NCBI GenBank assembly: GCA_007376385.1
Contig: VMGC01000005.1
Location: 64,001 to 128,000, forward strand
Direction of reading: 5' to 3'
From: Parcubacteria group bacterium Gr01-1014_8
Lineage (GTDB): Bacteria > Patescibacteriota > Minisyncoccia > Phycocordibacterales > UBA2100
Length of the DNA: 64,000 nucleotides
Shown here: positions 1-64,000 of the stretch, piece after piece
Layout: the number at the start of each line of letters is the position of its first letter
How positions within the stretch are numbered: position 1 is the first letter of the stretch
Made by a program: the position numbers and the translations under genes
The notes under the pieces: generated by a model
Told to the model about the DNA's origin: nothing
Databases searched by the model: none
The model's input: the letters and a program-made list of their open reading frames with translations, nothing else

Positions 1-707
1 CAGTCGCGACGAACATGAAGATGGTGCCTGTCGAAGGTGTTGTTCGCGGATACCTGACGGGCGTTACTGATACGGCGATATGGACGCGATACTCACGTGG
101 CGTGAGGGATTTTGGGGACGTCGTGCTGCCGGATAGGATGAAGAAAAACCAGAAACTGCCGCAGCCTATTTTTGACCCGACAACAAAGGAAGAGACGCAC
201 GACAGGACGCTCACACCTGCTGAGATGATCGCAGAGGGGTTTATTACCGCGGGACTTTTTGAGAAAGTAAAAGAGAAGGCACTTGCGCTTTTTGCCCGTG
301 GGCGGGAGCTTGCTGCAAAGAGCGGGCTCATTCTCGTTGACACAAAGTATGAATTTGGAACTGACGAAAAGGGAGAATTAGTTCTCATTGACGAAATACA
401 TACCCCGGATTCGTCCCGCTATTGGTATTTAGAGTCGTATGAACAGCGTTTTGCGGAAGGTAAAGAGCCGGAGTATTTCGACAAAGAATTCTTGAGACTA
501 TGGTTTAAAAATAACTGCGATCCGTACAAGGATGCGGTCTTGCCCGAAGCTCCTGATGAGTTAGTGCAGGAAATGTCTCGCAGGTATATTCAGATGTACG
601 AGCAGATAACGGGCCTGAAATTTATTCCTGGCGATGTCCCGGTGGAAGCACGATTGGAGAAGAATCTGCAGCGATACCGAATTTATATATCATATTCCGA
701 TTCGTAA
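1..707 (+). CDS. purC: Phosphoribosylaminoimidazole-succinocarboxamide (SAICAR) synthase, C-terminal portion (5' end lies outside window)
   Basis: Translation matches the conserved SAICAR synthetase core (..VVRGYLTG.., LILVDTKYEFG, HTPDSSRYW). The ORF runs in from the window edge. Confidence 0.75.
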   Translation, partial: VATNMKMVPVEGVVRGYLTGVTDTAIWTRYSRGVRDFGDVVLPDRMKKNQKLPQPIFDPTTKEETHDRTLTPAEMIAEGFITAGLFEKVKEKALALFARGRELAAKSGLILVDTKYEFGTDEKGELVLIDEIHTPDSSRYWYLESYEQRFAEGKEPEYFDKEFLRLWFKNNCDPYKDAVLPEAPDELVQEMSRRYIQMYEQITGLKFIPGDVPVEARLEKNLQRYRIYISYSDS

Positions 708-1792
708 TAGGCCTGATAGTAACCTGAAGATGTTTCCCAGTACTCATATGTATCTTGAGGATACGTTGTTTGCTCAAGTTGGACAGAAGCTGGGTCCTGG
801 CTCCACGGCATTTGACCGCACATGCCGCTATCAGGCCCGTATTCTCCGCACCAACTGTCGTCGGGGGCTAATGGCTCCGGCACCCTCCATTCCTCGGTCG
901 GTTCATTTGGATCAATATATCCGTACGGGGGTTGATTTGGGTCATCACCAGGCACTTGATCGTCATCACCGCACCAATAGTCCCACATGCATGGGTCATG
1001 CACGTCTCCTTCCAGCTCGACTTCGTGAGCAGTGTCATAGCCACACCAATAGTCCCACCAGGAACACCCGTCTGTGTCTATGATGTCTTCTGTGTACACG
1101 TTGTCATGAAAATCGTCATATTCATCCCATTTGTCGTCGTAGTATATGGTCTCCTCAGAATAGGAGTTCTGCGCGCTATTTGAAGAATTTCCATAAAAAG
1201 GCGAGAACAGAGTATTTGCAACGGCAGGGAAATAGCCATACGGGAAAGTTTTTGCTGATACGTTTACATGTGTGGTCTGAACACATGGCACCCCAACACC
1301 TTGCGCGGTGAGCGTGTAGCTCATTGTTCTCGTCGGATTCACGGCGCGAGTGCCGCTTGGGGGAACACTCCCGAGATTCGTGATGAAGAGTTGCGATGCG
1401 TTCGATGAACCCCACGTGATTGTGGCGCTATGACCTTGTTCGATGTTCTGCGGCCACGCAGATATAAAACAGGATGGGCTACGAGCCATCACTGTGACCT
1501 CAGTGAAGCAAATGTGGTGGTCGGCACCTTTTCTGACGGTAAGCGCGAATTTTTTTGAGGCGGTGACTTGTACTGTTCTCCGGCCTGAAATAGGGACACT
1601 GCCGATGCCCTCAAGGGACGCGCTGGTTGCTCCGAACGAGGACCACGTCAGAGTTACGTTCTGTCCTGCCGCGACACGTTCAGGCGAAACTCGAATGGAA
1701 CAGCGGATATTGTCGCTGCTTTGCGCGGAGGCTGTAACTGGGAACAGCACCGCAACGAGTACACACAAAAGGGCGCGTCCAATAAACGCCAT
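683..1792 (-). CDS. Secreted repeat protein with acidic Trp/Tyr/Cys-rich C-terminal region (hypothetical)
   Basis: Signal peptide MAFIGRALLCVLVAVLFPVTASA. Two related ~90-aa repeats (TLTWSSFGATSASLEGIGSVP / TITWGSSNASQLFITNLGSVP). The C-terminus carries CxWWDYWCG-like motifs. Likely start is the ATG at 1792, directly behind a -10-like TATACT. Confidence 0.6.
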   Translation of the reverse strand: MAFIGRALLCVLVAVLFPVTASAQSSDNIRCSIRVSPERVAAGQNVTLTWSSFGATSASLEGIGSVPISGRRTVQVTASKKFALTVRKGADHHICFTEVTVMARSPSCFISAWPQNIEQGHSATITWGSSNASQLFITNLGSVPPSGTRAVNPTRTMSYTLTAQGVGVPCVQTTHVNVSAKTFPYGYFPAVANTLFSPFYGNSSNSAQNSYSEETIYYDDKWDEYDDFHDNVYTEDIIDTDGCSWWDYWCGYDTAHEVELEGDVHDPCMWDYWCGDDDQVPGDDPNQPPYGYIDPNEPTEEWRVPEPLAPDDSWCGEYGPDSGMCGQMPWSQDPASVQLEQTTYPQDTYEYWETSSGYYQAYYESEYDI

Positions 1793-1798
1793 GCAGAC

Positions 1799-1819
1799 AG
1801 TATACCCCTGAGATAAATC
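1799..1819 (-). promoter_or_regulatory. Promoter-like motif TTATCTCAGGGGTATACT immediately upstream of start codon (leaderless arrangement)
   Basis: An instance of the recurrent motif TTATCTCAYGGGG plus a -10-like hexamer. The hexamer ends 6 nt before the ATG at 1792. Confidence 0.45.
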
Positions 1820-1868
1820 CTTTAGGGCGAAGCACCACCCCTTCACTGTGGAGAAGTTTTCCAGTTAG

Positions 1869-1883
1869 CCCCGTGAGATAAAG
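1869..1883 (-). promoter_or_regulatory. Second copy of the TTATCTCAYGGGG motif (reverse orientation), partner of 1952-1970
   Basis: CCCCGTGAGATAAAG is the reverse complement of the motif. It forms an inverted pair with the purB-proximal copy 77 nt away. Confidence 0.4.
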
Positions 1884-1951
1884 CGATTAAATATTGCTAG
1901 TCGTGTCGAGATTGATAATATTGTTTGGGCGATGCAAACACTCGTTTTTTG

Positions 1952-1970
1952 TTATCTCATGGGGTAAAAT
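1952..1970 (+). promoter_or_regulatory. Putative purB promoter: TTATCTCATGGGG + TAAAAT (-10-like)
   Basis: The motif is followed by TAAAAT, ~33 nt upstream of the purB ATG. Confidence 0.45.
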
Positions 1971-2003
1971 GCTACATTAGATAGGAAACACACACGTTTT
2001 TAT

Positions 2004-3404
2004 ATGCCTCTTCACACATTGCAGGCGATAACGTCACTCGATGGTCGTTACCGCATGCTTGTTGAAGACTTGGCTACACACCTCAGCGAGTTTGCACTCC
2101 ACAAAAACAGACTCCGAGTTGAGTGCGAGTATCTGATCGCGCTTTCTGAGGAAAAGAAGGTAGGCGTGCGAAAGCTAACAGAAGAAGAAAAGAAGACGCT
2201 CCGTTCGATGGCGGAGAATTTTTCTCTCGAGGATGCCGCAATTGTGCAAAAAATAGAAAAAGAAGGAAGAAATGGTATTCCCGCGACAAATCACGACGTT
2301 AAAGCTGTAGAGTATTTTCTCAAATTGAAACTCGATGAGACCTCCCTCAAAGATGTGCGCGAGTGGGTTCACTTTGCGCTTACGTCTGAAGATATTAATT
2401 CGGTCGCGTACGGTCTGATGCTCCGAGGAGCGCTCGAGGACGTCATACTGATGACGCTCGACGACGTTAGAGGCGTTCTTGAGGATCTCGCGAATGAATA
2501 TGCTTCAACGCCAATGCTTGCGCGAACACACGGACAGCCGGCGTCGCCCACAACCTTCGGCAAGGAGATGCGTGTTTTTGAAAGGCGGCTGGAGAAGCAG
2601 TTGAAGGGTGTCGGCATAAGCCCCATCCTCGTAAAATTTGGCGGTGCTACAGGAAATTGGAATGCTCACTCTGTTGCCGTGCCCGATGTTGATTGGCATG
2701 AGTTTAGCAAAAGATTCATAGAGAGTTTTAATAAAGATTCAGCGGTGCCGCTCGGGCTTAATGATGCGACAACTCAGATTGAACCTCACGATACATACGC
2801 TGAGCTTTTCGATGCGATGCGCCGTATCAATGTCATTCTTATCGATCTATCGGAGGATATGTGGCGATACATAAGCGATGGATGGGTTACGCAGAAGCCG
2901 AATGAGGGAGAGATAGGCTCTTCCGCCATGCCGCATAAAGTAAATCCGATTGATTTTGAAAATGCGGAAGGGAATTTGGGAGTGGCGAACGCGTTGTTCA
3001 ATCACTTTTCGAATAAGCTCCCGATCTCCCGTTTACAGCGCGATCTTTCCGATTCGACTGTCGAGCGCGTTTTTGGTTCGGCATTTGCGCATTCGCTCGC
3101 GGCATACAAATCCTTGTTGAAGGGACTAGGAAAAATAAGCGTGAATAAAGATGCGCTCCAACAGGCACTCGACGCGCATCCCGAAGTTTTGTCGGAAGCG
3201 ATTCAGACGGTTCTTCGAAAAGAGGGAGTTGAAGTCCCATACGAAAAACTTAAAGAACTGACAAGAGGGAAGAAAGTGACCCTCTTAGATTTTGCTAAAT
3301 TTATTGCGGAACTGGACATTTCTGATGCGGTAAAGGAAAAGTTGAAACAACTGAGACCGCACAATTACACTGGATTGGCATCGAAGATCGCAAGGCAAAA
3401 ATAA
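2004..3404 (+). CDS. purB: Adenylosuccinate lyase
   Basis: Fumarate-lyase superfamily signature GSSAMPHKVNPIDFEN. N-terminal ..LDGRY.. and overall length are typical of PurB. Confidence 0.9.
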   Translation: MPLHTLQAITSLDGRYRMLVEDLATHLSEFALHKNRLRVECEYLIALSEEKKVGVRKLTEEEKKTLRSMAENFSLEDAAIVQKIEKEGRNGIPATNHDVKAVEYFLKLKLDETSLKDVREWVHFALTSEDINSVAYGLMLRGALEDVILMTLDDVRGVLEDLANEYASTPMLARTHGQPASPTTFGKEMRVFERRLEKQLKGVGISPILVKFGGATGNWNAHSVAVPDVDWHEFSKRFIESFNKDSAVPLGLNDATTQIEPHDTYAELFDAMRRINVILIDLSEDMWRYISDGWVTQKPNEGEIGSSAMPHKVNPIDFENAEGNLGVANALFNHFSNKLPISRLQRDLSDSTVERVFGSAFAHSLAAYKSLLKGLGKISVNKDALQQALDAHPEVLSEAIQTVLRKEGVEVPYEKLKELTRGKKVTLLDFAKFIAELDISDAVKEKLKQLRPHNYTGLASKIARQK

Positions 3405-3419
3405 CTTTTTCGGACATTT

Positions 3420-3885
3420 CACAGGTGTGCAGTATCCGAGAAAGCGGGGAACTTGACGTTCCCCACCTGTCGGTCATGTTGTCACGAAATACTGTCAGTT
3501 GTGAACTGGACAGTCGCGGGCGGCCGCATGACCAGTGCAGGTACACACCTTTTTAGGGGTGGGTGGAGGTTTGATCCTCGCCGGTTCCGGCCCTTCACCA
3601 AGACGATGGTTATCGTAGTGGCTTCGCGGCGGTTGTACCGGTTTCTCTCCCTGTGCCATTTTCACCTCCATGGCGGTTAGGGTTGAAGTTCGTCCTCTCG
3701 CACTGCGAGAGGCAACTGGGCGAACTTGCTGGTATAGAATCGGCTCCGCCGATACACACCAGTCTTATCGCCTCATCCGTACGTCTGTTTCGCACGGATG
3801 AGGCGATAACCCCAGATAAAGAACATCCGCTCTTACGTAAAAGTCACCCCTCACGTAAGAGGGGATCGAGTTGATACGGTTGTTG
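3420..3885. ncRNA. Unclassified GC-rich, highly structured intergenic region (candidate large structured RNA)
   Basis: ~470 nt between purB and the TrpR-like gene, with GC clearly above the flanking sequence. Four overlapping ORFs (3301..3546 -, 3453..3680 +, 3610..3795 -, 3653..3874 +) are called across it, the usual signature of GC-rich non-coding RNA. Many near-perfect hairpins, e.g. a 16-bp perfect stem at 3765-3809, CCTCTCGC-ACT-GCGAGAGG at 3697-3715 and GGGGAAC-TTGAC-GTTCCCC at 3446-3464. Short RNase P-like strings occur (GGGTGA..GTAAGAGCG on the minus strand; GACCAGTGCA on the plus strand), but I could not assemble a P4 pseudoknot or a tmRNA acceptor/T-arm. Confidence 0.35.
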
Positions 3886-3887
3886 TA

Positions 3888-4202
3888 TCAGCGCGCTCCT
3901 CTCCCACGGGAGATAAGAGCGCCATGATGCAGGCGCGGAATAATGGTCTTGTAGCCACCTTTCCCTTTTTGAAGCCATTTTGAGACGCGGGCGATGGTGG
4001 TCGAGCTGAATCCCGTTGCTTTCTTTATATCTGAATAGGGGATATTTTCACTAAGCATTTCCGCAGTTTTGAGACGACCGGCAAATTCCTTGAGCTCGCT
4101 TTTAGTGAGAAGGTCGCGCAAAAAGCACCGTACTTCTTCAGTGGAGCGTAGCGCCAAAATGGCGGCTATCAATTGTTTACTTTCCAGGCTTTTCCAGTCC
4201 AT
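3888..4202 (-). CDS. TrpR-like DNA-binding protein, YerC/YecD family
   Basis: 104 aa with the layout of YerC-type TrpR homologues (..AILALRSTEEVRCFLRDLLT..LKEFAGRLKTAEML..; HTH IKKATGFSSTTIARVSKWL). Confidence 0.7.
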   Translation of the reverse strand: MDWKSLESKQLIAAILALRSTEEVRCFLRDLLTKSELKEFAGRLKTAEMLSENIPYSDIKKATGFSSTTIARVSKWLQKGKGGYKTIIPRLHHGALISRGRGAR

Positions 4203-4240
4203 TCGACCACTTTACTAGAGTAAAGCGATGTGTCAAGACA

Positions 4241-4636
4241 TTACAGTGCCTCTATTCTGAATGACTCGAAACTCACGTCCATGAAATCGGTGCGGACGCC
4301 TGCACGACCCGCTTCAATAATAGGAGGTGTTCCGCCGAACACTCTACCGTCGTCTTTTGCTTCCAGAAGCTTTTTCCAAGTTGTCTCGCCGCTCTTTTGC
4401 ATGAAGAGATTGATCGTAATAGAGCCGTCGGCGTTGCGCACATTTTCGACTCGCAGACCTATCCACGTCTGATGGGGAAGCATGTTTATTTTCTCTCCTT
4501 GCACGTACGAACCGGCGAATATCTGCTTTTGTGCCATCGTGTAATATGTGCCTTTGTATTTTTTCTTTATGACCGCCGTACCATCGACGCGAATGCCGGC
4601 GTAGTACAGAGTGTCTTTGTCTATATAGCGGCTCAT
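4241..4636 (-). CDS. Hypothetical protein (possible DUF1080/LamG-like C-terminal fragment)
   Basis: The ORF has protein-like composition. The start probably lies at the internal Met (MSRYIDKD..); the upstream extension is GC-rich and unlikely to be coding. The C-terminus (..GRVFGGTPPIIEAGRAGVRTDFMDVSFESFRIEAL) resembles the end of DUF1080-type domains. No function assigned. Confidence 0.35.
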   Translation of the reverse strand: MSRYIDKDTLYYAGIRVDGTAVIKKKYKGTYYTMAQKQIFAGSYVQGEKINMLPHQTWIGLRVENVRNADGSITINLFMQKSGETTWKKLLEAKDDGRVFGGTPPIIEAGRAGVRTDFMDVSFESFRIEAL

Positions 4637-4967
4637 AAGCAGGATCATGATCAACGAGGGGCTTAGCCTGATAAATGAGGCGCATTCATGTACGCCGGGG
4701 AGACCGTGCCCCCTCAGGCCGCACGATCTCCCCGGCTTACACGACCAACTTCGCATCAGAGTTGGCTGATACCTCGGGCGTCACCTGTGTCATAGGCTAG
4801 TATCGTCAACTGCTAATTTTGAGGCGACAGGTGCCGCAGAGACATAGATCCCTGCGGGTCTGTGCGCTCATAAAGGAACTAGCTCTCCGAACACTGTACA
4901 GAAAAGTTATGAACCATGTATGAAGAAAGACTTAGTTGATATTTTTTGCTGAATATCAGCGCTTGTA

Positions 4968-6170
4968 TCAGAGGAGGTTGTTTGGCCTGTGGGAATAATC
5001 GACGGCTATTTCGTCACTGCCCCTGTCGCTCCGTCCTTTTTGGTCCTTATCTTCATTGCCGGCAGGGAAGAGCACTGTCACCGAAGTACCTCGTCCTTCT
5101 GCGCTCCTCACTGATATTTTTCCACCGTGCTGCTTTACAAGTTCGCTCACAATGGTAAGACCGAGCCCGCTTCCTCCTGAAACGCGATTGCGCGAGCGAT
5201 CCGCTCGATAGAACGGCTCGAAGATACGGAAGAGATCTGAGCGGGCGATGCCGGTCCCTGAATCCTGGATGGAGAGCTCTATCGTATTAGGGCCCGTGCC
5301 CTCCACTGTGATGCCGACCCGACCTTTTAGGGATGAGTACGTTATTGCGTTCTTCAAGATATTCGTGACTATCTGTTCAAGAGCGGCTGAATTTCCCCAT
5401 ACAATGCGCCAATCACTCATGCGCGTCGTGACTTCGAGGTGCTTACGTTCTGCAAGTCCACGCATCTTTTTTGTCACATTCTCTACAATGGTGCCGAGGT
5501 CTACATTGTCGAATTCAATACGTTCCGGCCGCACGGAATTAGAAAGCGTGAGCAGGTTATTGATGATATCCGAGATGCGGTCAAGCTCTTCGACGTTGCT
5601 TGTCATGATATCCCGCAGTTCTCGGTTCATATCAGCGTCGAACAATGCCACCTCAGTGTTTGTCTTTATTGTGGAGAGTGGCGTGCGAAGCTCGTGTGCG
5701 ATATTGCCGATGAATTGTTTTTGAGAATTTAGCGCATTTCGCACGGGACCCAGCGTGACGTATGCGATGACGTACGAAAATAGCATCGTGATCCCGATAA
5801 CGCTGGTGATGACGATAATGACATTACGCGTCTGCAAATACTGGAGTTCGGACACGATGTTCGCACCTATCGTGCTTGGTGCGATATTCGATGTCGCGCT
5901 TTCCACGATGCCGAGGGAAAGCACGTTGACCACGTCTTGGTACAAGAATGAGAGCGAAATGGCTGCGATAGCGAGGACGAGCATTCCAAAGCTGCACTGC
6001 AGGGCCAGCACGTTCACTTCTGTGCGGAAGAACGGCTCGTATCTATATTTATCCGCGAAGCCGATAACCAATCCCACGGACCGTTTCCAGAGGGTTTTCG
6101 CTCTCTCCACTGCCAAGCTTTTTTCGAAGATTTTTAACATGGACGTCAACGACATTACTGAATGAGGCAT
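4968..6170 (-). CDS. Sensor histidine kinase (two TM segments, HisKA + HATPase_c)
   Basis: H-box NIAHELRTPLSTI. HATPase motifs (NAITYS.., DSGTGI, GGSGLGLTIV). Two predicted TM helices. The annotated 5' end overlaps the upstream regulator by 122 nt; a GTG start just after the regulator stop (~6030) is more likely. Confidence 0.85.
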   Translation of the reverse strand: MPHSVMSLTSMLKIFEKSLAVERAKTLWKRSVGLVIGFADKYRYEPFFRTEVNVLALQCSFGMLVLAIAAISLSFLYQDVVNVLSLGIVESATSNIAPSTIGANIVSELQYLQTRNVIIVITSVIGITMLFSYVIAYVTLGPVRNALNSQKQFIGNIAHELRTPLSTIKTNTEVALFDADMNRELRDIMTSNVEELDRISDIINNLLTLSNSVRPERIEFDNVDLGTIVENVTKKMRGLAERKHLEVTTRMSDWRIVWGNSAALEQIVTNILKNAITYSSLKGRVGITVEGTGPNTIELSIQDSGTGIARSDLFRIFEPFYRADRSRNRVSGGSGLGLTIVSELVKQHGGKISVRSAEGRGTSVTVLFPAGNEDKDQKGRSDRGSDEIAVDYSHRPNNLL

Positions 6171-6723
6171 AATTAAAATCCCATAGATTAGTTAATAGAT
6201 CTTCCCGATTCACGACCTGATTCGGGTGCCGCATGAAATACTCCAATAATCCAAATTCTTTTAGCGTAAGCGGTATCTCTTCCCCGTCTCTTTTCACTGT
6301 CCGTTCGACCGGATTGAGTTCGATGTTGCTCACGGAAATGATCTTGGGCACTGTTTCCGTCGGGCGGCGAAGCAGAGCGTGCACTCGTGCAGCTAGTTCC
6401 TTGAAAGAAAACGGCTTGACGAGATAATCATCGGCGCCGGAAAGCAAGAGTTCCACTTTACGATCTGTTTCGTTGCGAGCGGTAAGAATAAGAATTGGCA
6501 CTGTGACGCCCCATTCCCTGACGGTTTTGCATATTTCTGCGCCGTCCATCGAAGGAAGCATCAGGTCTAGAATAACAAGGTCGTAATCGCTTCGGTGAAG
6601 GGAGATGCGGTTCAATGCCTTCTTGCCGTCATGGATCGTGTCCACGGTGTACCCCTTTAGACTTAAGCCGCGGGCCAGCGCATCAGCTAACTTTTGTTCG
6701 TCCTCAACAAGTAATATTTTCAT
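6049..6723 (-). CDS. OmpR-family response regulator
   Basis: Receiver domain (LLVEDE..D..ILDLMLP..DG) followed by a winged-helix trans_reg_C domain (..LTLKEFGLLEYF..VHVKNLRKKL..GIGYRL). Confidence 0.9.
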   Translation of the reverse strand: MKILLVEDEQKLADALARGLSLKGYTVDTIHDGKKALNRISLHRSDYDLVILDLMLPSMDGAEICKTVREWGVTVPILILTARNETDRKVELLLSGADDYLVKPFSFKELAARVHALLRRPTETVPKIISVSNIELNPVERTVKRDGEEIPLTLKEFGLLEYFMRHPNQVVNREDLLTNLWDFNYASFSNVVDVHVKNLRKKLGSGESENPLETVRGIGYRLRG

Positions 6724-6885
6724 GGTCGTGCATTGTTTTCTGCTAAGCTAAAAAGAACCGCCTTCGCGAAGTATAGAGCGGAAAGATGAAGACTTCATGA
6801 GATTACAGACGAAAACAGGTCCGCATCTCTTACGTTGGGTCTCTGAAAGAGCCATGGCGTGGCTCAATGCAGGCGCAATGTGTGT

Positions 6886-7003
6886 GATTTATTTGCGAGC
6901 GTTGCGAGTGAAACGCAAAAGAGCACTTTTGCATTTCCGAGCCGAGGAGCAAACACAGGTTCAATACCTCGGAGCAAGCTCCGAGGAACCTTTATTGCTT
7001 AAG
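6886..7003 (+). repeat. Intergenic structured repeat, family 1, copy 1 (~115 nt; also at 35134-35254 and, diverged, 59114-59222)
   Basis: Near-identical to 35134-35254. Contains TTGCGAG-CG-TTGCGAG, a GCAAAAG/CTTTTGC hairpin, CCGAGG..CCTCGG..CCGAGG alternative pairings, and an AGG-TTCAATA-CCT hairpin resembling a tRNA T-loop. Confidence 0.6.
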
Positions 7004-7774
7004 ACCTAGCCCTGTGCGGATGAAGTACCAATTGGCAGCAATGAGGATAGCCACTAACACTACAAGTATCGAGACTGACATGTAGAGGGAAACGTCAGTA
7101 ATGCCGAGGAATCCGTAGCGGAAACCGTTGATGAGGTAGAAAAGGGGATTTGCGTACGTTATCGCCTGCCACCAATCGGGAAGCGAATGGACCGAGTAGA
7201 AAATACCACCGAGGTAGACGAGTGGTGTCAGGAAGAATGTGGGGACGATGTTGATGCCATCGATCGTTTTCGCATAGATGCCGTTCACGAGTCCTGCGAG
7301 AGCGAAAACGAGTGCGGTGAGGAGGGCGAATCCTAGGATGACGAGGACGCTATGAATGGTGAGCGAGAGGCCAGTGAAAAAGAGTGACACCATAAGCACT
7401 AGTGCGCCGACGAGGATGCCGCGTATCACGCCTCCGCCAACAAAGCCAGCAATAAGAAGCCATGGCGGCGTAGGGGAGACGAGAATTTCATCGATCGAGC
7501 GTGCGAAGAATTTTGACGTAAAGAACATGAATGACGTATTCGCGTATGATGTTGTGACGATAGCGAGCATCACGAGACCGGGAACGACGAATGTCATGTA
7601 ATCGACACCTTGCATGTCACCAATACGGGAGCCAAGCACGGTTCCGAACACGAGAAAGTAGAGAGTGGAAGTGATAACGCTCGGAAGAAATGTCTGGACC
7701 CAAATGCGGAACATGCGGACAATGTCCTTTCGTATCATGGTGTAGAACGCGATCCATTTTTGGTAGGGAGTCAT
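6992..7774 (-). CDS. ABC-2 family transporter permease
   Basis: Six predicted TM helices in an ABC-2 type permease architecture. The start overlaps the upstream ORF stop by 4 nt. Confidence 0.8.
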   Translation of the reverse strand: MTPYQKWIAFYTMIRKDIVRMFRIWVQTFLPSVITSTLYFLVFGTVLGSRIGDMQGVDYMTFVVPGLVMLAIVTTSYANTSFMFFTSKFFARSIDEILVSPTPPWLLIAGFVGGGVIRGILVGALVLMVSLFFTGLSLTIHSVLVILGFALLTALVFALAGLVNGIYAKTIDGINIVPTFFLTPLVYLGGIFYSVHSLPDWWQAITYANPLFYLINGFRYGFLGITDVSLYMSVSILVVLVAILIAANWYFIRTGLGLKQ

Positions 7775-8433
7775 ATTGCGATGAATGATGCCTTTAATTT
7801 CTCATTTTTATCCAAAAGTTCATCAGGAAGTAAACCTAAAATCGCGTTGTAGCAGTAAATAGCCCATTCGCGCCTCTTTTTGTCGTCAATTTTAAGGATC
7901 GCCTGACGTAAAAGCTTGGGGTCAAACTTGACTGTTAATTCTTTATCGTCCTTGTCACCCGCCCAAAAGGCAGGTTCAAAATCGAAGAATTTCCGCTTTC
8001 CGTCTGCATCGCGCGATGAATTGAGTGCCTCAAATTCCCCCCGAAATCCTGCTTTTTTAACTTTTGTGATAATCGATTTGTATTCTGGCGACGACTCTAT
8101 TTGCTGCCATTCGCCAGCAAGCTCACGCCATACAGGATCATCCTTTGGGGTCCCGCTCTTAATGAGTTCCTGATATTTTGCATGCGTTTCGTCGTGCGCG
8201 ACCCGATCGACGAGAACGTTAACCGTGCCGCTTTCGTCAAGTCCCGCGCCATGCGTGTCCGGAAATACCTCTGGGAAAAGAAGATGATGCAACTTTATGA
8301 AATAGTAAAACGATTTTGCCTCTGCCCCAGAAGCACCTTTTATACCCCCAACTTCAATCCGAAGAACGCCTTCCTTATATTCAAATGCCTTCTTATTTGA
8401 GCCGACCGCAATTGCTTCTCCGGTACTTTTCAT
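7771..8433 (-). CDS. Hypothetical soluble protein embedded in ABC exporter operon
   Basis: 220 aa with no TM segment and no recognisable motif. It sits 1 nt after the ABC ATPase stop and overlaps the permease start by 4 nt, so it is translationally coupled to both. Confidence 0.55.
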   Translation of the reverse strand: MKSTGEAIAVGSNKKAFEYKEGVLRIEVGGIKGASGAEAKSFYYFIKLHHLLFPEVFPDTHGAGLDESGTVNVLVDRVAHDETHAKYQELIKSGTPKDDPVWRELAGEWQQIESSPEYKSIITKVKKAGFRGEFEALNSSRDADGKRKFFDFEPAFWAGDKDDKELTVKFDPKLLRQAILKIDDKKRREWAIYCYNAILGLLPDELLDKNEKLKASFIAI

Positions 8434-8434
8434 A

Positions 8435-9196
8435 CTATTTTTCGCTGGTGAGTTGGAGGAACACTTCTTCTAATTTTCCGCCGCGGATGCCGCCTTGGTG
8501 TGCTTTTTCGTCGTGAAGCGCAAGAATCTCCTCTTTTGTCCCAGAAGCGACGATCTGGCCTTTGTTGATGATAGCGACATGCTTCGCCAGCTGTTCGGCT
8601 TCTTCAAGGTAGTGGGTGGTGAGAAGTATTGTAAGTCCTTCGCTTGTGAGTTTGCGGAGGTACTCCCACATGCCGCGGCGCAGCTCCACGTCCACTCCCG
8701 CTGTTGGTTCATCCAGAATGAGGAATCGCGGTTTGTGTACGAGTGCGCGGGCGATCATGAGCCTGCGCTTCATGCCGCCAGATAATTCCATTGCGCGGCC
8801 GAGCATCTTTTCGCCAAGGCCAAGATCTTTGAGGAGCTGCTCGGCGCGCGGCCGCGCAATGGAGCGAGGAATCCCATAGTAGCCACCCTGGTTCGTTACG
8901 ATGTCGAGCGGTTTTTCGAATGGATTGAAGTTCAGCTCTTGACCAACAAGTCCTATCTGCGCTTTTGCGACTTCTGTTTCTTTATCAATGTCGTGACCAA
9001 AGACGGACGCTGAGCCTGATGTTTTGTTCACGAGACCCGTCACGATACCGATAATGGTGGTTTTTCCGGCGCCGTTGGGACCAAGGAGAGCGAAAAAATC
9101 ACCTGCGGGGACAGTGAGAGAAACTCCTTTCAAGGCCTCTGTTCCAGTTTTGTAGACTTTCTTGAGGTCTTTGACAACGAGTGCTGGGGTCTCCAT
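8435..9196 (-). CDS. ABC transporter ATP-binding protein
   Basis: Walker A GPNGAGKTT, signature LSGGMKRRL, Walker B ILDEPTAGVD. Start placed at the internal Met (METPALVVKDL..); the annotated ORF extends further to 9250. Confidence 0.9.
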   Translation of the reverse strand: METPALVVKDLKKVYKTGTEALKGVSLTVPAGDFFALLGPNGAGKTTIIGIVTGLVNKTSGSASVFGHDIDKETEVAKAQIGLVGQELNFNPFEKPLDIVTNQGGYYGIPRSIARPRAEQLLKDLGLGEKMLGRAMELSGGMKRRLMIARALVHKPRFLILDEPTAGVDVELRRGMWEYLRKLTSEGLTILLTTHYLEEAEQLAKHVAIINKGQIVASGTKEEILALHDEKAHQGGIRGGKLEEVFLQLTSEK

Positions 9197-9286
9197 ACAG
9201 CACGACAGTGTAACATACGTGTCATTTTGGCTGGCAGTGGCGCGAGGCATTCTCTAATTCGCGCGAATTAGAGGATAGTTGCGGAG

Positions 9287-10684
9287 TTAATGTCCGGAGG
9301 TGTCCCATTCCTCGCCGACGCCCTTGAAGTGCGCGAGTTTTTCTCGGAAAAGCGCTTTTATTTTTTCGAGTGTATCATGGGTCTTTGCCTCGAAGCGAAG
9401 CACGAGTGTTGGTGTGTTCGAAGAGGCGCGGACAAGTCCCCAGCCGTCGTGTGCATAGACACGTGCGCCGTTTATATCAACGACCTTGTAGCCATCATGT
9501 TTGAACATCTTTACCAGCTCATCGACAATCTTGTATTTTTCCTCATCAGTCGTTTTGACTTGGATAGTCGGAGTGGCGATGTAATAGGGAGTCGTCGCGA
9601 CCAATTCCGAAAGCGTTTTCGTATGTGATGAAAGATATTCAAGCAGTTTGAGGGCGGCGAAGAACGCATCGTCAAACCCATAGAAATCATCGCCGAAGAA
9701 AATGTGTCCGCTCATTTCTCCGCCGAGCGCGGCATCCACTTCCTGTAGCTTCGCTTTGATATACGAATGTCCCGTTTTCCACATAATAGGGACGCCGCCG
9801 TGCATGGCAATATCTTCTGGAAGCGCTTGGGAGACTTTCACATCGAATACGATCTTGGATCCAGGTTTCTTTGCCAAAACCAATCGAGAAAGAAGCATAA
9901 GATAGCGATCTGGCCAAACGATATTACCTTTCTCGTCTACGACACCGAGCCTATCGCCATCACCGTCGAACGCGAGTCCGATGTCGCACGCGTTTTTCAA
10001 GACCTGCACGACGGTGTCGTTCATCATCGCTTCGCCATCCGGATTCGCTGTGTAATTCGGATAGCTTGGATCGACGTTTGTAAGATGTTCTACGATTTCG
10101 CAACCGGTTTTCCGGAATAATTCCGGCGCGAACATTCCCGCGGTGCCGTTCCCCGTATTTATCAGCACTTTTAGTTTTTTCTTGATTAATGTTCGACATA
10201 CGATGTCGGTCATATATTCCTTGGCTATGTCGTCCTTTCGAATGTTCGACATCGTATGTCGAACATAGTCCTCTTTTTCGATGATTGAATAGAGAGTTTT
10301 GATTTCGTCCGGGCCGAGGGTCTCGGAGAAATTAATTCCTAGCTTGAGGCCGTTCCACCCGGCAGGATTATGACTGGCCGTTATCATGCAGAGGCCACGC
10401 GCTTTGAAATGGTATTGCGCCCAGTAACTCATCGGGGTTGTGACCGTGCCGATGTCTATGATGTCCACGCCTGATTCCGCCAGGGCTTTTTTTGCCTGTG
10501 CTGCGAAACTTTCGGATGTCTCGCGCGCATCGTTTCCGACAACAGCGTTCGTGATATTCGCATCGCGAAGCATTTTTCCAAATCCTCTCGCGATGTGGTA
10601 TATGGAGTTCTCGTTCAGCTCGTCGTCCGATTCACGGCCGCGAATGTCGTATTCGCGGAACATTGTTTTTTTAAGAGAGGCCAT
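9287..10684 (-). CDS. Phosphoglucomutase/phosphomannomutase family protein
   Basis: Active-site TASHNPAGWNGLK, metal-binding DGDGDR, and the four-domain length of the alpha-D-phosphohexomutase family. Confidence 0.9.
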   Translation of the reverse strand: MASLKKTMFREYDIRGRESDDELNENSIYHIARGFGKMLRDANITNAVVGNDARETSESFAAQAKKALAESGVDIIDIGTVTTPMSYWAQYHFKARGLCMITASHNPAGWNGLKLGINFSETLGPDEIKTLYSIIEKEDYVRHTMSNIRKDDIAKEYMTDIVCRTLIKKKLKVLINTGNGTAGMFAPELFRKTGCEIVEHLTNVDPSYPNYTANPDGEAMMNDTVVQVLKNACDIGLAFDGDGDRLGVVDEKGNIVWPDRYLMLLSRLVLAKKPGSKIVFDVKVSQALPEDIAMHGGVPIMWKTGHSYIKAKLQEVDAALGGEMSGHIFFGDDFYGFDDAFFAALKLLEYLSSHTKTLSELVATTPYYIATPTIQVKTTDEEKYKIVDELVKMFKHDGYKVVDINGARVYAHDGWGLVRASSNTPTLVLRFEAKTHDTLEKIKALFREKLAHFKGVGEEWDTSGH

Positions 10685-10718
10685 TGAAAAATAGTATCAC
10701 AGCGGGGTATTTTTTAGT

Positions 10719-11495
10719 TCAGCCGCGAGCAAAACGAGAACGCCGACGTTCTCGAAGCCACGTCATAAAAAGGCGAAGCATTATGTATAAGACGAGCGCC
10801 ATCAGTCCGTAAAAAAGTATCTGGATGCGCAGGACCATGAGCGCGCCTCGGAGAATTTTGTTCCAGATATTTGATAACAGGGAACCCGATGAGCTTACTG
10901 CGGCAACTGAAGGATCCGATGCACTCAGCACTTCGCCTTCGCTAGAGACAGGGCTTTGTGCAAGCTTTTTTTCTACCGCGGCGATTGCCTCGCTCCGCAC
11001 GTGTTCTGTGAGAACGAAGGCTCTGCTCGAAATGTTGAGCACGGTCGGTTTTGCTGCACGTACGCCCTCTTGGAGTGCAGATGCGACATTGGATGCAGTG
11101 TGCGCAGCTGCGCTCGGCGGCGGGGCCGCCGCGACAGAAAATGAAAGAGGATCATATACGCACGATGTGGACGCATGTGCAGATGATGCGTGCGCGGAAA
11201 GGGAATGCACGCCGGCAGCAGCTTTCCATGTAACCGATGCGATTGCCGGCTCACCCGCGTTCATCTGCACATGTTGGTCACCAATAATGGAGCCATCAAT
11301 TTCGAATGTGACTGCTTTTGTTTGCGGCTCTCCCGAATTGTTGTGCACTATCGTATAGAACGTTACGGATTCGTTCTCAACTACGGTTTCGCGCGAGATC
11401 CACAATGCATTTGGGGCGCACGGCGCTACGTCAGCATATGCAAAGAGAGGCAGCGCGGTTGCGAGAATGAGAAGCGAGATGTGCACCGTGCTCAC
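10719..11495 (-). CDS. Hypothetical secreted protein with C-terminal membrane anchor
   Basis: N-terminal signal peptide and a C-terminal TM segment, Ala/Ser-rich, GC-rich gene. The plus-strand ORF opposite it was judged antisense. Confidence 0.5.
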   Translation of the reverse strand: MSTVHISLLILATALPLFAYADVAPCAPNALWISRETVVENESVTFYTIVHNNSGEPQTKAVTFEIDGSIIGDQHVQMNAGEPAIASVTWKAAAGVHSLSAHASSAHASTSCVYDPLSFSVAAAPPPSAAAHTASNVASALQEGVRAAKPTVLNISSRAFVLTEHVRSEAIAAVEKKLAQSPVSSEGEVLSASDPSVAAVSSSGSLLSNIWNKILRGALMVLRIQILFYGLMALVLYIMLRLFMTWLRERRRSRFARG

Positions 11496-11519
11496 CTTAC
11501 CAGTATATCGTGCTGTATC

Positions 11520-11801
11520 ATGAAAGGCGTGAAGGCGTTAAAAGCAGTTGCACACGGCAGAGTACAGATGGTGATGTATCGAGACTATGCCCAGCGGAAG
11601 GCGAGGAAGTTGGGAATTGTAGGGACAGTGCGAAATGTGCCCGATGGAACAGTTGAAGTGATAGCAGAGGGAGAAGATGCAGTGCTTCGAGACTACATTG
11701 AGCGTCTAAAACGAGGCTCCATACTTTCCAAGGTGACGGCACTTGAAGTGACGTGGCAGCTGCCGACGCGTCTCTTTCACGATTTTACGATCCTCTATTG
11801 A
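11520..11801 (+). CDS. acyP: Acylphosphatase
   Basis: The ~93-aa product from the internal ATG carries acylphosphatase motifs (V.GRVQMV.YR..A...A..LGIVG.VRN..DG.VE). Confidence 0.7.
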   Translation: MKGVKALKAVAHGRVQMVMYRDYAQRKARKLGIVGTVRNVPDGTVEVIAEGEDAVLRDYIERLKRGSILSKVTALEVTWQLPTRLFHDFTILY

Positions 11802-12238
11802 GCGGTCATTGCTCTGAAGTCAAAAAACAGCAGGAAATGGGCAGCTGATCTTCTTTCATCACGTCTATCGATATGTCGCCATAATATTATAAGGTTTACC
11901 CACCTCCTGTACACTTTGTGTGAGCGGAAATTATCAGTTTTCGTACACAAAGTATGTCGAGAGAAAAGGGCTTCAAGATAGTCGAGGTTCCCGTTACGTG
12001 GTAGAATGACGCGCAAACGAAACTTACATTATTCAGGACTTCTCAGATGCTTCTCGATATCATTCGGATCAGATTTCACTTGTTGTAAAAAAGGCCGTCC
12101 CGTCGATCCCTGCGCCAAGAGCCCAGGGCGTTCTCAGTGCGAACCAGTAAAGAATTCCGCGCTAACTGGTGAGAGAGGATGTCGCAGATATACACACGGG
12201 AGCCCGTCGTTCTAGGGCATTGTGTTAATCTTCACCAT

Positions 12239-13342
12239 ATGAGACCAAGCCGTGTGCTCGTGTCTTTCGTTGTCGCGCTCGTACTCATTGTTCCTGCTGC
12301 CTCGCACGCGCAGATCGCTGAAAATATTCAGAATAGTTTGTTTGCCCTTTTCAATCAGATCATCGGGCTCCAGAAACAGCTTATCCGGGACATTGACAAA
12401 CAACTCTCTGCCGTCCGGTCGGAACTTGATATGAACAAAGGCATGCTTGCGTACGCAAATGGGCAGCTTTCCGCACTCGGAAAACAAGTCTCGTCGACGC
12501 AATCGGAATTAAGCGATGTGAAGAGCCAGCTTGCTACATGCAAGAATCAACTGCCTCCGCCGAAACCCGCTTCGTGTACTTGGAGCAATGGTGTGACGTA
12601 TCCTGACGGATCGATCATTCCGTTTATGCCAACCGGAGGATATAATTTTTCGTCGTCTGCAGTTCCTGCTTCGGCCATGGCTGTGTGTATGGCGCCCTGT
12701 GGCGGGTATGTCGTGTACTATAAGTGTCAAAATGGCGATTGGGTGCAAGTTACCACCGGATATCCGAATCCGTATCCCATCGCCCTGAAGCCTGTCATAT
12801 ATCTGTATCCAACCAGCACGCAGGAAGTAACAGTGAAGTTGAAATACAGGGGCGAACTCGCATATACCTATCCAGAATACGATACGGCTCTTGGCGGGTG
12901 GAGAGTGATAGCAGAGCCGAGCGGCACGCTCACAAATCTCGCAGACAGCAGAGAGTACAGCTATCTTTTCTGGGAAGGGAAAGAGTATCCGATACACATA
13001 GATGAAGCGCGAGGATTTGTCGTGAAGGGAAGCGATACTCGCGCATTTCTCCAAGCCAAGTTGGCAGAGCTCGGTCTCCTTCCTCGCGAATACAACGAGA
13101 TGATCGTGTACTGGCTCCCAAAAATGCAGGACAACCCCTATACTTTTGTTCAGTTTGTCGGTGAAGAATATACATCGAGCGCTTCCCTTTCCATTTCTCC
13201 AAAACCTGACTCAATACTGCGCGTGTTCATGGCAATTAAACCCCTGGATAGCTACACGGAAGTCATACCGCAAAAAATAGAGCCGTTCGAACGAAAAGGA
13301 TTCACCGTTGTCGAGTGGGGAGGTATGGAGATCACAGAATAG
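12239..13342 (+). CDS. Hypothetical secreted protein (N-terminal coiled-coil, C-terminal beta-rich domain)
   Basis: Signal peptide MRPSRVLVSFVVALVLIVPAASHA, then a coiled-coil segment and a Tyr/Pro-rich globular region. Confidence 0.55.
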   Translation: MRPSRVLVSFVVALVLIVPAASHAQIAENIQNSLFALFNQIIGLQKQLIRDIDKQLSAVRSELDMNKGMLAYANGQLSALGKQVSSTQSELSDVKSQLATCKNQLPPPKPASCTWSNGVTYPDGSIIPFMPTGGYNFSSSAVPASAMAVCMAPCGGYVVYYKCQNGDWVQVTTGYPNPYPIALKPVIYLYPTSTQEVTVKLKYRGELAYTYPEYDTALGGWRVIAEPSGTLTNLADSREYSYLFWEGKEYPIHIDEARGFVVKGSDTRAFLQAKLAELGLLPREYNEMIVYWLPKMQDNPYTFVQFVGEEYTSSASLSISPKPDSILRVFMAIKPLDSYTEVIPQKIEPFERKGFTVVEWGGMEITE

Positions 13343-13523
13343 CAGCGGAATTACTTACTGGTTTGCATCAAGAACGCCTCGCGCTTTGAGCGCGGGGATG
13401 GATTGATGTACTTTCAAATAAGTGCGGCCGGTGGGCCGCTCCTATTCCAGCAAAGAACCCATGGTCCTGCGCCTAAAGAGCGCATCCCTAACACCTTGCG
13501 CTCTGTGGTGCAGGGTTCTTTAC

Positions 13524-14801
13524 TCATTCTGTTCGGAATATTCTATAAATGGCGCCAGCGCGGTCGTCGGAGACGAACATCGTGCCGCCGGGTTCGACGA
13601 GAATGTCGACGGGACGGCCTATAACCTCGCCGTCTTTCATGAAGCCGGTCATAAAATCAACCGGAGCAAGCGGATTTCCTCCGGAGTCGAAGGGAATTCG
13701 TACTATTTTGTATCCCGTCAGGACAGAGCGATTCCATGAACCGTGGTATGCGACTAAGAGATCGAACCAGTAATCCTCGGGCCATCCTTCTTCAGGAATG
13801 AACGCCAATCCTAGCGGAGCGGAATGTGCCTGTAGGTCAATGTACGACGGCGTTTCAAACGGCTCCATGCATGGATTACGTATATAGGTGTTTTTATCAA
13901 ATACGTTGTCGTGGATATTTTTTCCATAGCAGATAGGCCAGCCGTAATTTCCGCCCTCTTTGATGATGTTCACCTCGTCCGGCGGAACATCGTCGCCGAG
14001 GAGGTCGCGCCCCATGTCAGTGCCCCATAGCTCTCCGGTCACCGGGTGAATGGCCATAAAGACCGTGTTGCGGAGGCCGCGCGCGAATTCAGCCGGTTCA
14101 TCAAATGCGCTTCCTGGAAAATCGAGTGCAAGTATCTTTGCATTGCGCGCATCGGTTTCATTGCATGCATTGCATGAGGAACCAACTGCAATGAGCAAAC
14201 GTGTGCCGTCCGGGTGTGCTAAGAGAGTTCGCGTGACATGTCTTCCGCCCGTGGGAAAAGATGCAAGTGTTTTCGGCAGTGTTGCTGTAAACGTGTCGGG
14301 GTCGTAGGCGTACGATTGGAGCACATCTTCTTCCGCGACATACATTCTGCAGTCGTTTCCTGCCTGCGCCGAGGCTTCGGCAGGCAGGCCGAATTCGCCT
14401 GCCCCGTTAGAGGCCACAGGCTCTCTAATGGGGTCGCACCGGAACAAGATCCCGTGCGGAGCGTTCAAACCAGTCAGGATGTCTACGATGCGGTCGGCTT
14501 TTTTGTCGCCATCTTTGTCGGGCAGCGCCACGATGCGTCCTTCCGACATAAGAGACGCAACGAGGGTTCCTTTAACGTCGCGGGCCAAGACGCGAGCGCC
14601 GGGTGTATCGTCCGAATACACTGATACGGCAAACCCTTCGGGCACTTTGAATGGAAGTTCCCCATCATCCGCAGGAAGTGCAGGCGGAGATTTTGCGAGC
14701 GGGACTGCGCCTATCACGTTGCGGTACACATGTGGACCGAACCAAAGGAGGGCTATCGCTGCGAGCGAGAGCAACAGGATCGCAATAGTACGCGTTGGCA
14801 T
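13524..14801 (-). CDS. PQQ-dependent soluble sugar (aldose/sorbosone) dehydrogenase-like beta-propeller protein
   Basis: N-terminal TM anchor. Motifs typical of YliI/SGDH family (..HGILF.., ..GELWGTDMGRD.., GGNYGWP, GLAF..E). Confidence 0.75.
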   Translation of the reverse strand: MPTRTIAILLLSLAAIALLWFGPHVYRNVIGAVPLAKSPPALPADDGELPFKVPEGFAVSVYSDDTPGARVLARDVKGTLVASLMSEGRIVALPDKDGDKKADRIVDILTGLNAPHGILFRCDPIREPVASNGAGEFGLPAEASAQAGNDCRMYVAEEDVLQSYAYDPDTFTATLPKTLASFPTGGRHVTRTLLAHPDGTRLLIAVGSSCNACNETDARNAKILALDFPGSAFDEPAEFARGLRNTVFMAIHPVTGELWGTDMGRDLLGDDVPPDEVNIIKEGGNYGWPICYGKNIHDNVFDKNTYIRNPCMEPFETPSYIDLQAHSAPLGLAFIPEEGWPEDYWFDLLVAYHGSWNRSVLTGYKIVRIPFDSGGNPLAPVDFMTGFMKDGEVIGRPVDILVEPGGTMFVSDDRAGAIYRIFRTE

Positions 14802-14805
14802 GTCA

Positions 14806-17445
14806 TTAGTGGCCGTCGAACGAGCGGAAGAGCCACTTGGTTGTCTCAACGATGGTCATATTAAGGAAGACCCACACGACAACTATCCATAAGAGTGACA
14901 GAGGCGGCACGACTTCGATGTGGAAAATATGCCGAAGAGGTGCAAATGCCACCGTAGCGATAAGAAGACCAACACCAATAACGACGCTCCAATTCAGTTC
15001 GCGATTAGAGAATATGGGGTACGTGAACAAGGGACGCCGCAGGGAGCGGAAGCAATACGCGACCGCGAGTACATACGAAGCGAAGCAGAGAAACAAAATA
15101 GAACGCGCTTCTTCAACAGGAATGCCAGCGTACAGCAAGAGCCAGTACAGCGCAAAGAGAAGAGGGGCTGTCACTGCACCAATGCCTATGGTGAGAATGC
15201 GCACTTTTGTGTCGAAAATCGCACCAGCCCCGCGCGTTCTTGAAGGCTGCTCGTTATACAAGGATTCGAACGCATACGAAAGAGCGGGGAAACTGCCAGT
15301 TATGAAATTCACCCAAATTATCTGCAAGGCGGTAAGGGGGAGCGGCAAGCCAATGAGAAGAGCGCCGCCGATGAGGACAACCTCGTCGAAACAGCTTGTC
15401 ATCAAATAGACGAACGCCTTTCGAGTGTTCGCAAGAATGCGCCGGCCTTCTTCTATCGCTGCAACAATAGTTTTGAAGTTGTCATCGAGGAGCACGATGT
15501 CAGCGACGCTTTTTGCGACATCTGTGCTGCTTCCGAGCGCGATGCCGATATCAACTGCTTTTAGCGCAGGTGCGTCGTTTACGCCGTCGCCCGTCATTGC
15601 GACTACTTCACCTTGCTTTCGATAGAGCATGCCGATGCGCAGTTTATCTTCCGGCGTAACGCGCGCGAATATCTTTATGTTCGGCAGTATTGTTGTTAGC
15701 TCTGTGTCCGTCAGTTTTCGGATCTCCTCGCCGGAGATAGCATGGCCGTCGTGAACATTCCATCCGAGTTCGTGCGCTATCGCAACCGCGGTTCCTTTCA
15801 GATCTCCCGTAACCATGACCACGCGTGCTCCGAGGTGTTCTATGCGCTGGAGCGCGCTTTTTGCTTCAGGACGTATAGGATCCCTGAACATAAGAATGCC
15901 CCGAAAGTCGAGCTTTTGTGCGTCTTTTGCGGAGAGCTCTTTTGCATTTTGAGGTCCTTTTAGTTTGGCGATGCCGAGCAATCGTTTGCCTTCGGAGCTG
16001 ATAGCGTGCACTCTTTTTTCAAGTGACAGGAATTCATCTTTCGTTATATCTGAGTGCGCGAGCAGGATCTCCGGCGCGCCTATGACATAGTGCTCTTCTC
16101 CTTTGCTTTTCACGATGGAAAATTTGTTTGTCGAGTTGAACGCGAGTAGGGGGGGATGCTTTTCTTGCATGAGTTCAGCGACATCTATTCCTTGGTGAAC
16201 GGCGGCATGCGCGATGGTTACGTCGAGCGACCTGCCGGAGAATTTTGGATGTGTTTTTGATTCTGAATCGTCGACGGTGACGTCAATGCCGAGGATTGCG
16301 GCCTCGAGTATGGCGCGCTTTTCAGGCGAGAGATTTGTGTCTCTGTCAGAAAGATGGGGGCTTTCCTGCGGCGAGGAGTTGGATAGGAGTTCGTGCTTGG
16401 TCTCGATACCGACGAGCCGCATGTTTGCTTGCGTTAGAGTACCCGTCTTATCTGTCATGATGATAGTTGCAGAACCGAGTGTTTCTGCTGCGGCAAGATT
16501 GCGAATGACGCCTTTTCTCTCTGCGAGCCTTTGGACTCCTATCGCTAGAATGACGGTGAGCGCGATGGGAAGCGCTTCGGGAACGGCGCCTACAGCGACA
16601 GCGGATGCGATGAGGAGCATTTCAATGAGGGGAATTCCTCTCGCAAGTCCGATGAAGAACATCCCCACGACGAGTACCGAAATGCCGAGAAAAATGAACC
16701 ATGCGATATTCCACAGTGCTTTTTGGAGAGGCGTTGGCTCATGGCCCGTGTGAGTGACAAGGGACGCGATTCGTCCGATCTCGGTTGCTCCGCCGACAGC
16801 GGATACGACGGCGGTTCCATGTCCATCAACAACGAGGGTGCCGGCGAATGCCATGTTGACCCTCTCCGAAACGCTTGATGCCTCCGAAACGACACGCGAT
16901 TCTTTTTGAACAGGCAGGGATTCCCCGGTCAGGATGGCTTCATCGATGAAAAGATTATTCTCGGTGAGAATGCGAGCGTCGGCCGGTACGCGGGCGCCAT
17001 ACGATAGCCGGATGATGTCGCCTATGACGAGTTGTTCTGAATCAACTTCTTGTTCGACTCGCTGTCGAATGACGCGTGCACGTTCCTTTATGTATGTTGT
17101 TAATTTTTCTAGCGTATTCTCTGCCTGATATTCTTGATAGAAGCCAAGAGCTGCGTTCACAAAAATGGCGAGCAAGATGACAGAGGAGTCTATCCATTCT
17201 TTCAGAAGAACGGTGAGCCCCGCCGCAACCAAGAGCATGAAGATAAGAGGACTCTCGAATTGACGCCACAAAATAGCAAGCGCATTCAGGCGCCCCGATC
17301 TTGGAAATGCATTCGCACCGAAGCGCGAGAGACGGATCGCTACTTCAGCGTCGCTCAATCCTTCACTTTTTGCGTGGTGCAGCAGTAAGGCCTCATCCGT
17401 CGACAGTGCCCACACGTGCTGCTGCACAAGAGGATGATCCTTCAT
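14806..17445 (-). CDS. P-type cation-transporting ATPase (P2-type)
   Basis: Phosphorylation site DKTGTLT, TGDGVNDAPALK, a cation-transporter N-terminal domain and ~10 TM segments. Confidence 0.9.
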   Translation of the reverse strand: MKDHPLVQQHVWALSTDEALLLHHAKSEGLSDAEVAIRLSRFGANAFPRSGRLNALAILWRQFESPLIFMLLVAAGLTVLLKEWIDSSVILLAIFVNAALGFYQEYQAENTLEKLTTYIKERARVIRQRVEQEVDSEQLVIGDIIRLSYGARVPADARILTENNLFIDEAILTGESLPVQKESRVVSEASSVSERVNMAFAGTLVVDGHGTAVVSAVGGATEIGRIASLVTHTGHEPTPLQKALWNIAWFIFLGISVLVVGMFFIGLARGIPLIEMLLIASAVAVGAVPEALPIALTVILAIGVQRLAERKGVIRNLAAAETLGSATIIMTDKTGTLTQANMRLVGIETKHELLSNSSPQESPHLSDRDTNLSPEKRAILEAAILGIDVTVDDSESKTHPKFSGRSLDVTIAHAAVHQGIDVAELMQEKHPPLLAFNSTNKFSIVKSKGEEHYVIGAPEILLAHSDITKDEFLSLEKRVHAISSEGKRLLGIAKLKGPQNAKELSAKDAQKLDFRGILMFRDPIRPEAKSALQRIEHLGARVVMVTGDLKGTAVAIAHELGWNVHDGHAISGEEIRKLTDTELTTILPNIKIFARVTPEDKLRIGMLYRKQGEVVAMTGDGVNDAPALKAVDIGIALGSSTDVAKSVADIVLLDDNFKTIVAAIEEGRRILANTRKAFVYLMTSCFDEVVLIGGALLIGLPLPLTALQIIWVNFITGSFPALSYAFESLYNEQPSRTRGAGAIFDTKVRILTIGIGAVTAPLLFALYWLLLYAGIPVEEARSILFLCFASYVLAVAYCFRSLRRPLFTYPIFSNRELNWSVVIGVGLLIATVAFAPLRHIFHIEVVPPLSLLWIVVVWVFLNMTIVETTKWLFRSFDGH

Positions 17446-17453
17446 TGCCTACC

Positions 17454-17473
17454 AGTCTACCCCATGAGATAAG
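17454..17473 (-). promoter_or_regulatory. Putative leaderless promoter of P-type ATPase (motif + TAGACT)
   Basis: On the minus strand, TTATCTCATGGGGTAGACT lies 8 nt upstream of the ATG at 17445. Confidence 0.45.
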
Positions 17474-17539
17474 ACCAAAACCTTCCCGCCCTAATCGGTG
17501 TGAGTAAGGGAATAATTTTGTCTGAAAAGACCTATTTTC

Positions 17540-17558
17540 TTATCTCACGGGGTATAGA
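17540..17558 (+). promoter_or_regulatory. Motif copy TTATCTCACGGGGTATAGA (forward), inverted partner of 17460-17473
   Basis: Part of an inverted motif pair 87 nt apart in the divergent region between the ATPase and the LTD protein gene. Confidence 0.4.
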
Positions 17559-17713
17559 TGATGAATTGTCATGTGCAGGCGAGACGCCAAGGCCGAGACG
17601 GGCGGCCGCCCCTCAGTTATGCACATCATTTTCTGCCATCATGATTTTTCGCCTGGTATTGTGTATGTATTATTCCCGCGCGGTTCATGGGCGCGCTTAG
17701 CATCACTTTCTGT

Positions 17714-19459
17714 ATGATGCATCATGCTCGCAGTGTCTCGCTCGTGTTTGTATTAGCCGCGCTCCTCACGTTTTCTGTTTTCGCGCCGACCGTTGTCATG
17801 GGCGACAGTATCACGTCTCGTCTATGTGAGAGGCAACACAGTGTCGGCATTCGTTTAGCACGCCTGCTAATTGATCCGGAAATATGCAATCCTGCGCCTC
17901 CTCCTGCCACGATTCTCGATTTTTCAGCTTCACCTCCTAGCATAGAAGCAGGGCAGAGCTCGTTGCTTTCGTGGGATTCTACAAATGCAACTTCTTGCAC
18001 TGCGTCCGATGGGTGGAGTGGCGGCAAGTCAGAGGACGGCACGCAAAGTGTTTCTCCTGCCGTTACGACCGCCTACACGCTTTCATGTACCGGTGCAGGC
18101 GGGACGGTTACAAAAAGCGCAACAGTTACGGTGACCGCTGCCCCGATCGCTCCGACGCTTACGCTTGTAAAGGATCTCCCGAACGATAGCGGAGGAAATG
18201 CCGTCGCCGCAGATTTTCAGGCAAAGATAGACGGCGTTAATGTTCCATGGAGTTCAGCACAAACGGTTTCGGCTGGCCCCCATACTGCATCTGAAGTTAC
18301 GCTTCCCGGCTATACGGCGAGCGTGTGGGGCGGAGATTGCGCGGAGGATGGAACAATAACGCTTGCAAACGGAGAAAATAAAACATGCTCCATCACCAAC
18401 GACGACCAGCAGGCGACGATGACAGTCATCAAGCATGTGATAAACGATAACGCCACTCCTGGCACGGCGACGGCCGCAGACTTCGCGATATTCGTCCAAG
18501 GAGTTTCAAAGCCGGGGAGCGAGAGCGGCACTATATACAACGTTAATCCCGGTTCATACGTTGTTGCTGAAGTTCTTGTGTCAGGCTACGAAGGAATTTC
18601 ATCGGTGGGGGATTGCGCCGGCACGATAGCGCTCGGCGAACATAAGACATGCACGATAACGAACGGCGACATCGCACCCGAACTTCCAACAGTTCTCTTT
18701 TCTGCGGATCCTTTAACAGTACACGAAGGCAGTCTCATAGATGCGACATCTACTCTGACGTGGGATTCAACGAATGCTGATTCCTGTGTTGCATCGAATG
18801 GTTGGAGCGGAGCGAAGGTGGCTGACGGCGCGGAGGTCGTTCAGCCCACCGCTACGACATCAATAACGTATGTCATTACTTGTTCGGGGCCTGGCGGCAC
18901 GGTCGCAGGTTCTGCAACGCTCGCCGTTGTTCCACCTGCGGCTGTCGGAAAGCTTCTTATTACAGAAGTGTTGTATGACGTAGACACGGCGACGCAGGGA
19001 GCAGAGACTGCAGACGAGTGGGTAGAACTGTTCAACGGCACTGACGCAGAAATAGATCTCACTGGATATGCTCTCAAAGATAACAACGGGACAATAGGCG
19101 ATGCATTTCCGCAAGGCACGATCATTCCGGCTAATGGCTTTCTAGTTGTACTTGCGAGCGATACGACAGCAGGGTTCTGGAGTATCCCGCAAGGCACACA
19201 AACGCTGGTAGTAGATGGAGACATCGGAGGAAACGGGCTCGCGAATGGCGGTGACCGCATCGTTCTACACGATGCCCAGGACGCTGTTCTCGACAGCGTG
19301 AGCTGGGGAACAGATGAAACAGCGTTCGCTCCGTCGGTGCATCCAGACCCGACATCAGATGATTTTGAAGGAAGCTCAATAGGACGAACGAACAATACGA
19401 CCGACACAGGCGCTGCTGCTGACTGGGAAGAGAAGACAACGCCGACACCGGGGGCGTAG
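17714..19459 (+). CDS. Secreted protein with tandem Ig-like repeats and a lamin-tail domain (LTD)
   Basis: Signal peptide, two ~75-aa repeats (..SLLSWDSTNATSCTASDGWSG..TAYTLSCTGAGGT..), and a C-terminal LTD-like segment (LLITEVLYD....DEWVELFN.TD..IDLTGYAL.D). Confidence 0.65.
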   Translation: MMHHARSVSLVFVLAALLTFSVFAPTVVMGDSITSRLCERQHSVGIRLARLLIDPEICNPAPPPATILDFSASPPSIEAGQSSLLSWDSTNATSCTASDGWSGGKSEDGTQSVSPAVTTAYTLSCTGAGGTVTKSATVTVTAAPIAPTLTLVKDLPNDSGGNAVAADFQAKIDGVNVPWSSAQTVSAGPHTASEVTLPGYTASVWGGDCAEDGTITLANGENKTCSITNDDQQATMTVIKHVINDNATPGTATAADFAIFVQGVSKPGSESGTIYNVNPGSYVVAEVLVSGYEGISSVGDCAGTIALGEHKTCTITNGDIAPELPTVLFSADPLTVHEGSLIDATSTLTWDSTNADSCVASNGWSGAKVADGAEVVQPTATTSITYVITCSGPGGTVAGSATLAVVPPAAVGKLLITEVLYDVDTATQGAETADEWVELFNGTDAEIDLTGYALKDNNGTIGDAFPQGTIIPANGFLVVLASDTTAGFWSIPQGTQTLVVDGDIGGNGLANGGDRIVLHDAQDAVLDSVSWGTDETAFAPSVHPDPTSDDFEGSSIGRTNNTTDTGAAADWEEKTTPTPGA

Positions 19460-19471
19460 TATACTGAACGC

Positions 19472-20602
19472 ATGCAAAAGAAGTTCTTAGCTGCCGGGGC
19501 TGTCGCCCTGGTGCTCATTCCGGTCGCTGTGTTTGCTGCGACGTTTAGAACAGGAGAGCAGCCCACCATCCCTTCTGGTACGACGATCAATGACGACCTG
19601 TATATTGCGGGCGGGAACGTTACGCATGCAGGCGTCGTCACAGGAGATCTTATCGCGGCTGGCGGCTCTGTTCTTGTCAGCGGAGATGTTCGAGGCGATG
19701 CGCTTGTGTCGGGAGGAAACGTAACGATACTCGGCGCAGTTTCTGACGACGTTCGAGCGGCGGGAGGCAATGTGGTCATCAATGGAGCTGTCTCGAGCGA
19801 CGTCGTTGCTGTCGGTGGGCAGCTTACTATCGCGGGTCCGGGGATTGGCGGAGATGTACTTGCCGCGGGCGGCACCGTCCGAATAGATGCGCCGGTTGTG
19901 GGCGATGTTCTCATTACAGGAGGAGACGTTTTTATCAACGCGCCGATCAAAGGAAAAGTAGACATCGAAGCCGATAAAGTCACGATTGGAAGCGCTGCGG
20001 TCATTGCGGGCGATCTAACGTACCGTGCGGGCAAGGAAGCTACAATAGAAGAAGGAGCACAGGTAAAAGGAACGACCACTCACACACTGAGGGCCGACAT
20101 AGGAAGAGCCGCTAAGAAGGGTATCGCAGCATTCGTATCGGCGTGGCTCGTCATGAAGCTTCTGATGCTTCTCGCGGGAGCATATGCGTTCTTCTATCTT
20201 TTCAAGAAGTATACGGAGACTATCGTGAGGGATTCCCTAAGCGATCCAATGTCGCAGCTCGGAAGAGGCCTTGTCTCATTCATCGTGTGGCCAGTTGCCG
20301 GCGTCATTCTGCTCGCGACTGTGGTAGGGATGCCTCTTGGCATCATGGCGCTTCTCGGGTACGGGATACTTCTGATATTTGCTCACATCATGGCGCCGAT
20401 CGCGATAGGAAGCTTGCTCTATGCGTGGGCGACAAAAAGCGCCTACCAGGTTACATGGCAGACCATACTGCTTGGAGTAGTCGCGTATTTTGTTCTCGGC
20501 TTCGTTCCAATAGTGGGTTGGATAATACGATTTGCATTCATGTTGCTGGTCTTAGGAGCGGGCCTCAGTCTCAAGTGGAATCTTGCCAAAGAGTGGAGGT
20601 AA
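19472..20602 (+). CDS. Beta-helix repeat (bactofilin-like) protein with C-terminal 4-TM membrane domain
   Basis: Signal peptide, then ~10 tandem GG.V.I.G.V..DV motifs typical of bactofilin/polymer-forming beta-helices, then four TM helices. Confidence 0.6.
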   Translation: MQKKFLAAGAVALVLIPVAVFAATFRTGEQPTIPSGTTINDDLYIAGGNVTHAGVVTGDLIAAGGSVLVSGDVRGDALVSGGNVTILGAVSDDVRAAGGNVVINGAVSSDVVAVGGQLTIAGPGIGGDVLAAGGTVRIDAPVVGDVLITGGDVFINAPIKGKVDIEADKVTIGSAAVIAGDLTYRAGKEATIEEGAQVKGTTTHTLRADIGRAAKKGIAAFVSAWLVMKLLMLLAGAYAFFYLFKKYTETIVRDSLSDPMSQLGRGLVSFIVWPVAGVILLATVVGMPLGIMALLGYGILLIFAHIMAPIAIGSLLYAWATKSAYQVTWQTILLGVVAYFVLGFVPIVGWIIRFAFMLLVLGAGLSLKWNLAKEWR

Positions 20603-20603
20603 A

Positions 20604-21749
20604 TCAAATAACTATCTCCTTTGGTTTAGGTCGCAGGTTGTAATTCGAACTCATGGCGTACCCGTACGCGCCGGCGTCGGCGAAAAGGAGAAGATCGCCA
20701 AGGCGAGGCGCGGGGATAGGACGGTCTTTGCAGAACACGTCTCCTGATTCACAGATGTATCCCGCAACGGTGATAGGCTGGACTTTTCCTCGTGGATTTG
20801 TGAGGTTGAAAATGTGATGGTATGAATCGTACATTGCGGTGCGGATGAGATGATTGAAACCGGAATTTATGCCGACGAAGGTGTGCGCCGGTGTTTTCTT
20901 AATATCCACTACTTCCGCAAGTAGTGCGCCTGCCGCCGCGACAATATAACGGCCAGGCTCGACCGAGAATTCCAGTTTCCTTCCGTAGCTTCTTGAGAAA
21001 TCTGTAAAGAGAGATGTCATGTCTTTCCCGAGTACGCGGAGGTCCAGCGGTTTCTCCTTCGGATGATAGGGGATGCCGAAACCTCCGCCGAAATCGAGGA
21101 ATTCCAAGTCAGAAAATTCTCGAGCCGATTGGAGGAGTAATTTCATTGCTCTGATGAATGCTTTGGGGTTCAGGATGTTAGAGCCAATATGCTGATGAAG
21201 CCCGACGATGGTTAGTTTGTAATGAACAGCGATCTTCTTTGCCTCTGCAAGTTGAGAAAAATGAATGCCAAATTTGCTTCCCACCCCGCCGGTGATCACG
21301 TGTGAATGATGCCCTGCGCCGAATCCACGATTCACGCGGATTGAGATACGAGAGCCCGGTTTTGCTTCGCCCCACCACTTAATTTGATTGATAGAGTCGA
21401 GGTGGACTCGAACGCCAGTTCGCATTACCGCGAGCAGTTCTTCACGAGGGATATTGCTGCATGTGTATGAGATGCGGTGAGGCGGGAATCCGCCCGCAAG
21501 CGCCGCGTGTACTTCGCCGATGCTCACTGCTTCGCAGCTCGCGCCCTCTTTTCTTAGAAGTTTTAAGATGTCTTTGTTCGCGTTCGCTTTGCTCGCGTAA
21601 AATATCGTTGTGTTGGGATAGGGAATTGCATCCCGTAATGAGCGATAGGCATGCGCGACGAGATCTTCTCGATACACGTACAGAGGAGAGCCATATTTTC
21701 TTACAAGCTTTTTCGCAACAGCAGAGGAAATTATTGGCAGCTTTCTCAT
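20604..21749 (-). CDS. PLP-dependent decarboxylase, Orn/DAP/Arg decarboxylase family 2 (LysA/NspC-like)
   Basis: FYASKANANKDILKLL PLP-binding motif, GGGFGIPY and a CESGD-type C-terminus. At 381 aa it fits diaminopimelate or carboxynorspermidine decarboxylase. Confidence 0.8.
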   Translation of the reverse strand: MRKLPIISSAVAKKLVRKYGSPLYVYREDLVAHAYRSLRDAIPYPNTTIFYASKANANKDILKLLRKEGASCEAVSIGEVHAALAGGFPPHRISYTCSNIPREELLAVMRTGVRVHLDSINQIKWWGEAKPGSRISIRVNRGFGAGHHSHVITGGVGSKFGIHFSQLAEAKKIAVHYKLTIVGLHQHIGSNILNPKAFIRAMKLLLQSAREFSDLEFLDFGGGFGIPYHPKEKPLDLRVLGKDMTSLFTDFSRSYGRKLEFSVEPGRYIVAAAGALLAEVVDIKKTPAHTFVGINSGFNHLIRTAMYDSYHHIFNLTNPRGKVQPITVAGYICESGDVFCKDRPIPAPRLGDLLLFADAGAYGYAMSSNYNLRPKPKEIVI

Positions 21750-21775
21750 TTCTCCAGTATAGCCAAATTAACAAA

Positions 21776-22456
21776 TTAAGCAGGAGGCGCAGTTTCTTCT
21801 TGTTTTGGCGGCTGCATATCGGCGAGCCGAAGAAAAAAGAACATCGAGATGGCACCTATGATGCTCATGGCAAAGAAAATTAGCCCGACATTGAGAAAAC
21901 TCATGTCCTCAAGAAGGAGTGAGCCTGATGCGGTGAGAAGAATGGTTGGAACGAGACTGACGCCTATGTGGATGACTATATAGGGAAGGAATGAAAGGCG
22001 GGTGAGCCCTGCGGCATACGCGACAATGTCTTGCGCGGTTATGAGGAGTACGCGCGTGATGAGGAATCCTTTTACCGTACCCATCATTGAAAGAATCCGT
22101 CCCAGTAAACCAGAATCACCGACCATGCGTTCAACGAACGCCCGGCCAAGTCGTCTGCTGATATAGAACGCGACGGTGCCGCCGATAGCGTCCCCAATAA
22201 CGAGATAGACGAGCGCCTTCCAAAATCCGAAGAGCGCGCCTCCAAGGGGATAGAGGAGCGCCCCAGAGAGCGGCGCAAAGATGATGGTAGAAGCTTTTGC
22301 CGCAATGAGTATGACGGGGCCCAAGACGCCAGCGCCCTCGATCCACGTGCGAAGCGAGTCGTTGCCGTAGGTCTGTATGGCGAAATACAAACCCGCGATG
22401 GTCACGACGAACAGCGCAGTATTTAGAAATAGATCCTTGCGAAAGAAATCAGGCAT
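21776..22456 (-). CDS. DedA/TVP38/TMEM64 family membrane protein
   Basis: Characteristic ..F.PLSGALLYPLGGALFGFW..G..IG....F..SRRLGR region with multiple TM helices. Start placed at the internal Met directly behind a motif/-10 (TATACT) promoter-like element. Confidence 0.7.
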   Translation of the reverse strand: MPDFFRKDLFLNTALFVVTIAGLYFAIQTYGNDSLRTWIEGAGVLGPVILIAAKASTIIFAPLSGALLYPLGGALFGFWKALVYLVIGDAIGGTVAFYISRRLGRAFVERMVGDSGLLGRILSMMGTVKGFLITRVLLITAQDIVAYAAGLTRLSFLPYIVIHIGVSLVPTILLTASGSLLLEDMSFLNVGLIFFAMSIIGAISMFFFLRLADMQPPKQEETAPPA

Positions 22457-22474
22457 ACGTATTAAGAAGCGAGC

Positions 22475-22497
22475 AGTATACCCCGTGAGATAATAAA
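22475..22497 (-). promoter_or_regulatory. Putative promoter of dedA-like gene (TTATCTCACGGGGTATACT)
   Basis: Motif plus TATACT on the minus strand, ~20 nt upstream of the ATG at 22456. Confidence 0.4.
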
Positions 22498-22603
22498 ATC
22501 TAAGCAGCGCCGTTAGGCAAACCATAAGCGTCTCATCTTTGCGCGGAGCACTTTCCACCCTGCTCCCTTTCCTTAGGTGAAGAATTTCGAGCACGATCAA
22601 ATA

Positions 22604-22633
22604 CCTTAAGTGTGCCGACCGGCACACTTAAGG
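22604..22633. promoter_or_regulatory. 14-bp perfect palindrome CCTTAAGTGTGCCG-AC-CGGCACACTTAAGG in divergent promoter region
   Basis: A perfect inverted repeat with no flanking T-run, so not a typical terminator. It lies between the divergent dedA-like gene and the cupin PGI/sugar cluster, so it is a candidate operator. Confidence 0.4.
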
Positions 22634-22893
22634 TATTTATGTGGGTATACTCTCGGGAAAACAATCTATCTATTCTATTTTCAAGTATTGCAGTATCTTT
22701 TGAAGTTTTTCGTCTTCGATGCGGGCAAGACGCATTTGCAGCTCTTGTATTTCTTTTTTTTCTGCCAGGTTGCAGGCCTCCATTGTATAGGGGCATTATA
22801 GGCCTGTCGCTGCAAGGGGGGATAGTCACAGGGGTTCATATCCACGCGCGCATGGATTTTTTTGAAACAAAGCCAGGTATACTGGAGGATACT

Positions 22894-23484
22894 ATGGCGA
22901 AAGAACATTTGGCAACGCGACTCCACGAAAAAATGAAAGAGGTATTGTTGCATCCCGACCTGCCCGGACCCTCTGAACACTACTATATGATCCGCGGGGG
23001 GAGCGACATGCGGAACGTAACGGTGTGGGAGTCGGGAAAAGTCGGCGATGAATATATAAAGACGTATGGACACTATCATATAGGAGAGCTTGATGAGACC
23101 TATTGGATACTTCTCGGCGAAGGGGTCGCGCTCCTCCAAAAGTTGGTGGAGATAGATGGGAAGCCGCAGCCCGATAGAGTGGAAGAATTTAAAGCCGTGA
23201 AAGTGAAGACGGGGGACTCGGTTTATATGCCGTCCGGATACGGGCACCTTGTTGCAAATACTGGAAGCACGTATTTTGTGACCGCAGACAACAGCCCAGT
23301 TGATTTAGGAGACAAGGACCCAATTTCGATGCCAGGCCACGCTGATTACGAAATGGTTCGCCTCATGCGCGGATTTGCATACTATGTCGTCGAACGAAAC
23401 GGCGCGCCGGCACTTTTGAAAAATCCGTTATATAAAGAAGTGCAGAAAACAGATTTTGGAGGTGTTCCTATCGTAGAACAATAG
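22894..23484 (+). CDS. Cupin-type (archaeal-like) glucose-6-phosphate isomerase
   Basis: ~196 aa from the ATG preceded by GGAGGA. Cupin metal-site pattern TYGHYH.GELDETY...H (GYGHLV) matches cPGI of Thermococcales. The annotated 5' extension is non-coding-like. Confidence 0.6.
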   Translation: MAKEHLATRLHEKMKEVLLHPDLPGPSEHYYMIRGGSDMRNVTVWESGKVGDEYIKTYGHYHIGELDETYWILLGEGVALLQKLVEIDGKPQPDRVEEFKAVKVKTGDSVYMPSGYGHLVANTGSTYFVTADNSPVDLGDKDPISMPGHADYEMVRLMRGFAYYVVERNGAPALLKNPLYKEVQKTDFGGVPIVEQ

Positions 23485-23489
23485 AATAC

Positions 23490-24728
23490 ATGTCTGAAAA
23501 GAAATTTCCTGAAGGATTTTTATGGGGCGCAGCGACTGCTTCGTACCAAGTTGAAGGCGGTATCGAGAATTGCGACTGGGCGAAAGCTGCTCGAGAAGGG
23601 AGGGTGCCAGAGTGCGGGCGAGCGTGCGACCACTACAATCGCTATGAAGCCGACTACGATATTGCAAAATCACTCGGGCACAACTGTCATCGGATCTCTA
23701 TCGAGTGGGCGCGTCTAGAGCCGGAGGAGGGGAAATTCGATGAGAAAGAAATTGAACACTACCTGGCTGTTCTTGCTGCACTCCGCGAGCGCCGCTTGAA
23801 GCCGTTCATCACGCTTTGGCACTTTACACTTCCGCAGTGGTTCGCCGACAAGGGCGGATTTGAACACCCTGATGCTCCGGAAATATTCGCACGGTACTGC
23901 GGATATGTCGCGCGAAAATTGGGGAATGATTGCCGTCATTTCGCGACCATCAACGAGCCCATCCCCTATGCTTCCAACGGTTGGCGGCGCGGGATATGGC
24001 TTCCATTTAAGAAGTGGCCGGGAATTGACACCATAGCGATCGCAACCTCAGGTCGCGAATTAGACCCGAGGCCAGAGACGAGCATAGCGAATATCTTCAA
24101 GTATTTTTCAGTCATAAATACGCTCATTCGCTCGCACAACGCGGCGTATGATGCGATAAAGAAATCGGCGTTCGGAGCAGAAGTGGGCATCGTACACCAA
24201 GTCCTTCTATTCCACTCGAATGGAAATCCATGGAATGTACTCCTGGCGCGCTTAATGAATTGGCACTTCACGCATTATTTTATAAAGCGTGTTTATAAAA
24301 AGTGTGACTCGATTGGCGTTAATTATTACTTGCACAAGAAATTCGGCGATACCGTCGTCTATGACAAGACGGATATGGGTTGGGACGTATATCCGGAGGG
24401 AATCCGCGAGGCGCTGCTTATGGTCAAGCGCTACGGACTGCCGCTGTGGGTCAGCGAGGCGGGTGTCGCGGACGCGAAAGACACAATTCGTGCCGAATAC
24501 ATCAAGGGGCTCGTTCGCGGCACGTATGACGCGATGCAGGAGGGCGCCGATGTGCGCGGTTTTATGTACTGGTCGCTTCTCGACAACTATGAATGGGCGT
24601 CCGGATTCGGGAAACGGTTCGGACTTGTGGAGATAGATTACGATACGCTCGAAAGGAGAGTCCGTCCGTCGGCGTACGTGTATAAACAAATCATCGAACA
24701 GAATGGCTTGGTAGACTCCGTGAGATAA
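23490..24728 (+). CDS. Glycoside hydrolase family 1 (beta-glucosidase-like)
   Basis: Classic GH1 N-terminus FPEGFLWGAATASYQVEGG, ..LWHFTLPQW.., and catalytic-region motifs (TINEP, VSEAGV). Confidence 0.85.
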   Translation: MSEKKFPEGFLWGAATASYQVEGGIENCDWAKAAREGRVPECGRACDHYNRYEADYDIAKSLGHNCHRISIEWARLEPEEGKFDEKEIEHYLAVLAALRERRLKPFITLWHFTLPQWFADKGGFEHPDAPEIFARYCGYVARKLGNDCRHFATINEPIPYASNGWRRGIWLPFKKWPGIDTIAIATSGRELDPRPETSIANIFKYFSVINTLIRSHNAAYDAIKKSAFGAEVGIVHQVLLFHSNGNPWNVLLARLMNWHFTHYFIKRVYKKCDSIGVNYYLHKKFGDTVVYDKTDMGWDVYPEGIREALLMVKRYGLPLWVSEAGVADAKDTIRAEYIKGLVRGTYDAMQEGADVRGFMYWSLLDNYEWASGFGKRFGLVEIDYDTLERRVRPSAYVYKQIIEQNGLVDSVR

Positions 24729-24798
24729 ATTCGTTGCGCTTGGCGGGGAGGCTTCTCGCATATTGCCAACATTCGACTGTGAAAAAGTCCGCGCGCAT

Positions 24799-24817
24799 TA
24801 TCTCATGGGGTAGAATA
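24799..24817 (+). promoter_or_regulatory. Putative leaderless promoter (TTATCTCATGGGGTAGAAT) of DMT-like permease
   Basis: The motif's -10-like TAGAAT ends 6 nt before the ATG at 24823. An inverted partner CTCCGTGAGATAAAT at 24716-24730 overlaps the GH1 stop codon. Confidence 0.45.
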
Positions 24818-24822
24818 GGTCA

Positions 24823-25731
24823 ATGTCAACCTGGCTTGGGCTTGCTGTATTTGCCCAGTTTTTGTTTGCTGTATCCGTGCTTGTCGACAAGCACATTGTG
24901 CTTCACAAAGAGCACATCGGGAAACCCGTTGTTTATGCCTTTTATGTTTCCTTGCTCTCAGGATTCGTTATAGTGCTTGCGCCTTTTGGGTTTGTATCAT
25001 TGCCAAGCTTGCTGGTTCTTGCGTACTCGCTCGTCTCGGCGATAACATTTCTTGTAGCCATCTATTTTCTTTACTCCGCGCTCAGTATTGCTTTCGCGTC
25101 CGACGTGGCGCCTGTTGTTGGCGCCGTCTCAGCGATCTCGACGCTTGTCCTTGCGGCTATTTGGATAGATGGAGATGTTACTGGTTTTCTTGTTTTACCG
25201 GTAGCGCTCCTCATTTCAGGGACCGCACTCATATCGCATTTTCACTTTACGAGACGCGCGCTTCTCTTTGTTGTCTCGTCCGGCGCTATGTTCGGCGTGA
25301 CGGTCTTTTTGAGCAAGCTTATTTTCATAGAAACTAACTTCATTGATGGCGTGTTCTGGACCCGCATGATGAATGTTGTTGTCGCGCTTTTCTTGCTTTT
25401 AATTCCTTCGATACAGCTCGCGATATTCACGGGTGGTCGGCACTCTTCTCACGGAGCAAAATTTCTTGTTATTGGCAATAAGATAGTCGCGGGGAGTGCG
25501 AGCGTGTTGACGGCGTTTGCAGTGAGTCTTGGCAGTGTGTCTGTCGTGAACTCGCTCGCGGGGCTTCAGTTCGTATTTTTATTTGCACTTACGTACCTCC
25601 TTTCCAAGTCGATGCCGGGGCCAAGTAAAAATACTTCGCACATCCATGTCGGATTTTTGCACACAGCGATCGGAGTTGTTCTCATCGTTCTCGGTCTTGC
25701 ACTGCTGTACGCCGGTCACATCAATGCATGA
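24823..25731 (+). CDS. Integral membrane protein (10 TM; EamA/DMT-like permease)
   Basis: Ten hydrophobic helices arranged in two five-helix halves. The stop overlaps the next gene's start (ATGA). Confidence 0.55.
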   Translation: MSTWLGLAVFAQFLFAVSVLVDKHIVLHKEHIGKPVVYAFYVSLLSGFVIVLAPFGFVSLPSLLVLAYSLVSAITFLVAIYFLYSALSIAFASDVAPVVGAVSAISTLVLAAIWIDGDVTGFLVLPVALLISGTALISHFHFTRRALLFVVSSGAMFGVTVFLSKLIFIETNFIDGVFWTRMMNVVVALFLLLIPSIQLAIFTGGRHSSHGAKFLVIGNKIVAGSASVLTAFAVSLGSVSVVNSLAGLQFVFLFALTYLLSKSMPGPSKNTSHIHVGFLHTAIGVVLIVLGLALLYAGHINA

Positions 25732-26720
25732 TGCGTTTTTTTAAATGGGTTTTGTTGTTCCTCGCTGCCCTTGCGGCGGCAGTAGCCCTGCTATCGATAC
25801 GACCAGCGCCCGAGCGCATCATCTACGGAATGTCGTTCACTAAGTTGCATGCCGATGAGCTGAAGCTGGATTGGAAAGTAGTCTACAAAGCAATACTTGA
25901 TGATATGGGAGTGCGCAAATTAAGGCTTGCAGCGCACTGGCCAATGACAGAACCGCAGCGTGACCGATATGATTTTGCAGCCATGGACTATCAAATACGG
26001 GAAGCGTCAAAGAGAGACGCAGAAGTAGTACTTGCAGTCGGGCGCCGGCTTCCTAGGTGGCCGGAATGCCATATACCTTCGTGGGTAGGGAATATGTCCT
26101 GGGAAGAGCAAAAGATGGAGCTGCGTCAGTACATCACGGCAGTTGTTGAGCGATACAAGGGCGAAAAAGCAATAACGCATTGGCAAGTCGAGAACGAACC
26201 GTATTTAAGTTTGTTTGCGACTGAAATATGCGGAGAACTGGACGAAGACTTTTTGAAGGAGGAAGTAGCGCTCGTAAGATCACTAGACTCGTCGCGACCC
26301 ATTCTTGTGACGGATAGTGGAAATCTCGGAACATGGTTTCGACCATATCGGCTTGGCGATGTCTTTGGAACCAGTGTGTATGTGCATTTTTGGACACCGG
26401 AGCTTGGTCAATTCAGGACGGTTCAGCCTCCTGCACTCTATCGAGCGAAAACAAACCTGATGCGGCTTTTATTCGGAAAGAAAGAGGTGTTTCTCATTGA
26501 GCTCTCAGGAGAGCCGTGGCTTGTTGAGCCGGTCCGGGATGTACCCATAGAAACGCAACTTAGTCGCATGGATATTGATAAATTCAACGATATTGTAGAG
26601 TACGCAGAGAAGACGCACTATGAGGAGCAGTATCTGTGGGGGGCAGAGTGGTGGTACTACATGAAATTACACGGTCATCAAGAGTTCTGGGAGCGCGCTA
26701 AAGAGTTGTTTGATGAGTGA
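25728..26720 (+). CDS. Glycoside hydrolase, TIM-barrel (GH5-like, NEP motif)
   Basis: Signal anchor. ..HWQVENEPY.. acid/base motif typical of GH5-type hydrolases. Sits in a sugar cluster. Confidence 0.55.
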   Translation: MMRFFKWVLLFLAALAAAVALLSIRPAPERIIYGMSFTKLHADELKLDWKVVYKAILDDMGVRKLRLAAHWPMTEPQRDRYDFAAMDYQIREASKRDAEVVLAVGRRLPRWPECHIPSWVGNMSWEEQKMELRQYITAVVERYKGEKAITHWQVENEPYLSLFATEICGELDEDFLKEEVALVRSLDSSRPILVTDSGNLGTWFRPYRLGDVFGTSVYVHFWTPELGQFRTVQPPALYRAKTNLMRLLFGKKEVFLIELSGEPWLVEPVRDVPIETQLSRMDIDKFNDIVEYAEKTHYEEQYLWGAEWWYYMKLHGHQEFWERAKELFDE

Positions 26721-26778
26721 CCCGCGGGAGTGTGAGTAGTTGGGGAGAGCGACAGTATTTGTGTGGCACAATAGACGA

Positions 26779-27591
26779 ATGTCCTTTGTGATATTCGATT
26801 TGGGCGGTACCAACTTGCGCATAGGTGTCTCGCGCGATGGCAGCAAAGTAGACGACATGAAGTCTGTGCCGACGCCGCCGAAATTTGAAGACGGCGTTAA
26901 TACTATTGATAGCGTCGGCAAAGAGTTGCTTGGAGGAAATACGGCGACCGCTGTTGCAGGCGGTATCGGATGGTCACTTGATCAGAGCCGCTCCTCAATT
27001 TTCAATTCAACGAAGAAAAATCTTATGGATTGGAGCGGAAAGCCGCTTAGAGATGAGCTTGCAGCCAGGTTCAAAGCGCCGGCAACTCTCTATAATGACG
27101 TTGCCCTTGTCGGTCTTGGGGAAGCACACAGCGGGGCAGGGAAGGGTTCATCTATTCTTGCGTACGTTACAGTTTCGACTGGAGTCAACGGCGTTCGCAT
27201 CGTAGATGGGAAAATAGACAGAGCGACATACGGGTTTGAAACAGGAAAGCAGATAATTTCTGCAGGAAAATTAGAAGATCTCGTATCAGGTACTGCGGTG
27301 ACAAAAAAATTTGGCATCCACCCGAAGGACCTGGATTCGCTCGATGAGAGAAATAAACTCGGCGACTTGCTTGCAGAAGGCTTATTCAACACCATTCTGC
27401 ACTGGTCGCCGGATACGATCGTTCTCGGAGGTTCGATGATAATTGGCAAGAATCCGATTCCGATCCCGCGGGTGATGGAGTCTCTGGCGAGAATCCAAAC
27501 AATTTATCCGACAACGCCGCGCATCGTCATGGCGGCGCTTGGTGACAATGGCGGACTGGAAGGCGCCCGCGTTCTCGCAACAATGAGGTAA
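26779..27591 (+). CDS. ROK/glucokinase-like sugar kinase
   Basis: N-terminal FDLGGTNLRIGV ATPase motif and ..AGGIGW.. of ROK/glucokinase-type kinases. Start placed at the internal Met. Confidence 0.65.
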   Translation: MSFVIFDLGGTNLRIGVSRDGSKVDDMKSVPTPPKFEDGVNTIDSVGKELLGGNTATAVAGGIGWSLDQSRSSIFNSTKKNLMDWSGKPLRDELAARFKAPATLYNDVALVGLGEAHSGAGKGSSILAYVTVSTGVNGVRIVDGKIDRATYGFETGKQIISAGKLEDLVSGTAVTKKFGIHPKDLDSLDERNKLGDLLAEGLFNTILHWSPDTIVLGGSMIIGKNPIPIPRVMESLARIQTIYPTTPRIVMAALGDNGGLEGARVLATMR

Positions 27592-27674
27592 ACCCCGTGA
27601 GATAGGACATAGTCCATCGCTCACACGACGTCGTTATGCTACCAACATTGGATGCTTAGCGGGGGTCAGATTGC

Positions 27675-27693
27675 ATATCTCATGGGGTAAACT
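27675..27693 (+). promoter_or_regulatory. Putative leaderless promoter (ATATCTCATGGGGTAAACT) of 33-aa membrane peptide
   Basis: Motif plus TAAACT, 7 nt before the ATG at 27701. An inverted partner CCCCGTGAGATAGG lies at 27594-27607. Confidence 0.4.
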
Positions 27694-27700
27694 GATAGAG

Positions 27701-27802
27701 ATGCTACGCATGAAAAAAGCGTATCTCTATATCGGAGCGTTGTTATTTCTCGCGGGTGCCACCGCGCAGTTTGTTCACGCACAGTATGGTGCTCTCGAAT
27801 AA
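27701..27802 (+). CDS. Small hydrophobic peptide (33 aa, MLRMKKAYLYIGALLFLAGATAQFVHAQYGALE)
   Basis: Below the ORF-track size cutoff. One TM helix, and the promoter-like motif directly precedes it. Confidence 0.3.
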   Translation: MLRMKKAYLYIGALLFLAGATAQFVHAQYGALE

Positions 27803-27847
27803 TGGGCGTACAATGAAGATACGTTATCCATAAGACCATTCGTGCGT

Positions 27848-28006
27848 ATGGCGGAAATAGCATATTGCGTAAAGTGCAAGCAAAAGAGGGAGATGAAGGA
27901 TGCGAAGGAGGTATCGTTTGCCGGGAAAGGAGGCAATCAACGCCGAGCGATGCAAGGCATATGTCCGGTGTGCGGAACAAAGATGTTTAAGATACTGGGG
28001 AAATAA
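27848..28006 (+). CDS. Small zinc-ribbon protein (52 aa, CxxC...CxxC)
   Basis: MAEIAYCVKCKQKREMKDAKEVSFAGKGGNQRRAMQGICPVCGTKMFKILGK. Two CxxC pairs. It ends 8 nt before a strong rho-independent terminator. Confidence 0.45.
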   Translation: MAEIAYCVKCKQKREMKDAKEVSFAGKGGNQRRAMQGICPVCGTKMFKILGK

Positions 28007-28013
28007 AGGTTCC

Positions 28014-28048
28014 TCAAAAAAATCGCCCCACGTGGGGGCGGTTTTTTG
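28014..28048. terminator. Bidirectional rho-independent terminator
   Basis: A-run, CGCCCCACGTGGGGGCG hairpin, T-run. It serves the convergent small genes on either side. Confidence 0.7.
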
Positions 28049-28062
28049 TCATTCAGTCCTTC

Positions 28063-28266
28063 TCACGCGGCGACTGTTCTTTCTTCTATCATCTGGTGAT
28101 AGTCCGCCACAGGAATAAGCGGTTCACCAGGATGTTTTTTCTCCATGTGCATTTGAATTCCGGTTGTGAACATCATGCCTTTTAGCATCGCGATAGCGCC
28201 GTCGCGATTTGTTGCGTCAACGGTCATGATCTCACCGCAGTCGCACTTCATGTTAAATATCGCCAT
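28063..28266 (-). CDS. Small DUF1059-like protein (67 aa)
   Basis: MAIFNMKCDCGEIMTVDATNRDGAIAMLKGMMFTTGIQMHMEKKHPGE.. The N-terminal CxC and His-rich C-terminus are typical of DUF1059 small metal-binding proteins. Confidence 0.45.
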   Translation of the reverse strand: MAIFNMKCDCGEIMTVDATNRDGAIAMLKGMMFTTGIQMHMEKKHPGEPLIPVADYHQMIEERTVAA

Positions 28267-28365
28267 ATATGTCTTGTTAGCGAGTAGTGGATGTAACTCT
28301 ACCCTTAGCTTTATTGCGGTGCAACAACCAGAATTTCATAACAAACAGATCTTGGGGGGCAGATT

Positions 28366-28484
28366 CACCACACGGGTACTTCCATTTCACTAACATCGGG
28401 GTACCGATGAAGTGAAATTGGTCGCACCACACGGGTACTTCCATTTCACTAACATCGGGGTACCGATGAAGTGAAATTGGTCGC
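28366..28484 (+). repeat. Tandem direct repeat (2 x 59 nt) of a nested-hairpin element in the glnA leader
   Basis: The unit CACCACACGGGTACTTCCATTTCACTAACATCGGGGTACCGATGAAGTGAAATTGGTCG is repeated head-to-tail. Each unit folds as CATTTCACT..(CATCGG-GGTA-CCGATG)..AGTGAAAT. It lies ~95 nt upstream of glnA. Confidence 0.6.
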
Positions 28485-28577
28485 AGCACGTATGCACCGC
28501 TTTGTCTATCTAGACGAGTTCACGCTCTGTTCTATAGTTCCTACTATAAATTATCAATACATTATACTAATTCCGGC

Positions 28578-30017
28578 ATGAATAATACTAAGAACTCCCT
28601 CAAGGATTTTCTTGAGATCCCGTACCAGAAGCTTGAACAGATGAATGTGAAAGCAAAGGAGCGAGCGGAGAAAGCGACAGATAAAGAATTGGAAAAAGAA
28701 TATACGGCATGGCTAAAAAGGGAAAAAGGCATCAAAGCAGTAACGCTTTGTTTCTCCGACATCGAAGGCAGGCTTCACATGCTGGACTATGACAAAAAGT
28801 TCCTCTTGGATTCTCTCTCGAACCTGACGTTCGACGGCTCGTCGATCCGCGGATTTACTCCCCAGCATGAGTCCGACTTGCGGCTTGAAGTAGATTGGTC
28901 AAGCATACGCTACTTTCCCTCAGACGTGTTCGGACCCGGTAAAGTCATCTTCTTTGCGTCAGTCTTGAACAGAGATAGGACACCCTACTTCTCTGACTTC
29001 AGGGGCCGATTGAAAGCATACACAGCCTCCCTCAAGAAAAAGGATGGGCTCACCGCATATGCTGCTCCCGAGATCGAAGGATTTCTCGTAGATGAAACAA
29101 ACAGCGAACAAAATTACCGTATTCACGGCGGCTTTAAATTGGTATCGACTGGAGGCTACTTTCACTCACTGCCGATGGACCCCCTGCGTGTTTTTATAGA
29201 CAACGCTGCGGAAGCGCAAAGAGCAATGGGCTTTAAGAATGAGAAAGACCACCCCGAAGTCGCACCCTCACAGTTTGAAATGAACTTCTCCTACGCGGAA
29301 GTCGTGCGCGCGGCAGACAACATCCAGCTCTACAAACTCGTCTGTAGGCAAGTGGCGCGCAACATGGGACTCACTGCTTCGTTCTTGCCCAAACCCTTTA
29401 CCGGCATCAATGGCTCCGGTATGCACACGAACTTTTCGCTTGCAAAAAATGGAAGGAACATCTTCTACGACCCGAAGGGCCAGGACGGTCTTTCCAAGAT
29501 CGCGTGGGACATGATAGCGCGCCTCCTCAATCACGCGCCGGAAATATGCCTCATCCTGAACTCCTCGGTGAACAGCTATCGCCGGCTTGACCCGCACTTC
29601 GAGGCGCCGAACCAGATCAAAGTCTCGCCTATTGATCGCGGTTCGATGATACGTATCCCGATAGGAAACGAGAGAACCGCACGCATCGAGCTTAGGTCCG
29701 TCGCGCCGGATGCGAACCCGTACCTCGTCTTGTTCACGATGTTGAAGGTGGGGCTGGAAGGAAAAAAGCTCGAAAGGGACGCAAACAAACGCGACCGCAT
29801 CCGTTTTCTTCCCGACAATGCCTACGACGCGATTTCCCTCTTCAAGGCGAGTAAATTCCTGACAGAGGCGCTCGGCGAGGAAAGCAAGGACAAATTCGCC
29901 GCTTACAAACAAAACGCCGCTGACCGTTCTCCGAAAGCTCTCGGCGCAATTATCAAGGATTCGGAAATAATTTATCACCACGAGGTAACCAACCAATATC
30001 TATGGAACAACTTTTAG
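28578..30017 (+). CDS. glnA: Glutamine synthetase (type I-like)
   Basis: GS catalytic motifs KPF.GINGSGMHTNFSL, NSYRRL and PDANPY, at ~479 aa. Confidence 0.85.
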   Translation: MNNTKNSLKDFLEIPYQKLEQMNVKAKERAEKATDKELEKEYTAWLKREKGIKAVTLCFSDIEGRLHMLDYDKKFLLDSLSNLTFDGSSIRGFTPQHESDLRLEVDWSSIRYFPSDVFGPGKVIFFASVLNRDRTPYFSDFRGRLKAYTASLKKKDGLTAYAAPEIEGFLVDETNSEQNYRIHGGFKLVSTGGYFHSLPMDPLRVFIDNAAEAQRAMGFKNEKDHPEVAPSQFEMNFSYAEVVRAADNIQLYKLVCRQVARNMGLTASFLPKPFTGINGSGMHTNFSLAKNGRNIFYDPKGQDGLSKIAWDMIARLLNHAPEICLILNSSVNSYRRLDPHFEAPNQIKVSPIDRGSMIRIPIGNERTARIELRSVAPDANPYLVLFTMLKVGLEGKKLERDANKRDRIRFLPDNAYDAISLFKASKFLTEALGEESKDKFAAYKQNAADRSPKALGAIIKDSEIIYHHEVTNQYLWNNF

Positions 30018-31360
30018 CACTGAAAAACAAAATGGGTTTGCTGCAGAACGCCTTTCTTCTCTTCCTCGTCGGGTGCGCAGTCGGATACATCGCCATGTCG
30101 TTCGCGGGTGCTTCGGCGGGCGCGTTCGACCCAGCATCGATAGATACCGGCGACACGGCGTGGATGCTCGCATCAAGCGCGCTTGTGATGATAATGACGC
30201 CAGCGCTCGGTTTCTTTTACGGCGGCATGGTGTCGTCCAAGAATGTCGTCTCGGTCATCAAACAAACAGTCGTTATTCTTGCCCTGGTCAGCGTTCAGTG
30301 GGTGGTCATCGGCTACACGCTGGCATTCGGAACAGACGTGAGCGGCCTCATAGGAGGCCTGAACTATTTGGGATTACGCGACGTGGGGTTTGCGCCGAAC
30401 GTCGACTATGCGGCAACGATCCCGCATCTTGTGTTCATGATCTTCCAGGCGATGTTTGCCATCATCACGCCAGCTCTTATCATCGGGGCGTTCGTGGGCC
30501 GAATGCGATTCAGTACGCTCATCGTGTTTACTTTGTTATGGGTGACGCTCGTGTATGACCCGATCGCGCACTGGGTGTGGGGGGTCGGCGGTTGGATACG
30601 CACTATAGGCGCGCTGGATTTTGCGGGAGGCACGGTCGTTCACATGAGCGCTGGCTTTTCCGCGCTCGCGGCCGCAATTCTTGTTGGAAAGCGTCTGGAG
30701 CAGACAAACGGCGAGAGCGCCAACAACGTGCCGTTCGTTATTCTTGGCGCGGTCTTACTGTGGTTCGGCTGGTTCGGATTTAATGCGGGTTCTGCACTCG
30801 CGTCGTCCGCTCTCGCCGCAAGCGCATTCGTTGTCACCAACACTGCGGCTGCGGCTGCCGCTCTCACATGGGTTGCGCTTTCGTGGATAGAGAAAAAGAA
30901 GCCCTCGGCCATGGCTGCCGCAATCGGTGCAGTCTGCGGCCTTGTCGCGATAACGCCAGCGTCCGGCTACGTCGGTCCCATTGCGTCCATATCTATCGGC
31001 ATCATTGCCGGCGTCATCACCTATGTCGCGGTTTATATTCGGAGCAGGAAAATGAAAATAGATGACACGCTCGATGTGTGGGCAGCTCACGGAGTCGGAG
31101 GTCTCGCAGGCGCGGTCCTGACCGGATTCTTTGCCGAAAAAGCGATCAACGCAGCGGGGAATAATGGTGCGCTCTTCGGGAATCCGGAGCAATTGGCAAT
31201 TCAGTTGATCGCCGTTCTTGCGGTGGGCCTCTACGCTTTTGTGGTGACATACATTCTTCTGAAGCTCATTTCTTTCGTGATGCCGCTGCGCGTCACGTCC
31301 GCAGACGAGCACGAAGGCCTCGATAAGTCATCGCACGGCGAGGAGGGGTACCGCTTCTAA
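30002..31360 (+). CDS. amt: Ammonium transporter
   Basis: Amt/MEP family: 11 TM helices and the ..DFAGG.VVH..AG.. signature. Overlaps the glnA end by 16 nt. Confidence 0.9.
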   Translation: MEQLLALKNKMGLLQNAFLLFLVGCAVGYIAMSFAGASAGAFDPASIDTGDTAWMLASSALVMIMTPALGFFYGGMVSSKNVVSVIKQTVVILALVSVQWVVIGYTLAFGTDVSGLIGGLNYLGLRDVGFAPNVDYAATIPHLVFMIFQAMFAIITPALIIGAFVGRMRFSTLIVFTLLWVTLVYDPIAHWVWGVGGWIRTIGALDFAGGTVVHMSAGFSALAAAILVGKRLEQTNGESANNVPFVILGAVLLWFGWFGFNAGSALASSALAASAFVVTNTAAAAAALTWVALSWIEKKKPSAMAAAIGAVCGLVAITPASGYVGPIASISIGIIAGVITYVAVYIRSRKMKIDDTLDVWAAHGVGGLAGAVLTGFFAEKAINAAGNNGALFGNPEQLAIQLIAVLAVGLYAFVVTYILLKLISFVMPLRVTSADEHEGLDKSSHGEEGYRF

Positions 31361-31391
31361 GATCGTGAGAGCACTTTGCAATGAACACAAA

Positions 31392-31422
31392 CAGCCCCGA
31401 CATTTTGTCGGGGCTGTTTTTG
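31392..31422 (+). terminator. Rho-independent terminator of amt
   Basis: CAGCCCCGACATTTTGTCGGGGCTG followed by TTTTT. Confidence 0.7.
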
Positions 31423-31424
31423 CC

Positions 31425-32045
31425 CTATAAACCTCCGGCGTTAGCCGGAGTGTACGTTTGAAGGCGAAGCCGTATGCTAAAGCCGTCCGGCAGGACGGCT
31501 TTAGCAATAACCATACGCATGTCATCACACAAACGTACAATACGCACATTATCACACTGCTTTTACGACCTGAAATACCATCTGGTATGGACACCAAAGT
31601 ACCGAGGAAAGGTACTGACAGCACAGAAGGTGAAAGATGAGTTGCGGAGAATCTTCGAGACAATCTGCAAGTGGAAACACTGGGAAGTCATCGAACTGAA
31701 CATTCAAGACGATCACGTACACTTCTGCATCCTCACGACACCGAGAGACTCCATCTCATATACCATGCAAATACTGAAGGGGAAGTCGTCTGCTTGGCTC
31801 AAGAAGAAGATCAAACGGGCACACGGTCTGTACGAAAAAGAATCTCTGTGGGCGAGGGGTTACTTTGTCTCTACGATCGGCATCGACGAGCACCTCATAC
31901 GTCGGTACATCAAGCATCAACACCATCACAATCAAACAGACCAACCAAGTCTGTTTGACAAGCTGCTCTCTTAACAACCGCGGCCGCCCTGCCGGCGTAG
32001 CCGGCAAATACAAAGCCACCGGACCCCAGTCCGGTGGTCGTTTAC
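31425..32045 (+). mobile_element. IS200/IS605-family insertion sequence (tnpA only)
   Basis: Sub-terminal hairpins upstream (CTCCGGC-GTTA-GCCGGAG 31433-31450; GCTAAAGCCGTCC-GGCA-GGACGGCTTTAGC 31476-31505) and downstream (GCCGGC-GTA-GCCGGC 31991-32005; CACCGGAC-CCCA-GTCCGGTG 32017-32036) of a Y1 HUH transposase gene. Confidence 0.7.
31519..31974 (+). CDS. tnpA: IS200-like Y1 (HUH) transposase TnpA
   Basis: HUH motif DDHVHFCI, plus ..YDLKYHLVWTPKYR.. and the catalytic Tyr region (..ISYTMQILKGKSS..). Start placed at the internal Met. Confidence 0.85.
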   Translation: MSSHKRTIRTLSHCFYDLKYHLVWTPKYRGKVLTAQKVKDELRRIFETICKWKHWEVIELNIQDDHVHFCILTTPRDSISYTMQILKGKSSAWLKKKIKRAHGLYEKESLWARGYFVSTIGIDEHLIRRYIKHQHHHNQTDQPSLFDKLLS

Positions 32046-32368
32046 TAAAAAGAAAATAATCGGCGCTACTTCATATTCTGTATCACACTCATCGCCGTGT
32101 CGTGTCGCATTTTTGCGACAGTCGTGAGCGTCTGGTACAGCCTGTCTGCTGAAGCTCCTGAATGAGACGGCGTGTCGCATCGCGAAGAAGCACCAGCAAC
32201 CGGCGCGACCGAGAGAACACTGATAAATATCATACCGGCAATTAATTTGTTCATACGGCAACTGTACACCCGCCGCTTGGGCGAATACGCGTGTGCAAGC
32301 TTGTACGACACGTATATGTGCGGGCGTCAAATCGTGTTTAGAGCAGGTTGGCGGGTTATACTGCTGCC

Positions 32369-33415
32369 ATGTCGGACCACACGATGGGTGTGTACTTCCT
32401 CCTCCTTGTTCTCGCCGGGGCGCTCGTTCTTACCTTCTTTATATTCCAGCCATTCCTCGCTGCGCTCGTTCTCGCGGCGGTTTTTGCCGTTATTTTGCAG
32501 CCAGCCTATCGCCGCATCCACAGCGAGATGCCGCGTTGGCCATCTTCTGCCGCATTTCTCACCGTTCTACTCACCGTCGTGTGTATTCTCGTGCCGCTTG
32601 GATTTGTCGGGACGCAGATAGGGTATGAAGCCGCAAGTTTGTACACCTCGCTCGTCGAGGGCGATGGAAAGGCGCAAATCGCGCATTCCATCCGTGCCCT
32701 CGAAGATATTGTGGGGGTGTACATACCTGGCGCAGACGATTTTTCAGACAGGCTCTCGGAAAATATTTCATCATACGCCAAAATGGGTCTGACCTGGCTC
32801 CTTCAGCATCTAGGCTCGGCGTTCTCTGGCGTTGCGTCTATCTTTTTAAGTCTGTTCATTTTCTTCGTCACGCTCTACTATTTGCTCCGTGATGGTCTCA
32901 AGCTGAAGCAGGCGCTCATCGAATATAGTCCGCTTCGCGATTCGTACGATGAGTCGGTATTTAACAAACTAGAACTTGCAGTAAATTCCGTCATCAAAGG
33001 AAACTTGATGATTGCGCTCATTCAGGGCGTGCTCTCGGCCATCGGTTTTTCCATTTTCGGCGTACCGAATCCTGTCTTGTGGGGAACCGTGACCGCACTT
33101 GCAGCCTTGATCCCTGCAGTGGGAACCGGGCTCGTCTTTCTGCCGATAGTTTTATTTCTTTTTCTCACAGGCAATATGTTTGGTGGCATCGGACTTTCGA
33201 TCTGGGGCGCGCTTGCAGTCGGGCTCATTGATAACCTCCTCGGGCCGCGTCTCATCGGGAGCGGCATGAAGCTGCATCCGCTTCTCGTTCTCTTGTCTGT
33301 CCTCGGCGGCGTCACGTTCTTCGGTGCGCTTGGCATTTTCCTAGGACCCTTGTCGCTCAGCCTTCTTTTTGCTCTCCTTAGCATTTATCGAGATATTGCG
33401 AAGCAAGCCGTGTGA
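32369..33415 (+). CDS. AI-2E family transporter (PerM/YhhT-like, UPF0118)
   Basis: Eight TM helices with the AI-2E family topology. The first ATG sits 6 nt behind TTATACT, a leaderless arrangement. The annotated ORF begins at a TTG at 32348. Confidence 0.75.
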   Translation: MSDHTMGVYFLLLVLAGALVLTFFIFQPFLAALVLAAVFAVILQPAYRRIHSEMPRWPSSAAFLTVLLTVVCILVPLGFVGTQIGYEAASLYTSLVEGDGKAQIAHSIRALEDIVGVYIPGADDFSDRLSENISSYAKMGLTWLLQHLGSAFSGVASIFLSLFIFFVTLYYLLRDGLKLKQALIEYSPLRDSYDESVFNKLELAVNSVIKGNLMIALIQGVLSAIGFSIFGVPNPVLWGTVTALAALIPAVGTGLVFLPIVLFLFLTGNMFGGIGLSIWGALAVGLIDNLLGPRLIGSGMKLHPLLVLLSVLGGVTFFGALGIFLGPLSLSLLFALLSIYRDIAKQAV

Positions 33416-33427
33416 TAGGCTGACACA

Positions 33428-34471
33428 ATGCTTGTTGATGATGTCACCATAAAACTCTCTGGGGGCAACGGCGGTCCGGGCATCGTCGGCTTCAATCGCA
33501 CTAAAGGAAACACGGGTCCGACAGGCGGTAACGGGGGCCCTGGCGGCGATGTCATTCTTGAAGGCATTTCGGATATCAGCGCGCTTCTTCAATTCAGATT
33601 TAACAAAGATTTCAAAGGCGAAGATGGCAAGCAAGGCACAACGCGTCTGCGCGACGGCACGCGCGGTGAGGATTTGATATTGAAAATTCCGACGGGAACG
33701 GTCATCACGAATCTCGACACAGGCTGGACGCATGAACTGACGAAGGAGGGCGAGCACGTTATGGTCGCAAAAGGCGGCTATCGCGGCCGTGGAAATTTCC
33801 ACTTCCGCGCATCGACGAATACGACGCCGATGGAAGCCGAGACGGGCGAACTCGGAGAGAGTTTTACATTCCGCCTTGAACTCAAGATGATCGCCGACGT
33901 GGGTCTTATCGGTATTCCGAACGCAGGCAAATCGTCGCTTCTCAACGAACTGACCGGCGCGCACTCGAAGATAGGGAATTACGCGTTCACGACACTCGAG
34001 CCGCACCTCGGCGCATACTACGGGCTCATTCTTGCAGACGTGCCGGGTCTTATCGAAGGTTCGTCGGAAGGCAGGGGCTTGGGAGACAGATTCTTGCGCC
34101 ACATCGAACGCACGCGCGTCCTCTTTCATTTAGTGTCTGCGGAATCAGACGATGTCGTACGCGATTACAAAATAGTGCGGCAGGAATTGCAGGCCTATAA
34201 TCCTGCGCTCACAAAAAAAGAGGAGTATGTGTTTTTGACGAAGGTTGACCTCGTGGATGGTAAGGACGCGGAAGCAAAATTGAGGTTATTGAAGAAGATG
34301 AACAAGAATGCGCTCGCGCTCTCGGTCATCGAAGATAAGCGGATGAGGGCGGTGAAAGACATTCTCAACACGTTCCTAAAAGAAAAGAAGGTGGCTCCCC
34401 CTGGGACCACACTTGGATTTTCTGAAGCGGGAGTACCCGCTAAGAAAATCTCGGCGGTCGATGACAAATGA
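33428..34471 (+). CDS. obg: GTPase Obg/CgtA
   Basis: Gly-rich Obg fold (GGNGGPG..) followed by a G-domain (GIPNAGKSSLLN, DVPGLIEG). The last ~18 codons are supplied by a copy of repeat family 2. Confidence 0.9.
   Translation: MLVDDVTIKLSGGNGGPGIVGFNRTKGNTGPTGGNGGPGGDVILEGISDISALLQFRFNKDFKGEDGKQGTTRLRDGTRGEDLILKIPTGTVITNLDTGWTHELTKEGEHVMVAKGGYRGRGNFHFRASTNTTPMEAETGELGESFTFRLELKMIADVGLIGIPNAGKSSLLNELTGAHSKIGNYAFTTLEPHLGAYYGLILADVPGLIEGSSEGRGLGDRFLRHIERTRVLFHLVSAESDDVVRDYKIVRQELQAYNPALTKKEEYVFLTKVDLVDGKDAEAKLRLLKKMNKNALALSVIEDKRMRAVKDILNTFLKEKKVAPPGTTLGFSEAGVPAKKISAVDDK
34405..34460 (+). repeat. Hairpin repeat family 2, copy 1 (inside obg 3' end)
   Basis: GACCACACTTGGATTTTCTGAAGCGGGAGTACCCGCTAAGAAAATCTCGGCG. 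Homologous to 52449-52517 (same orientation) and 52936-52999 (inverse). Confidence 0.6.
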
Positions 34472-35159
34472 ACCGACAGTGATTTTTGAGAACGACGATT
34501 TTCTCGTCATCAATAAACCGGCCGGGCTCATCGTGCACTCGGACGGAAGGACGATAGAGCCGTCGCTCGCCGACTGGCTCATCGCGCGCTCCCCCGCGCT
34601 ACAAGAGGTCGGCGAGCCATGGGTGTCGCCGCAAGGAGAAAAAATTGCGTGCCCTGGTCTTGTGCATCGTTTGGATAGAACAACATCGGGTGTGATGGTT
34701 GTGGCGAAAACACAGGCGATGTGGAAATACCTGCGCGCAGAATTTAAAGAGCGGCGTGTCGAAAAGAAATATCACGCATTTGTCTACAGTCATGTGGAGG
34801 GGAGTTCTGGTCGGATTGTTTCTGAAATCATGAGGTCGTCTACGCCTCCTAAAAAATGGTATGCACGGCCATGCGACGAAAGCCACAAGCGAGCAGCCAT
34901 AACGGATTGGACGCTTTTGAAAAAGCTCGAAGATAACGGCGAGCTCATTTCGTATCTCGAAGTTCAGCCTCGTACCGGCCGCACGCATCAGATACGCGTG
35001 CATCTTGCATCTATCGGGTATCCTATAGTCGCGGACCATCTGTACTCCGACAAGAAGCCACTTTTAGGATTCACGCGCCCGGCGCTTCATGCACACAGTA
35101 TTTCATTCATGCTGCCGTCAGTAGAAAACCGGGAATTTATTTGCGAGCGTTGCGAGTGA
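34461..35159 (+). CDS. RluA-family pseudouridine synthase
   Basis: Catalytic motif HRLDRTTSGVMVVAK and ..FLVINKPAGL... Overlaps the obg stop by 11 nt. Confidence 0.85.
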   Translation: MTNEPTVIFENDDFLVINKPAGLIVHSDGRTIEPSLADWLIARSPALQEVGEPWVSPQGEKIACPGLVHRLDRTTSGVMVVAKTQAMWKYLRAEFKERRVEKKYHAFVYSHVEGSSGRIVSEIMRSSTPPKKWYARPCDESHKRAAITDWTLLKKLEDNGELISYLEVQPRTGRTHQIRVHLASIGYPIVADHLYSDKKPLLGFTRPALHAHSISFMLPSVENREFICERCE

Positions 35160-35254
35160 AATGCAAAAGAGCACTTTTGTATTTCCGAGTCGAGGAGCAA
35201 ACACAGGTTCAATACCTCGGAGCTTGCTCCGAAGAACCTTTATAGCGCCACCAC
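35134..35254 (+). repeat. Intergenic structured repeat, family 1, copy 2
   Basis: ~95% identical to 6886-7003. It supplies the last codons (FICERCE*) of the RluA-like gene. The substitutions relative to copy 1 keep the GCAAAAG hairpin intact via a G-U wobble. Confidence 0.6.
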
Positions 35255-35275
35255 CGAAGGATTTTCGCTGATGTT

Positions 35276-35785
35276 TCAGTTTCTCTTTATTGTTTGGTCG
35301 ATCATTTGTTTTGCTGTCCGCAGTGCTGTTTCTGCTTTCAGCGCAAGTCCAGGGTCATCGATAGTGCCGATTGCGGCATTTGCCGCGTCCCGCAAACTAG
35401 AAATATATGGCACTACAGCCTCCCTTTCTTTATCCGCATTTTGCTCCCTGAATGGGACAAGTCCATTCTCGATCAAGAGGGGGATGACGACCGATATTAG
35501 GTGCGCCCGAACCGTGTCAGGTGACACTTCTTTGTCCCACCGGTCGTATATTATCTTTCGCAATTCGTTTTCAGACACATCGTGCACCTCGTCAAAAAAA
35601 TCCCTATCTTTTCCCGTTAGTTCCATCTTGTTGGCCAATTCGGCGCCTATGTCTGAAATGAGCGAGCATATTCCTGTGAGCATGTCTTCGACGTCATCGC
35701 CTTCGGTTATTTCTGCGACGTCGTTCTTTATCTTGTCGTCGAACGGAAACACGCCGACGTTTCTAATTCCTCCTCTGTCCGTCAT
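35276..35785 (-). CDS. Hypothetical acidic protein
   Basis: 169 aa with protein-like composition. The opposite-strand ORF 35271..35897 is Ser-rich and low-complexity and was judged antisense. Confidence 0.4.
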   Translation of the reverse strand: MTDRGGIRNVGVFPFDDKIKNDVAEITEGDDVEDMLTGICSLISDIGAELANKMELTGKDRDFFDEVHDVSENELRKIIYDRWDKEVSPDTVRAHLISVVIPLLIENGLVPFREQNADKEREAVVPYISSLRDAANAAIGTIDDPGLALKAETALRTAKQMIDQTIKRN

Positions 35786-35811
35786 ATTGCAATTCTACAG
35801 TACAATGCGCC

Positions 35812-36264
35812 ATGATGGATCCGGATATCTCACCACAGGCAGAACCGGAAGCGACACCCGAAATCTCTGCAGAGGTCGCACCTGCGCCGGGTTCTGAACA
35901 AGTAATTCAAGAGACACAGTCTGCCCAGTCAGGGCCGGCGGAACCGGCTCCGCCGCCGCCGGCATCTGCATCTCCCGCACCCGAGACTCCTCTATCCGCC
36001 TCACTTCCGCTCATGCTCGGGCCTGCTCTCGCTATCAAAAACCTCGCACAGCAGGCGCTCGAAAAATTGCAATTCCGCAAAAAGGGCCGCCTCGACAAAA
36101 TCATCGAGCTTGCGAGAAGGAAGGGGAGCATCGTCAATAATGATGTGGAGATGCTCCTCAAAGTCTCGGACGCGACAGCCAGCCGCTATCTTGCAGAGCT
36201 CGTCAAACAGGGCACATTACGGCAAAAGGGTGTCCGCGCAGGCACGACCTACGAACCAGCGTGA
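35812..36264 (+). CDS. Hypothetical protein with disordered Pro/Ala-rich N-terminus and C-terminal winged-helix-like domain
   Basis: C-terminal ..IIELARRKGSIVNNDVEMLLKVSDATASRYLAELVKQGTLRQKG.. resembles an HTH/wHTH. Confidence 0.45.
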   Translation: MMDPDISPQAEPEATPEISAEVAPAPGSEQVIQETQSAQSGPAEPAPPPPASASPAPETPLSASLPLMLGPALAIKNLAQQALEKLQFRKKGRLDKIIELARRKGSIVNNDVEMLLKVSDATASRYLAELVKQGTLRQKGVRAGTTYEPA

Positions 36265-36367
36265 GCGACCAATTTCTCTTCGCGATATTCCGCGTTAGAG
36301 AAATGTGAGTGCCCGTGCGGTGCCAAGCCTTGGCTCAAACGGCGCCATTTGAGCCAAACGCCGGAAG

Positions 36368-37012
36368 GTGTATCCTATGGCAACTATGACAAAAATTCTC
36401 ATCGCTGGCGTCGTTGTTGTTCTTGTAGCGATCGCAGGCTTATTTCTTTGGCAGACATACTTGAAAAAGCCAGAAGCCGCGCCAGTTACGCTTCCTGAAG
36501 AAGTGAAGCCAGTCCAAACAACCGATACATATGCATCCTCGACGCTCGGCATTTCAATAACCTATCCCAAGGGCTACACGGTGAACGAAGCATACGCGTA
36601 CGACCAGGTCAGCCCGACGAAGCTCATTCACGGCGTGAAGTTCGTTGTCCCGGAAACTGCGTTTGCCGGCACGAATCTCTCCGTAAGCGATACAGGTGTT
36701 TCAATCGAATGGCTTCCGCGGGCAAAAAAATGCACAGGAGATATCTATCTACCCGGCAACGTTGTCGCGCTCTCATTTGCGGATGGCGGCACAGCGTACT
36801 CGGTTGCAACATCGTCCGGCGCTGCTGCGGGGAATTTCTACGAGGAGAAGGTGTATGCAATCGCTTCAAGCTCGCCCTGCACCGCAGTGCGTTATTTCCT
36901 GCACTCGTCAAACATCGGTAACTACGCGACTGGCACCGCCCACGAATTCGACCGCGCGGCACTCCTCAGCGATTTCGACAAAATCCGCCAGTCACTCAAG
37001 ATCTCGAGGTAG
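36368..37012 (+). CDS. Hypothetical membrane-anchored secreted protein
   Basis: N-terminal TM anchor (ILIAGVVVVLVAIAGLFLW) and a beta-rich extracytoplasmic domain. Confidence 0.5.
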   Translation: MYPMATMTKILIAGVVVVLVAIAGLFLWQTYLKKPEAAPVTLPEEVKPVQTTDTYASSTLGISITYPKGYTVNEAYAYDQVSPTKLIHGVKFVVPETAFAGTNLSVSDTGVSIEWLPRAKKCTGDIYLPGNVVALSFADGGTAYSVATSSGAAAGNFYEEKVYAIASSSPCTAVRYFLHSSNIGNYATGTAHEFDRAALLSDFDKIRQSLKISR

Positions 37013-37053
37013 GGAAGTCAGGCCTGGATTGAACCAAAACGGTAATCGCCTAC

Positions 37054-38136
37054 CTACAGTAATCCGCTCAGCGCATCCTGATACGTCTGCACGCATTGCT
37101 TTTTCAGAGTTTCTTTGAATCTTGGTATCTGCGTCGCGAGTTCCGGGTAGTACACGAGCAGCTTGTCAGCAAATATTTCCAGTGAGTGCAGGGCACTCTC
37201 GTGGTCGAAGAGAAGTATTTCCGGTGGAATTGCGCCCGGTCCGAATTCTTGTGCGGTGTCGTGGTCCACAATACTGCAATCCAACGTGACGTTGTGGGTC
37301 GAGAGAGTCTTGTGCGCAATTCCCGCGCGATGCATTTTCCCGACACCCTGTCCCAGTTCTTCAGCGAACCATTGCGCGTACTCTCGGACATTTGTCACGG
37401 TCTCGTTCTCCATATTGATAAAATCGATCGCATCCTCGATATCTTCCCTGCCTTCAATGTCTTGCACGCGCGTCTTTATGCCATAGGCGCGTATTTCCAG
37501 GGCCGGCTCGAAGTTTTCAGGCAATATCCCATGCTTTCGGATTTGCGTATCGCCCCTTGGTATCTCGTCAACAGGCACAAGCTTCATACTTCCATCTTCC
37601 TGTCGTATTCCCACTTCTTTCAGCTGCAGGACGCCAAGACATCGGTGCGTACGTATGCCCAGCTCAGCAAACTTTTCTGCCATGTTGGCGTCGTACTCTG
37701 CCCACTTTTTATCAAGCAGGCCATCAACATCTTGAACGTCGCTTCCAGCCCGTGCTTCCCAGGGGAGTATGTCGCCGGTGCGGCGCGAAAGATGCACAAG
37801 TCCTTTGATATCGATGTCGCGATAGATGCGTCCCGTGCTGTCGGTGATGTATGCCTCGCCCACATCGCCGCTTCTCCTGTGACGTTCGCGTTTGCCGACG
37901 CGAAGACCAGGCAGCGTTTCGCCGTGCATTGTCTCTGCAAACTTTACGATGATTCCCAGCGGACTTCGCTCGCCCTTTTTGACGGGAAGGGGAGAATTCA
38001 TTTTGCTCGGGTCCGGTTCCCACGTACATTCATTGTCTGCCTGCACTGTCTGCATCTCAATTCGTCGGTCCCTCATGCCGGTGAGAATAAGCGCTCCGCC
38101 TGTGGTTTGTTGTTTATGTGGGTTCGGCTCTGTCAT
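37054..38136 (-). CDS. Hypothetical protein (possible atypical kinase-like fold)
   Basis: 360 aa with protein-like composition. ..HRAGIAHKTLSTHNVTLD.. loosely resembles a degenerate kinase catalytic loop. The opposite-strand ORF 37186..38250 is Cys/His/Phe-rich and was judged antisense. Confidence 0.4.
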   Translation of the reverse strand: MTEPNPHKQQTTGGALILTGMRDRRIEMQTVQADNECTWEPDPSKMNSPLPVKKGERSPLGIIVKFAETMHGETLPGLRVGKRERHRRSGDVGEAYITDSTGRIYRDIDIKGLVHLSRRTGDILPWEARAGSDVQDVDGLLDKKWAEYDANMAEKFAELGIRTHRCLGVLQLKEVGIRQEDGSMKLVPVDEIPRGDTQIRKHGILPENFEPALEIRAYGIKTRVQDIEGREDIEDAIDFINMENETVTNVREYAQWFAEELGQGVGKMHRAGIAHKTLSTHNVTLDCSIVDHDTAQEFGPGAIPPEILLFDHESALHSLEIFADKLLVYYPELATQIPRFKETLKKQCVQTYQDALSGLL

Positions 38137-38379
38137 GTGCCTCTAGTATCGCGCTTTTTCATGAGGCATCCAAGGTGTATTCTGTGCAAATGGATCTCGC
38201 CGAAGTACTCCGAACAATACTCGCATTCCTACTTCAACTTGCAGAGTTGATCGTCACGTTCATTATCGCCGCCCTCCGTCTATTCCTCGATTTCTTCGGG
38301 ACGTTAGTCGGGTCGGTGTAGTGGAATTGACTTGCTAGCAGGTACGTCTTGCTCCGTTTTGAGACTGGGCGTAGTCTGA

Positions 38380-39237
38380 ATGGATATGAAAACAGCACTT
38401 ATTGTTAGTATTGCACTATTCACGCTATCAATTGGGGGAATCGCGCAAGCGCAATCGTCCACAGCGTTGGAAGTTAGTGCGCAGGTGTCGGCAACGACGT
38501 CGGACAATGGCAAGGGCAAGGGCGCTGAAATGAGCGCGGGGGCTTCGGCAAACGCATCCGCGACAGGGACGGCTCACAAAGCAGACCCTGAAGAAAAAAA
38601 GGGCGAGGAAGGGCGTGGCGATGAGATGCGCTCGGCGACAGCAACGGCAATGACAGCGGAAAAAGGCGGCAGGGAAGACGACGATGACAGCGGACAGGAA
38701 AAAGATAAAGATGATTCTCCCGATCCCATGAAGGGCGGCGTGCATGTCGCTGCGGGCGATGTTGATGGTCTCACCGAAGACGAGAAGGAGGCATTCCTCG
38801 CACGCGTTAAAACGCACGCACAGGTAAAATCAGGTCAGGACTTGGAGAACTTTGCGAAGGGAATCCTCATTAAAGATGACAACGTCGAAGAACTTTCCTC
38901 GGACGAAGACAGCGTCGAGGTGCGCTACCGCGTGCCGGCGAAATTCCTCGGGCTTTTCGAGACGACGCTTCCTATCGAAGTAGTGGCAGAAAAAGCGCAG
39001 GGCGAGCTTGGCGGTGGCGTAAAAGTGAAATTCCCGTGGTTCCGCTTCCTCTTTGGCATTCCAGACGATGTCTCGCAGTCGTCGCTTGAAACGTCGGTTG
39101 GTGCAGCGGTCATCGGCGATTTGGATCGCGATGGCGTTCTTGATGTCGCCCTCACTGCGCGCCTCTACAACGCGATATCCAACATCCTCAAGACCAAGCA
39201 CGATACTGCAAAGAATTCGATTGGGAACATCCGCTAG
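38380..39237 (+). CDS. Hypothetical secreted protein (acidic, low-complexity N-terminal half)
   Basis: Signal peptide MKTALIVSIALFTLSIGGIAQA, an acidic Gly/Asp/Glu-rich linker and a structured C-terminal domain. Confidence 0.5.
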   Translation: MDMKTALIVSIALFTLSIGGIAQAQSSTALEVSAQVSATTSDNGKGKGAEMSAGASANASATGTAHKADPEEKKGEEGRGDEMRSATATAMTAEKGGREDDDDSGQEKDKDDSPDPMKGGVHVAAGDVDGLTEDEKEAFLARVKTHAQVKSGQDLENFAKGILIKDDNVEELSSDEDSVEVRYRVPAKFLGLFETTLPIEVVAEKAQGELGGGVKVKFPWFRFLFGIPDDVSQSSLETSVGAAVIGDLDRDGVLDVALTARLYNAISNILKTKHDTAKNSIGNIR

Positions 39238-39291
39238 TTCCCCTGCCGAGTCGGTGTAATTGCACGGCTTTCTAGGTGCTATAATCTCGGC

Positions 39292-39804
39292 ATGAGCGGA
39301 CCAGATGACATGCAAGGAGCCGTGACGCGCCGAAATGTGCTGAAAGCGGCTGCAGCGCTTGGCGCGATGGCAGCAGCACCGCTGCTGTTTGCCACAATCG
39401 CCGACGCGCGCGATTGCGAAGGGAAGCGGTGCGGGAATTGGCATATGAAGCCTTCTCCCGAACGTCGCGAAAATCCGGAGGAGGTCAAAAAGTTCAAAGA
39501 GGACATGAATACCGTTGTGAGCGAATACAAGAATATCCAGGAACTGCTAAACGACATACTGACGCATCACAAACTTGACCCAAAGCGCTTCACAATAACG
39601 ATGTCGCCGCCTGGTCGCGCAATTGAGATAGCTATATCGGAAAACGGCAAATCCGTCGGCAGTTTCGGCTTGAGTACCATGCAGCTAAGGAGCGCATACG
39701 GCGTTGATTCCGGTATCCCACCTGAACAACTCATCAACAAGAAAGGATTTCAGACGCTATTTTTCAAGCATTTACAGGAGCTCCGTCTCATGGAGAGTAA
39801 ATAG
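39292..39804 (+). CDS. Hypothetical Tat-signal secreted protein
   Basis: Twin-arginine motif TRRNVLKAAAALGAMAAAPLLFA. Confidence 0.5.
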   Translation: MSGPDDMQGAVTRRNVLKAAAALGAMAAAPLLFATIADARDCEGKRCGNWHMKPSPERRENPEEVKKFKEDMNTVVSEYKNIQELLNDILTHHKLDPKRFTITMSPPGRAIEIAISENGKSVGSFGLSTMQLRSAYGVDSGIPPEQLINKKGFQTLFFKHLQELRLMESK

Positions 39805-39856
39805 AGCACTCAGTCGGACAGTCATTGTGGCGTGGTATTCTAGTCATATTATCGAT

Positions 39857-40960
39857 ATGGATTCAGGCAACCAGACTCCGCCGCACAAGCACATACCCTG
39901 GCTGACGCTTGCGCTCGCCCTGCTCGCGGTCATCTCATACATCTATATGTCGGCGTATCCGCGCGTCATGATGCAGAACTACGCGGTCTCAAGTTCCGAA
40001 GCGGTCATCCCGAAAGGCATTCAAGTTGGCGGCGCTCCGGGTGTCCCCGATGCGCCTGCGATGATGGAATCAGTTGACATGATGCAATCAGGCGGCACAA
40101 GTGCCCAAAACGCCGTGATGCGTGCACCGGATTACTATCCGTATCCCAAGCCGTATTACCCCGGGACGCCGGACATTACCGACACGCGGGAATTTCTAAA
40201 GAAGGACTACGGCGCAGAAATGAAGACGCGTGACGTGTTGGAATTGACCAAGCGCGTGGAAACAACGGTCCGCGGCTATGACGGCCGGGTGGATCAGATA
40301 TCGAGCTCGCCCAAATACGGTTCGGTAAGCTTTGTCATCCCGGCGTCGAAATTTGATGCATTTCGCGACGAGATAGAAACTCTTGTCGGTCCGAAATTTC
40401 TTACCGTAAATATTCACTCTGAAAACCTTCTCTCGCAGAAGCAGGGAATCGAAGGACAGCAGAAACAAGTCGAGACTTCTCTTGCAGACCTGGAGAGCAA
40501 CCGGGCCAAGCTTGTTGCGGCTCACAAGAGTACGCTCGCATTCCTGAACTCCGAACTCGACGATGTCGAGACGGAAATCACCGCGCTCGAAAACATGCCG
40601 CCAATGGGTACCGAACAATGGATGCAAGTTAGTGCGCGTCTGCAGGTGTTACGGGCCGAGCAGAGCTCGTTGAATACTCGTATTGCGAATGAAAACAGTT
40701 CATACAAGTATCAGCTTGATACGGTAGATGCGCAGATAAAATATGCGAAGCAAAATCTGGATTCAGTGAAGGAACAGGACCAGAACTTGCTCGACAACGT
40801 TGCGACGGTCAGCGGGAACATCTCCGTAGTCTGGATAAGCGCGGCGGACATCGTGCAGCTCTTTTTCCCCGGAAACACGATCCCTGGCTTCTTGATCTTC
40901 TTGGCGGCGCTCTCATTCCTCTGGCATCATTTCCGCCCGCGAAAGGCGATACAGCACTAA
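39857..40960 (+). CDS. Hypothetical membrane-anchored coiled-coil protein (DUF4349-like)
   Basis: N-terminal TM anchor, a long coiled-coil, ..YGSVSFVIPASKFD.. and a C-terminal TM helix. Start placed at the internal Met to avoid overlap with the preceding gene. Confidence 0.5.
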   Translation: MDSGNQTPPHKHIPWLTLALALLAVISYIYMSAYPRVMMQNYAVSSSEAVIPKGIQVGGAPGVPDAPAMMESVDMMQSGGTSAQNAVMRAPDYYPYPKPYYPGTPDITDTREFLKKDYGAEMKTRDVLELTKRVETTVRGYDGRVDQISSSPKYGSVSFVIPASKFDAFRDEIETLVGPKFLTVNIHSENLLSQKQGIEGQQKQVETSLADLESNRAKLVAAHKSTLAFLNSELDDVETEITALENMPPMGTEQWMQVSARLQVLRAEQSSLNTRIANENSSYKYQLDTVDAQIKYAKQNLDSVKEQDQNLLDNVATVSGNISVVWISAADIVQLFFPGNTIPGFLIFLAALSFLWHHFRPRKAIQH

Positions 40961-41049
40961 GCCGCTTTCTCGAGTTCTTCCCTTCAAAGGGGACCGGGCA
41001 AACACCGAAGCTGAAGGCTAACTCTGCCCGAATTTCCAAAAAGAAGGAT

Positions 41050-42861
41050 TTGTGGGATGATGCGCTGATGGATTTTGGTCGCAAGTCAATAGGGGACATG
41101 CTAAACGGGATGGCTCGGTACCGAGTCCCAAAATACCAGCGCTCCTTTACCTGGGGTACAAACCAAGTCTCAGATTTTTGGAGAGACCTTTGTGAAGCAG
41201 ATGAGAGAGAAGGATTCTTTCTCGGGACCATGATATTGCATAAGGATAGAGAGGGGGTAGAGGTGGAAAATCTCAAGAATATTGTTGATGGACAACAGAG
41301 AATGACCGCCGCAAGTTTATTATTGCTCGCATGCAGGAATCACTCGTCAAGAAGGAACCGAGACAGGGCTGCTGCACTTGATCAAACTCTGATGTTTCGT
41401 GATATCGCTACTGGAAGAGCGGAAACGCTCAGACTTGAGGTCGCTCCAGACATTCTAGATGCTTTTCGTCACATGGTGACTGCTAGGCAGTGGGATGAAC
41501 AAACTTTTCCAGACGAAGTAGATGGCCGAGTCGCCAGACGAATAAAGTCTATTTATAAGTATTTCAAGCAGCAGGTAGACGAACTATCAGATGCAGAGCT
41601 CTCGTCCTTACTTAATAAATTGTTGAATTCATACTTTCTTGTGATAGAAATTGAAGATATCACACAGGCTTTTGAGCTTTTTGAACGAACAAATGCGCGA
41701 GGAACTCCGCTGAATGCAGGAGAGTTGCTCAAGAACAGACTGTTTGCAGAGGCGCAGGAGAAAGAAATTGTAGAAGGCGAATGGGAGGAGATTGTTTCTA
41801 ACTCTAATGGGATGCTACTGCGAATGTTGAAGTATTTTGCAGCTCTTAAGCACGGGCAAGAAACGGGTCGGACGGTTTTGTATCGACATCTGCGTGGTCA
41901 AGTTGAATCGGACACACCGAGCCAGTTCATCCACGATTTGAGCGCTTTCTCTTCATATTTTGGAAAGTTCTTGGACAACAAACTTCAAGCCGCACCATTT
42001 ATTGATCGAAATTCTGATAAGTCATTCGAATTTCTCTTCATTGATGAGATTGCTTTTAAAAAGTTTGGTCGCAGCATGAGTGCGATATCTCTTTTTGGTG
42101 TCTACATTGTCCTTCCCGTTGTTTTCGCTGGCCTAAAAGGGCTATCGAAATTGAAAGACAAAAGCGGATTTAGACCCGCGTTGAAAGATTTTCTAAATCT
42201 TCTAGGTACGATGGAGTGTTTCCATTTTATCAATAATCAGATATGTACACGTCCCTCGAATCGTGCCGAGTCACTATATGCAAGTAAAACAAATGTGTTG
42301 GCGACAGCGGAGACATGCGCACAGTTCAGAGAGGTAATAAAGCAGATATCAAAAGGACTCAAGGAGATAAAGGTCGCTAATAAGGAAGAGTTCCTACTTA
42401 ATTTTACTGGACTTTCATATACGAGTCCTGCAAGCGATAAGCCTCTCTTTGCATACGTCTTTGATAGATTTGAATCCTCTCCATTCGCGTCAGCAGCACC
42501 TGTAACCATATTTGATCCGTCAGCTAATTACAGCCTGAACCGCGTATTCGAAGTTGAACACATTACCCCTCGAGCAATGTGGGGCAATTTATATCCGGAA
42601 GATGATTTGGTCAACAATATCGGTAATTTACTCATCCTAACGCAGGAGACTAATAGGCTTGTAGATACCAAACCATTGCCGGATAAGATTCGAATAATGA
42701 AGGAACGAGGCTACGACAATTTAAGTACCGTTCAACAATTTTCTAAAAAGTTCGAGGATAAGGAACTCAAGTGGTTACGTCCGACAGACATAACAGAGCG
42801 ATCTGTCGCAATGGCAGCTCAAGGCTACAGTGATATTTGGGATCCATGGCCGAATGATTGA
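41050..42861 (+). CDS. DUF262/DUF1524 (GmrSD-like) modification-dependent type IV restriction endonuclease
   Basis: N-terminal DUF262 motifs (..RYRVPKYQRSFTW.., IVDGQQRMTA). C-terminal DUF1524 His-Me finger (EVEHITPRAMW....NIGNLLILTQETN). Confidence 0.75.
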   Translation: MWDDALMDFGRKSIGDMLNGMARYRVPKYQRSFTWGTNQVSDFWRDLCEADEREGFFLGTMILHKDREGVEVENLKNIVDGQQRMTAASLLLLACRNHSSRRNRDRAAALDQTLMFRDIATGRAETLRLEVAPDILDAFRHMVTARQWDEQTFPDEVDGRVARRIKSIYKYFKQQVDELSDAELSSLLNKLLNSYFLVIEIEDITQAFELFERTNARGTPLNAGELLKNRLFAEAQEKEIVEGEWEEIVSNSNGMLLRMLKYFAALKHGQETGRTVLYRHLRGQVESDTPSQFIHDLSAFSSYFGKFLDNKLQAAPFIDRNSDKSFEFLFIDEIAFKKFGRSMSAISLFGVYIVLPVVFAGLKGLSKLKDKSGFRPALKDFLNLLGTMECFHFINNQICTRPSNRAESLYASKTNVLATAETCAQFREVIKQISKGLKEIKVANKEEFLLNFTGLSYTSPASDKPLFAYVFDRFESSPFASAAPVTIFDPSANYSLNRVFEVEHITPRAMWGNLYPEDDLVNNIGNLLILTQETNRLVDTKPLPDKIRIMKERGYDNLSTVQQFSKKFEDKELKWLRPTDITERSVAMAAQGYSDIWDPWPND

Positions 42862-43321
42862 TGCAGCATTAATCAAACAGAAGACAAGGTACTTACGGGA
42901 CGGCCGGGCCCCGATTCCGAAAAGTGAAAAAATCTCTCGCACGATGAGTGCGATAAGAGCAAAGAACACGAAGCCCGAGTTACTTGTTCGCAAGGTTTTC
43001 CGAAAAGTAGGAATACGCGGATATCGATTGCATTGGAATAAAGTAGCCGGACGACCGGATATTGTGTTCCCTAAGAAAAAAGTCGCTGTGTTTGTTCACG
43101 GCTGTTACTGGCACGGATGTCCACATTGCAAACTTACACTCCCGAAAACGCATCGAGCATTTTGGCGTGCAAAGTTCAAGAGAAACAAGGAAAGAGACGC
43201 TCATAAGACAAAAGACCTGCGGAAATTAGGATGGCGTGTACTTACCGTGTGGGAGCACCAAATAAAGAAAGATGCGGATCAAATCGCTGCACGCGTCGTG
43301 AAGGCTCTTCGTGACGCTTGA
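42854..43321 (+). CDS. vsr: Very-short-patch-repair endonuclease
   Basis: ..SRTMSAIRAKNTKPE..GRPDIVFPKKKVAVFVHGCYWHGC..WEHQIKKD.., the Vsr catalytic core. Start codon uncertain (42854 or 42944). Confidence 0.85.
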   Translation: MIDAALIKQKTRYLRDGRAPIPKSEKISRTMSAIRAKNTKPELLVRKVFRKVGIRGYRLHWNKVAGRPDIVFPKKKVAVFVHGCYWHGCPHCKLTLPKTHRAFWRAKFKRNKERDAHKTKDLRKLGWRVLTVWEHQIKKDADQIAARVVKALRDA

Positions 43322-44648
43322 TGCTCTGCAAAAGTGCACGGCCTATTTCTTCAATGATTCCGACGACAAGTGCGTTACCCATGAAGAACGCTCGTTTTAC
43401 GTCGGAAATGTCGTCATATGCGGTATGGCGAGCAGGGAATTGGCATAATAACTCTAACTCTGTTGGGGTAAGTCGGCGGTATTTTCCGGACTTTGTTTTT
43501 ACAACATGCTTGAATCGCGAGGGTGCGGGCCCTCCCTCTCCTGTAATTATCGTGCGGGAAGGTTTATCCAAAGCATCCGGAAAAGTCATTGGACCCTCTG
43601 CGTAGTGATAAGTGAATCCATCTGTCCCATGGCGCTCTTCCTTTTTAGCACCCTTGAGATATTTCCACTCTTTTAGTGAGCCGTTGATAAAATATTCTTC
43701 GGCGACTTTGTGTTCCGGAAGTAGAATATCACCGAGAGTAATGAAAGGGCCACCGTATTTTGGAGTTACGCGAGCGGTTGTGATCCGACCGTCACTCATG
43801 ACCCCAGCATTCGCAAAATCTATATCGTCCGGGAACAATTGTTCAAAGTCTCTCGTTATTCTGACGGGATCATCAGCGACATCGTGTCTCGCGAATCTTG
43901 AAATTTCATCTTCGACTGCGAGTCGTTGCGCGAAAACTCCTTCTTTTGTCAGCCAATTGATCGCGTCAGTCGAACGTAGCGCATTTGCAATACCGGTTCC
44001 ATTCTTGAACGCGAGAATAAAGATCCGGCGCCTGCGCTGTGGTTTTCCGTAATCAGCTGCATTGATAACGCGCCATTCGACGACATATCCGAGGTTTGCG
44101 AGCGAAGCGAGCATGATCGCAAAATCACGACCGCGGGCAGATGCTGGGGACTTTAATAATCGGTCAACGTTCTCTAGGAACACATAGGGAGCAGAGTCCT
44201 TGTGTCCTTTTTCTTGAAGAATGCGATAGATCTGCCACCAGAGAACGCCTTTCTTTCCCTGGAGTCCCGCAGCTTGGCTCAACGTTCGTGCAACCGAATA
44301 ATCCTGACAAGGAAATCCTCCGACAAGAACATGATGGTCCGGGATGTCACCTGTTGCGACGGTCGCGATATCTTGATTACTGTGTCCTTTGCTGCCAAAA
44401 CGTGCCCGGTACACCTCGGATGCGTGCTGGCGTTTCGTTGATGGCTCCCACTGATTACTCCAGATGGTCTCGAATTTCAGACCTGCTCTCGCCGCTTCCT
44501 TTTTTGATGCTTGGTCGAGTCCGAGACGAAATCCTCCCACCCCTGCGAACAATTCAATGACCTTAAGTGGCACCGCTTGTCGATCGTCTTTTTTGAGCGT
44601 ATGTTTGGCTAGTTTCCCCATAGCTAAATCGTACCAAGGAATATCCAT
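43242..44648 (-). CDS. dcm: DNA (cytosine-5)-methyltransferase
   Basis: Motif I ELFAGVGGFRLG, motif IV GGFPCQDYS, motif VI FLENV, plus a target-recognition domain. Overlaps vsr at its 3' end (convergent). Confidence 0.9.
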   Translation of the reverse strand: MDIPWYDLAMGKLAKHTLKKDDRQAVPLKVIELFAGVGGFRLGLDQASKKEAARAGLKFETIWSNQWEPSTKRQHASEVYRARFGSKGHSNQDIATVATGDIPDHHVLVGGFPCQDYSVARTLSQAAGLQGKKGVLWWQIYRILQEKGHKDSAPYVFLENVDRLLKSPASARGRDFAIMLASLANLGYVVEWRVINAADYGKPQRRRRIFILAFKNGTGIANALRSTDAINWLTKEGVFAQRLAVEDEISRFARHDVADDPVRITRDFEQLFPDDIDFANAGVMSDGRITTARVTPKYGGPFITLGDILLPEHKVAEEYFINGSLKEWKYLKGAKKEERHGTDGFTYHYAEGPMTFPDALDKPSRTIITGEGGPAPSRFKHVVKTKSGKYRRLTPTELELLCQFPARHTAYDDISDVKRAFFMGNALVVGIIEEIGRALLQSIKRHEEPSRRVQRFDPHLSLFGAPTR

Positions 44649-44681
44649 TTGATCAAGATCGAGTTATCCACTGTCTGCCAT

Positions 44682-45452
44682 ATGCATAAAAAGTTCATCG
44701 AACTACTGAATATACCCGATCCAAAGATCCTGGAACCCAAAAAAGTGGGACCTAAACGCCTACAGATGGTCAACTTTGCACGAACGCTTTCTAGAGGAAC
44801 CTTAGAAAGCCCGCATGAACACAAGATTTGGAAAGTCAGGGCTTATTGGATTGGATTCCAAAAACCAGGAATTGAGACTGCTGCGGACGCGGAAACCAAT
44901 TACAAAGATGGTACTGTCGCTCCTAATCCTGACGACATGAAGCCCACTATATGGAAGTCGAATAAGATCATTAAAGCACCAGCGTCATTTGAAGAGATTT
45001 TTCACGTTTTTGAAAGACTTTTACGAAATGATGAAGAAAATGTTTTGGAGCTGCTTGCCGCCATCCTTTATAGAGATGCTTATTTGTTGGATTACGAGAT
45101 CAGTGATCAGCCGAACGCTGTCCCCGAATATAGGTTATCCCAAGATATACTTCAGGAACTTGAGAAACCGCTCTTCAGTGTTACTGGATTACCAGCTGAG
45201 GTTTATTTGAAATATTTGCAAATGATCGCATGGAATGAGGACGTCAAATATAACGCCTTAGGTTATAATATTGCGAAAGAGAAGACGGGCAGGCAGGGAA
45301 ATCTATTAACCTACACCCACTTGATTGCTGTGCTGTTAGGTAGGGCGCGATTAGCAAATTTTTGCTACGCATTTGCTCGAAGTGGAGGAGTAGCACCTAT
45401 AACGGGAATTGCTACCTGGGCAGCATTTCCTTGGCTTAGAAATGAGAAGTAA
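44682..45452 (+). CDS. Hypothetical protein divergent from dcm (candidate cognate restriction endonuclease or defence component)
   Basis: ~257 aa from the first ATG; the annotated ORF starts at a TTG at 44649. No recognisable motif. It lies in the low-GC island only ~33 nt from the dcm start. Confidence 0.45.
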   Translation: MHKKFIELLNIPDPKILEPKKVGPKRLQMVNFARTLSRGTLESPHEHKIWKVRAYWIGFQKPGIETAADAETNYKDGTVAPNPDDMKPTIWKSNKIIKAPASFEEIFHVFERLLRNDEENVLELLAAILYRDAYLLDYEISDQPNAVPEYRLSQDILQELEKPLFSVTGLPAEVYLKYLQMIAWNEDVKYNALGYNIAKEKTGRQGNLLTYTHLIAVLLGRARLANFCYAFARSGGVAPITGIATWAAFPWLRNEK

Positions 45453-45499
45453 TAATTTCTACCTTGCGAACGGATCCGCATCATTGGTACACTTCTTGA

Positions 45500-45760
45500 A
45501 TGAAAAAACTTCCATCTTCGGCGCATCATTTGGTAATGCCGTTCGTACTCTCGCTCCTAATGACAGCGATAGTGTCCGGAATATCTAGTGTACACGTTGC
45601 AGGATTTGCCGGTGCGCGCGAGGTATGGTTCGGCGCGTGGCTGTGGTCGTGGGCAGTAGCGTTTCCGGCGCTTCTCCTTGTGATGCCGATCGTCCGGAGG
45701 ATAGTTGCCTATATCGTGGAAGCGCCAGGTCAGCAGGAGTCGGACAAGAAGATGCAATAG
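45500..45760 (+). CDS. Small two-TM membrane protein (DUF2798-like)
   Basis: Two hydrophobic helices and a Trp-rich loop (AWLWSWAVAFP). Confidence 0.4.
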   Translation: MKKLPSSAHHLVMPFVLSLLMTAIVSGISSVHVAGFAGAREVWFGAWLWSWAVAFPALLLVMPIVRRIVAYIVEAPGQQESDKKMQ

Positions 45761-45769
45761 AGAACTCCG

Positions 45770-46072
45770 ATGAATGCGCAGCAGCTTAAAGAAAAAATGC
45801 AAAAGGGAGATGAGATGCTCCTTTTCGATATCCGAGAGAGTGAAGAGCTGGTGGATGTGCCGCCGATCGCGGGCTCGATCCATATGCCGATGGGCAGAAT
45901 GTTAGAGGAGGCGAATAGCGGGACGCTCCCCAATGATAAAAAGATGATCGCTATCTGCAGAACAGGCCGACGGAGCGATATCGTAGCTCGAGAACTTACC
46001 GAGAAGAGCTACGATATCGAGTCGCTGGAAGGGGGTGTAGTCGCGTGGCTGGAGGAAAAGAAAGCGGTATAA
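45770..46072 (+). CDS. Rhodanese-domain sulfurtransferase
   Basis: Active-site loop CRTGRRS in a ~100-aa single rhodanese domain. Confidence 0.8.
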   Translation: MNAQQLKEKMQKGDEMLLFDIRESEELVDVPPIAGSIHMPMGRMLEEANSGTLPNDKKMIAICRTGRRSDIVARELTEKSYDIESLEGGVVAWLEEKKAV

Positions 46073-46083
46073 TCCCACAGGAT

Positions 46084-46509
46084 ATGAAAACACAGTACAA
46101 ATTTGCATTCGTAGCGGTGCCGCTCGCGATCATCGCGTTTGCGCTGAGCCGTGTCATCTGGCCGGACCCAGCGGGCATGGCGGGGCCCAGCTCTTCGCTT
46201 ATTCCGCACTTCATTTTCCTCGGAGCTCTTGAGTCTCTTTCCTTCGGTCTCGGCGTCGCGTTTCTCATTTTCGGCTGGTCACGCGTGGTCGCCGCACTTC
46301 CTGAGAACAACGCGCTTGCGACAGCGTCGTTTGTAGCTATAGCGTGGATGCTCATTTCGTGGTGGCCGCACGACAACATGCACCGTGTAAACGGCATGGA
46401 GGATTTTGCAGGCCTCTTGCGCATCGAATACATTTTTCATTTCACGCTCATGATCTCTGCCTTTATCGTCGTGCTGTACCTGTGGAAATCCCTCGGCAAC
46501 CGCTCGTAA
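46084..46509 (+). CDS. Hypothetical integral membrane protein
   Basis: Four predicted TM helices. Start placed at the internal Met MKTQYKFAF. Confidence 0.45.
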   Translation: MKTQYKFAFVAVPLAIIAFALSRVIWPDPAGMAGPSSSLIPHFIFLGALESLSFGLGVAFLIFGWSRVVAALPENNALATASFVAIAWMLISWWPHDNMHRVNGMEDFAGLLRIEYIFHFTLMISAFIVVLYLWKSLGNRS

Positions 46510-46561
46510 TCATCTGAAATTTGCAGTTGTGCCTCCCGCGGGTGGGGTATAGAGTTCTCGC

Positions 46562-47449
46562 ATGAGGACCATCGTCAGCGTCCTGATCTCTATCATCGTC
46601 TTTTCTCCATTTGTTGTAAGTGCGAATTGGATAGATCCTGTGCGCGACGACCAGCTTTTGTACGAGGATTGCAAGACTTACCTGCCTACGGTTGGCAGTC
46701 TTCTTGGAGGAGCTGCGGGGGCGGCGTTTGCCGCCGGGACGGGTGGTCTTGGATCAGTTGCCGCGTTGTCGTTCGGGGTGGCAGGGACCGCTGCCGGCGT
46801 CGTGTTTTGCGACGCGTTCCATAAAAAGTCAGACTCATCGACCATCGGCGATGCAGGCATCCGCATTTTGTCGAACCCGACCTACTACATTCGCGCGCTT
46901 GATACTGATCAGTCAATAAATCCCGGTTACCTTCTTCCGTATACCGGATTCAAAATGTTGCTGGGAGCGGCCGATGTCTTTACGCGCGAGATTCCACCGA
47001 CGAAGCCGAAAGTGGAGGAAAGTCCGGTAGAGGTCGTGGTGGTGGTCGAAGAGAAAACGAGCGACGCCATCCCCGTGTCTCAACAAATCCAGGAGGAGAG
47101 TGCGCCGCCGGAGCAGGCGACGAAAAAAAACGGCGATCTGCATGGGAAATGGAGTGCGGCGTGGCGCGCATATGATGGGCAGTCGGGAACATCGGAAATG
47201 GAAATACAGCATCATGCGGACTCGGCTCAATTTTCCGGCACGGGGACGCAATTGTTCAAGGGAGTGACAACCGCATTTACCATTGAGGGCACAGTGCAGA
47301 GCAGCCATGTGACGGTGACCATGGAATTTCCGACGATACCGGACACGGTGATATACGAGGGAGCCCTCAACCGCAACTATGGAAGCGGGAAATGGACGAA
47401 CACACTTCAGAATTCTGGCACATGGTCGATGACCAGAGACAGTAGGTAG
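46562..47449 (+). CDS. Hypothetical secreted protein
   Basis: Signal peptide, a Gly/Ala-rich segment, an acidic linker and a beta-rich C-terminal domain. Confidence 0.45.
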   Translation: MRTIVSVLISIIVFSPFVVSANWIDPVRDDQLLYEDCKTYLPTVGSLLGGAAGAAFAAGTGGLGSVAALSFGVAGTAAGVVFCDAFHKKSDSSTIGDAGIRILSNPTYYIRALDTDQSINPGYLLPYTGFKMLLGAADVFTREIPPTKPKVEESPVEVVVVVEEKTSDAIPVSQQIQEESAPPEQATKKNGDLHGKWSAAWRAYDGQSGTSEMEIQHHADSAQFSGTGTQLFKGVTTAFTIEGTVQSSHVTVTMEFPTIPDTVIYEGALNRNYGSGKWTNTLQNSGTWSMTRDSR

Positions 47450-47483
47450 CTCTTTATTTACTATTCATGACGAACATAACAGT

Positions 47484-47816
47484 ATGATGAGCAAAGCATT
47501 GATAGGAATTACAGTGTTGGTGGTTGCAGTGTTGGCAGTTTTCTATGTAGGTAATCAGGTCGTCCAGACGACACCTCTTAGCAGTGCGGACGGTCCGTTT
47601 CAGTACGAAATAATGGATCCGCCGCTTGAGTGTTTACAACAGGCAATGGAAGCATCAAAAAGCATTACTGATCTGGGGCAGAGGTTGATAGCGGAGCAAC
47701 GTGCGCAAAGTGACTGCGTCGTTCAAAAACTGAACGAAAAAGGCGCCCTCGGCTGGGAGCTTGTTCTCGTTCGAGAAACCCAACCCATCCCGACATACAT
47801 CTTCAAGAAGAGATAA
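47484..47816 (+). CDS. Hypothetical membrane-anchored protein (DUF4177-like C-terminus)
   Basis: N-terminal TM anchor. C-terminal ..GWELVLVRET....YIFKKR. Confidence 0.4.
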   Translation: MMSKALIGITVLVVAVLAVFYVGNQVVQTTPLSSADGPFQYEIMDPPLECLQQAMEASKSITDLGQRLIAEQRAQSDCVVQKLNEKGALGWELVLVRETQPIPTYIFKKR

Positions 47817-47829
47817 TATTTGCATCAAG

Positions 47830-48033
47830 TCATCGCTTTTGACGCATAAGATAGAGTATGAGTGCAACGAGAAAACAGGCGCCTGCGAGAATAACAGCAA
47901 ATCCGATATAGATGGGAAACACAATGACCTCCACGACCCTAGGCGGGTCAGTTATTACCTGCAAAAACAAATAGCTCGCACCGCCGAGCGCAAGAATTCC
48001 AAAGATGAAGAAGGTTTTGCTCGCTGCAATCAT
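47830..48033 (-). CDS. Small two-TM membrane protein
   Basis: 67 aa with two hydrophobic helices. Confidence 0.35.
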   Translation of the reverse strand: MIAASKTFFIFGILALGGASYLFLQVITDPPRVVEVIVFPIYIGFAVILAGACFLVALILYLMRQKR

Positions 48034-48265
48034 GCCTTCAATACTACAATGTTTTGCGGAGTCGAGAACAAGCCAGCCTAGCCGCTTCGTCTTTGAGAAG
48101 AGCCGCCTCGGTTCTTGTTGACTCGATACTGTGGAATGGGCGGCCGCCTCCCTTTACCCGCCTGGTCGTTTTGACGTTTCCACTTTTCTTCTTTCATGCA
48201 CGCCAGTGTATCATGGCCTCCTTCAAACGTTGGTATACTTCACAGATAGCAGCTAACTTTTTTAT

Positions 48266-48529
48266 ATGCATACAAATGCTTCAAAAGCAGGGCAAGTGGG
48301 CGCGATATTTTTAGGAGGAGTGCACGTATTGTGGTCGGCTCTCGTCCTTCTCGGATGGGCGCAGCCGCTGGTGAACTTCTCGATGTGGGCACACATGGTA
48401 GAGAAGGGTATTACCATCAAGCCGTTTGAATTTGGCGCAGCGATCACCGTCATCATTGTTGCAAGCTGTGTTGGATATTGCGTCGGATACGCACTCTCCA
48501 CGATCTGGAACAAAGTGCACCGCGCATAG
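48266..48529 (+). CDS. Small membrane protein
   Basis: 87 aa with two to three hydrophobic segments. An ORF of similar size overlaps it on the opposite strand, so the strand assignment is uncertain. Confidence 0.35.
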   Translation: MHTNASKAGQVGAIFLGGVHVLWSALVLLGWAQPLVNFSMWAHMVEKGITIKPFEFGAAITVIIVASCVGYCVGYALSTIWNKVHRA

Positions 48530-48536
48530 ATCTTCT

Positions 48537-48705
48537 AGGTGCGGCCTCCCAAAATACCAAACTGACCGAGGGACCTGCATGCGCGTGTCCTTTGTTTTGT
48601 TACTTGCGCAGAATACCCCGTAGCTCTGCTGCGGGGATAAATGCGCAAGAGCGGAGGGGGTCGGGGAACCGCGTTCGGTTCCCCGTGGAGGAGAGCAGAG
48701 CCGCA
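48537..48705 (+). promoter_or_regulatory. Structured leader region upstream of basic-protein gene (long-range stem AGGTGCGGC...GCCGCACCT)
   Basis: The 9-nt ends pair across ~160 nt. An internal perfect hairpin GGGGAACCG-CGTT-CGGTTCCCC is present, and a T-run precedes the ATG at 48722. Confidence 0.35.
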
Positions 48706-48721
48706 CCTAACATTTTTTGAT

Positions 48722-49231
48722 ATGGCGACGACAAAACAACGACGAGCAGCAAAGAGGAATATCAAGCGCGCGCAGAAGGCGTGGAAGGGAATGACGAAGC
48801 GACAGCACACGCTCGCGCAACCGCAGGGACGCATCAGAAAAAAGCCGGGTTCGACAGGAAGGGGGCGTTTCTATCGCGTCATGGTGCGGCCTAAGGGCGA
48901 GTTCGTTTCATTCCGCGTGCAGGATGTGGGAAAGAAGGGCGGGCTGGAACGTCTGGCGGGAAGGCGCTCGAGCGGGAGCTGGGACACGGTGTCGTGGCTC
49001 GTTGGCAAGAATGCGGCGCGTGTTACATCAAATGGTCAGCTGAAGATCACGGGAAAGAAAGAGAAAACCGCACTCAAACAGATACGCGGTCCCATCGTGC
49101 ATGTGAAGGGTGACATTTTCCGCGCGCATCCGGCGCGCAATGTGCCGGAGGGCGAGAAGCCCACGGCCGCGATGCGCCGTGCACAGAGAAAAAATATCAA
49201 AAAGGCGCAGAGAGCGAGGAGGCGAGGATAG
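48722..49231 (+). CDS. Hypothetical highly basic protein
   Basis: Lys/Arg-rich. RRAAKRNIKRAQKAW is repeated near the C-terminus as RRAQRKNIKKAQRARR. Start placed at the internal ATG downstream of the structured leader. Confidence 0.45.
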   Translation: MATTKQRRAAKRNIKRAQKAWKGMTKRQHTLAQPQGRIRKKPGSTGRGRFYRVMVRPKGEFVSFRVQDVGKKGGLERLAGRRSSGSWDTVSWLVGKNAARVTSNGQLKITGKKEKTALKQIRGPIVHVKGDIFRAHPARNVPEGEKPTAAMRRAQRKNIKKAQRARRRG

Positions 49232-49249
49232 CCTGTTACAATACGCCCT

Positions 49250-50566
49250 GTGGAATCGGTTGTCGTACTCGTTGACGCGCTCACGGAACTCTTTCACAGG
49301 GCGATAGAGACTGCGCTGCTCGTCGTCAGTATTTCTCCTTTGATCGCGGTAGCGGGAGTGCTGCTTTTTCTACTGGTGATCGCTGCGTACTTAGCGCTGA
49401 GCGCTCGGTGGACTGCAGAGCAGCATGTTGCAGATCTTGTGCATAAGATAGATGCCGTATCTGAAAAACTGAGCGAAGCCGAAAAGATAGGAAAGTTTGG
49501 GAGTTTTACCTGGGACATTGAAGATCCCTCTGAATCGTTCTGGTCGGAGGAAATGTACGCGCTCACGGGACTTTTTCAGAGAGATAAACCTCCCGCTATT
49601 GAGGCGATGGTAGAGGTGGCGCATAAAGCAGATAAAGAAGCAGTACGAACGGCATGGAAAAGCGCAATGATGCGAGCTGGTCCATTCACATTTACTTATC
49701 GTATCGTTCTCGGATCAGAACAGATACGGCACGTGCGCGTACATGGAGTGACCAGCGTGACCAGTGTGGGCAGCGAGAAGCGCCTGCTTCGTATTACCGG
49801 CGTCATGCACGACATCACGAAAGAAATGGAGATAGATAAAGCGAAATCAGAATTCGTTTCGCTTGCGTCGCATCAATTAAAGACGCCGCTCACGTCTATT
49901 CGATGGCTTTCCGAGGCTCTCCTCGGGGGAAAAGCCGGGGAACTTGTCGAAAAGGAGAAGGAATATGTGAGCCAAATACTCGACGCGAACCGGCGGATGG
50001 TGGAAATGGTGAACGAACTTCTGAATGTATCCAAGATCGAGCTCGGAACGTTCGCAACGGATCTTGAAGAGTTTGATGTGTGTGACCTTCTTGCGCGTGT
50101 GGTTGAAGAGCAAAAGCACATGGTTGATGCGAAGAGCATCGCGCTTCGATGTATCTGTGCGTCGGATGTGCCGCATCTTCAGGGGGACAAGGCGATGGTG
50201 AGGATGATCCTCCAAAATCTTGTTTCCAACGCTATTAAATACACCCTGGCCAAGGGTTCTGTTGAATGCGAGATAACGACGGGCGGCGCAAGGCAAGACA
50301 TGCTTTTTATTCGCGTCTCCGACACCGGTATCGGCATTCCGAAAGCGGAGCAGGGCAGAGTGTTCGAGAAATTGCACCGTGCATCGAACGCGGCAGAACT
50401 CGTGCCGGATGGTACCGGTCTTGGATTGTACGTCGTCAAATCTATTGCTGAGAAGACAGGCGGAAATGCAACGTTTGATTCCATCGAAGGCAAGGGCACG
50501 ACGTTTCGTGTTTCGGTGCCGCTTGTATGGAAGGAAAATTATGAGAAGAAATCGGTCGAAATGTAG
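49250..50566 (+). CDS. Sensor histidine kinase with PAS domain
   Basis: N-terminal TM region, a PAS-like segment, H-box LASHQLKTPLTSIRWL, and HATPase motifs (NAIKYT, DTGIGI, GTGLGLYVV). GTG start. Confidence 0.85.
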   Translation: MESVVVLVDALTELFHRAIETALLVVSISPLIAVAGVLLFLLVIAAYLALSARWTAEQHVADLVHKIDAVSEKLSEAEKIGKFGSFTWDIEDPSESFWSEEMYALTGLFQRDKPPAIEAMVEVAHKADKEAVRTAWKSAMMRAGPFTFTYRIVLGSEQIRHVRVHGVTSVTSVGSEKRLLRITGVMHDITKEMEIDKAKSEFVSLASHQLKTPLTSIRWLSEALLGGKAGELVEKEKEYVSQILDANRRMVEMVNELLNVSKIELGTFATDLEEFDVCDLLARVVEEQKHMVDAKSIALRCICASDVPHLQGDKAMVRMILQNLVSNAIKYTLAKGSVECEITTGGARQDMLFIRVSDTGIGIPKAEQGRVFEKLHRASNAAELVPDGTGLGLYVVKSIAEKTGGNATFDSIEGKGTTFRVSVPLVWKENYEKKSVEM

Positions 50567-50587
50567 AGTGCTACACTAAAGAGAAAT

Positions 50588-50974
50588 ATGAGCGAAAAGA
50601 AACAGACCGTTCTTCTCGTCGAAGATGAGGCGCCAGCTGCACTTGTCCTTTTCGCCGCGCTCGAAAGTGAAGGATATATGGTTCTGAAGGCGACAGACGG
50701 CAAAGAGGGCCTCGCGCTAGCGCTCGCTAACCATCCGGATGTCATTCTTGCAGACCTAAAAATGCCGAAGATGGGCGGCATGGAGATGATCCACGAGATA
50801 CGGCAGGACTCCTGGGGGAAGAAAGCAGAAATAATCATTCTGACGAATGTGACGGATGAAAAGAGCCTGGAAGAAGCGATGAGCGAGGGGACGTTCCACT
50901 ACATGGTGAAGGGGGATTCGAGCGTAGCCGATATCGTCGCAAAGGTTCGCTCGCGGCTCTCTCCGACACAGTAG
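50588..50974 (+). CDS. Single-domain response regulator (CheY-like receiver)
   Basis: LLVEDE..D...ILADLKMPKMGG..K.. Confidence 0.85.
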   Translation: MSEKKQTVLLVEDEAPAALVLFAALESEGYMVLKATDGKEGLALALANHPDVILADLKMPKMGGMEMIHEIRQDSWGKKAEIIILTNVTDEKSLEEAMSEGTFHYMVKGDSSVADIVAKVRSRLSPTQ

Positions 50975-51026
50975 CGTTTTCCACTCTTGGATACCTTTCA
51001 TATCAAAGAATGTGTAGAATAGCCGC

Positions 51027-51554
51027 ATGGAATACACCATCAAGCGTTCGCGGCGCGCAAAGTATATGCGCCTTCGCGTGCATCCCGGCGGCGTTGTGAT
51101 CTTGACGGTGCCATACGCGAGCGAGGCAACTGCAATTCAGCAATTTGTATCGAGGCAGGCCGAGTGGCTGAAGTGGGCCGTGCGCAAAATGATGCAGTAT
51201 AAGGCCTTGCCGGTCTCCGGGAGGAGGGATTATTTGAAATTCAAGGAAGATGCGAGGAGTTTTCTGCACGAGCGCGTTGCGTATTGGAATGCACACTACA
51301 ACTTTTCATTCCGGCGCATCGCAATAAAGAATACTAGCCGCACATGGGGAAGTTGTTCGAAGAAGGGGAATTTGAACTTCTCTTTTTCACTTCTTTTTCT
51401 TCCGAAAGAACTTGCCGACTACGTTGTTGTGCATGAACTCAGTCACTTGGCGCATCCGAACCATTCCCGCTCGTTTTGGGCGGAGATAGCAAAGACCATC
51501 CCAGATTTTCAGGCGCGCCGACAAGAATTGAAGCGGTACATGCCGCGCAGTTAG
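51027..51554 (+). CDS. DUF45/YgjP-like zinc metallohydrolase
   Basis: HExxH (VVHELSHLAHPNHS) in a ~175-aa YgjP-type protein. Confidence 0.7.
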   Translation: MEYTIKRSRRAKYMRLRVHPGGVVILTVPYASEATAIQQFVSRQAEWLKWAVRKMMQYKALPVSGRRDYLKFKEDARSFLHERVAYWNAHYNFSFRRIAIKNTSRTWGSCSKKGNLNFSFSLLFLPKELADYVVVHELSHLAHPNHSRSFWAEIAKTIPDFQARRQELKRYMPRS

Positions 51555-51566
51555 AACACAGAAAGC

Positions 51567-51604
51567 AAAAAGCGCCCCGCCTAAAGAGGCGGGGCGCTTC
51601 GTTT
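51567..51604. terminator. Rho-independent terminator (AGCGCCCCGCC-TAAAGA-GGCGGGGCGCT), bidirectional
   Basis: GC-rich 11-bp stem flanked by an A-run and a T-run. An inverse copy lies at 52395-52438. Confidence 0.65.
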
Positions 51605-51611
51605 GAGATGA

Positions 51612-52283
51612 TTAAAGACCGATCTCTACTTCTGTCGAACCTTCCATCTTCGTTTTACTTCCTGCTTCTGCACTCGAACCTCCTTCTGCATGCGCCGATG
51701 TCTCGCTTTTGACGGTGGCCGGACCGACGTGAATGTCAGCTGTTCCGTCGCCGTTCACGTCGCCCGCTGTGACATTGATGTCAGCGGTACCATCGCCGCT
51801 GACGTCCCCTGCGGCGACACCTGCGCGAGCCCGGATGTTCTGGATGATGTTCTTGAGGCTTGTGTGGGCTTCTGCTGAAGCACTGCCTTTCACGTTCGTT
51901 TCGACATTGCTGAATGCGTTGATAGCAGTGTTGATGCGCGTAAGGACCGATACCGCAGCTTCCGTCTTGCCGGACGTGCTAAGTTCGTTGGCTGCTTGAA
52001 GCGCGGCTTCTGCATGCGACGAAAATTCTGCTCCCAATTCTGCAGCAACGTCAGCATCCAATTCGCCGCGGGCGCTAAGTTCTGCGGCTTCTTGCAAGCG
52101 GCGTTCGGTAACGCGTGCTTGCCAGTTCGCTTCTGCTTCGCTCGAAACCGTAAGTGCAGCACGGACGTTTTCGTTCACCGACGTTTTCATGCCGTAGAGG
52201 ACGTCTCCCGGGACAGCATTTTCGGCGGCAAAAGAGGCTCCGCCTCCAAGTGCCAAGATCACTACTAGAATGATTGCAATCAT
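51612..52283 (-). CDS. Hypothetical secreted protein (DUF5667-like N-terminus)
   Basis: Signal peptide. ..PGDVLYGMK..EN.. N-terminal motif and an Ala/Glu-rich helical segment. Confidence 0.5.
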   Translation of the reverse strand: MIAIILVVILALGGGASFAAENAVPGDVLYGMKTSVNENVRAALTVSSEAEANWQARVTERRLQEAAELSARGELDADVAAELGAEFSSHAEAALQAANELSTSGKTEAAVSVLTRINTAINAFSNVETNVKGSASAEAHTSLKNIIQNIRARAGVAAGDVSGDGTADINVTAGDVNGDGTADIHVGPATVKSETSAHAEGGSSAEAGSKTKMEGSTEVEIGL

Positions 52284-52394
52284 ATTGACTAATTAACTTG
52301 TGTTACGTGTAATGACCGCCACGCGGGCGGACGAATATTGAGACGATATACGTCATTAAGTCTTACACGGTCTGTCAAGCCTATTCGGAGGGGC

Positions 52395-52438
52395 AAAAAG
52401 AAAGCGCCCCGCCTCTTTAGGCGGGGCGCTTCTTTCTT
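52395..52438. terminator. Rho-independent terminator, inverse copy of 51567-51604
   Basis: Same stem AGCGCCCCGCC with the loop inverted (TCTTTA), flanked by an A-run and a T-run. Confidence 0.6.
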
Positions 52439-52448
52439 GACCGGCACG

Positions 52449-52517
52449 TGGCTCGCTTACGCGGCCACACTTGGATTTTCTAAAGCCGGCATACGCCCGC
52501 TTTAGAAGATCTCGGCG
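52449..52517 (+). repeat. Hairpin repeat family 2, copy 2 (immediately 3' of csp)
   Basis: GGCTCGCTTACGCGGCCACACTTGGATTTTCTAAAGCCGGCATACGCCCGCTTTAGAAGATCTCGGCG. It forms an inverted pair with 52936-52999. Confidence 0.6.
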
Positions 52518-52736
52518 TTATGCCATCGGCTGAGCAACTGCTCGGCTGACCTGAGTCGCGTTCGGACCTTTCGGAGAGTCCACGACTTCAAACGTCAATT
52601 TGTCACCTTCTCGAAGCTCGTCGAATGTAACGCCGACAAGCTCTTTGGAGTGGAAGAAGACATCCTTCTCCTGCCCCTCGATCTTGATGAACCCAAATCC
52701 TTTATCAGTGATTCGGGCGATTGTTCCTGTTTGCAT
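52518..52736 (-). CDS. csp: Cold-shock protein (CspA family)
   Basis: RNP motifs GFGFI and VFFH in a ~72-aa product from the internal Met MQTGTIARI. Confidence 0.9.
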   Translation of the reverse strand: MQTGTIARITDKGFGFIKIEGQEKDVFFHSKELVGVTFDELREGDKLTFEVVDSPKGPNATQVSRAVAQPMA

Positions 52737-52935
52737 AATGAAATGAAAATAGAATTGGTAAAAACATGCTCGCAACGCGCTATAGAGTTTAATCCAAGTG
52801 GTCGCAGGTAAGTATCAAAAGCAGTGTGCTGGGAGTTGTAGGTCGATCCCTCTTCTCTGGATCAGCCCTGAAATTGATGCCCGAAGGGTATCACACGCTT
52901 TCTCGCTTGTCCAGTCCTAAAAGAGGGGTATACTG

Positions 52936-52999
52936 CGCCGAGATTTTCTTAGCGGGTACGCCCGCTTTAGAAAATCCAAGTGTGGTCGCGAAGCGAGCC
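52936..52999 (-). repeat. Hairpin repeat family 2, copy 3 (inverted; upstream of csp)
   Basis: Reverse complement of the 52449-52517 / 34405-34460 element. The spurious ORFs 52826..53014 and 34195..34467 share the peptide AEIFLAGTPA(L/S)ENPSVV because of it. Confidence 0.6.
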
Positions 53000-53010
53000 A
53001 CCGCCCTGTT

Positions 53011-53484
53011 ATGAAGATAAAGATGAACAAGACAGTACTCATTGCGGGCTCCCTCGCCATTCTGGCTATTGTTGCGCTCTCCGCCTACTTTTTACTATCC
53101 GGCGGGCGCACAGGAGAAGGAGTCCTAGGCGGTTTTGTTTCGGGGCCAGGCCCCGATGAGAGACCGAGATCTATGTTGCTGACCATATGGAGGAGCACGG
53201 GCAGCATCAAGTACACCCGAGAATTCAAGGCAAACGGCAGTCTTATTGATTCATACGACAGCGCTCCGGCTGCTCCGCTCGGAGGCAGATGGATGATAGT
53301 CAATCCACTCCTCGAAACAGCGCTTCCCGTACCAGCAGAGAGCCTCGACTCGACCGTAATAAAGATAATGTTTGATACAGGTGACGTGTTTTATTTTGGT
53401 GTTGATGCTCTATCTGAAACAGAACTGAGGCTAAAGAACTTAAGCGGCAATGGGAACACATTGCGCTACAGCAAGATGAAGTAA
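53011..53484 (+). CDS. Hypothetical membrane-anchored protein
   Basis: N-terminal TM anchor. No recognisable motif. Confidence 0.4.
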   Translation: MKIKMNKTVLIAGSLAILAIVALSAYFLLSGGRTGEGVLGGFVSGPGPDERPRSMLLTIWRSTGSIKYTREFKANGSLIDSYDSAPAAPLGGRWMIVNPLLETALPVPAESLDSTVIKIMFDTGDVFYFGVDALSETELRLKNLSGNGNTLRYSKMK

Positions 53485-53508
53485 GAGATTCTGTGCAAGA
53501 TCACAAGA

Positions 53509-53787
53509 TCAGATGCCGAGCAGTTTGCCGAACGTAACGATAGCAGTTCCGACGAAACGTATAGGGTCAACTTTTGCGCGAGACGTGCGAGAGCTCGTGT
53601 TCGCGTACGTACCCGGATAGAGGTACATCTCTACATATGAATCTCTTGCAGCCATTCTGTTCGTTATCTGTGTCGTATCGGGGCTGGCGACGGGACCGAA
53701 TGCCAGATAGTACCCGCCGGCGATAATGACAACGACGCTGACCACAATTGTCGCAAGAGGGGAGACAGGACTCATATTTTGTTGCAT
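53509..53787 (-). CDS. Small membrane protein
   Basis: 92 aa with one TM helix near the N-terminus. Confidence 0.35.
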   Translation of the reverse strand: MQQNMSPVSPLATIVVSVVVIIAGGYYLAFGPVASPDTTQITNRMAARDSYVEMYLYPGTYANTSSRTSRAKVDPIRFVGTAIVTFGKLLGI

Positions 53788-53925
53788 AAAATGTTCAGCA
53801 CTTACGTTAGATACTGTAATTATACGAGTTATTTGGATACTTTAGGTACCTCCTGTGAATAGCATCACAACACCAGATTTTCTCCATGTGTGCAAGTGTG
53901 AGGGCATGATATAACGCGAGCCCAT

Positions 53926-54450
53926 ATGAATAGGGCTTCTATACAGCTTTCCTGCCTCGCATCCATGATGGCAGCCGTGTTTATGATCGTACCCGTAACT
54001 GCGGATGCGCAATATTATGACGACTATGGCTCCCAAATAGCGTATGAGGAAGTGTACGACTTTGGTTATGGATACGATTACAGTGATTTCTACGATACCT
54101 ACGATTATTACGATTACGGATATGACGACTACTCGCAGTACCAGTGGGTGAGTTACGGGGGAAACTATGGAGGCGGATACAATTCTCCCTACCAGTCTGC
54201 GTATCCATATCAAGCAGCGTTTCCGGTCTCATACGGCCAGCAGCAATATGGCCAACCGTACGCGCAGTACACTTTTTCCGCATACCAATTCAATTCTCCG
54301 TATCAATACACGTACAATGCATCGCCTACCGGCGATTACATTCCATACGTGAACGAGCCGCTGTGCGACTACCCGGGCTATGGCCGCTATTCGTGCAGTT
54401 ATCATCCAAGCCAGCCGATATACGACTACTGGACAGGTACCTGGTACTAG
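53926..54450 (+). CDS. Secreted tyrosine-rich low-complexity protein
   Basis: Signal peptide, then ~150 aa dominated by Tyr/Asp/Gly/Gln repeats (YDYSDFYDTYDYYDYGYDDYSQYQW..) and a C-terminal CDYPGYGRYSCSYHP. Confidence 0.55.
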   Translation: MNRASIQLSCLASMMAAVFMIVPVTADAQYYDDYGSQIAYEEVYDFGYGYDYSDFYDTYDYYDYGYDDYSQYQWVSYGGNYGGGYNSPYQSAYPYQAAFPVSYGQQQYGQPYAQYTFSAYQFNSPYQYTYNASPTGDYIPYVNEPLCDYPGYGRYSCSYHPSQPIYDYWTGTWY

Positions 54451-54696
54451 AGAGGTGTTTGCTCGGCATGTGTTTGCAGCCGCTGGTGTCCGGCGCTGCA
54501 CATTCGGTCTGTTGCTCTTAGTACTTCCTACATTCAGCCTACTGGCTTCAGTATTTCCTCGTTCTTCACTTGGTCATCGCTCTGCGCTCGGCAGGCTGCA
54601 TACCTTAGTGGTGCCGACCGGCACCACTAAGGTATGCGTTCTTTGCGGGGATATCTTTCTTGTTTGGGGCATCGTACGCCTGCTACTGTTACTGGG

Positions 54697-55677
54697 ATGA
54701 TGTTAAGAATTAAGAGTGCAGCAGGCTTCGTTCTACTCTTGCTGCTTTTGCCGCCTCTCGTAGGCGCACAAGGGCTGCCTGAGTCGCCAGCGTCCCCCAA
54801 TAAAGACGTTGAGGCGCTCGTTCGCGCGGAATTTGCAGACATACCGCTCATGATATCCATCGCACAGTGCGAATCAGAAATGAGGCAGTATGGCCCGCCC
54901 GGCAAGGGCGCAAACGGGGCCCTGCACGGAGGCGCAGGCGGCGCGATGGTAGGAGTCTTTCAGATCCATGAAGGAGTTCACCGCGCGGCAGCCAAAGCAA
55001 AGGGCATGGATATTGATACGCTCGAAGGAAATATCGCCTACGCGCGCTACCTATTTCAAACAGAAGGTACGAATCCGTGGCTCTCATCAGCGTCGTGTTG
55101 GCAGAGTACAGCGATGACGATTTCCTCCGTTGTTGATCCTGGTTCGATTGTTGTACCCGGCGATGTTGCGGAGCATAAGATATACACGTTTAATTCGCGC
55201 ACGCTCACCGCCGCATTGAAAATCGGCGACACGAAGCCAGAGGTCATCACGCTGCAAAAGATGCTGAACGGATCAGGTTTTGTGCTTGCTGAGTCCGGCC
55301 CAGGCTCGCCGGGCAATGAGACATCTACCTTCGGCCCCTTAACACGCGCGGCAGTGCGAACCCTGCAGTGTCATTCAAAGATAATTTGCTCCGGCGACGA
55401 AAAAACGACTGGCTTTGGATTCGTCGGTCCGCGCACGCGTGCAGCCCTCATGCAATTTGCAAAGGATAACGTGTACGTTCAGCCAGAGCCGATAATTGTG
55501 ACTGTGCCCCTGGACGGGCAGGCCGGCAGCTCTTCAACGTCTACAGCGTCGACTACACCACCAGGTTCTTCCGGCTCACCGACTTCCATGACGCCAGAAA
55601 AAGCTGCTCAAATAGATCTCTTGCAAGCACAGATACATGAGTTGCAACATCGAATTGCCGAACTAATGGATACGTGA
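54697..55677 (+). CDS. Secreted transglycosylase-like domain protein with peptidoglycan-binding domain
   Basis: Signal peptide. ..IAQCESEMRQYG....GVFQI.. transglycosylase-like motif. PG_binding_1-like segment (ITLQKMLNGSGF....FGPLTRAAVRTLQ). Confidence 0.6.
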   Translation: MMLRIKSAAGFVLLLLLLPPLVGAQGLPESPASPNKDVEALVRAEFADIPLMISIAQCESEMRQYGPPGKGANGALHGGAGGAMVGVFQIHEGVHRAAAKAKGMDIDTLEGNIAYARYLFQTEGTNPWLSSASCWQSTAMTISSVVDPGSIVVPGDVAEHKIYTFNSRTLTAALKIGDTKPEVITLQKMLNGSGFVLAESGPGSPGNETSTFGPLTRAAVRTLQCHSKIICSGDEKTTGFGFVGPRTRAALMQFAKDNVYVQPEPIIVTVPLDGQAGSSSTSTASTTPPGSSGSPTSMTPEKAAQIDLLQAQIHELQHRIAELMDT

Positions 55678-55901
55678 GCACAAGAACCTGATATCGACCG
55701 GATATGGTGCCGTAGACCCCCGAACTCGCGCGGCGATAGCGGCTGTGTGCAGCTTTTGAATAGAATGTTAGTCAGCAGAATTGCCGAAGCTGTAGATACG
55801 TGAGCTAATATTTTGGGGTCAGTTTTCCACTGGCACATTGCCGGACGGCCTGCTATTCTGCAGCCAATGACTCACCCCGGAACGGCCGTCATGATGTGTA
55901 T

Positions 55902-58421
55902 ATGAAAAAACACATCCGACCGAGCGGCGTGCGACAACCGAGTGGCGAACGAGGACGTGGTGAGGACAGCAGTCCGAATCCAGGAAGTGCTGAGGCCAGC
56001 AGAGCGAACGTGGTCTGGATGGAGGAGGTCGGGATGAACGATGTCGCGAGCGTGGGGGGAAAGAACGCCTCGCTGGGCGAGCTTCTCGGTTCTGTCGGAA
56101 AAAAAGGAGTTCGAGTGCCGAGCGGTTTCATCGTCACTGCAGCAGCGTACGAGTACATATTGAAGAAAAATAATCTGAATGCATTTATTAAAGAGACTCT
56201 TAGTGGCATCCAGGTCCGCAACATCAAGGAACTTGCACGCCGCGCAAAGAAGATACGCGACAAGATAATCGCCTCAAAACTCCCGCCAGACCTGGCGGGA
56301 GAAATCGTTAAAGGGTATCGGGAGATGGAAAGGCAATACGGTAAAAATGTGGATGTTGCGGTCCGCTCCAGCGCGACTGCAGAAGACTTGCCGGATGCGA
56401 GTTTTGCAGGGCAACAGGAGACATACCTCGGCATCCGCGGAGAAGCAGCAGTCCTGAAAGCGGTGATGTGGACCATAGCGTCGCTCTTCAACGATAGAGC
56501 AATCGTATATCGCGCCGAAAAAGGATATTCCCATACACACATCGCACTTTCCGTCGGTGTTCAGAAAATGGTGCGGGCAGGGGAGGGCTCATCGGGCGTC
56601 ATGTTTACGCTCGACACCGAATCCGGATTCAAAGATGTGGTGCTGATCACCGCCTCGCTGGGGCTAGGCGAGCTTATCGTCCAAGGCCGCGTTTCTCCCG
56701 ATGAGTACATCGTATTCAAGCCGACGCTCGGCAAGTTTCCGAAACCAATCATCTCAAAGGCAATGGGCCAGAAGGAAGGCAAGATGGTGTACTCCAAGCA
56801 AAACGAATCAGTGGATATTTCGCGCGTAAAAGAAATTAAGACAAGTGAAAAAGAACGAAGCACGTTCTGTCTCTCGGACAAAGATATTCTTACGCTCGCA
56901 AAATGGGCGACGATGATAGAGGACCACTATACGAGGCGCCGCGGTTCATGGTCGCCGATGGACATCGAGTGGGCGAAAGATGGCGACGGGAAACTGTATA
57001 TCTTGCAGGCGCGGCCGGAGACCGTGCAAGTGAAGCGTGACGTCACGGTCTTTCGAGAATATTTGCTTCGCGGCAAACCGCGCAAACTTCTTGCGAAGGG
57101 TATATCAGTGGGGCACAGCATCGTCTCTGGACGTGCACGCGTTATCCATCACCCCAAGGAAGCAGAACAATTCAAGAAAGGCGAAATTCTCATCACGAAA
57201 ATGACAGACCCTGACTGGGGCCCGATCATGAAAATGGCAACCGCCATCGTAACGGATAGTGGCGGCAGGACCTCGCACGCGGCAATCGTCTCTCGCGAAC
57301 TTGGCATTCCGGCCATCGTCGGCGCTCATGACGCGACAAAAAAGATAAGGACGGGAGACATCATCACCATAGATGTCGCAGGCTCGGAAGGCAGGATTTA
57401 TCCGGGCAAGGTCTCCTTCACGATGACCGAACAGAACATCAAGGCGCTCCCGAAAACAAAAACGAAGCTCATGCTGAACCTCGCGTCGCCCGACATGGCA
57501 TTCGGCTATTCGCACTTGCCGGTGCAGGGCGTGGGCCTCGCGCGCGAAGAATTCATCATCGCGTCCTACATCGGCATCCATCCATCGGCGGTTCTCAATT
57601 TCAAAACGTTGCCCCCGGACATAAAGAAAAAAGTCGCGAACCGTACGCGCGGTTGGAGCGACCCGAGACAATTCTACATAGACAAGCTTGCCTTCGGTAT
57701 CGCCAAGATCGCGGCCGCATTCTATCCGAAGCAGGTCATCGTCCGTTTTTCTGATTTCAAGTCGAACGAGTATGCAGGCCTCATAGGCGGTGACTTGTAC
57801 GAGCCTAAAGAAGAAAACCCGATGATAGGGTGGCGTGGTGCGTCCCGCTACTACGCGCCGGCATTCCGCAAAGCGTTCGAGCTGGAAATAAAGGCGTTCT
57901 TGAAAGTGCGCAACGATATGGGGCTTAAGAACGTGATACCCATGGTGCCGTTCTGCCGCACTATTGAAGAGGCGAAAAAGGTTCTTGCGTTGATGGCGGA
58001 GGACGGACTTGTCCCGCGCTCGCTCGCGAAGAAGAAGAGCGAAGGAGTCGAAACCATCATGATGTGCGAGATACCGTCAAACGTCGTCCTTGCTGATGAA
58101 TTTCTCAACTACTTCGACGGTTTTTCCATCGGCTCGAACGACTTAACCCAGCTTGCGCTCGGACTCGACAGAGATTCTGGCACTATCGCCAAGGTGGGCA
58201 ACGAGAACGACCCGGCTATCCGAAAACTCATCAGTGGCGCAATAGATGCCTGCAAGAGGCGAAAGAAATATTCAGGCATCTGCGGCCAGGGTCCGTCGGA
58301 TCTTCCTGATTTTGGCGACTTTCTGGTGCGGAAGGGAATTGGGAGCATGTCGCTGAACCCCGACACGGTCGTCAAAACGCTGGTGCGGATCGCGAAGCTG
58401 GAGAAAAAGTTGAAGTTCTAA
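55902..58421 (+). CDS. ppsA: Phosphoenolpyruvate synthase (pyruvate, water dikinase)
   Basis: N-terminal ..VVWMEEVGMNDVASVGGKNASLGEL.., phospho-His domain GGRTSHAAIVSRELGIPAIVG, and a C-terminal PEP-utilising TIM-barrel. Start codon uncertain (GTG 55896 / ATG 55902). Confidence 0.9.
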   Translation: MKKHIRPSGVRQPSGERGRGEDSSPNPGSAEASRANVVWMEEVGMNDVASVGGKNASLGELLGSVGKKGVRVPSGFIVTAAAYEYILKKNNLNAFIKETLSGIQVRNIKELARRAKKIRDKIIASKLPPDLAGEIVKGYREMERQYGKNVDVAVRSSATAEDLPDASFAGQQETYLGIRGEAAVLKAVMWTIASLFNDRAIVYRAEKGYSHTHIALSVGVQKMVRAGEGSSGVMFTLDTESGFKDVVLITASLGLGELIVQGRVSPDEYIVFKPTLGKFPKPIISKAMGQKEGKMVYSKQNESVDISRVKEIKTSEKERSTFCLSDKDILTLAKWATMIEDHYTRRRGSWSPMDIEWAKDGDGKLYILQARPETVQVKRDVTVFREYLLRGKPRKLLAKGISVGHSIVSGRARVIHHPKEAEQFKKGEILITKMTDPDWGPIMKMATAIVTDSGGRTSHAAIVSRELGIPAIVGAHDATKKIRTGDIITIDVAGSEGRIYPGKVSFTMTEQNIKALPKTKTKLMLNLASPDMAFGYSHLPVQGVGLAREEFIIASYIGIHPSAVLNFKTLPPDIKKKVANRTRGWSDPRQFYIDKLAFGIAKIAAAFYPKQVIVRFSDFKSNEYAGLIGGDLYEPKEENPMIGWRGASRYYAPAFRKAFELEIKAFLKVRNDMGLKNVIPMVPFCRTIEEAKKVLALMAEDGLVPRSLAKKKSEGVETIMMCEIPSNVVLADEFLNYFDGFSIGSNDLTQLALGLDRDSGTIAKVGNENDPAIRKLISGAIDACKRRKKYSGICGQGPSDLPDFGDFLVRKGIGSMSLNPDTVVKTLVRIAKLEKKLKF

Positions 58422-58512
58422 TCAAGAGTCTCTGCATAGAGCTCAAATCCAAAATACCATAATGGTGCCGGTCGGCACCATTATGGTATTTCGTTTTTCA
58501 TGGTGAGAAGCG

Positions 58513-59070
58513 TCAACCTGCGCTCTCTCGCTCGATAACGTCCTGTATCTCGCGAATATCTTTTACGTTCTCCATCCATCTGAGTTCTCTGTCTGTTTTC
58601 GAAATACCGAGGTGATGGTGCAAGGCATCATGCATACGCAATATTTTCGTTATTTCTGCTTCCGCACGCACGTCTATTTCGAAATCCATCTGTTGGCGTA
58701 GGTCCGCAATTTTGCTCTGTCTGTTCTGGCTGATGAGGACGACGATGGCGAGACCGATTGCTTCAAGCGAGACTACCATCGTAAGGAGCCCGAATGGGAA
58801 CGGGTCAAATATAGGGAGTCCTAGCCATCCCAGATTCCACTCTATCCAGCCGATGAAGAACCCCGCATGCCAGATCAGGAACCAGACAGTGCCGAACTGT
58901 ACGGTCATGAAATCGGCGACTTTATCGGTCCAGTGCCGCTCAAACTTGAGCTGGGACTTGAACATTTCAGCCTTATGCTTCGCCTTCTTTTTGTGCTCCT
59001 CTTTTACTTCAAGGGTATGTTTTATTGGCTCCATCTCCGGCATCCTACCCCCGGCTCGACTTCTCCTCAA
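58513..59070 (-). CDS. DUF1003 family membrane protein
   Basis: Two TM helices followed by a charged helical C-terminal region typical of DUF1003. Confidence 0.65.
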   Translation of the reverse strand: MRRSRAGGRMPEMEPIKHTLEVKEEHKKKAKHKAEMFKSQLKFERHWTDKVADFMTVQFGTVWFLIWHAGFFIGWIEWNLGWLGLPIFDPFPFGLLTMVVSLEAIGLAIVVLISQNRQSKIADLRQQMDFEIDVRAEAEITKILRMHDALHHHLGISKTDRELRWMENVKDIREIQDVIERESAG

Positions 59071-59113
59071 CTGGCGTCTCGCGTTGGGCTCTCAAGCATG
59101 CCGATTGCGGAGG

Positions 59114-59222
59114 CCTTTATTGGCGAGCGTTGCGAGCGAAGCGAAAATGTATTCATTTTCATTTTCGAGCCGAGGAGCCAACATAGGGTCGAATACCCCG
59201 CGGTATGAATACCCTTTATTTT
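59114..59222 (+). repeat. Intergenic structured repeat, family 1, diverged copy 3
   Basis: TTTATTGGCGAGCGTTGCGAGCGAAGCGAAAATG-TATT-CATTTTC..GAGCCGAGGAGCCAACATAGGG-TCGAATA-CCC. It keeps the direct repeat and both hairpins with different stem sequences, i.e. compensatory changes. Confidence 0.5.
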
Positions 59223-59581
59223 AAGAGCCTGTCGATAGCATCAATGATGCCTTGTGCTGATTCATCTGATTTCACTACGTAGCCGCGGATACCGAGCGCC
59301 ATTCCTTCCGCGATGTTATCCATTGAAGACACGTTGGAGGTAATGAGTACAGGCGTTTTACCCTCGCCGTATTTTTTGTTCAGTTCCTTCAGGAATTGGA
59401 GGCCGTCCATTCCAGGCATCTTGATATCAAGAAGGATGCCGTCGGGCTGTGATTCGCTCATTTTTTGCAGCCCCTCGCTTCCGTCACTCGCACATACCAC
59501 TTCGTACTCTGCGCTGTCCAGCTCTCCTTTCATGAGACTCTTGAAAGTCTCGTCATCATCGATAATAAGTATTTTCTTCAT
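59216..59581 (-). CDS. Orphan single-domain response regulator (CheY-like)
   Basis: ILIIDDDE..D..LLDIKMPGMDG..K.. Confidence 0.85.
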   Translation of the reverse strand: MKKILIIDDDETFKSLMKGELDSAEYEVVCASDGSEGLQKMSESQPDGILLDIKMPGMDGLQFLKELNKKYGEGKTPVLITSNVSSMDNIAEGMALGIRGYVVKSDESAQGIIDAIDRLLK

Positions 59582-59743
59582 GGACTAGTTGTTTCTTTTT
59601 GCGCCACCGGGAGGGTGAAATAAAATGTACTTCCGACCCCAACTTTGGTCACAACGCCGGTAATACCTCCGTGCCCCTATTATACCCTTGGCGATGGCGA
59701 GCCCAAGGCCTGATCCTCGCATTCTCGGGATTGCCTTGTTATC

Positions 59744-59775
59744 GAAAACCAAAACGCCCAGCGATAGCGCGGGGC
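59744..59775 (-). terminator. Rho-independent terminator downstream of 59802..61136 gene
   Basis: On the minus strand: GAACGCCCCGCGCTATCGCTGGGCGTT followed by TTGGTTTT. Confidence 0.55.
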
Positions 59776-59801
59776 GTTCTCCACTCCTTTGTTAGAAGAA
59801 G

Positions 59802-61136
59802 TTACGGTTGGACGAATGACTGGGTCGAACTCGTTGCCGTGTTGTTCGCTGCGTCCGTCGTCTCTATAGCGTAGTAGTACGTTGTACTTGCCGTAAGCCC
59901 AGAGAGTCCGAGCAGGTGGTTTGTTACGAGCGTGCTATTAAACGCGTTCAAGGTCGGACTCGCCAGCGTGACAGGCGTTGTTGTGCCGTACCATACTTTA
60001 CTCGAGGCGTTTTCGTTCGTCGCCCATATCACGTTTGCTGCCGTTGCAGAGGTAGACGATGCGTTTAGACCCGAGATAATTGGTGCGGTTGTGTCAGGCG
60101 TTCCTGTCGTGAACGTCGAATCTCCCGAAGTTGCACTGTTGCCCGCAGCATCTTTCGAGATAACGCGGAAGTGGTACAGCGTTCCGTTGGTGAGACCCGT
60201 AATCGCGACGCTGTGACTTGTCACAAGCGTTGCATTAAGCGTTGTCGTTGCCCCGTAGGAAGTTGTTGTTCCGTATTCGACTTGGGATGTTGCGCCTTCG
60301 TTGGTGTTCCACTGGATCGTTGCTCCTGCAGTTGTGATGCTTGTCGCAGCAATGTTGCTGAACGTCGGAGCAGTTGTGTCGGTTGGTGTCCCGCCCCCTG
60401 CACATACGCCGACAGAGTCGCCGTGAGCGAGGTGGGCTCCGAGAGCCGGAATTGCGATGACGAGTGTTTGCGGAGACGCACCGGCTGGCTTGTGGCACAG
60501 AGTCACAAATCCTTGTCCCGGCGTCGTCGAGCTGATCTCAAGTCCAAGTCTCTTGATGATGCCGAACGGAAGTTCTCGGCCGATGAAGAGCGAAAGGATT
60601 TTAGCCTGCGTCTTTGGGCCAAAGATACCGATGGAATCAATGCCGTGCTTTTTCTGGAACAGGCGCAGCGCTGCTTCGGTTCTCGGGCCAAAGAATCCAG
60701 TTATGAATTCCGGCGAGAAGAGCGAAGGATCCTGTGCAAGAAGTTCCTGCAAGTCGCGCACGTCATCGCCTGACATGCCGCGTGAGAGCGAGCGAAGGAA
60801 TTTCAGGTCCTTTCTCACATCCTTTATATCGGATTTTGTTTCTTTTATCTCGACTTTGAGCGCTGCTCGCGCTGCGTCGTTCGAATCGTCGTTGCTCAAG
60901 GCCTTCTTGTCCGCCTTCAGCTTTGCGAGCTCTTCTTGCAGAATCTTAATCTGCTGCATGAGCGCATCGGTGGTTGTGCCAAGTGCTCCGAAGTTGAACA
61001 CCCACGACTTGTTGCCGTTGTTACTCTTTCCCGACTTTCCATGTTCGCCGTCATTATCGTTGTCTGCATATGCGAGCGGTGCCATAGCGAGGCCCATGAA
61101 CATTGCAGAGATTATTCCTACTCGTAATAGATACAT
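59802..61136 (-). CDS. Secreted protein with coiled-coil, peptidoglycan-binding domain and two fibronectin type III-like repeats
   Basis: Signal peptide. PG_binding_1-like ..DVRDLQELLAQD......GFFGPRTEAALRLFQ... Two Thr/Ser-rich FN3-like repeats (..TAPT.S.I.A.....A.I.W.TNE.A.S.V.YGTTT.Y..). Confidence 0.6.
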   Translation of the reverse strand: MYLLRVGIISAMFMGLAMAPLAYADNDNDGEHGKSGKSNNGNKSWVFNFGALGTTTDALMQQIKILQEELAKLKADKKALSNDDSNDAARAALKVEIKETKSDIKDVRKDLKFLRSLSRGMSGDDVRDLQELLAQDPSLFSPEFITGFFGPRTEAALRLFQKKHGIDSIGIFGPKTQAKILSLFIGRELPFGIIKRLGLEISSTTPGQGFVTLCHKPAGASPQTLVIAIPALGAHLAHGDSVGVCAGGGTPTDTTAPTFSNIAATSITTAGATIQWNTNEGATSQVEYGTTTSYGATTTLNATLVTSHSVAITGLTNGTLYHFRVISKDAAGNSATSGDSTFTTGTPDTTAPIISGLNASSTSATAANVIWATNENASSKVWYGTTTPVTLASPTLNAFNSTLVTNHLLGLSGLTASTTYYYAIETTDAANNTATSSTQSFVQP

Positions 61137-61433
61137 ATTTGCTATTGCTTTATTACTAAGTTTATAAGCCGCACGAATGTGGATTATACACCCGTACTTG
61201 TAGGTAGGACGGTGGGGGAGTGCGCTTCTTGCGGTTGCCCAGATTAGCACACGTTTACAGCGTACTTGTCAATTTTCGGCAGTCCCAACCAATCATCAAG
61301 CACTGACGATAGTCTTGAATCCACCGTACGCCATCTTTTTCGTTCTTCCCGGCCAGCAAATAGGGCAGGGACCGCTTCCGCGAAACTTGTGACCGCGGTT
61401 GCAAGTTCTCCATGGAGATTTCTTTTTCATTGT

Positions 61434-61700
61434 TCAATCTTCGTTGTCGTGAATGTTATCGATTGGGACCCACCATTTTGTTGGCACCCCGTTAACAGCA
61501 ATCATAACCTCTCCTTCAGGCTGACCCTGAAAGTTTTCTCTGACGCGTGTTAATTTATATTCTCCATGAGGACCGGGTTCCTTTACTCCCGTCCAATCAA
61601 CACTTACACGAAGTCCTATTTTGCCGCGAAGTTTTGGGTACTTCCAAAGCAGTCTCGCGTCGTTTTCTTCTTGAGGTGGAGTAATATTTTCCGGACTCAT
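61434..61700 (-). CDS. Hypothetical protein
   Basis: 88 aa. Overlaps the upstream membrane-protein gene by 4 nt, so it is operonic. Confidence 0.4.
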   Translation of the reverse strand: MSPENITPPQEENDARLLWKYPKLRGKIGLRVSVDWTGVKEPGPHGEYKLTRVRENFQGQPEGEVMIAVNGVPTKWWVPIDNIHDNED

Positions 61701-62122
61701 ACCACTGGAATTGCAGGTTGTGTATTACGCATGCGCAATTTTCCGCCGAGCCACACGAGAGGGAATGCAGTGACCGCAAGCAGGGTGGGGTACCAATGTT
61801 GAGAGAGATTCCATCCTGCAACCACGCCGGCTATCCCGCCGATGACTCCCAAAACCGCGAGAATTTTTACATGTCGCATTTGTTCGTCCGGTGCGAGCAT
61901 AGCGGTCACATATCCGCCTACGATTGCGTACAGACTGCGGTACAGAAAGGCCACAACGAGCATCCATGTGACAAATAATCCTTGGTCAGACACGGGAGGG
62001 AAAATGCCCACTTGTTCGAGCACCCAATCAGTGCCCATTGATAAAACAACAACGGTGATAAGACCTGCAAGAACTGCACCAATGCTTTTAAGGATTGTCA
62101 TGCGGTAATTATTTACCCTCAA
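61697..62122 (-). CDS. Hypothetical 4-TM membrane protein
   Basis: Four hydrophobic helices. Confidence 0.5.
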   Translation of the reverse strand: MRVNNYRMTILKSIGAVLAGLITVVVLSMGTDWVLEQVGIFPPVSDQGLFVTWMLVVAFLYRSLYAIVGGYVTAMLAPDEQMRHVKILAVLGVIGGIAGVVAGWNLSQHWYPTLLAVTAFPLVWLGGKLRMRNTQPAIPVV

Positions 62123-62223
62123 ATGCTTTCTGCAAAGTCGCGATGTACGATGAATGAGATGGCCTCGCTGACTTTTGTGAGGGCACGGGGGAGATCATAT
62201 CAAATCGAGGCTGGATTGAGTGT

Positions 62224-62796
62224 CTACTGCACAAGACAGTATGAGGGGTAGTATCCGCACATGAAGCCCCGAAGTTGTATCCTGTTGGCTTCTGTCTGCC
62301 TTTCGGTAAATTCATTGAACTGTCGCCACGCCTCTTGTTCGTCGATACTTCCGCTACGCAGTCTTCTTTCAATAGCGCCAAGCCCTTCAGCGATGAGGAG
62401 ACCGGGATATGAGCGAGTCCCGTTTGCTTCGTATGCGCGTAATGCCATGCCGTATTCACGGGAGAACCGGGTAAGATTTTCCACCAACTTTCCTAACGCT
62501 GGCTGTCCCGTTTTGTTATACACGGCGGAGTCGTAATTCATGCGCGCGATTTGCATACGCTCTTGGGCGTCATCGACTGCTTCATCGAACGGTCCGAACG
62601 GAGGATCTCCCGGGCGCCATCTCGGTACAGGCCGCAATTCGGCAGGAAGTTCATCAGGATTTTCCTGTGCGAATGCCGGTCCGAACATCATCACTCCGGC
62701 CGCTACTCCTGCCGCTTCTCCTGTCATTCGCAGAAAGTCTCTTCTGCTTGGAAGATTATTTGGAAGCGGTAGTTTTTCCTTGCCGTCCATTGTCAC
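62224..62796 (-). CDS. Hypothetical Tat-signal secreted protein
   Basis: Twin-arginine motif SRRDFLRMTGEAAGVAAGVMMFGPAFA. Confidence 0.5.
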   Translation of the reverse strand: MTMDGKEKLPLPNNLPSRRDFLRMTGEAAGVAAGVMMFGPAFAQENPDELPAELRPVPRWRPGDPPFGPFDEAVDDAQERMQIARMNYDSAVYNKTGQPALGKLVENLTRFSREYGMALRAYEANGTRSYPGLLIAEGLGAIERRLRSGSIDEQEAWRQFNEFTERQTEANRIQLRGFMCGYYPSYCLVQ

Positions 62797-62867
62797 ACGT
62801 TAACTATACTCTCCTCGACAACCTTTCAAAATGGCGGGGATGCCACCGTCCTGCGAAAAACCGTGTT

Positions 62868-63269
62868 TTACATTTCTTTTGGCTGTATCACGCCAACACG
62901 GTTGCCTTCGGTGTCGAGAATGCTCACGTAGAGTCCAATGCCCGGAATGTCGTCGGGAACGCCGGGCTTTTGTCCGCCCAAGACCGTGCCTCCCGCGTCG
63001 GCCACTTTCTTCATCGCCTCTCGAATATCTTTGACCGCTATGACGACATTCGGGTATTGGTCGGATTTTGTTCTCTTAAATATTCCGCCGTTTATTCTGC
63101 CTGGCTTTGTCGGCATTCTGTCTTTATCCATTTCCGTTGTGTGAATGACAGTATAATTTGCCATTTCCGGTCCGAGGTGCTGTGCGTGCCAGCCGAACGC
63201 CTTTCCATAAAAATCTGCGGCGCGCTTCTGGTCGTCCGCAGGCATCTCAAAGTGAACTACAGGGTCCAT
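62868..63269 (-). CDS. VOC-family (glyoxalase/bleomycin-resistance-like) protein
   Basis: ~133-aa beta-alpha-beta-beta-beta fold: ..VVHFEMPADD..RAADFYGKAFGW.., ..GTVLGG... Confidence 0.75.
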   Translation of the reverse strand: MDPVVHFEMPADDQKRAADFYGKAFGWHAQHLGPEMANYTVIHTTEMDKDRMPTKPGRINGGIFKRTKSDQYPNVVIAVKDIREAMKKVADAGGTVLGGQKPGVPDDIPGIGLYVSILDTEGNRVGVIQPKEM

Positions 63270-63442
63270 AGTGTGTGCTCATTATGATGATAATTATTAG
63301 GAACCCAGTATAGCAAAATCACCTTTTCAGAAGACTTGAAACAAATTGCCTGTCCGCAGCGTACTAGGGGCAATGCGGGGTAGGTTTATCCGTGCATTAA
63401 GCGCTGTAAGACGCCAGCAATCGTTTGCGTCTGTATACACAT

Positions 63443-64000
63443 ATGAATCAGATCTTATTTGGGGTTATTGCATTATTTATGTTCACAATTACCGGTATAG
63501 GTATTGCGGAAGTAAAGACGCAAATGTTTACCAACGCAAACGGCGAGACTAACTCGGAGGTCATCTCTGACGACTCAGGGGCTGCGCGCGTCACATCTCA
63601 ATCGCAAGTTTCAGCAGCGGCCGCTGCCTCTCCTAAGAATAGCGGCGGGGTTTCGGCGAGTGTAGGCGTAAACGCGAAGGCCGCCACCACTGTTCCGGAA
63701 GTTTTGGCGGCGGTTGCCCGCGAGGTTGAGGGCGCACTATTTAGCGGCTGGAGCGATGACGGTGAGGACGAAAATGAGCACGAATATGGGGACGACGATG
63801 AGGACGATGAGGATAATCGCTCGTCGAATCGCACGTCTCAAACGAACACGGCTCCCGCGCCAACGCCAGCTCCTGCTCCAGCACCGACAGCATCATCGAA
63901 CACAAGTACAAACACAAGCACTTCCGTGAGCACCGTTGCGACATTTACAATGTCCGATGTTGCAGCGCACAATTCATCAGCAAGTTGCTATTCGGCAATT
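63443..64000 (+). CDS. Membrane-anchored protein with low-complexity linker and cytochrome b5-like domain start (3' end outside window)
   Basis: The open frame has no stop before the window end, so it is absent from the ORF track. TM anchor, Ala/Ser/Pro/acidic linker, then ..FTMSDVAAHNSSASCYSAI resembling the start of a cyt-b5 heme-binding domain. Confidence 0.35.
   Translation, partial: MNQILFGVIALFMFTITGIGIAEVKTQMFTNANGETNSEVISDDSGAARVTSQSQVSAAAAASPKNSGGVSASVGVNAKAATTVPEVLAAVAREVEGALFSGWSDDGEDENEHEYGDDDEDDEDNRSSNRTSQTNTAPAPTPAPAPAPTASSNTSTNTSTSVSTVATFTMSDVAAHNSSASCYSAI

Follow-up and report, generated by a model that had tools for sequence, protein, structure and literature searches.

The recurrent 13-mer TTATCTCAYGGGG in this Parcubacteria genome is, in our judgement, most probably the end of a nuclease-related insertion element of ~100 bases that landed inside pre-existing -10 boxes of leaderless genes and, at its downstream end, restored the box. 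A role of the motif itself as a promoter or operator element is not supported. Each copy would represent one terminal arm of an element consisting of inverted 12-13-nt arms, CCCCRTGAGATAA ... TTATCTCAYGGGG, around a spacer of ~70 nt, with the right arm followed by the four nucleotides TAnA or TRAA. The family concerned appears to be widespread in uncultured bacteria, its putative gene-bearing form carrying an 87-aa single-domain GIY-YIG protein between the same arms, and the host is a Kaiserbacteria-like member of the Parcubacteria with putative -10-only promoters 6-8 nt upstream of its start codons. Gene-less units are proposed to enter the TAnA half of pre-existing -10 hexamers, and the downstream TAnA of the unit together with two leftover host bases would then rebuild a TAnnnT box, such that the leaderless promoter is kept and the 13-mer looks as if it were fused to a -10 element.

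Motif copies and -10-like hexamers in the window

With up to two mismatches, TTATCTCAYGGGG has 11 matches in the window, that is the whole stretch of 64,000 nucleotides analysed here, where 1.85 +/- 1.49 are expected, and 11 or more matches were reached in 0 of 100 shuffles. Ten good copies of the 13-mer are present, in keeping with the initial annotation, which had counted at least ten and needs correction only in some coordinates that were shifted by 1-3 nt. A match with two mismatches at 3904-3916 is probably due to chance, and a look-alike at 14422 was rejected as it is coding sequence conserved in relatives. A relaxed scan of the window yielded no extra arms, all copies being confined to 1.8-27.7 kb. 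Four inverted pairs, likewise described before, are spaced 83, 80, 82 and 82 nt start-to-start, and a fifth is located on the same contig 7 kb to the left of the window (L001, 959/1041). The arms at 1805 and 22481 are solitary, no partner being found for either with up to five mismatches. The arms, the units that they delimit and the neighbouring hexamers are as follows:

1799-1804, minus strand: putative -10 hexamer TATACT of the secreted-protein gene, ATG (1792) 6 nt on
1805-1816, minus strand: solitary degenerate arm TTATCTCA-GGGG with a 1-nt deletion, no partner
1869-1968, plus strand: unit 1, with arm 1869-1881 (minus), unrelated spacer of 70 nt, arm 1952-1964 (plus) and TAAA
1965-1970, plus strand: putative -10 hexamer TAAAAT of purB, 33-nt leader
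17454-17459, minus strand: putative -10 hexamer TAGACT of the ATPase gene, ATG (17445) 8 nt on
17456-17552, minus strand: unit 2, facing the ATPase gene, with arm 17540-17552 (plus), spacer of 67 nt, arm 17460-17472 (minus) and TAGA
22481-22493, minus strand: solitary arm TTATCTCACGGGG, immediately followed by TATACT (22475-22480) and located upstream of the VTT/DedA gene
24716-24814, plus strand: unit 3, a 99-nt insertion with arm 24716-24728 (minus), spacer of 69 nt, arm 24798-24810 (plus) and TAGA
24811-24816, plus strand: putative rebuilt -10 hexamer TAGAAT of the permease gene, ATG (24823) 6 nt on
27593-27691, plus strand: unit 4, with arm 27593-27605 (minus), spacer of 69 nt, arm 27675-27687 (plus) and TAAA, TAAA being present on both sides
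27688-27693, plus strand: -10-like hexamer TAAACT ahead of a 33-codon ORF, ATG (27701) 7 nt on

The motif had also been said to run directly into a -10-like hexamer, and this is the case for most arms: seven are immediately followed by TATACT, TAAAAT, TAGACT, TATAGA, TATACT, TAGAAT and TAAACT, the remaining three by CTAACT, TCTACC and TTTACC. Equally borne out are the gap of 6-8 nt between hexamer and start codon reported for the genes at 1792, 17445, 24823 and 27701, the same pattern claimed for the AI-2E gene start at 32369, where GGTTATACTGCTGCC-ATG is found, and the presence of arms at gene 3' ends, since the arm at 24716-24728 contains the stop codon of the GH1 gene and the ROK gene ends 1 nt ahead of the arm at 27593.

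A TAnnnT hexamer is positioned exactly 6 nt ahead of the first start codon in 9 of 62 genes, where 0.6 would be expected (p ~1e-8), and with spacers of 6-9 nt it is found in 16 of 62 against 2.4 expected (p ~1e-9). When the genes were checked for Shine-Dalgarno sequences, SD-like tetramers (GGAG, GAGG, AGGA; -4 to -17) proved to be at background level, with 6/62 genes compared to 4/62 in a control region. The hexamers are thus plausible as -10 boxes of leaderless mRNAs, and the leaderless pattern, as read from the sequence, holds genome-wide and is independent of the 13-mer. From the promoter reading put forward in the initial annotation, the hexamer as a plausible leaderless -10 can be retained, while the 13-mer as part of the promoter is to be given up. 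Promoters of leaderless mRNAs consisting of a -10 box only are described for Actinobacteria and Deinococcus (PMC4633059). They resemble the hexamers in the window, with TAnnnT 6-8 nt before the start, no SD and no -35 element; the likeness covers the hexamers only, the 13-mer being outside that promoter type. A search of the literature on CPR promoters and leaderless transcripts returned nothing specific.

Units and hexamers in syntenic relatives

The relatives available for comparison are Kaiserbacteria-like and share the gene order of the window, their ATPases being 72-79% and their purB 76-78% identical. Samples of ~36 kb and ~29 kb from two of their assemblies are free of arms, as is a 7.8-kb contig. 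At the ATPase, permease, VTT/DedA, secreted-protein, purB and Vut_1 genes the relatives keep the hexamer-to-ATG geometry without the 13-mer. L268, L270 and L272 have no counterpart of unit 2 ahead of their ATPase genes, and the ATPase orthologues, all of them arm-free, read TATACT-7-ATG, TATAAT-7-ATG and TATACT-8-ATG; the VTT/DedA orthologues in L268 and L270 have TATACT-8-ATG without an arm. In the secreted-protein orthologues of L273 and L274, TATACT is followed by ATG after 6-7 nt, in L273 without any arm. The place orthologous to the arm at 1805-1816 contains a 10/12 look-alike in L274 and none in L273, and this arm is probably an old relic. Neither L273 nor L274 has arms at purB, and the TAAAAT of the window aligns with TATAGT in the former and TATAAT in the latter, a conserved GCTAYA following each of them.

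Unit 3 is demonstrably an insertion when aligned with L268. Excision of 24716-24814 leads to a continuous alignment with that contig (GGTAGAATAG...ATG) across GGTAGA|ATAG; TAGA is found on both sides of the unit, which sits inside the ancestral TAGAAT box, and the permease promoter of L268 possesses one TAGAAT only, 7 nt before the ATG. The GH1 protein, whose stop codon is contained in the left arm, ends in LVDSVR* here as opposed to LVE* in L268. A base-exact empty site is available for this one unit. Identical 4-nt direct repeats surround three of the five units of this genome (TAGA, TAAA, TATA) and are absent from units 1 and 2, with TTAG versus TAAA at the flanks of unit 1. The comparison with relatives shows, at the level of aligned sequences, that the units are lineage-specific insertions and that the hexamers are ancestral.

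These results weigh against the view that the 13-mer functions as an upstream element of the promoter, contacted by sigma factor or an activator and typical of the lineage, with the pairs acting as back-to-back divergent promoters. Several observations do speak for it: seven of the ten window arms run directly into TAnnnT, four of them with a start codon 6-8 nt later; related contigs with the C variant of the arm repeat the order of arm, TATACT, 6-7 nt and start codon at prfB-, rpmF- and adk-like genes; and the T variant is enriched for a following TAnnnT (14/33 versus 14/100 for the C variant, p = 0.001, among the matches listed), such that the arm could have some promoter-related role after insertion. 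Nevertheless, we consider this explanation unlikely. The six orthologous promoters named above keep the hexamer, at the same position in the closest relatives, and lack the 13-mer; the majority of the leaderless-type promoters in the window itself are arm-free; and there are zero copies from 28 to 64 kb. Furthermore, three arms have no usable hexamer, two of them facing the 3' end of the preceding gene, and the positions of the arms are not restricted to promoters but include sites between convergent genes, by gene ends and within a tRNA gene, besides those flanking a nuclease gene.

The nuclease gene and the proposed element family

Where arms enclose 254-274 nt, an 87-aa GIY-YIG gene is located inside in four of five cases. 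The encoded protein matches Pfam family PF01541 (GIY-YIG) with E = 3e-14 to 2e-16, yields nothing above the cut-offs in NCBIfam and has UPF0213 proteins as its nearest solved structures in the PDB (E = 3e-4). Starting from the protein, arms were found on both flanks at five of five loci, some of them with 1-3 mismatches; these loci amount to about three independent ones because L265-L267 represent one conserved locus. The right arm plus TAA/TGA supplies the nuclease gene with its final four codons and its stop (Y-L-T-G-stop), and the gene-bearing unit is ~285 nt long. In L264, removal of the 285-nt unit rejoins the sequence ...ELLGHS|DVSTTMIYTHVLN... of an integron-type integrase. As far as these loci can be compared, they show that the unit of gene plus arms is a discrete insertion and that arms and nuclease gene are linked. 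Verrucomicrobia-type contigs contain the arms once, around the nuclease gene, with no other copies within 10 kb.

We infer that the nuclease, by analogy with Ssn/NTS, recognises the arm duplex in single-stranded DNA and nicks beside it, that it mobilises gene-less units in trans and that TAnA is its preferred target. A GIY-YIG gene is present neither in 72 kb of the source contig (window and L001) nor in L003, a related genome, and the units in the genome studied may be relics or may have been mobilised from elsewhere in the genome. In a 76-nt spacer of L101, the C-terminal 29 residues of the nuclease can still be read with 76% identity; no other spacer resembles the gene, and decayed nuclease genes were dismissed as a general source of spacers. 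An origin from phages or plasmids was rejected as well, since tblastn with the nuclease gave no match at E = 1e-5 in plasmid and phage collections and the 60 single 15-mer matches in IMG/VR do not, by a rough estimate, exceed chance. Small 38-nt pairs are present in a few viral contigs.

A search for paired arms that allowed spacers of 55-85 nt retrieved at least 120 metagenome contigs with paired arms around a ~72-nt spacer, their G+C contents ranging from 31 to 65%. Spacer length peaks at 71-72 nt and ranges from 67 to 78 nt among the matches listed, where the gene context is tandem for 49, divergent for 14 and convergent for 11 pairs. In the related genome L003 a pair is situated between convergent genes, neither arm being beside a -10. 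Among the matches listed, 4-nt direct repeats flank 10 of 74 A-type and 14 of 46 C-type units, the expected numbers being 1.1 and 4.1, respectively; many units are without them. One and the same host sequence exists in filled and in empty form, the unit being present in L093 and L201 and missing from L195 and L086. The extra 4-5 nt at the filled sites in L264 and L093 (TAAAG, TGAA) are not target duplications.

A function at the RNA level, with a 12-13-bp stem and a ~70-nt loop serving as a hairpin for processing, insulation or termination or as an excised intervening sequence, has to be weighed against the insertion element and appears improbable. Its attraction is that whole units fold with z of -3.9 to -5.3 on the strand directed at the downstream gene, that all arm mismatches of the four window pairs are G.U wobbles on that strand, and that an arm-bounded block in L121 splits a tRNA(CAU) in the anticodon loop, the halves of which make up a near-perfect cloverleaf. 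However, the folding signal stems from the inverted repeat, the spacers alone showing hardly any structure (mean z -0.4 to -0.5, median -0.2, among the matches listed), and the 4 nt beyond the arms are conserved in sequence with no covariation. Mixed pairs of A and C variants occur and the perfectly pairing T/T combination accounts for 0 of 52 pairs among the matches listed, while transcription starting after the hexamer would leave the hairpin outside the downstream mRNA. Known structured RNAs were not recovered either: a gathering-threshold Rfam scan of the window gave no match, an E-value scan of eight related loci gave only tRNAs and an L10 leader, and 2 of 127 spacers among the matches listed are tRNAs. 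Least probable is the other reading of the initial annotation, that the arms are half-sites of a global regulator or of a nucleoid protein bridging sites ~80 bp apart: the arms are inverted with narrow spacers of 67-78 nt, and 13 tight palindromes of arm, 4 nt and arm exist among the matches listed, but positions differ between relatives and arms are absent at the orthologous promoters, unit 3 is a proven insertion, the enclosed cargo falls into three size classes (5-7, ~72 and ~260 nt), the Verrucomicrobia-type contigs have arms at the nuclease gene and none else within 10 kb, and the adjoining genes are of unrelated function.

Known systems and significance of the proposed element

The system closest to the putative insertion element is that of the Ssn nucleases with their NTS/SRM repeats (Chenal et al. 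2025, PMC11893778), next to which stands REP/RAYT, and the authors of the Ssn study themselves liken Ssn/NTS to REP/RAYT (PMC11893778). Ssn nucleases are single-domain GIY-YIG proteins that cut single-stranded DNA site-specifically, and hairpin repeats flank their gene and reach hundreds of genomic copies (PMC11893778). Common features are a gene for a single-domain GIY-YIG protein of ~90 aa with an inverted-repeat motif on both flanks, in our case in other genomes, and a motif that is dispersed, mostly extragenic and clustered around some genes. On the other hand, NTS is a self-contained hairpin with a 4-nt loop, whereas the usual unit described here is a split stem around ~72 nt or a gene; insertion into -10 boxes, where the units sit here, is not described for NTS; and the paper does not mention CPR bacteria, to which the present host belongs (PMC11893778). 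The SRM pattern HGTCWY..YYVSBRH..WNVSBRG..RNCYNB matches the NTS control and neither variant of the arm palindrome, its two matches in the window being unrelated.

RAYT is an HUH Y1 transposase, and REP sequences are species-specific. REP/REPIN-RAYT systems (PMC3116915, PMC3337134) share with the units ~100-nt inverted doublets with a spacer, which are intergenic and dispersed, and repeats that flank the associated nuclease or transposase gene itself. Identity was rejected, the associated gene here being a GIY-YIG nuclease and not an HUH Y1 transposase. In addition, the individual arm is not palindromic, and the arms are conserved across contigs of 31-65% G+C in contrast to the species-specific REP sequences. 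Within the source genome the five spacers bear no sequence resemblance to each other, which differs from REP/REPIN and also led us to reject a classical MITE in spite of the clear inverted repeats. Correia elements of Neisseria, promoter-bearing MITEs, are inverted-repeat elements of ~100-150 bp with conserved interiors and terminal repeats of 25-26 nt; they duplicate a short TA-containing target and their termini are able to provide adjacent genes with -10 or -35 boxes. No dedicated nuclease is known for them. In the present units conservation extends to no more than 12-13 nt plus 4 nt, and the -10 is not newly formed but goes back to an ancestral box that has been rebuilt. Integron attC sites (RYYYAAC 5', GTTRRRY 3') were discarded, since the A-variant arms GTTAGAT ... 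ATCTAAC have the reverse order and the C variant reads GTGAGAT. In CPR rRNA genes, GIY-YIG proteins are encoded by insertions that belong to neither of the intron groups I and II, and many short ORF-less insertions of <200 bp are found in these genes (PMC11270868); inverted repeats or palindromes are not mentioned for them (PMC11270868). A full-text literature search for the 12-mers retrieved only unrelated papers with apparently incidental strings such as primers.

We put forward only tentatively that the arms define a previously undescribed family of mobile elements with autonomous and gene-less members, insertion into -10 boxes and possibly removal at the RNA level. The autonomous form of ~285 nt, with its 87-aa nuclease and 12-nt arms, would be among the smallest known, and gene-less forms of ~100 nt would have spread through CPR genomes. 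A bias of insertion for the TAnA of -10 boxes might have its reason in the combination of a nuclease acting on single-stranded DNA with boxes melted in the open complex, and the element would be near neutral for leaderless genes because insertion rebuilds the box. In tRNA and rRNA genes the arms may permit removal at the RNA level, as exemplified by the split tRNA(CAU) in L121.

The findings suggest that CPR and other uncultured bacteria contain a family of very small elements associated with a GIY-YIG protein, a family that is near Ssn/NTS but different in motif, architecture and apparent target and that clean filled and empty sites make directly testable. Should the nuclease turn out to cut single-stranded DNA site-specifically as Ssn does, biotechnology would gain a new recognition sequence. 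For those who search genomes for motifs, the case is a warning that a conserved "promoter motif" fused to a -10 may be what a box-targeting mobile element has left behind. Finally, the sequence-level evidence for a Kaiserbacteria-like genome that is essentially SD-free and leaderless is relevant to the biology of CPR bacteria.

Arms, promoters and other repeats in the window

Within the window (51% G+C), the 13-nt motif TTATCTCAYGGGG, here termed an arm, has 11 matches with at most two mismatches against 1.85 expected, and none of 100 shuffles reaches 11. Ten of the matches are convincing copies, in agreement with the ten or more sites listed in the initial annotation; the match at 3904 is probably due to chance. 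All copies are confined to 1.8-27.7 kb, and a relaxed scan of 28-64 kb of the window gave no arm copy. The stretch 14402-14433 within an ORF (CCCCGTTAGAGG-8 nt-TCTCTAATGGGG) resembles a degenerate arm pair with a small gap. Since TCTCTAAYGGGG is kept in the orthologous genes of relatives, this look-alike (at 14422) is probably mere coding sequence.

The four inverted pairs reported before were found again, 80-83 nt apart from start to start, and a fifth lies on the same contig, 7 kb left of the window. The pairs had been thought to enclose unrelated sequence; the pairing stands, but each pair is a single unit, consisting of two inverted arms and a spacer of about 70 nt:

Unit 1: 1869-1968
Unit 2: 17456-17552 (-)
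Unit 3: 24716-24814
Unit 4: 27593-27691
Unit 5: left of the window (locus L001, 959/1041)

The described succession of motif, -10-like hexamer and nearby ATG was likewise recovered: TAnnnT directly follows seven of the ten arms, with a start codon 6-8 nt on in four of these, while the remaining three arms precede CTAACT, TCTACC or TTTACC. The leaderless reading holds good for the whole genome. Among 62 genes with crude ORF starts, 16 have a TAnnnT whose end is separated from the start codon by 6-9 nt (2.4 expected, p ~1e-9), and in nine the distance to the first start codon is exactly 6 nt (0.6 expected). In keeping with the lack of room for Shine-Dalgarno sequences noted initially, SD-like tetramers are near control level (upstream of 6/62 genes vs 4/62 in the control region). 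Most TAnnnT-bearing genes of the leaderless type lack the 13-mer, as exemplified by TATACT-6-ATG at 19472, 21749(-) and 32369 and TAGAAT-6-ATG at 51027.

The other part of the original proposal, that the 13-mer itself is a promoter element or operator, did not survive comparison with close relatives, the nearest of which for purB and the ATPase are annotated as Candidatus Kaiserbacteria. Loci around the ATPase gene (L268, L270, L272; 72-79% identity) and purB (L273, L274; 76-78% identity) have the gene order of the window and share its promoter geometry, and none of them carries an arm.

Promoters in arm-free relatives and in the genome studied here (figures between hexamer and ATG are nt)
ATPase: relatives, no arm, TATACT-7-ATG, TATAAT-7-ATG, TATACT-8-ATG; window, arm + TAGACT-8-ATG
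VTT/DedA: relatives, no arm, TATACT-8-ATG; window, arm + TATACT, ATG 18 nt on
Secreted protein: relatives, no arm, TATACT-6/7-ATG; window, arm + TATACT-6-ATG
Vut_1: relatives, no arm, TATACT-6-ATG; L001, arm + TATACT-7-ATG
purB: relatives, no arm, TATAGT or TATAAT, then conserved GCTAYA; window, arm + TAAAAT, then GCTACA

Judged from these alignments, the hexamers are best regarded as ancestral -10 boxes of leaderless genes, and the 13-mers as the ends of elements inserted into, or directly beside, such boxes.

The window holds repeats of other kinds. A perfect 36-bp palindrome (ATACCTTAAGTGTGCCGACCGGCACACTTAAGGTAT and variants) occurs at 22601-22636 and 54600-54635, both at gene 5' ends, the latter copy ending in the ATG of the gene at 54634, and at 58454-58489, between the ends of the genes 55896-58421 and 58513-59070. 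These palindromes may be operators or hairpins. Three copies of a 112-nt repeat (6887-6998, 35135-35246 and 59115-59226, the last two 94% and 63% identical to the first) follow gene 3' ends and fold into 2-3 hairpins; the repeat has no Rfam match and is a candidate for a family of small RNAs or terminators. In addition, a 59-nt unit is exactly duplicated in tandem (28366-28483) in the long stretch that precedes the glutamine synthetase gene, and a 67-nt inverted repeat, 90% complementary, has its arms 18 kb apart (34390-34456 / 52936-53002), with a third, partial copy at 52460-52494.

Insertion junctions and copies in other genomes

At the permease gene the junction of unit 3 can be given exactly because the upstream DNA is coding sequence. 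The relative L268 reads ...GGGCTGGTAGAATAGTTGGA-ATG, the window ...GGCTTGGTAGA[CTCCGTGAGATAA-69 nt-TTATCTCATGGGG-TAGA]ATAGGTCA-ATG. Deletion of 24716-24814 (99 nt) yields a continuous alignment with L268, which places unit 3 inside an ancestral TAGAAT box: TAGA stands on either side, and a rebuilt box follows downstream. The upstream GH1 protein ends in LVDSVR* in the window and LVE* in L268, and the insertion accounts for the overlap of the left arm with the GH1 stop codon, since arms hold TGA or TAG in some frames. Flanking 4-mers are also identical for units 4 (TAAA/TAAA) and 5 (TATA/TATA) and non-identical for units 2 (TATA/TAGA) and 1 (TTAG/TAAA).

A syntenic relative with 64% purB identity (L003) carries a variant pair, CCCCGTTAGATA-69 nt-TATCTAACGGGG, between purB and an ABC-transporter gene that converge on it with their 3' ends, and neither arm has a -10 box beside it. 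A metagenome scan with CCCCRTKAGATA-N{55,85}-TATCTMAYGGGG returned at least 127 pairs on at least 120 contigs. Among the matches listed, G+C ranges from 31 to 65%, the pairs lie in 49 tandem, 14 divergent and 11 convergent intergenic regions, and spacers are mostly 67-78 nt long with a peak at 71-72 nt, though 55-85 nt were permitted. Despite this tight length of about 72 nt, spacer sequences are unrelated between copies; no structure was found in them (mean z -0.4 to -0.5), and the Rfam scan of the window gave no match. Sequence conservation extends 4 nt beyond the arms (TTYA left, TRAA right), with no covariation between these outer flanks. Identical 4-nt direct repeats flank 10/74 metagenome units of the A-type arm variant (1.1 expected) and 14/46 of the C-type (4.1 expected); extra bases that do not duplicate the target are TAAAG in L264 and TGAA in L093. 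Of 52 C-variant pairs, 28 have T at the variable position in exactly one arm and none in both, the T-bearing arm being more often beside a good TAnnnT (p = 0.001). Another host sequence exists in filled (L093, L201) and empty (L195, L086) copies.

That host sequence (...GTAAAAAGTCCATCTGCGGCGTTGCGC...TCGTTGCGGCGCACC...) is conserved and multi-copy, with or without a 95-nt unit (L093 1850-2050, L195 ~4040, L086 ~2590, also L201; three copies in 13 kb of L093), and Rfam returned nothing for it at E <= 1. The IMG/VR contigs L211, L217, L220, L246 and L247 contain small divergent arm pairs of 38 nt in total (14-nt gap), several of them on one viral contig (UViG_3300044799_000709). Units at L152 764-861 and L189 131-225 and 634-731 lie within long ORFs resembling YD/RHS-repeat proteins and are read through stop-free, the arms yielding HPVRY...LSHGV in translation; such units may be in-frame insertions like Rickettsia palindromic elements.

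Only two of 127 pairs among the matches listed have tRNA spacers. In L121 (419-600, reverse strand) a 164-nt block of arm, complete tRNA-Val, arm, second tRNA 3' half and arm interrupts the anticodon loop of a tRNA(CAU) gene; when the 5' half of this gene is joined to the distal 3' half, a near-perfect cloverleaf results (ARAGORN). In L155 (2067-2245) two arms precisely enclose an entire tRNA-Thr(UGU), and the whole arrangement is bordered by pieces of a further tRNA-Thr-like gene, which could not be reassembled.

A nuclease gene between the arms

The flanks of the scanned loci, which were not selected by the scan pattern, contain further layouts: 13 tight palindromes in which 4 nt separate the arms, and divergent pairs with gaps of 5-7 nt or, in five cases, 254-274 nt. 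Four of these five large spacers encode a GIY-YIG protein of 87-92 aa (PF01541, E = 3e-14 to 2e-16), and in three of the four the right arm, TAT CTC ACG GGG plus TAA or TGA, supplies the C-terminus Y-L-T-G-stop. The family comprises 967 clusters at E <= 1e-5; the best 120 of the 967 are 77-99% identical to the query. All 14 fetched sequences contain ...YLTG, 12 at the C-terminus. Most occur on short contigs, the pattern expected of repeats. Starting from the protein, arms were found on both sides in 5/5 fetched loci (L263-L267), equivalent to about three independent cases because L265-L267 represent one conserved locus on related Verrucomicrobia-type contigs; no further arms occur within 10 kb of L263-L267. 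In L264, an integron-type integrase reads continuously again (...ELLGHS|DVSTTMIYTHVLN...) once the 285-nt unit is removed, so that nuclease gene and arms form a discrete insertion. The 76-nt spacer of L101 still encodes the last 29 nuclease residues (76% identity), which indicates one route from the gene-bearing to the gene-less form. A search of 72 kb of the source contig revealed no nuclease gene.

The interrupted integrase gene of L264 (9139-10400) may be a pseudogene, as it has one internal stop codon. In L265-L267 the nuclease gene occupies a conserved place, its TAA stop being immediately followed by the ATG of an MTHFR gene.

Ssn proteins consist of a single GIY-YIG domain and cleave single-stranded DNA beside hairpin repeats (NTS/SRM), which flank the ssn gene and reach hundreds of copies per genome (PMC11893778). 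It is by likeness to these nucleases that a mobility mechanism for the arm units is suggested. The present arms do not match the published SRM pattern, and the architecture differs in that the usual unit is a stem whose two halves are parted by a spacer or gene. The units are nuclease-associated dispersed repeats with a notable tie to -10 boxes in this genome, where an arm, once inserted, may retain a residual promoter-modulating role.

Follow-up and report, generated by a model that had tools for sequence, protein, structure and literature searches.

The stretch of DNA that we analyzed, a window of 64,000 nucleotides from Parcubacteria group bacterium Gr01-1014_8, carries a short structured repeat in three places. 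The question raised by this locus is whether the copies act at the RNA level, as the initial annotation had argued, or belong to a mobile DNA element. The closest relatives of the source contig, which was assembled from a metagenome and is 189,832 bp long, are Candidatus Kaiserbacteria, and the G+C content of the window is 51%. The repeat family is real. A repeat search of the window recovered the three copies that had been reported, at 6887-6998, 35135-35246 (94% identity) and 59115-59226 (63% in an ungapped comparison), all on the + strand. Copy 3 matches copy 1 with about 80% identity over the first 85 nt at the 5′ side according to BLASTN. A covariance model of the 5′ domain scored the three copies at 94-105 bits (E values of 1e-26 to 1e-30) and found no fourth copy in the window.

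To define the boundaries of the repeat, we aligned the three window copies together with L031, a related copy found in a different metagenome. Similarity between the copies begins directly after one TTTAT and ends with another, which delimits an element proper whose length is 103 nt for each of copies 1 and 2; copy 3 is shorter (99 nt) and L031 longer (153 nt) (Table 1). A transposase gene would not fit into 99-153 nt. Including the loci L028 and L036, the sample comprises six copies, three of which lie outside the window. TTTAT is found at the left flank in five of the six copies (copies 1, 2, and 3, L031, and L036) and at the right end in four (copies 1, 2, and 3 and L031). In L028 the left domain is kept, but the junction 5-mers differ (CCTAC on the left, TTTAC on the right), while L036 shows GATA before TTTCAT on its right side. 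A solitary 13-mer elsewhere in the window (Table 1) may be a right-end remnant of the element; its 11-nt core GGAACCTTTAT is exact, and 0.76 matches in the window are expected by chance when one mismatch is allowed.

Table 1 Features of the repeat family and of the resident insertion sequence in the window.
Feature	Position	Strand	Description	Basis
Copy 1, left flank	6888..6892	+	TTTAT, proposed target/transposon-adjacent motif	Read directly
Copy 1, element	6893..6995	+	103 nt, terminal TTTAT at 6991-6995	
Copy 1, left-end domain	6892..6953	+		Folds and pair counts
Copy 1, right end	6963..6995	+	AATA, hairpin, AACC, TTTAT	
Copy 2	35136..35243	+	Flank TTTAT (35136-35140) and 103-nt element (35141-35243)	
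Copy 3	59116..59219	+	Flank TTTAT (59116-59120) and 99-nt diverged element (59121-59219)	
Solitary exact 13-mer	28001..28013	-	GAGGAACCTTTAT, same sequence as the right tip of copy 1, directly after a terminator	
Resident IS200-type insertion sequence	31423..32045	+		Transposase profiles, insertions of relatives
tnpA	31519-31974 (annotated from 31474)	+	Intact	

Judged from the coding sequence that it interrupts, copy 2 is demonstrably an insertion. It lies in the 3′ end of an RluA-like pseudouridine synthase gene (34413..35159; Pfam PF00849), nine codons ahead of the original stop. As had been noted before, copy 2 gives this gene its final codons and its stop: the reading frame now ends …ENREFI-CERCE-stop, with the last five codons and the stop derived from the element. 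Directly 3′ of the copy, the old frame resumes with A-P-P-P-K-D-F-R-stop. Virtual excision of 103 nt restores the tail …ENREFIAPPPKDFR followed by a stop (FIAPPPKDFR-stop), and two RluA orthologues that are 65% identical end in …FIAPLPEDFEKAL and …YIAPLPTDFERAL, or, in a longer view, in …NQKFIAPLPEDFEKAL and …AYIAPLPTDFERAL, each before the stop. The restored frame and the orthologue tails together therefore define the empty site of copy 2 as GAATTTAT followed by AGCGCC, with the insertion point between the two. Excising exactly 103 nt leaves GAATTTATAGCGCC, a junction that is scarless at the protein level by comparison with 65%-identical orthologues rather than with a true empty allele.

The other copies are also found at gene ends. 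The right TTTAT of copy 1 holds the native TAA stop (6992-6994, minus strand) of an ABC-2 permease gene (6992..7774), and the terminal TTTAT of copy 3 holds that of a response-regulator gene (59216..59581; TAA at 59216-59218, minus strand); both copies are antisense to both of their neighbors. In L031 and L028, the element directly follows the stop of a gene on the same strand. We attribute this location to the target, because in a genome of 51% G+C the TTTAT/ATAAA sites that tolerate insertions are stop codons and short spacers. Insertion at such sites would let copies provide genes with stop codons or substitute for existing ones. Obg is extended by a second hairpin repeat in the window. In addition, contigs of other assemblies stop a few bases inside the element (L033 at copy 1, L052 at copy 3, and L030 at the L031 site), as is expected because repeats have this effect on short-read assemblers. 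Overall, the repeat is very probably a mobile insertion element.

The left two thirds of the element form a conserved domain. In copy 1, a helix P1 pairs 6892-6896 with 6949-6953, the final T of the flanking TTTAT taking part in its first pair. Enclosed by P1 are two conserved strands, GAGCGTTGCGAG and CGAGCCGAGGA, and a hairpin P2, in which 6910-6921 pair with 6926-6937 around the loop AGCA. The five base pairs of P1 occur as TTTGC/GCAAA, TTGGC/GCCAA, and CTGGC/GCCAG, and as TCTGC/GCAGG in L036; the pair that spans the left cut, T-A in most copies, is replaced by C-G in L028 and by T.G in L036. Between genomes, the strands inside P1 are invariant (GAGCGTTGCGAG and CGAGYCGAGGA). The direct repeat TTGCGAG-CG-TTGCGAG, which had been assigned to every copy, does not extend to copy 3, where the first half reads TGGCGAG.

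The expectation that differences between copies preserve structure was borne out by the six copies. The 7-bp hairpin that had been described as changing in sequence while remaining paired turned out to be the core of the 12-bp stem of P2, and the 5-bp helix P1 covaries besides. Changes on both sides were found in three of five pairs in P1 and in four of 12 pairs in P2. Over the six copies, a small sample whose alignment had been fitted to the model, 96% of the cells are paired and seven pairs are changed on both sides, which none of 500 shuffles reached and which is lost when the partner strand is slid.

The right third, by contrast with the conserved left domain, is variable. Between ACAnGGTTCAATACC at its start and GGAACCTTTAT at its end, it carries one or two G+C hairpins, which are unrelated in sequence. 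In copy 1, AATA (6963-6966) precedes the hairpin CCTCGGAG-CAAG-CTCCGAGG (6967-6986), and the presumed cut lies 9 nt past the stem. The 3′ hairpins of copy 3 differ in sequence from those of the other copies, and the outer 3′ stem shows one compensatory change, from AGGTT/AACCT to AGGGT/ACCCT. The subterminal hairpins thus lie at unequal distances from the ends, 17-22 nt from the left cut versus 9 nt from the right cut, and are dissimilar to each other. Terminal inverted repeats are absent: when the first 30 nt were compared with the reverse-complemented last 30 nt, p values against shuffles were 0.33-0.93.

The absence of inverted repeats and the nature of the junctions bear on which system moves the element. 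TTTAT on both sides also has the appearance of a 5-bp target duplication with strict target choice. Some other transposition or recombination system that makes a 5-bp duplication, or uses a 5-bp core, and strongly prefers TTTAT would account for the direct repeat flanking four copies and for an element that is unrelated in sequence to the ends of the resident IS200 element described below. We regard this as improbable, since the terminal inverted repeats that DDE-type MITEs need are lacking, the same 5-mer recurs at every independent insertion, the two junction 5-mers of L028 are not the same, and, TnpA apart, neither gene tables nor Pfam scans showed a DDE transposase or a recombinase in the window. 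A classical DDE-dependent MITE was rejected, as it would have terminal inverted repeats that match those of a parent IS. The small repeats Correia/NEMIS, RUP, ERIC, and the Rickettsia RPE resemble the element in being about 100 nt long, in lying at gene ends, and in entering coding sequences and supplying stops. Terminal inverted repeats are a feature of at least Correia, RUP, and ERIC, joined by variable target duplications in those that derive from transposons; the element has neither. For the element studied here, TTTAT would represent the target plus the element's own end rather than a duplication.

We then considered the evidence for a structured RNA, such as a small-RNA family, a 3′-UTR or transcript-end element, or a guide-RNA-like scaffold, for which spread would be secondary. 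Several observations are in line with it: two helices covary, the internal-loop strands are invariant across genomes, the folds are more stable than those of shuffled sequences (z of -2.1 to -4.4), copy 1 has on the + strand a terminator-like hairpin with a U-rich tail, and copy 2, L028, and L031 follow a stop codon on the same strand. However, the folds beat shuffles on both strands and as RNA as well as DNA, with minus-strand and DNA folds equal to those of the plus-strand RNA. Copies 1 and 3 run antisense to both neighbors, copy 2 lies inside a coding sequence, and no promoter-like site was found upstream of any copy. As to the suggestion that the repeats are transcript-end signals, a simple terminator scan was passed by copy 1 and failed by copies 2 and 3. 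A scan of the whole window against Rfam at the gathering score gave no match, and sensitive Rfam 15 scans of copies 1 and 3 and of L031 returned sub-threshold hits that did not exceed 14 bits, went to other, unrelated families in each scan, and were not notable.

The central argument for an RNA acting in the plus orientation had been that substitutions between copies 1 and 2 preserve pairing through a G-U wobble on the plus strand only. We found that one change between these copies indeed gives G.U on the plus strand (in P2), while another gives C.A on the plus strand (in the 3′ hairpin), which is G.U on the minus strand; over all copies, wobbles number about 3 versus 4, so that the strands are even. 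Since this asymmetry in wobbles and mismatches is missing, the inference of a plus-strand RNA function fails. Likewise, the proposed switch between CCGAGG..CCTCGG..CCGAGG stems is exact in copy 1 only, with copy 2 carrying TCGAGG and CCGAAG. The alternative stems were discarded as a feature of the family, as they are not conserved past copies 1 and 2, and copy 3 and L031 lack CCTCGG. On present evidence, the element is not an RNA gene family, and a primary role as a structured RNA appears unlikely.

The hairpin with a tRNA T-loop-like loop fared no better. A tRNA-derived, SINE-like retroelement was suggested by the T-loop-like GGTTCAATACC, which, in the forms GGTTCAATACC and GGGTCGAATACCC, resembles a T arm in three copies. 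Yet the stem measures 3 bp in the window copies, shrinks to 1 bp in L031, and is missing from L028; moreover, the same bases belong to the longer and better supported 3′ hairpin with the compensatory change mentioned above, with which the T-loop hairpin would compete. ARAGORN found no tRNA in the window, Rfam neither tRNA nor tmRNA, and the gene tables contain no reverse transcriptase. A SINE-like origin is therefore extremely improbable. From the earlier proposal of a SINE/REP-like mobile element, we retain the mobile element but neither the tRNA relationship nor, as outlined below, the link to REP sequences.

A candidate for the mobilizing enzyme is encoded in the window itself. An intact tnpA gene lies 3 kb upstream of copy 2, within a resident IS200-type insertion sequence (Table 1). 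Its product scores 118.6 bits with Pfam PF01797 (Y1_Tnp) and 127 bits with the IS200/IS605 transposase model NCBIfam NF033573 (cutoff 55), and contains the HUH motif (as HVH) and RGYF with the catalytic Tyr. The combination of a Y1 transposase with intergenic, hairpin-bearing repeats is what a REP/REPIN-type repeat served by a domesticated RAYT transposase would show. This explanation is very unlikely and effectively refuted by the score of TnpA on the REP-associated model NF047646, 35 bits against a cutoff of 80. In addition, the relatives of TnpA are ordinary multi-copy insertion sequences with defined ends at many sites, and the element is a 100-nt, asymmetric sequence, not a palindrome pair of 20-40 nt, and does not flank the transposase gene.

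The boundaries of the resident insertion sequence were determined from 12 independent insertions of relatives that are 82-85% identical and from a comparison with the relative L037, which lacks it between the same genes. In relatives without tnpA, the genes for the ammonium transporter, the AI-2E permease, and Obg adjoin one another; because these relatives keep the same neighbors adjacent, the resident IS is itself the insertion. In all 12 insertions, the left flank ends with TTAC, and a hairpin of 7 bp that closes a 4-nt loop starts after ten further bases. The right end consists of AAAG or AACG, a hairpin of 9 bp around a loop of 4 nt, TCGY, and TTAC. With TTAC at the left flank and at the right end, the IS family therefore has one motif at both junctions. 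In the window, left hairpins are located at 31433-31450 and about 31476-31505, and the right end is composed of AAAG (32012-32015), a hairpin (32016-32037), TCGT, and TTAC (32042-32045).

In IS608, the left guide AAAG reads TTAC and the right guide GAAT reads TCAA (PMC5934647). The guide rule G1:C-3, G2:C-4, G4:C-1 was deduced from these pairings together with the GL/CL and GR/CR sequences of that paper. The right guide of the resident IS family (AAAG or AACG with TTAC) pairs with its motif according to this rule, whereas an obvious left guide is absent. At the right ends of copies 1 and 2 of the element, AATA 5′ of the hairpin fits TTAT in the same way. In L031, AATA precedes the inner, first hairpin, and the terminal hairpin is preceded by GATA, which would form a G.T pair with TTAT; the right end of copy 3 is non-canonical and does not fit the rule. 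Candidates for a left guide (GAAA/AAAC, AAAT, AAGC, AAAA) fit only partly.

These features place the element close to IS608 and ISDra2. It shares with them apparent insertion 3′ of a short T-rich motif, subterminal hairpins with long spacing on the left and short spacing on the right (19 nt and 10 nt from cut to hairpin in IS608), and, in copies 1 and 2, four nucleotides 5′ of the right hairpin that are complementary to the cleavage motif. In contrast to them, it contains neither tnpA nor tnpB, and its left guide cannot be confidently assigned. IS608 further differs from the element in its end motifs (TTAC/TCAA versus TTTAT/TTTAT) and in that the hairpins of the element are unlike each other.

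The resident IS, which has relatives in other groundwater Patescibacteria, and the element occur in the same genome and on the same strand, and each uses a single motif at both junctions. Their right ends follow one plan, with an A-rich guide, a G+C hairpin of 8-9 bp that closes a loop of 4 nt, 4-5 nt, and the motif; in the element, the guide is AATA, the hairpin has 8 bp, and AACC(T) separates it from TTAT. On the left, the 7-bp hairpin with a 4-nt loop of the IS has its counterpart in the 7-bp core of the element's hairpin. They differ in motif (TTAC versus TTTAT) and in left spacing (10 nt versus 22 nt), and there is no detectable sequence similarity: comparisons of the element ends with the left and right ends of the resident IS or its relatives were not significant (p > 0.4). 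The element is thus not a deletion derivative of this IS, and its derivation from the IS by sequence was rejected. In the literal sense it is not a fragment of a longer known IS, having no sequence in common with the resident IS200, although its anatomy is that of the non-autonomous relatives of this family.

Such relatives have been described as palindrome-associated transposable elements (PATEs), transposase-less derivatives of IS200/IS605 elements in Haloquadratum (PMC3119063) and Geobacillus stearothermophilus (PMC10055086). They are defined by the lack of inverted repeats and of target duplication, by near-terminal palindromes, and by a longer 5′ spacing (PMC3119063). TTTAT is itself the target motif of ISGst2, a member of the IS605 family (PMC10055086). 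It was proposed that a single TnpA can mobilize elements that differ in motif, since reading of the motif falls to the DNA of the element and not to the protein (PMC10055086). The element studied here resembles PATEs in having no room for a protein-coding gene, no terminal inverted repeats, palindromes near both ends, and a longer 5′ spacing. Likewise, it has a presumed targeting motif of 4-5 nt at the left flank, and its copies vary, most strongly in the parts that lie outside the conserved hairpins. Differences from PATEs are that its two hairpins are dissimilar, that it has an additional covarying helix (P1) including the base 5′ of the cut, that its host is a Kaiserbacteria-like bacterium of the candidate phyla radiation, and that no parent IS with matching ends was found. 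Given that the element ends are unlike those of the resident IS, the link to a parent IS that defines a PATE is therefore missing.

The anatomy, the TTTAT junctions, the right guide, and the proximity of TnpA nevertheless lead us to read the element as a PATE-like, non-autonomous transposon of the IS200/IS605 type that uses TTTAT, and we consider this reasonably likely. It is probably mobilized by an IS200/IS605-type transposase such as the TnpA of the window, presumably via a single-stranded intermediate. In this mechanism, a Y1 HUH transposase acting in trans would bind both subterminal hairpins on the single-stranded + (top) strand and cut 3′ of the left-flank TTTAT as well as 3′ of the element's own terminal TTTAT. 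This would release a single-stranded circle, whose RE-LE junction should read …GGAACCTTTAT joined to TTGCGAGCG…, and the donor would be resealed without a scar; the circle would then be pasted 3′ of another TTTAT. A parent IS200/IS605 element, with tnpA and/or tnpB, would be predicted to carry the ends TTGCGAGCGTTGCGAG… and …GGAACCTTTAT. The orientation of the insertions was also inspected. All three window copies and tnpA (4/4) are on the G-rich + strand of the window, as expected if the top strand sits on the lagging-strand template. Outside the window, L028 agrees with the GC skew, L036 disagrees, and L031 shows no skew, and the 4/4 in the window is weak evidence.

A simple PATE model does not explain the invariant internal strands and P1. 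The conservation of the strands GAGCGTTGCGAG and CGAGYCGAGGA exceeds what the recognition of hairpins would seem to require. As P1 pairs the base 5′ of the cut and encloses strands that are invariant between genomes, the left end might be more than a landing pad for the transposase. It is conceivable, though we would not expect it, that this domain represents a new mode of presenting the cleavage site that lets a resident TnpA move unrelated ends, or that it is a functional RNA cargo of guide-RNA-like or regulatory nature.

In order to assess the distribution of the element, we searched for a 26-base pattern of the left end in 185,579 species genomes. Among 29 matches, 28 were chance hits in high-G+C genomes and one was real, L028, a locus in a Kaiserbacteria MAG. 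A scan of JGI metagenomes with the left-end pattern gave two contigs that represent one and the same site; the viral collection gave none, and BLASTN found no copies in plasmids and phages. These scans of the genome, metagenome, and viral collections returned only short elements and no autonomous element with this left end. When about 200 kb from eight related genomes were sampled via their Obg homologues, one distant copy was obtained (L036, 39 bits), compared to three copies in about 73 kb of the source contig; extension of this contig past the window yielded no further copy. The element was not found beside homologues of TnpA. Peptides from all six frames of the element, which would arise in read-through ORFs, had no match among 5.8 billion proteins. 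The family is rare, and all three loci outside the window are on Kaiserbacteria-like contigs.

Taken together, the element is best read as a further example of a known, PATE-like kind and not as a new RNA gene, in a lineage for which we found no description of small non-autonomous repeats or PATE-like elements in the literature. Bacteria of the candidate phyla radiation have small genomes. What looks like an active pair is present in the window: an intact IS200-type transposase is accompanied by elements that lack genes of their own and rewrite gene 3′ ends, with the RluA-like gene truncated by one copy and two further copies placed on stop codons. For genome annotation, this offers an explanation for odd C-terminal extensions, for contig breaks in short-read assemblies, and for structured repeats that look RNA-like but are not RNA genes. 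In addition, being about 100 nt long, with TTTAT on either side and a left end that is compact and covaries, the element would lend itself well as a minimal substrate by which reading of the shape of IS200/IS605 ends could be separated from reading of their sequence.

Besides the ~100-nt element, we found a second repeat family, a hairpin of the sequence CCACACTTGGATTTTCT.AAGC…GCT.AGAAAATCTCGGCG, one copy of which makes up the 3' end of obg. The encoded Obg protein comprises 347 aa compared to 320-323 aa in about 120 homologues, and the repeat therefore seems to have been inserted into the end of this gene, like the element into a gene end. The features discussed here are compiled in the table.

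Further repeats and neighbouring features
Feature	Source	Position	Strand	Remark
Second repeat family, ~50-nt long hairpin	window	34407-34456, 52465-52517	+	
Second repeat family, ~50-nt long hairpin	window	52937-52990		inverted
Exact match to the last 13 nt of the element, GAGGAACCTTTAT	window	28001-28013	-	isolated
Fragment like the 3' tip only of copy 3, …CCGCGGTATGAATACCCTCTAT	L031	4820-4860	-	
IS200-type insertion sequence	window	31423-32045	+	complete-looking; intact TnpA
Near-perfect palindromes of 36-40 nt (three), AAATACCTTAAGTGTGCCGACCGGCACACTTAAGGTATTT or a variant of it	window	22599-22638, 54600-54635, 58452-58491		at gene ends
Pair of almost identical palindromic hairpins, G+C-rich and terminator-like, AAAGCGCCCCGCC…GGCGGGGCGCTT	window	51563-51604, 52397-52438		
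Palindrome CAAAGGGTTACCCTTTG, three tandem-spaced copies	L036	9890-9960	-	
Perfect tandem duplication of a 59-nt unit	window	28366-28483		unit contains a hairpin
Defence-type cluster	window	about 41050-44650		GmrSD-like nuclease, Vsr-like endonuclease, C-5 cytosine DNA methylase

Two short matches may represent partial copies of the element. The 13-nt match, which directly follows a terminator hairpin, may be a right-end remnant, and the fragment in L031, a contig of another metagenome, lacks the left domain and may be a copy that has decayed or that consists of the right end only. With regard to the complete copies, the loop of the right hairpin reads CAAG in copy 1 (6975-6978) and CTTG in copy 2 (35223-35226), the middle AA being swapped for its complement TT. 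The CTTG loop was found again in the left hairpin of the copies in L028 (a Kaiserbacteria locus) and L036 (a related genome), as well as in one hairpin of L031.

The palindromes at gene ends could act as terminators in both directions, or they could form another REP-like family. The two terminator-like hairpins flank the gene 51612..52283 on either side. In L036, the CAAAGGGTTACCCTTTG palindromes lie within the 295-nt spacer upstream of obg, where they adjoin the distant element copy at 9789-9867. The tandem duplication is located ~95 nt upstream of glnA (28578..30017) and had no match in Rfam; a regulatory site is conceivable, as is an artefact of the assembly.

The resident insertion sequence is located between an ammonium transporter gene and an AI-2E permease gene, and its TnpA comprises 151 aa, counted from the ATG at 31519. 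Its right end is canonical (…TCGTTTAC), whereas the left flank carries TTTG instead of the TTAC of its IS family. The defence-type cluster lies where the G+C content of the window is lowest (0.46-0.47), and this island was probably acquired by horizontal transfer.

What the first reader, a model, noticed from the sequence alone, without database searches (positions are those of the whole stretch)
22894..27591. Sugar-utilisation cluster built around a cupin-type (archaeal-like) phosphoglucose isomerase
A ~190-aa cupin protein has the metal-ligand pattern of Thermococcales cPGI (TYGHYH.GELDETY ... GYGHLV). It heads a co-directional cluster containing a GH1 beta-glucosidase, a DMT-like permease, a GH5-like hydrolase and a ROK-type glucokinase, with ATGA-type overlaps between the last genes.

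The cluster lies downstream of a perfect 14-bp palindrome in the divergent promoter region.

Cupin PGIs are rare in bacteria, so this may be an acquired beta-glucoside-to-fructose-6-phosphate module.
Basis: partly seen in the sequence, partly recalled or inferred. Interest (0 to 1): 0.5.

Follow-up and report, generated by a model that had tools for sequence, protein, structure and literature searches.

The report
Sugar-use genes with cupin PGI
A five-gene sugar-breakdown cluster in a tiny groundwater bacterium (Parcubacteria/Kaiserbacteria) really does include an archaeal-style cupin glucose-6-phosphate isomerase, but that enzyme family is already known and common in this bacterial group, so the finding is sound and fairly ordinary.

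Summary
The five co-directional genes exist as described, in Parcubacteria bacterium Gr01-1014_8 (Kaiserbacteria-like).

**Cupin (22894-23484).** It passes Pfam PF06560 (65 bits, cut-off 20.7). Its best solved relatives by sequence and fold are Thermococcales cupin PGIs. All four metal ligands are kept.

**Not rare, not recently acquired.**
- At least 380 species-level Patescibacteria genomes carry a 64-86% identical copy.
- Cluster GC matches the window.
- Jaffe et al. 2020 already reported PF06560 PGIs in this radiation.

**Two conserved sub-modules.**
- A GH1, EamA/DMT permease and membrane-anchored clan GH-A glycosidase triad. It also occurs without the cupin.
- A cupin plus cysteine-free ROK kinase pair, adjacent in 19 of 80 species loci.
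- Elsewhere the cupin sits beside GH15, phosphomannose isomerases, PGM/PMM, ManC and a PEP-synthase-like dikinase. This supports a G6P/F6P isomerase role.

**Corrections.**
- The "14-bp palindrome" is the core of a 19-nt-arm hairpin with two sister copies elsewhere, and it is absent from the nearest relative.
- There is one ATGA overlap, not several.
- "GH5-like" is really unassigned clan GH-A.
- Glucokinase specificity is unproven.
- Absence of a conventional PGI could not be tested.

**Side observation.** A widespread ~95-nt palindromic-ended element has two copies in the cluster.

The parts
22599..22638 (.). Perfect 19-nt-arm inverted repeat with a 2-nt loop. It is one of three related hairpins in the window. 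It is probably a terminator or REP-like hairpin rather than an operator of this cluster.
   Evidence: -: the core GTGCCGNNCGGCAC occurs 3 times against 0.18 expected.
- The mid-stem differs between copies through compensatory changes.
- The copy at 58445 follows the stop of the pyruvate phosphate dikinase-type (PPDK-like) gene and has a T-run.
- absent from the nearest relative L008 and from all 90 loci held at that point (L001-L090).
22884..22889 (+). Shine-Dalgarno-like GGAGGA, 4 nt upstream of the cupin ATG.
   Evidence: - One search shows the sequence.
- The start at 22894 matches the length of the homologues (195-200 aa).
22894..23484 (+). Cupin-type phosphoglucose isomerase family protein, 196 aa. 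The predicted reaction is G6P <-> F6P, metal-dependent.
   Evidence: - PF06560 scores 64.9 bits against a cut-off of 20.7.
- PDB sequence hits are 1j3p and 1qxj, E about 2e-8.
- hhalign to PfPGI gives 97.6% probability, E 3.5e-12.
- The top 12 Foldseek hits are all cPGI structures or a cPGI-derived engineered protein (3sxw).
- H60, H62, E68 and H118 are invariant in 20 of 20 family members.
23490..24728 (+). GH1 beta-glycosidase, 412 aa, cytosolic, of the non-phospho type.
   Evidence: - PF00232 scores 236 bits.
- The best PDB hit is 1vff, the P. horikoshii beta-glycosidase, E 7e-73.
- Acid/base NEP is at residue 155, the nucleophile Glu is in SEAG at 322, and the DNYEW glycone-binding Glu is present.
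- No transmembrane segment is predicted.
24716..24810 (.). A ~95-nt element with palindromic ends, CTCCGTGAGATAA ... TTATCTCATGGGG, filling the GH1-DMT gap. GH1's last codons (S-V-R-stop) lie in its left arm. Its right arm ends 12 nt before the DMT ATG.
   Evidence: - describe the element.
- Relatives without it have the GH1 stop and the DMT ATG about 5 nt apart.
- As RNA it folds with a 14-bp closing stem, z = -4.0.
24823..25731 (+). Polytopic membrane protein, 302 aa with 9-10 transmembrane segments, of an EamA/DMT-like family. It is the predicted sugar or oligosaccharide permease.
   Evidence: - The window protein itself has no Pfam hit.
- 21 of 31 family members hit PF00892 EamA, best E 3.6e-7.
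- It lies between GH1 and the glycosidase in all 21 fetched loci where it was detected (tblastn) and in 3 cupin-less loci where the middle gene carries an EamA Pfam hit.
25728..26720 (+). Membrane-anchored clan GH-A (beta/alpha)8 glycosidase, 330 aa, with an N-terminal transmembrane helix. Its start overlaps the DMT stop (ATGA).
   Evidence: - Pfam gives GH42 at 42.6 bits and GH10 at 30.9 bits, both partial.
- PDB sequence hits are GH10 xylanases covering the N-terminal half only, E 5e-8.
- The AF2 model has pLDDT 86.
- E157 (in NEP) and E258 are invariant in 33 sequences.
- A transmembrane segment covers residues 4-22.
26779..27591 (+). ROK-family sugar kinase, 270 aa, with no cysteines and therefore no ROK zinc motif. 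It is the predicted hexokinase or glucokinase.
   Evidence: - PF00480 scores 72 bits.
- It falls below every NCBIfam equivalog cut-off.
- The best PDB hit is 5nck, an N-acetylmannosamine kinase, E 1.7e-15.
- DLGGT, NDV and STGV are present, ETGK replaces ExGH, and there are 0 Cys.
- It is the immediate downstream neighbour of the cupin in 19 of 80 loci.
27593..27687 (.). Second copy of the ~95-nt palindromic-ended element. It starts 2 nt after the ROK stop codon.
   Evidence: - locate it.
- As RNA it folds with z = -4.1.

Best explanation
This is a catabolic sugar-entry cluster of a Patescibacteria (Kaiserbacteria-like) genome. It is assembled from two sub-modules that are each conserved on their own.

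**Sub-module 1: GH1, permease, anchored glycosidase**
- The 330-aa clan GH-A glycosidase is held at the outer face of the membrane by one N-terminal helix. It trims an external beta-linked glycan or oligosaccharide.
- The EamA/DMT-type permease imports the product.
- The cytosolic GH1 enzyme, of the non-phospho type, releases the free hexose.

**Sub-module 2: cupin and ROK**
- The cysteine-free ROK kinase phosphorylates the hexose, most likely glucose to G6P.
- The metal-dependent cupin isomerase converts G6P to F6P, using the His-His-Glu-His site of the Thermococcales enzymes.

**Shown**
- Family membership of the cupin, GH1 and ROK.
- The clan GH-A fold and catalytic glutamates of the anchored glycosidase.
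- Conserved linkage of the genes.

**Inferred**
- Substrate identities, direction of transport, topology, and the operon structure.
- There are probably at least two transcription units, cupin-GH1 and DMT-glycosidase(-ROK).

The cluster is ordinary lineage content, not a recent import.
For: **Cupin**
- PF06560 scores 64.9 bits.
- The fold match is.
- The equivalents of PfPGI T71, T85, G87, H88, H90, E97, Y99, H136 and Y160 are conserved, both in the clade and across 97 wider representatives.
- The metal-ligand roles are taken from PMC6627849.

**Context across 80 species loci**
- The full module is present in 16 loci, in two gene orders.
- A cupin-ROK pair stands alone in 13 more, with gaps of -1 to 58 nt.
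- A GH15 glucoamylase-family gene lies directly upstream of cupin-ROK in 8 loci.
- A separate type-I PMI-like gene lies upstream in 9 loci, and a small PMI-like cupin in 13.
- A PEP-synthase/PPDK-type dikinase lies downstream in 7 loci, ManC in 3, and PGM/PMM genes are adjacent or nearby in several.
- All of these act at the G6P/F6P/M6P node. A separate PMI next door argues that the cupin is the PGI.

**Triad**
- GH1, an EamA-type membrane protein and the glycosidase are contiguous without the cupin in L088-L090.
- GH1 keeps both catalytic Glu residues and the Glu typical of non-phospho enzymes.
- The glycosidase keeps E157 and E258 and has one transmembrane helix.

**Native to the lineage**
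- GC is 0.501 against 0.511 for the window, and GC3 is in the range of housekeeping genes.
- The lysA-VTT-cupin synteny is shared with L008 and L037.
Against: - No activity data exist for any member of this clade.
- Identity to characterised cPGIs is only about 25-28% overall, or 36% over the 119 aligned core columns.
- PfPGI Tyr152, implicated in proton transfer (PMC6627849), is an invariant Ser here. A 9-10-residue insertion precedes the His158 equivalent. That loop is variable across the whole family.
- The ROK lacks the zinc motif and the ExGH histidine, and it matches no specific kinase model.
- The window's permease has no significant Pfam hit of its own.
- The glycosidase's family and substrate are unknown.
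- 51 of 80 loci have the cupin with none of these partners within 10 kb.
- Jaffe et al. found about 15 genomes with only the cupin version, and about 2% of genomes with more than one version. A conventional PGI may therefore coexist in this genome.
Confidence: 0.6

Rival explanations
1. The cupin is not a PGI. Instead it isomerises another substrate, for example mannose-6-phosphate, or a free aldose that the ROK kinase then phosphorylates. On this reading the cluster feeds a hexose other than glucose, such as mannose from beta-mannans.
For: - Type I and type II PMIs and lyxose/mannose isomerases are also metal cupins (established knowledge; PMC8378251 is listed).
- PMM, ManC and PGM/PMM genes recur next to the cupin.
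- Tyr152 is not conserved.
- ROK specificity is open.
Against: - Pfam assigns only PF06560 and generic Cupin_2, with no PMI or lyxose-isomerase family.
- Separate PMI-type genes sit directly beside the cupin in 22 loci, which would be redundant if the cupin were the PMI.
- GH15 enzymes release glucose (established knowledge of the family, not tested here), and a GH15 gene heads eight cupin-ROK pairs.
- The conserved residues include those that align with PfPGI's sugar-phosphate-binding positions. Their role is recalled from the PfPGI structural literature and was not verified here.
Confidence: 0.15
2. The adjacency in this window is a juxtaposition of two unrelated units. The GH1-DMT-glycosidase triad serves envelope or host-glycan or glycolipid turnover, possibly with the DMT protein exporting. 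The cupin-ROK pair is general central metabolism.
For: - The triad occurs without cupin or ROK in L088-L090.
- The cupin occurs without the triad in 64 of 80 loci.
- A 94-nt gap holding an inserted element separates GH1 from the DMT gene.
- Unrelated genes (a Y1 transposase, a PaaX-like regulator) are inserted between the glycosidase and ROK in relatives.
- The closest solved GH1 is P. horikoshii 1vff. From memory, not checked here, that enzyme is membrane-associated and prefers alkyl glycosides.
Against: - The two units are linked in 16 of 80 species loci, in two different gene orders. Repeated linkage in different orders is what selection for co-location would produce.
- A glucose-releasing GH15 gene replaces the triad upstream of cupin-ROK in other genomes. 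This is the same logic with a different front end.
Confidence: 0.15
3. One reading: the module was recently acquired horizontally, ultimately from archaea, and fills a gap left by a missing conventional PGI.
For: - The best characterised homologues of both the cupin and GH1 are from Thermococcales.
- cPGIs are described as typically archaeal, with restricted transfers to bacteria (PMC12525153).
- Jaffe et al. place CPR sequences as a sibling clade to the archaeal ones.
- The cupin is 64-70% identical even between Parcubacteria and Microgenomates. This is compatible with spread inside the radiation.
Against: - There is no compositional anomaly.
- Flanking synteny is conserved with relatives.
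- Identity to Thermococcales enzymes is only about 25-28%. Many unnamed representatives are closer, at 33-45%.
- The clade is present in at least 380 species genomes.
- Any transfer from archaea would be ancient, not a feature of this locus.
- Absence of a conventional PGI was not shown. None occurs among the 43 window ORFs of 150 aa or more scanned against Pfam; those left unscanned were mostly overlapped by longer annotated ORFs, and the window is about a third of one contig.
Confidence: 0.07

Closest known systems
Cupin-type phosphoglucose isomerase (cPGI, Pfam PF06560) of Pyrococcus furiosus and Thermococcus litoralis (PDB 1qxj, 1x7n, 1j3p)
   Same: - Same Pfam family and the same cupin fold.
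- Same His-His-Glu-His metal site (H60, H62, E68, H118 here).
- Conserved equivalents of T71, T85, G87, Y99, H158 and Y160.
- Similar size (196 aa against 189 aa).
   Different: - About 25-28% identity overall.
- The N-terminal 40 residues are unrelated and were modelled with low confidence.
- The spacer between HxH and the catalytic Glu is one residue shorter.
- Tyr152 is replaced by Ser.
- A 9-10-residue insertion precedes the His158 equivalent.
- The organism is a mesophilic bacterium.
- The gene is paired with a ROK kinase. In Thermococcales glucose is phosphorylated by an ADP-dependent kinase instead; that comparison is from memory and was not checked here.
PF06560 PGIs reported in the Candidate Phyla Radiation (Jaffe et al. 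2020, BMC Biol 18:69, PMC7304191)
   Same: - Same family in the same radiation.
- Their PF06560 threshold was 30.2 bits, and this protein scores 65.
- They describe the sequences as a sibling clade to the archaeal ones.
   Different: That paper mentions about 15 genomes, mostly Nealsonbacteria, with only the cupin version, and it does not describe gene context.
- the Kaiserbacteria/Paceibacteria/Microgenomates clade in at least 380 species genomes;
- the recurrent cupin-ROK pair;
- the linkage of that pair to the GH1-DMT-glycosidase triad.
Classical non-PTS beta-glucoside or cellobiose utilisation operons (secreted glycanase, permease, cytosolic GH1 BglA/BglB-type enzyme, ROK glucokinase)
   Same: Same logic: external cleavage, uptake of unphosphorylated sugar, cytosolic GH1 hydrolysis, then ATP-dependent ROK phosphorylation.
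   Different: - The transporter is a DMT/EamA-type protein rather than an ABC or MFS system.
- The external enzyme is a minimal 330-aa anchored TIM barrel of no assigned family.
- The kinase lacks the zinc motif.
- The isomerase is included in the cluster.
- No regulator gene is present in this window's cluster.
Fusobacterium nucleatum N-acetylmannosamine kinase (PDB 5nck)
   Same: It is the best solved match of the ROK protein (E 1.7e-15) and aligns over the full length. From memory, it too lacks the ROK zinc site.
   Different: The match is low-scoring (60 bits), there is no sialic-acid context here, and sugar specificity cannot be transferred.

Membership tests
Cupin-type PGI (PF06560) | Profile match above Pfam's gathering score. 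| tested here: met
   64.9 bits against 20.7, covering residues 55-184 of the 210-aa query used and profile positions 53-170 of 182. All 120 listed homologues carry PF06560.
Cupin-type PGI (PF06560) | Four metal ligands, His88, His90, Glu97 and His136 (PfPGI numbering; PMC6627849). | tested here: met
   H60, H62, E68 and H118 align to them. They are invariant in 20 of 20 clade members and present in 92-94 of the 99 aligned sequences (97 wider representatives plus PfPGI and the window protein).
Cupin-type PGI (PF06560) | Other active-site residues: Thr71, Thr85, Gly87, Tyr99, Tyr160, His158 and Tyr152. | tested here: inconclusive
   - T43, T57, G59, Y70, Y152 and H149 align to the first six.
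- Tyr152 corresponds to an invariant Ser134.
- The loop alignment is ambiguous, and positions 152 and 158 vary across the family.
Cupin-type PGI (PF06560) | Fold closest to solved cPGI structures. | tested here: met
   - The AF2 model has pLDDT 70, and about 90 in the barrel.
- Foldseek ranks 1-12 are all P. furiosus or T. litoralis PGI structures or a PGI-derived engineered protein (3sxw), E about 1e-7, TM about 0.5.
- The next hits are more than 100-fold weaker.
Cupin-type PGI (PF06560) | Catalyses G6P <-> F6P. | not testable with these tools
   There is only contextual support: neighbours are ROK, GH15, GH1, PMI, PGM/PMM and ManC genes.
Cupin-type PGI (PF06560) | Serves as the organism's PGI, with no PF00342 or PGI/PMI gene in the genome. 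| not testable with these tools
   No such gene was found among the 43 window ORFs of 150 aa or more that were scanned against Pfam; the unscanned ones were mostly overlapped by longer annotated ORFs. The window is 64 kb of a 190-kb contig of a MAG.
Glycoside hydrolase family 1 | Profile match plus the acid/base Glu (NEP) and the nucleophile Glu (TENG-type motif). | tested here: met
   PF00232 scores 236 bits. NEP is at 155, and the nucleophile Glu is in SEAG at 322, aligned to ITENG of 1vff.
Glycoside hydrolase family 1 | Non-phospho type, not a 6-phospho-beta-glycosidase: the Glu in the DN(F/Y)EW motif is retained. | tested here: met
   DNYEW is at residue 365. The 6-phospho models score far below their cut-offs. 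The meaning of this motif is recalled knowledge.
ROK sugar kinase | Profile match and the N-terminal DxGxT ATP motif. | tested here: met
   PF00480 scores 72.3 bits against 22.9. DLGGT is at residue 7.
ROK sugar kinase | The ROK zinc motif (CxCGxxGC/HxE) and the ExGH sugar-binding motif. | tested here: not met
   The protein has no cysteine, and ETGK stands where ExGH is expected. It is therefore an atypical ROK-fold kinase. The motif definitions are recalled knowledge.
ROK glucokinase (TIGR00744 and equivalogs) | Score above the curated cut-off of a specific kinase model. | tested here: not met
   The best score is 67.4 bits against a cut-off of 260 (ROK_glcA_fam). All ten listed models are below their cut-offs.
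DMT superfamily (EamA, PF00892) | EamA profile match and about 10 transmembrane segments. | tested here: inconclusive
   - The window protein has no hit.
- 21 of 31 homologues hit EamA, best E 3.6e-7.
- 9-10 hydrophobic segments are predicted.
- No internal repeat was detectable.
- There is no PDB sequence match.
Clan GH-A glycosidase (GH42, GH10 or GH5) | (beta/alpha)8 barrel with catalytic Glu residues after strands 4 and 7. | tested here: met
   - The AF2 model has pLDDT 86.
- E157 and E258 are invariant, at the ends of strands 149-156 and 253-260.
Clan GH-A glycosidase (GH42, GH10 or GH5) | Membership of one particular GH family.
   - PF02449 (GH42) passes its cut-off but covers only profile positions 111-199 of 376.
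- GH10 is also matched.
- PDB hits are GH10, GH5, GH39 and GH42, at E of 1e-6 or weaker.

The most novel reading that the evidence does not exclude
In these reduced genomes the cupin enzyme is the only PGI. Together with the cysteine-free ROK kinase it forms a radiation-specific two-gene gateway from free glucose to F6P.

That gateway has been recombined with different front ends (the GH1-DMT-glycosidase triad, or GH15) and with an anabolic PGM-PMI-PEP synthase set.

The 330-aa membrane-anchored glycosidase, which has more than 3300 homologues, would be a new glycoside hydrolase family that lets these episymbionts harvest host or environmental glycans.
Probability: 0.25. Interest if true: 0.45.

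Novelty: new member of a known kind. Interest (0 to 1): 0.3.

Why it matters
Patescibacteria have patchy glycolysis, and how sugars enter their metabolism is still being mapped. A conserved cupin-PGI plus ROK pair, repeatedly joined to glucose-releasing hydrolases, gives a concrete and testable entry route. It also shows that PF06560 isomerases are a regular part of this radiation's toolkit rather than a curiosity.

The practical gain is better annotation:
- The anchored glycosidase is currently named 'beta-galactosidase'.
- The permease is currently named 'hypothetical' or 'uncharacterized' (JGI labels a few homologues 'DMT-like permease').
- The kinase's sugar specificity is unassigned; it matches no specific kinase model.

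None of this overturns current understanding.

Tried and rejected
1. **Hairpin at 22599-22638 as an operator for the cluster.** Rejected.
   - It has two sister copies at unrelated places.
   - It is absent from the nearest relative's much shorter cupin-VTT intergenic region and from the 90 loci held at that point (L001-L090).
2. **ATCTCAYGGGGTA as a generic promoter.** I first read it this way: 8 copies against 1.03 expected, often 6-8 nt of TAnAnT before an ATG.
   - It turned out to be one arm of a ~95-nt palindromic-ended element.
   - Across 125 copies only GGGG-T-R-W-A is conserved outward, and ORF starts are only twice as enriched as in controls. The promoter reading is unproven.
3. **Rfam.** No family was hit in the window at gathering thresholds, and none in 22400-28650 at E of 1 or better.
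4. **NCBIfam.** No model matches the cupin, the permease or the VTT protein.
5. **Profile search of the permease family against PDB.** Nothing was found. No internal-repeat signal was found either.
6. **Reading Hansen et al. 2005 (PMC1063998) for the cPGI signature.** The paper is not held. The signature-spacing remark therefore rests on memory.
7. **Naming the more distant PF06560 representatives.** The clusters carry almost no names, so no labelled phylogeny was possible.
8. **Testing for a conventional PGI genome-wide.** No tool gives access to the rest of the assembly.
9. **Literature searches for the cluster or for the source MAG.** Nothing relevant was found.

Full report
**What is there**

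On the + strand lie five ORFs:

| Gene | Coordinates | Size |
|---|---|---|
| Cupin protein | 22894-23484 | 196 aa |
| GH1 glycosidase | 23490-24728 | 412 aa |
| Polytopic membrane protein | 24823-25731 | 302 aa |
| Glycosidase with one N-terminal TM helix | 25728-26720 | 330 aa |
| ROK-family kinase | 26779-27591 | 270 aa |

- The cupin ATG is preceded by GGAGGA.
- The ROK start at ATG 26779 is my choice. A TTG at 26740 is also open.
- Junctions are 5 nt, 94 nt, a 4-nt ATGA overlap and 58 nt. Only one ATGA overlap exists.
- Upstream and divergent are a VTT/DedA-type gene (start about 22456) and lysA. Downstream are small ORFs, a terminator-like hairpin near 28024-28040, then glnA and amt.
- Proteins 100% identical to the window's permease and glycosidase belong to 'Parcubacteria group bacterium Gr01-1014_8', on a contig of 189,832 nt.
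- The closest relatives are labelled Candidatus Kaiserbacteria, Paceibacterota or Patescibacteria.

**The cupin**

- Pfam gives PF06560 (GPI) at 64.9 bits against a cut-off of 20.7. The only other hit is generic Cupin_2, below its cut-off.
- The best solved relatives by sequence are T. litoralis and P. furiosus cupin PGIs, E about 2e-8.
- A profile of 20 clade members aligns to PfPGI with 97.6% probability, E 3.5e-12.
- An AlphaFold model (pLDDT 70, about 90 in the barrel) finds cPGI structures (one an engineered cPGI derivative) as its 12 best Foldseek hits.
- The metal ligands His88, His90, Glu97 and His136 (roles from PMC6627849) correspond to H60, H62, E68 and H118. These are invariant in the clade and nearly universal in 97 wider representatives.
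- T71, T85, G87, Y99 and Y160 are likewise kept.
- Differences from PfPGI:
  - Tyr152 is an invariant Ser.
  - A 9-10-residue insertion precedes the His158 equivalent.
  - The HxH-to-Glu spacer is one residue shorter.
  - Overall identity is about 25-28%.
- The 152/158 loop varies across the whole family, so this does not disqualify membership.

**Distribution**

- The protein search returned 2708 hits, and the best 120 are 67-86% identical.
- A scan of one genome per species found 380 encoding stretches. The best 80 are almost all labelled Patescibacteria lineages: Kaiser-, Paceibacterota, Nomura-, Roizman-, Magasanik-, Levy- and Gottesmanbacteria.
- A few records carry other labels but share synteny with Patescibacteria loci, so those labels are probably wrong.
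- At 50% clustering the clade collapses to one or two full-length clusters. More distant relatives at 33-45% identity lie closer than the Thermococcales enzymes.
- Jaffe et al. 2020 already reported PF06560 PGIs scattered across the radiation, as a sibling clade to archaeal ones. Their threshold of 30.2 bits would include this protein.
- 'Rare in bacteria' is true of cultured bacteria (PMC12525153) but not of this lineage.
- Cluster GC (0.501) and GC3 match the window and its housekeeping genes.
- The lysA-VTT-cupin arrangement recurs in L008 and L037. Nothing suggests recent acquisition.

**Gene context, the main functional evidence**

I searched the window's proteins against the 80 species loci with tblastn.

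- 16 loci carry GH1, permease, glycosidase and ROK with the cupin, in two orders:
  - cupin-GH1-permease-glycosidase-ROK, as in the window (10 loci);
  - GH1-permease-glycosidase-cupin-ROK (6 loci).
- 13 more loci have only the cupin-ROK pair. In these and in the second order the ROK gene starts -1 to 58 nt after the cupin stop, mostly 12 nt or less.
- Clustering of the immediate neighbours, followed by Pfam on representatives, showed:
  - a GH15 glucoamylase-family gene directly upstream of eight cupin-ROK pairs;
  - a type-I PMI-like gene upstream in 9 loci;
  - a small PMI-like cupin upstream in 13 loci;
  - a PEP-synthase/PPDK-type gene downstream in 7 loci;
  - ManC downstream in 3 loci;
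  - eukaryote-type PMM nearby in 4 loci;
  - PGM/PMM adjacent or nearby in several, for example L031, L054 and L079.
- Everything sits at the G6P/F6P/M6P node.
- Separate PMI genes next door argue that the cupin is the PGI and not the PMI.
- Conversely, the GH1-EamA-glycosidase triad is a tight unit without cupin or ROK in three other contigs.
- The window's cluster is therefore a fusion of two conserved sub-modules, not something 'built around' the cupin.

**The other four proteins**

*GH1*
- PF00232 scores 236 bits. The best structure is P. horikoshii 1vff, E 7e-73.
- NEP at 155, the nucleophile Glu (SEAG, 322) and DNYEW are present. No TM segment is predicted.
- This points to a cytosolic enzyme acting on unphosphorylated beta-glycosides.

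*Permease*
- It has no Pfam hit of its own, but 21 of 31 homologues hit EamA. It has 9-10 hydrophobic segments.
- It is DMT-like at family level.

*Anchored glycosidase*
- The AF2 model has pLDDT 86.
- Pfam matches to GH42 and GH10 are partial.
- E157 and E258 are invariant.
- More than 3300 homologues exist, which NCBI often names 'beta-galactosidase'.
- It belongs to clan GH-A with no assigned family, so 'GH5-like' is not specifically supported.

*ROK*
- PF00480 scores 72 bits, but the protein falls below all specific kinase models.
- It contains no cysteine and has ETGK where ExGH is expected. It therefore lacks the ROK zinc site.
- Its best structural relative is F. nucleatum NanK.
- 'Glucokinase' is plausible from context but unproven.

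**Mechanism proposed**

| Step | Basis |
|---|---|
| External trimming by the anchored glycosidase | Inferred from the TM helix and the fold |
| Uptake by the DMT permease | Inferred |
| GH1 hydrolysis to free hexose | Family shown, substrate inferred |
| ROK phosphorylation | Family shown, sugar inferred |
| Cupin G6P-to-F6P isomerisation | Family and active site shown, activity inferred from context |

Confidence is about 0.6 overall, and about 0.8 that the cupin is a hexose-6-phosphate aldose-ketose isomerase.

**The palindrome**

- Two related hairpins share its outer (ATACC/GGTAT) and inner (GTGCCG/CGGCAC) stem. They differ in mid-stem through compensatory changes. They lie at 54598-54637 and 58445-58498.
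- The copy at 58445 follows the stop of the pyruvate phosphate dikinase-type (PPDK-like) gene and has a T-run.
- The nearest relative, L008, has a much shorter (under 200 nt) VTT-cupin spacer without the hairpin.
- It is best read as a terminator or REP-like hairpin, possibly ending a 37-codon minus-strand ORF at 22670-22783. It is not an operator of this cluster.

**A side discovery that touches the cluster**

- The 94-nt GH1-permease gap and the sequence just after the ROK stop each hold a ~95-nt element. Its ends are CCCCRTGAGATAA ... TTATCTCAYGGGG and its interior is hypervariable.
- The window has four full copies and one solo arm.
- GH1's last codons and its stop codon lie inside the left arm of one copy.
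- Relatives lacking the element have the GH1 stop about 5 nt from the permease ATG.
- Each copy folds with a 14-17-bp closing stem, z of -4 to -5.
It gave 125 distinct copies of 87-106 nt.
- No Rfam family matches.
- Its nature is open: a MITE, an RNA processing or terminator-promoter cassette, or an ncRNA.

**Verdict**

- The 'rare, acquired' framing does not hold.
- The cupin PGI in this radiation is published. The cluster architecture and the cupin-ROK pairing appear undescribed but are conventional in logic.
- Novelty: a new member of a known kind. Interest: about 0.3.

Noticed in passing
window 1869-1964, 17460-17552, 24716-24810, 27593-27687; solo arm 22481-22493; also L001, L013, L027, L122 and L091-L210: A ~95-nt element with conserved 13-17-nt inverted ends, (TRWA)CCCCRTGAGATAA ... 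TTATCTCAYGGGG(TWYA), and a hypervariable interior of about 65-70 nt.
- Each copy folds with a strong closing stem (z of -4 to -5).
- L001 shows a compensatory change in both arms.
- Filled and empty sites can be compared at the GH1/permease junction.
- Tandem copies occur in L142.
- There is no Rfam match.
- It could be a MITE, an RNA processing or insulator cassette, or an ncRNA.
   Followed up: partly
window 28366-28489: A 59-bp unit repeated 2.1 times at 98% identity, 89 nt upstream of the glnA start.
- Each unit contains a strong hairpin, and the RNA fold gives z = -3.5.
- There is no Rfam match, including the glutamine riboswitch families.
- It may be a regulatory element for glnA-amt.
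   Followed up: partly
window 54598-54637 and 58445-58498 (with 22599-22638): A family of three long hairpins, ATACC-n6-GTGCCG-NN-CGGCAC-n6-GGTAT. The mid-stem shows compensatory differences between copies. They look like terminators or REP-like elements, and none was found in the related loci.
   Followed up: partly
window 31474-31974 (and L001 16511-17215): An IS200-like Y1 transposase gene (PF01797, 119 bits) lies just downstream of amt, with hairpins at 31386-31422 and 31475-31506. A Y1 transposase is also inserted between the glycosidase and ROK genes in relative L001.
   Followed up: no
window 41050-44648: A GmrSD-type restriction endonuclease gene lies beside a C-5 cytosine methyltransferase gene, in the lowest-GC stretch of the window (0.45). 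It is a likely defence islet.
   Followed up: no
window 17445, 24823, 27703 (gene starts): Three genes start 6-8 nt after a TAnAnT hexamer that abuts the right arm of the ~95-nt element. This suggests leaderless or very short-leader mRNAs.
- A TAGAAT or TAGACT hexamer 5-8 nt before the permease ATG is conserved in most of the 21 related loci.
- This holds even where the hexamer is part of GH1's last codons.
   Followed up: partly
window 22670-22783 (-) and 28063-28266 (-): Two small ORFs.
- A 37-codon coiled-coil-like ORF lies just upstream (on its own strand) of the 22599 hairpin.
- A 67-aa Cys-containing protein has a homologue directly upstream of the cupin gene in L003 and L004.
   Followed up: no
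L014, L026, L028, L033, L035, L044, L050, L067; L045-L084 group: Alternative operons around the same cupin.
- GH15-cupin-ROK occurs in one group of loci.
- In Microgenomates-type loci the order is PGM/PMM, small PMI-like cupin, cupin, PEP synthase.
- These are useful for assigning function across the radiation.
   Followed up: partly
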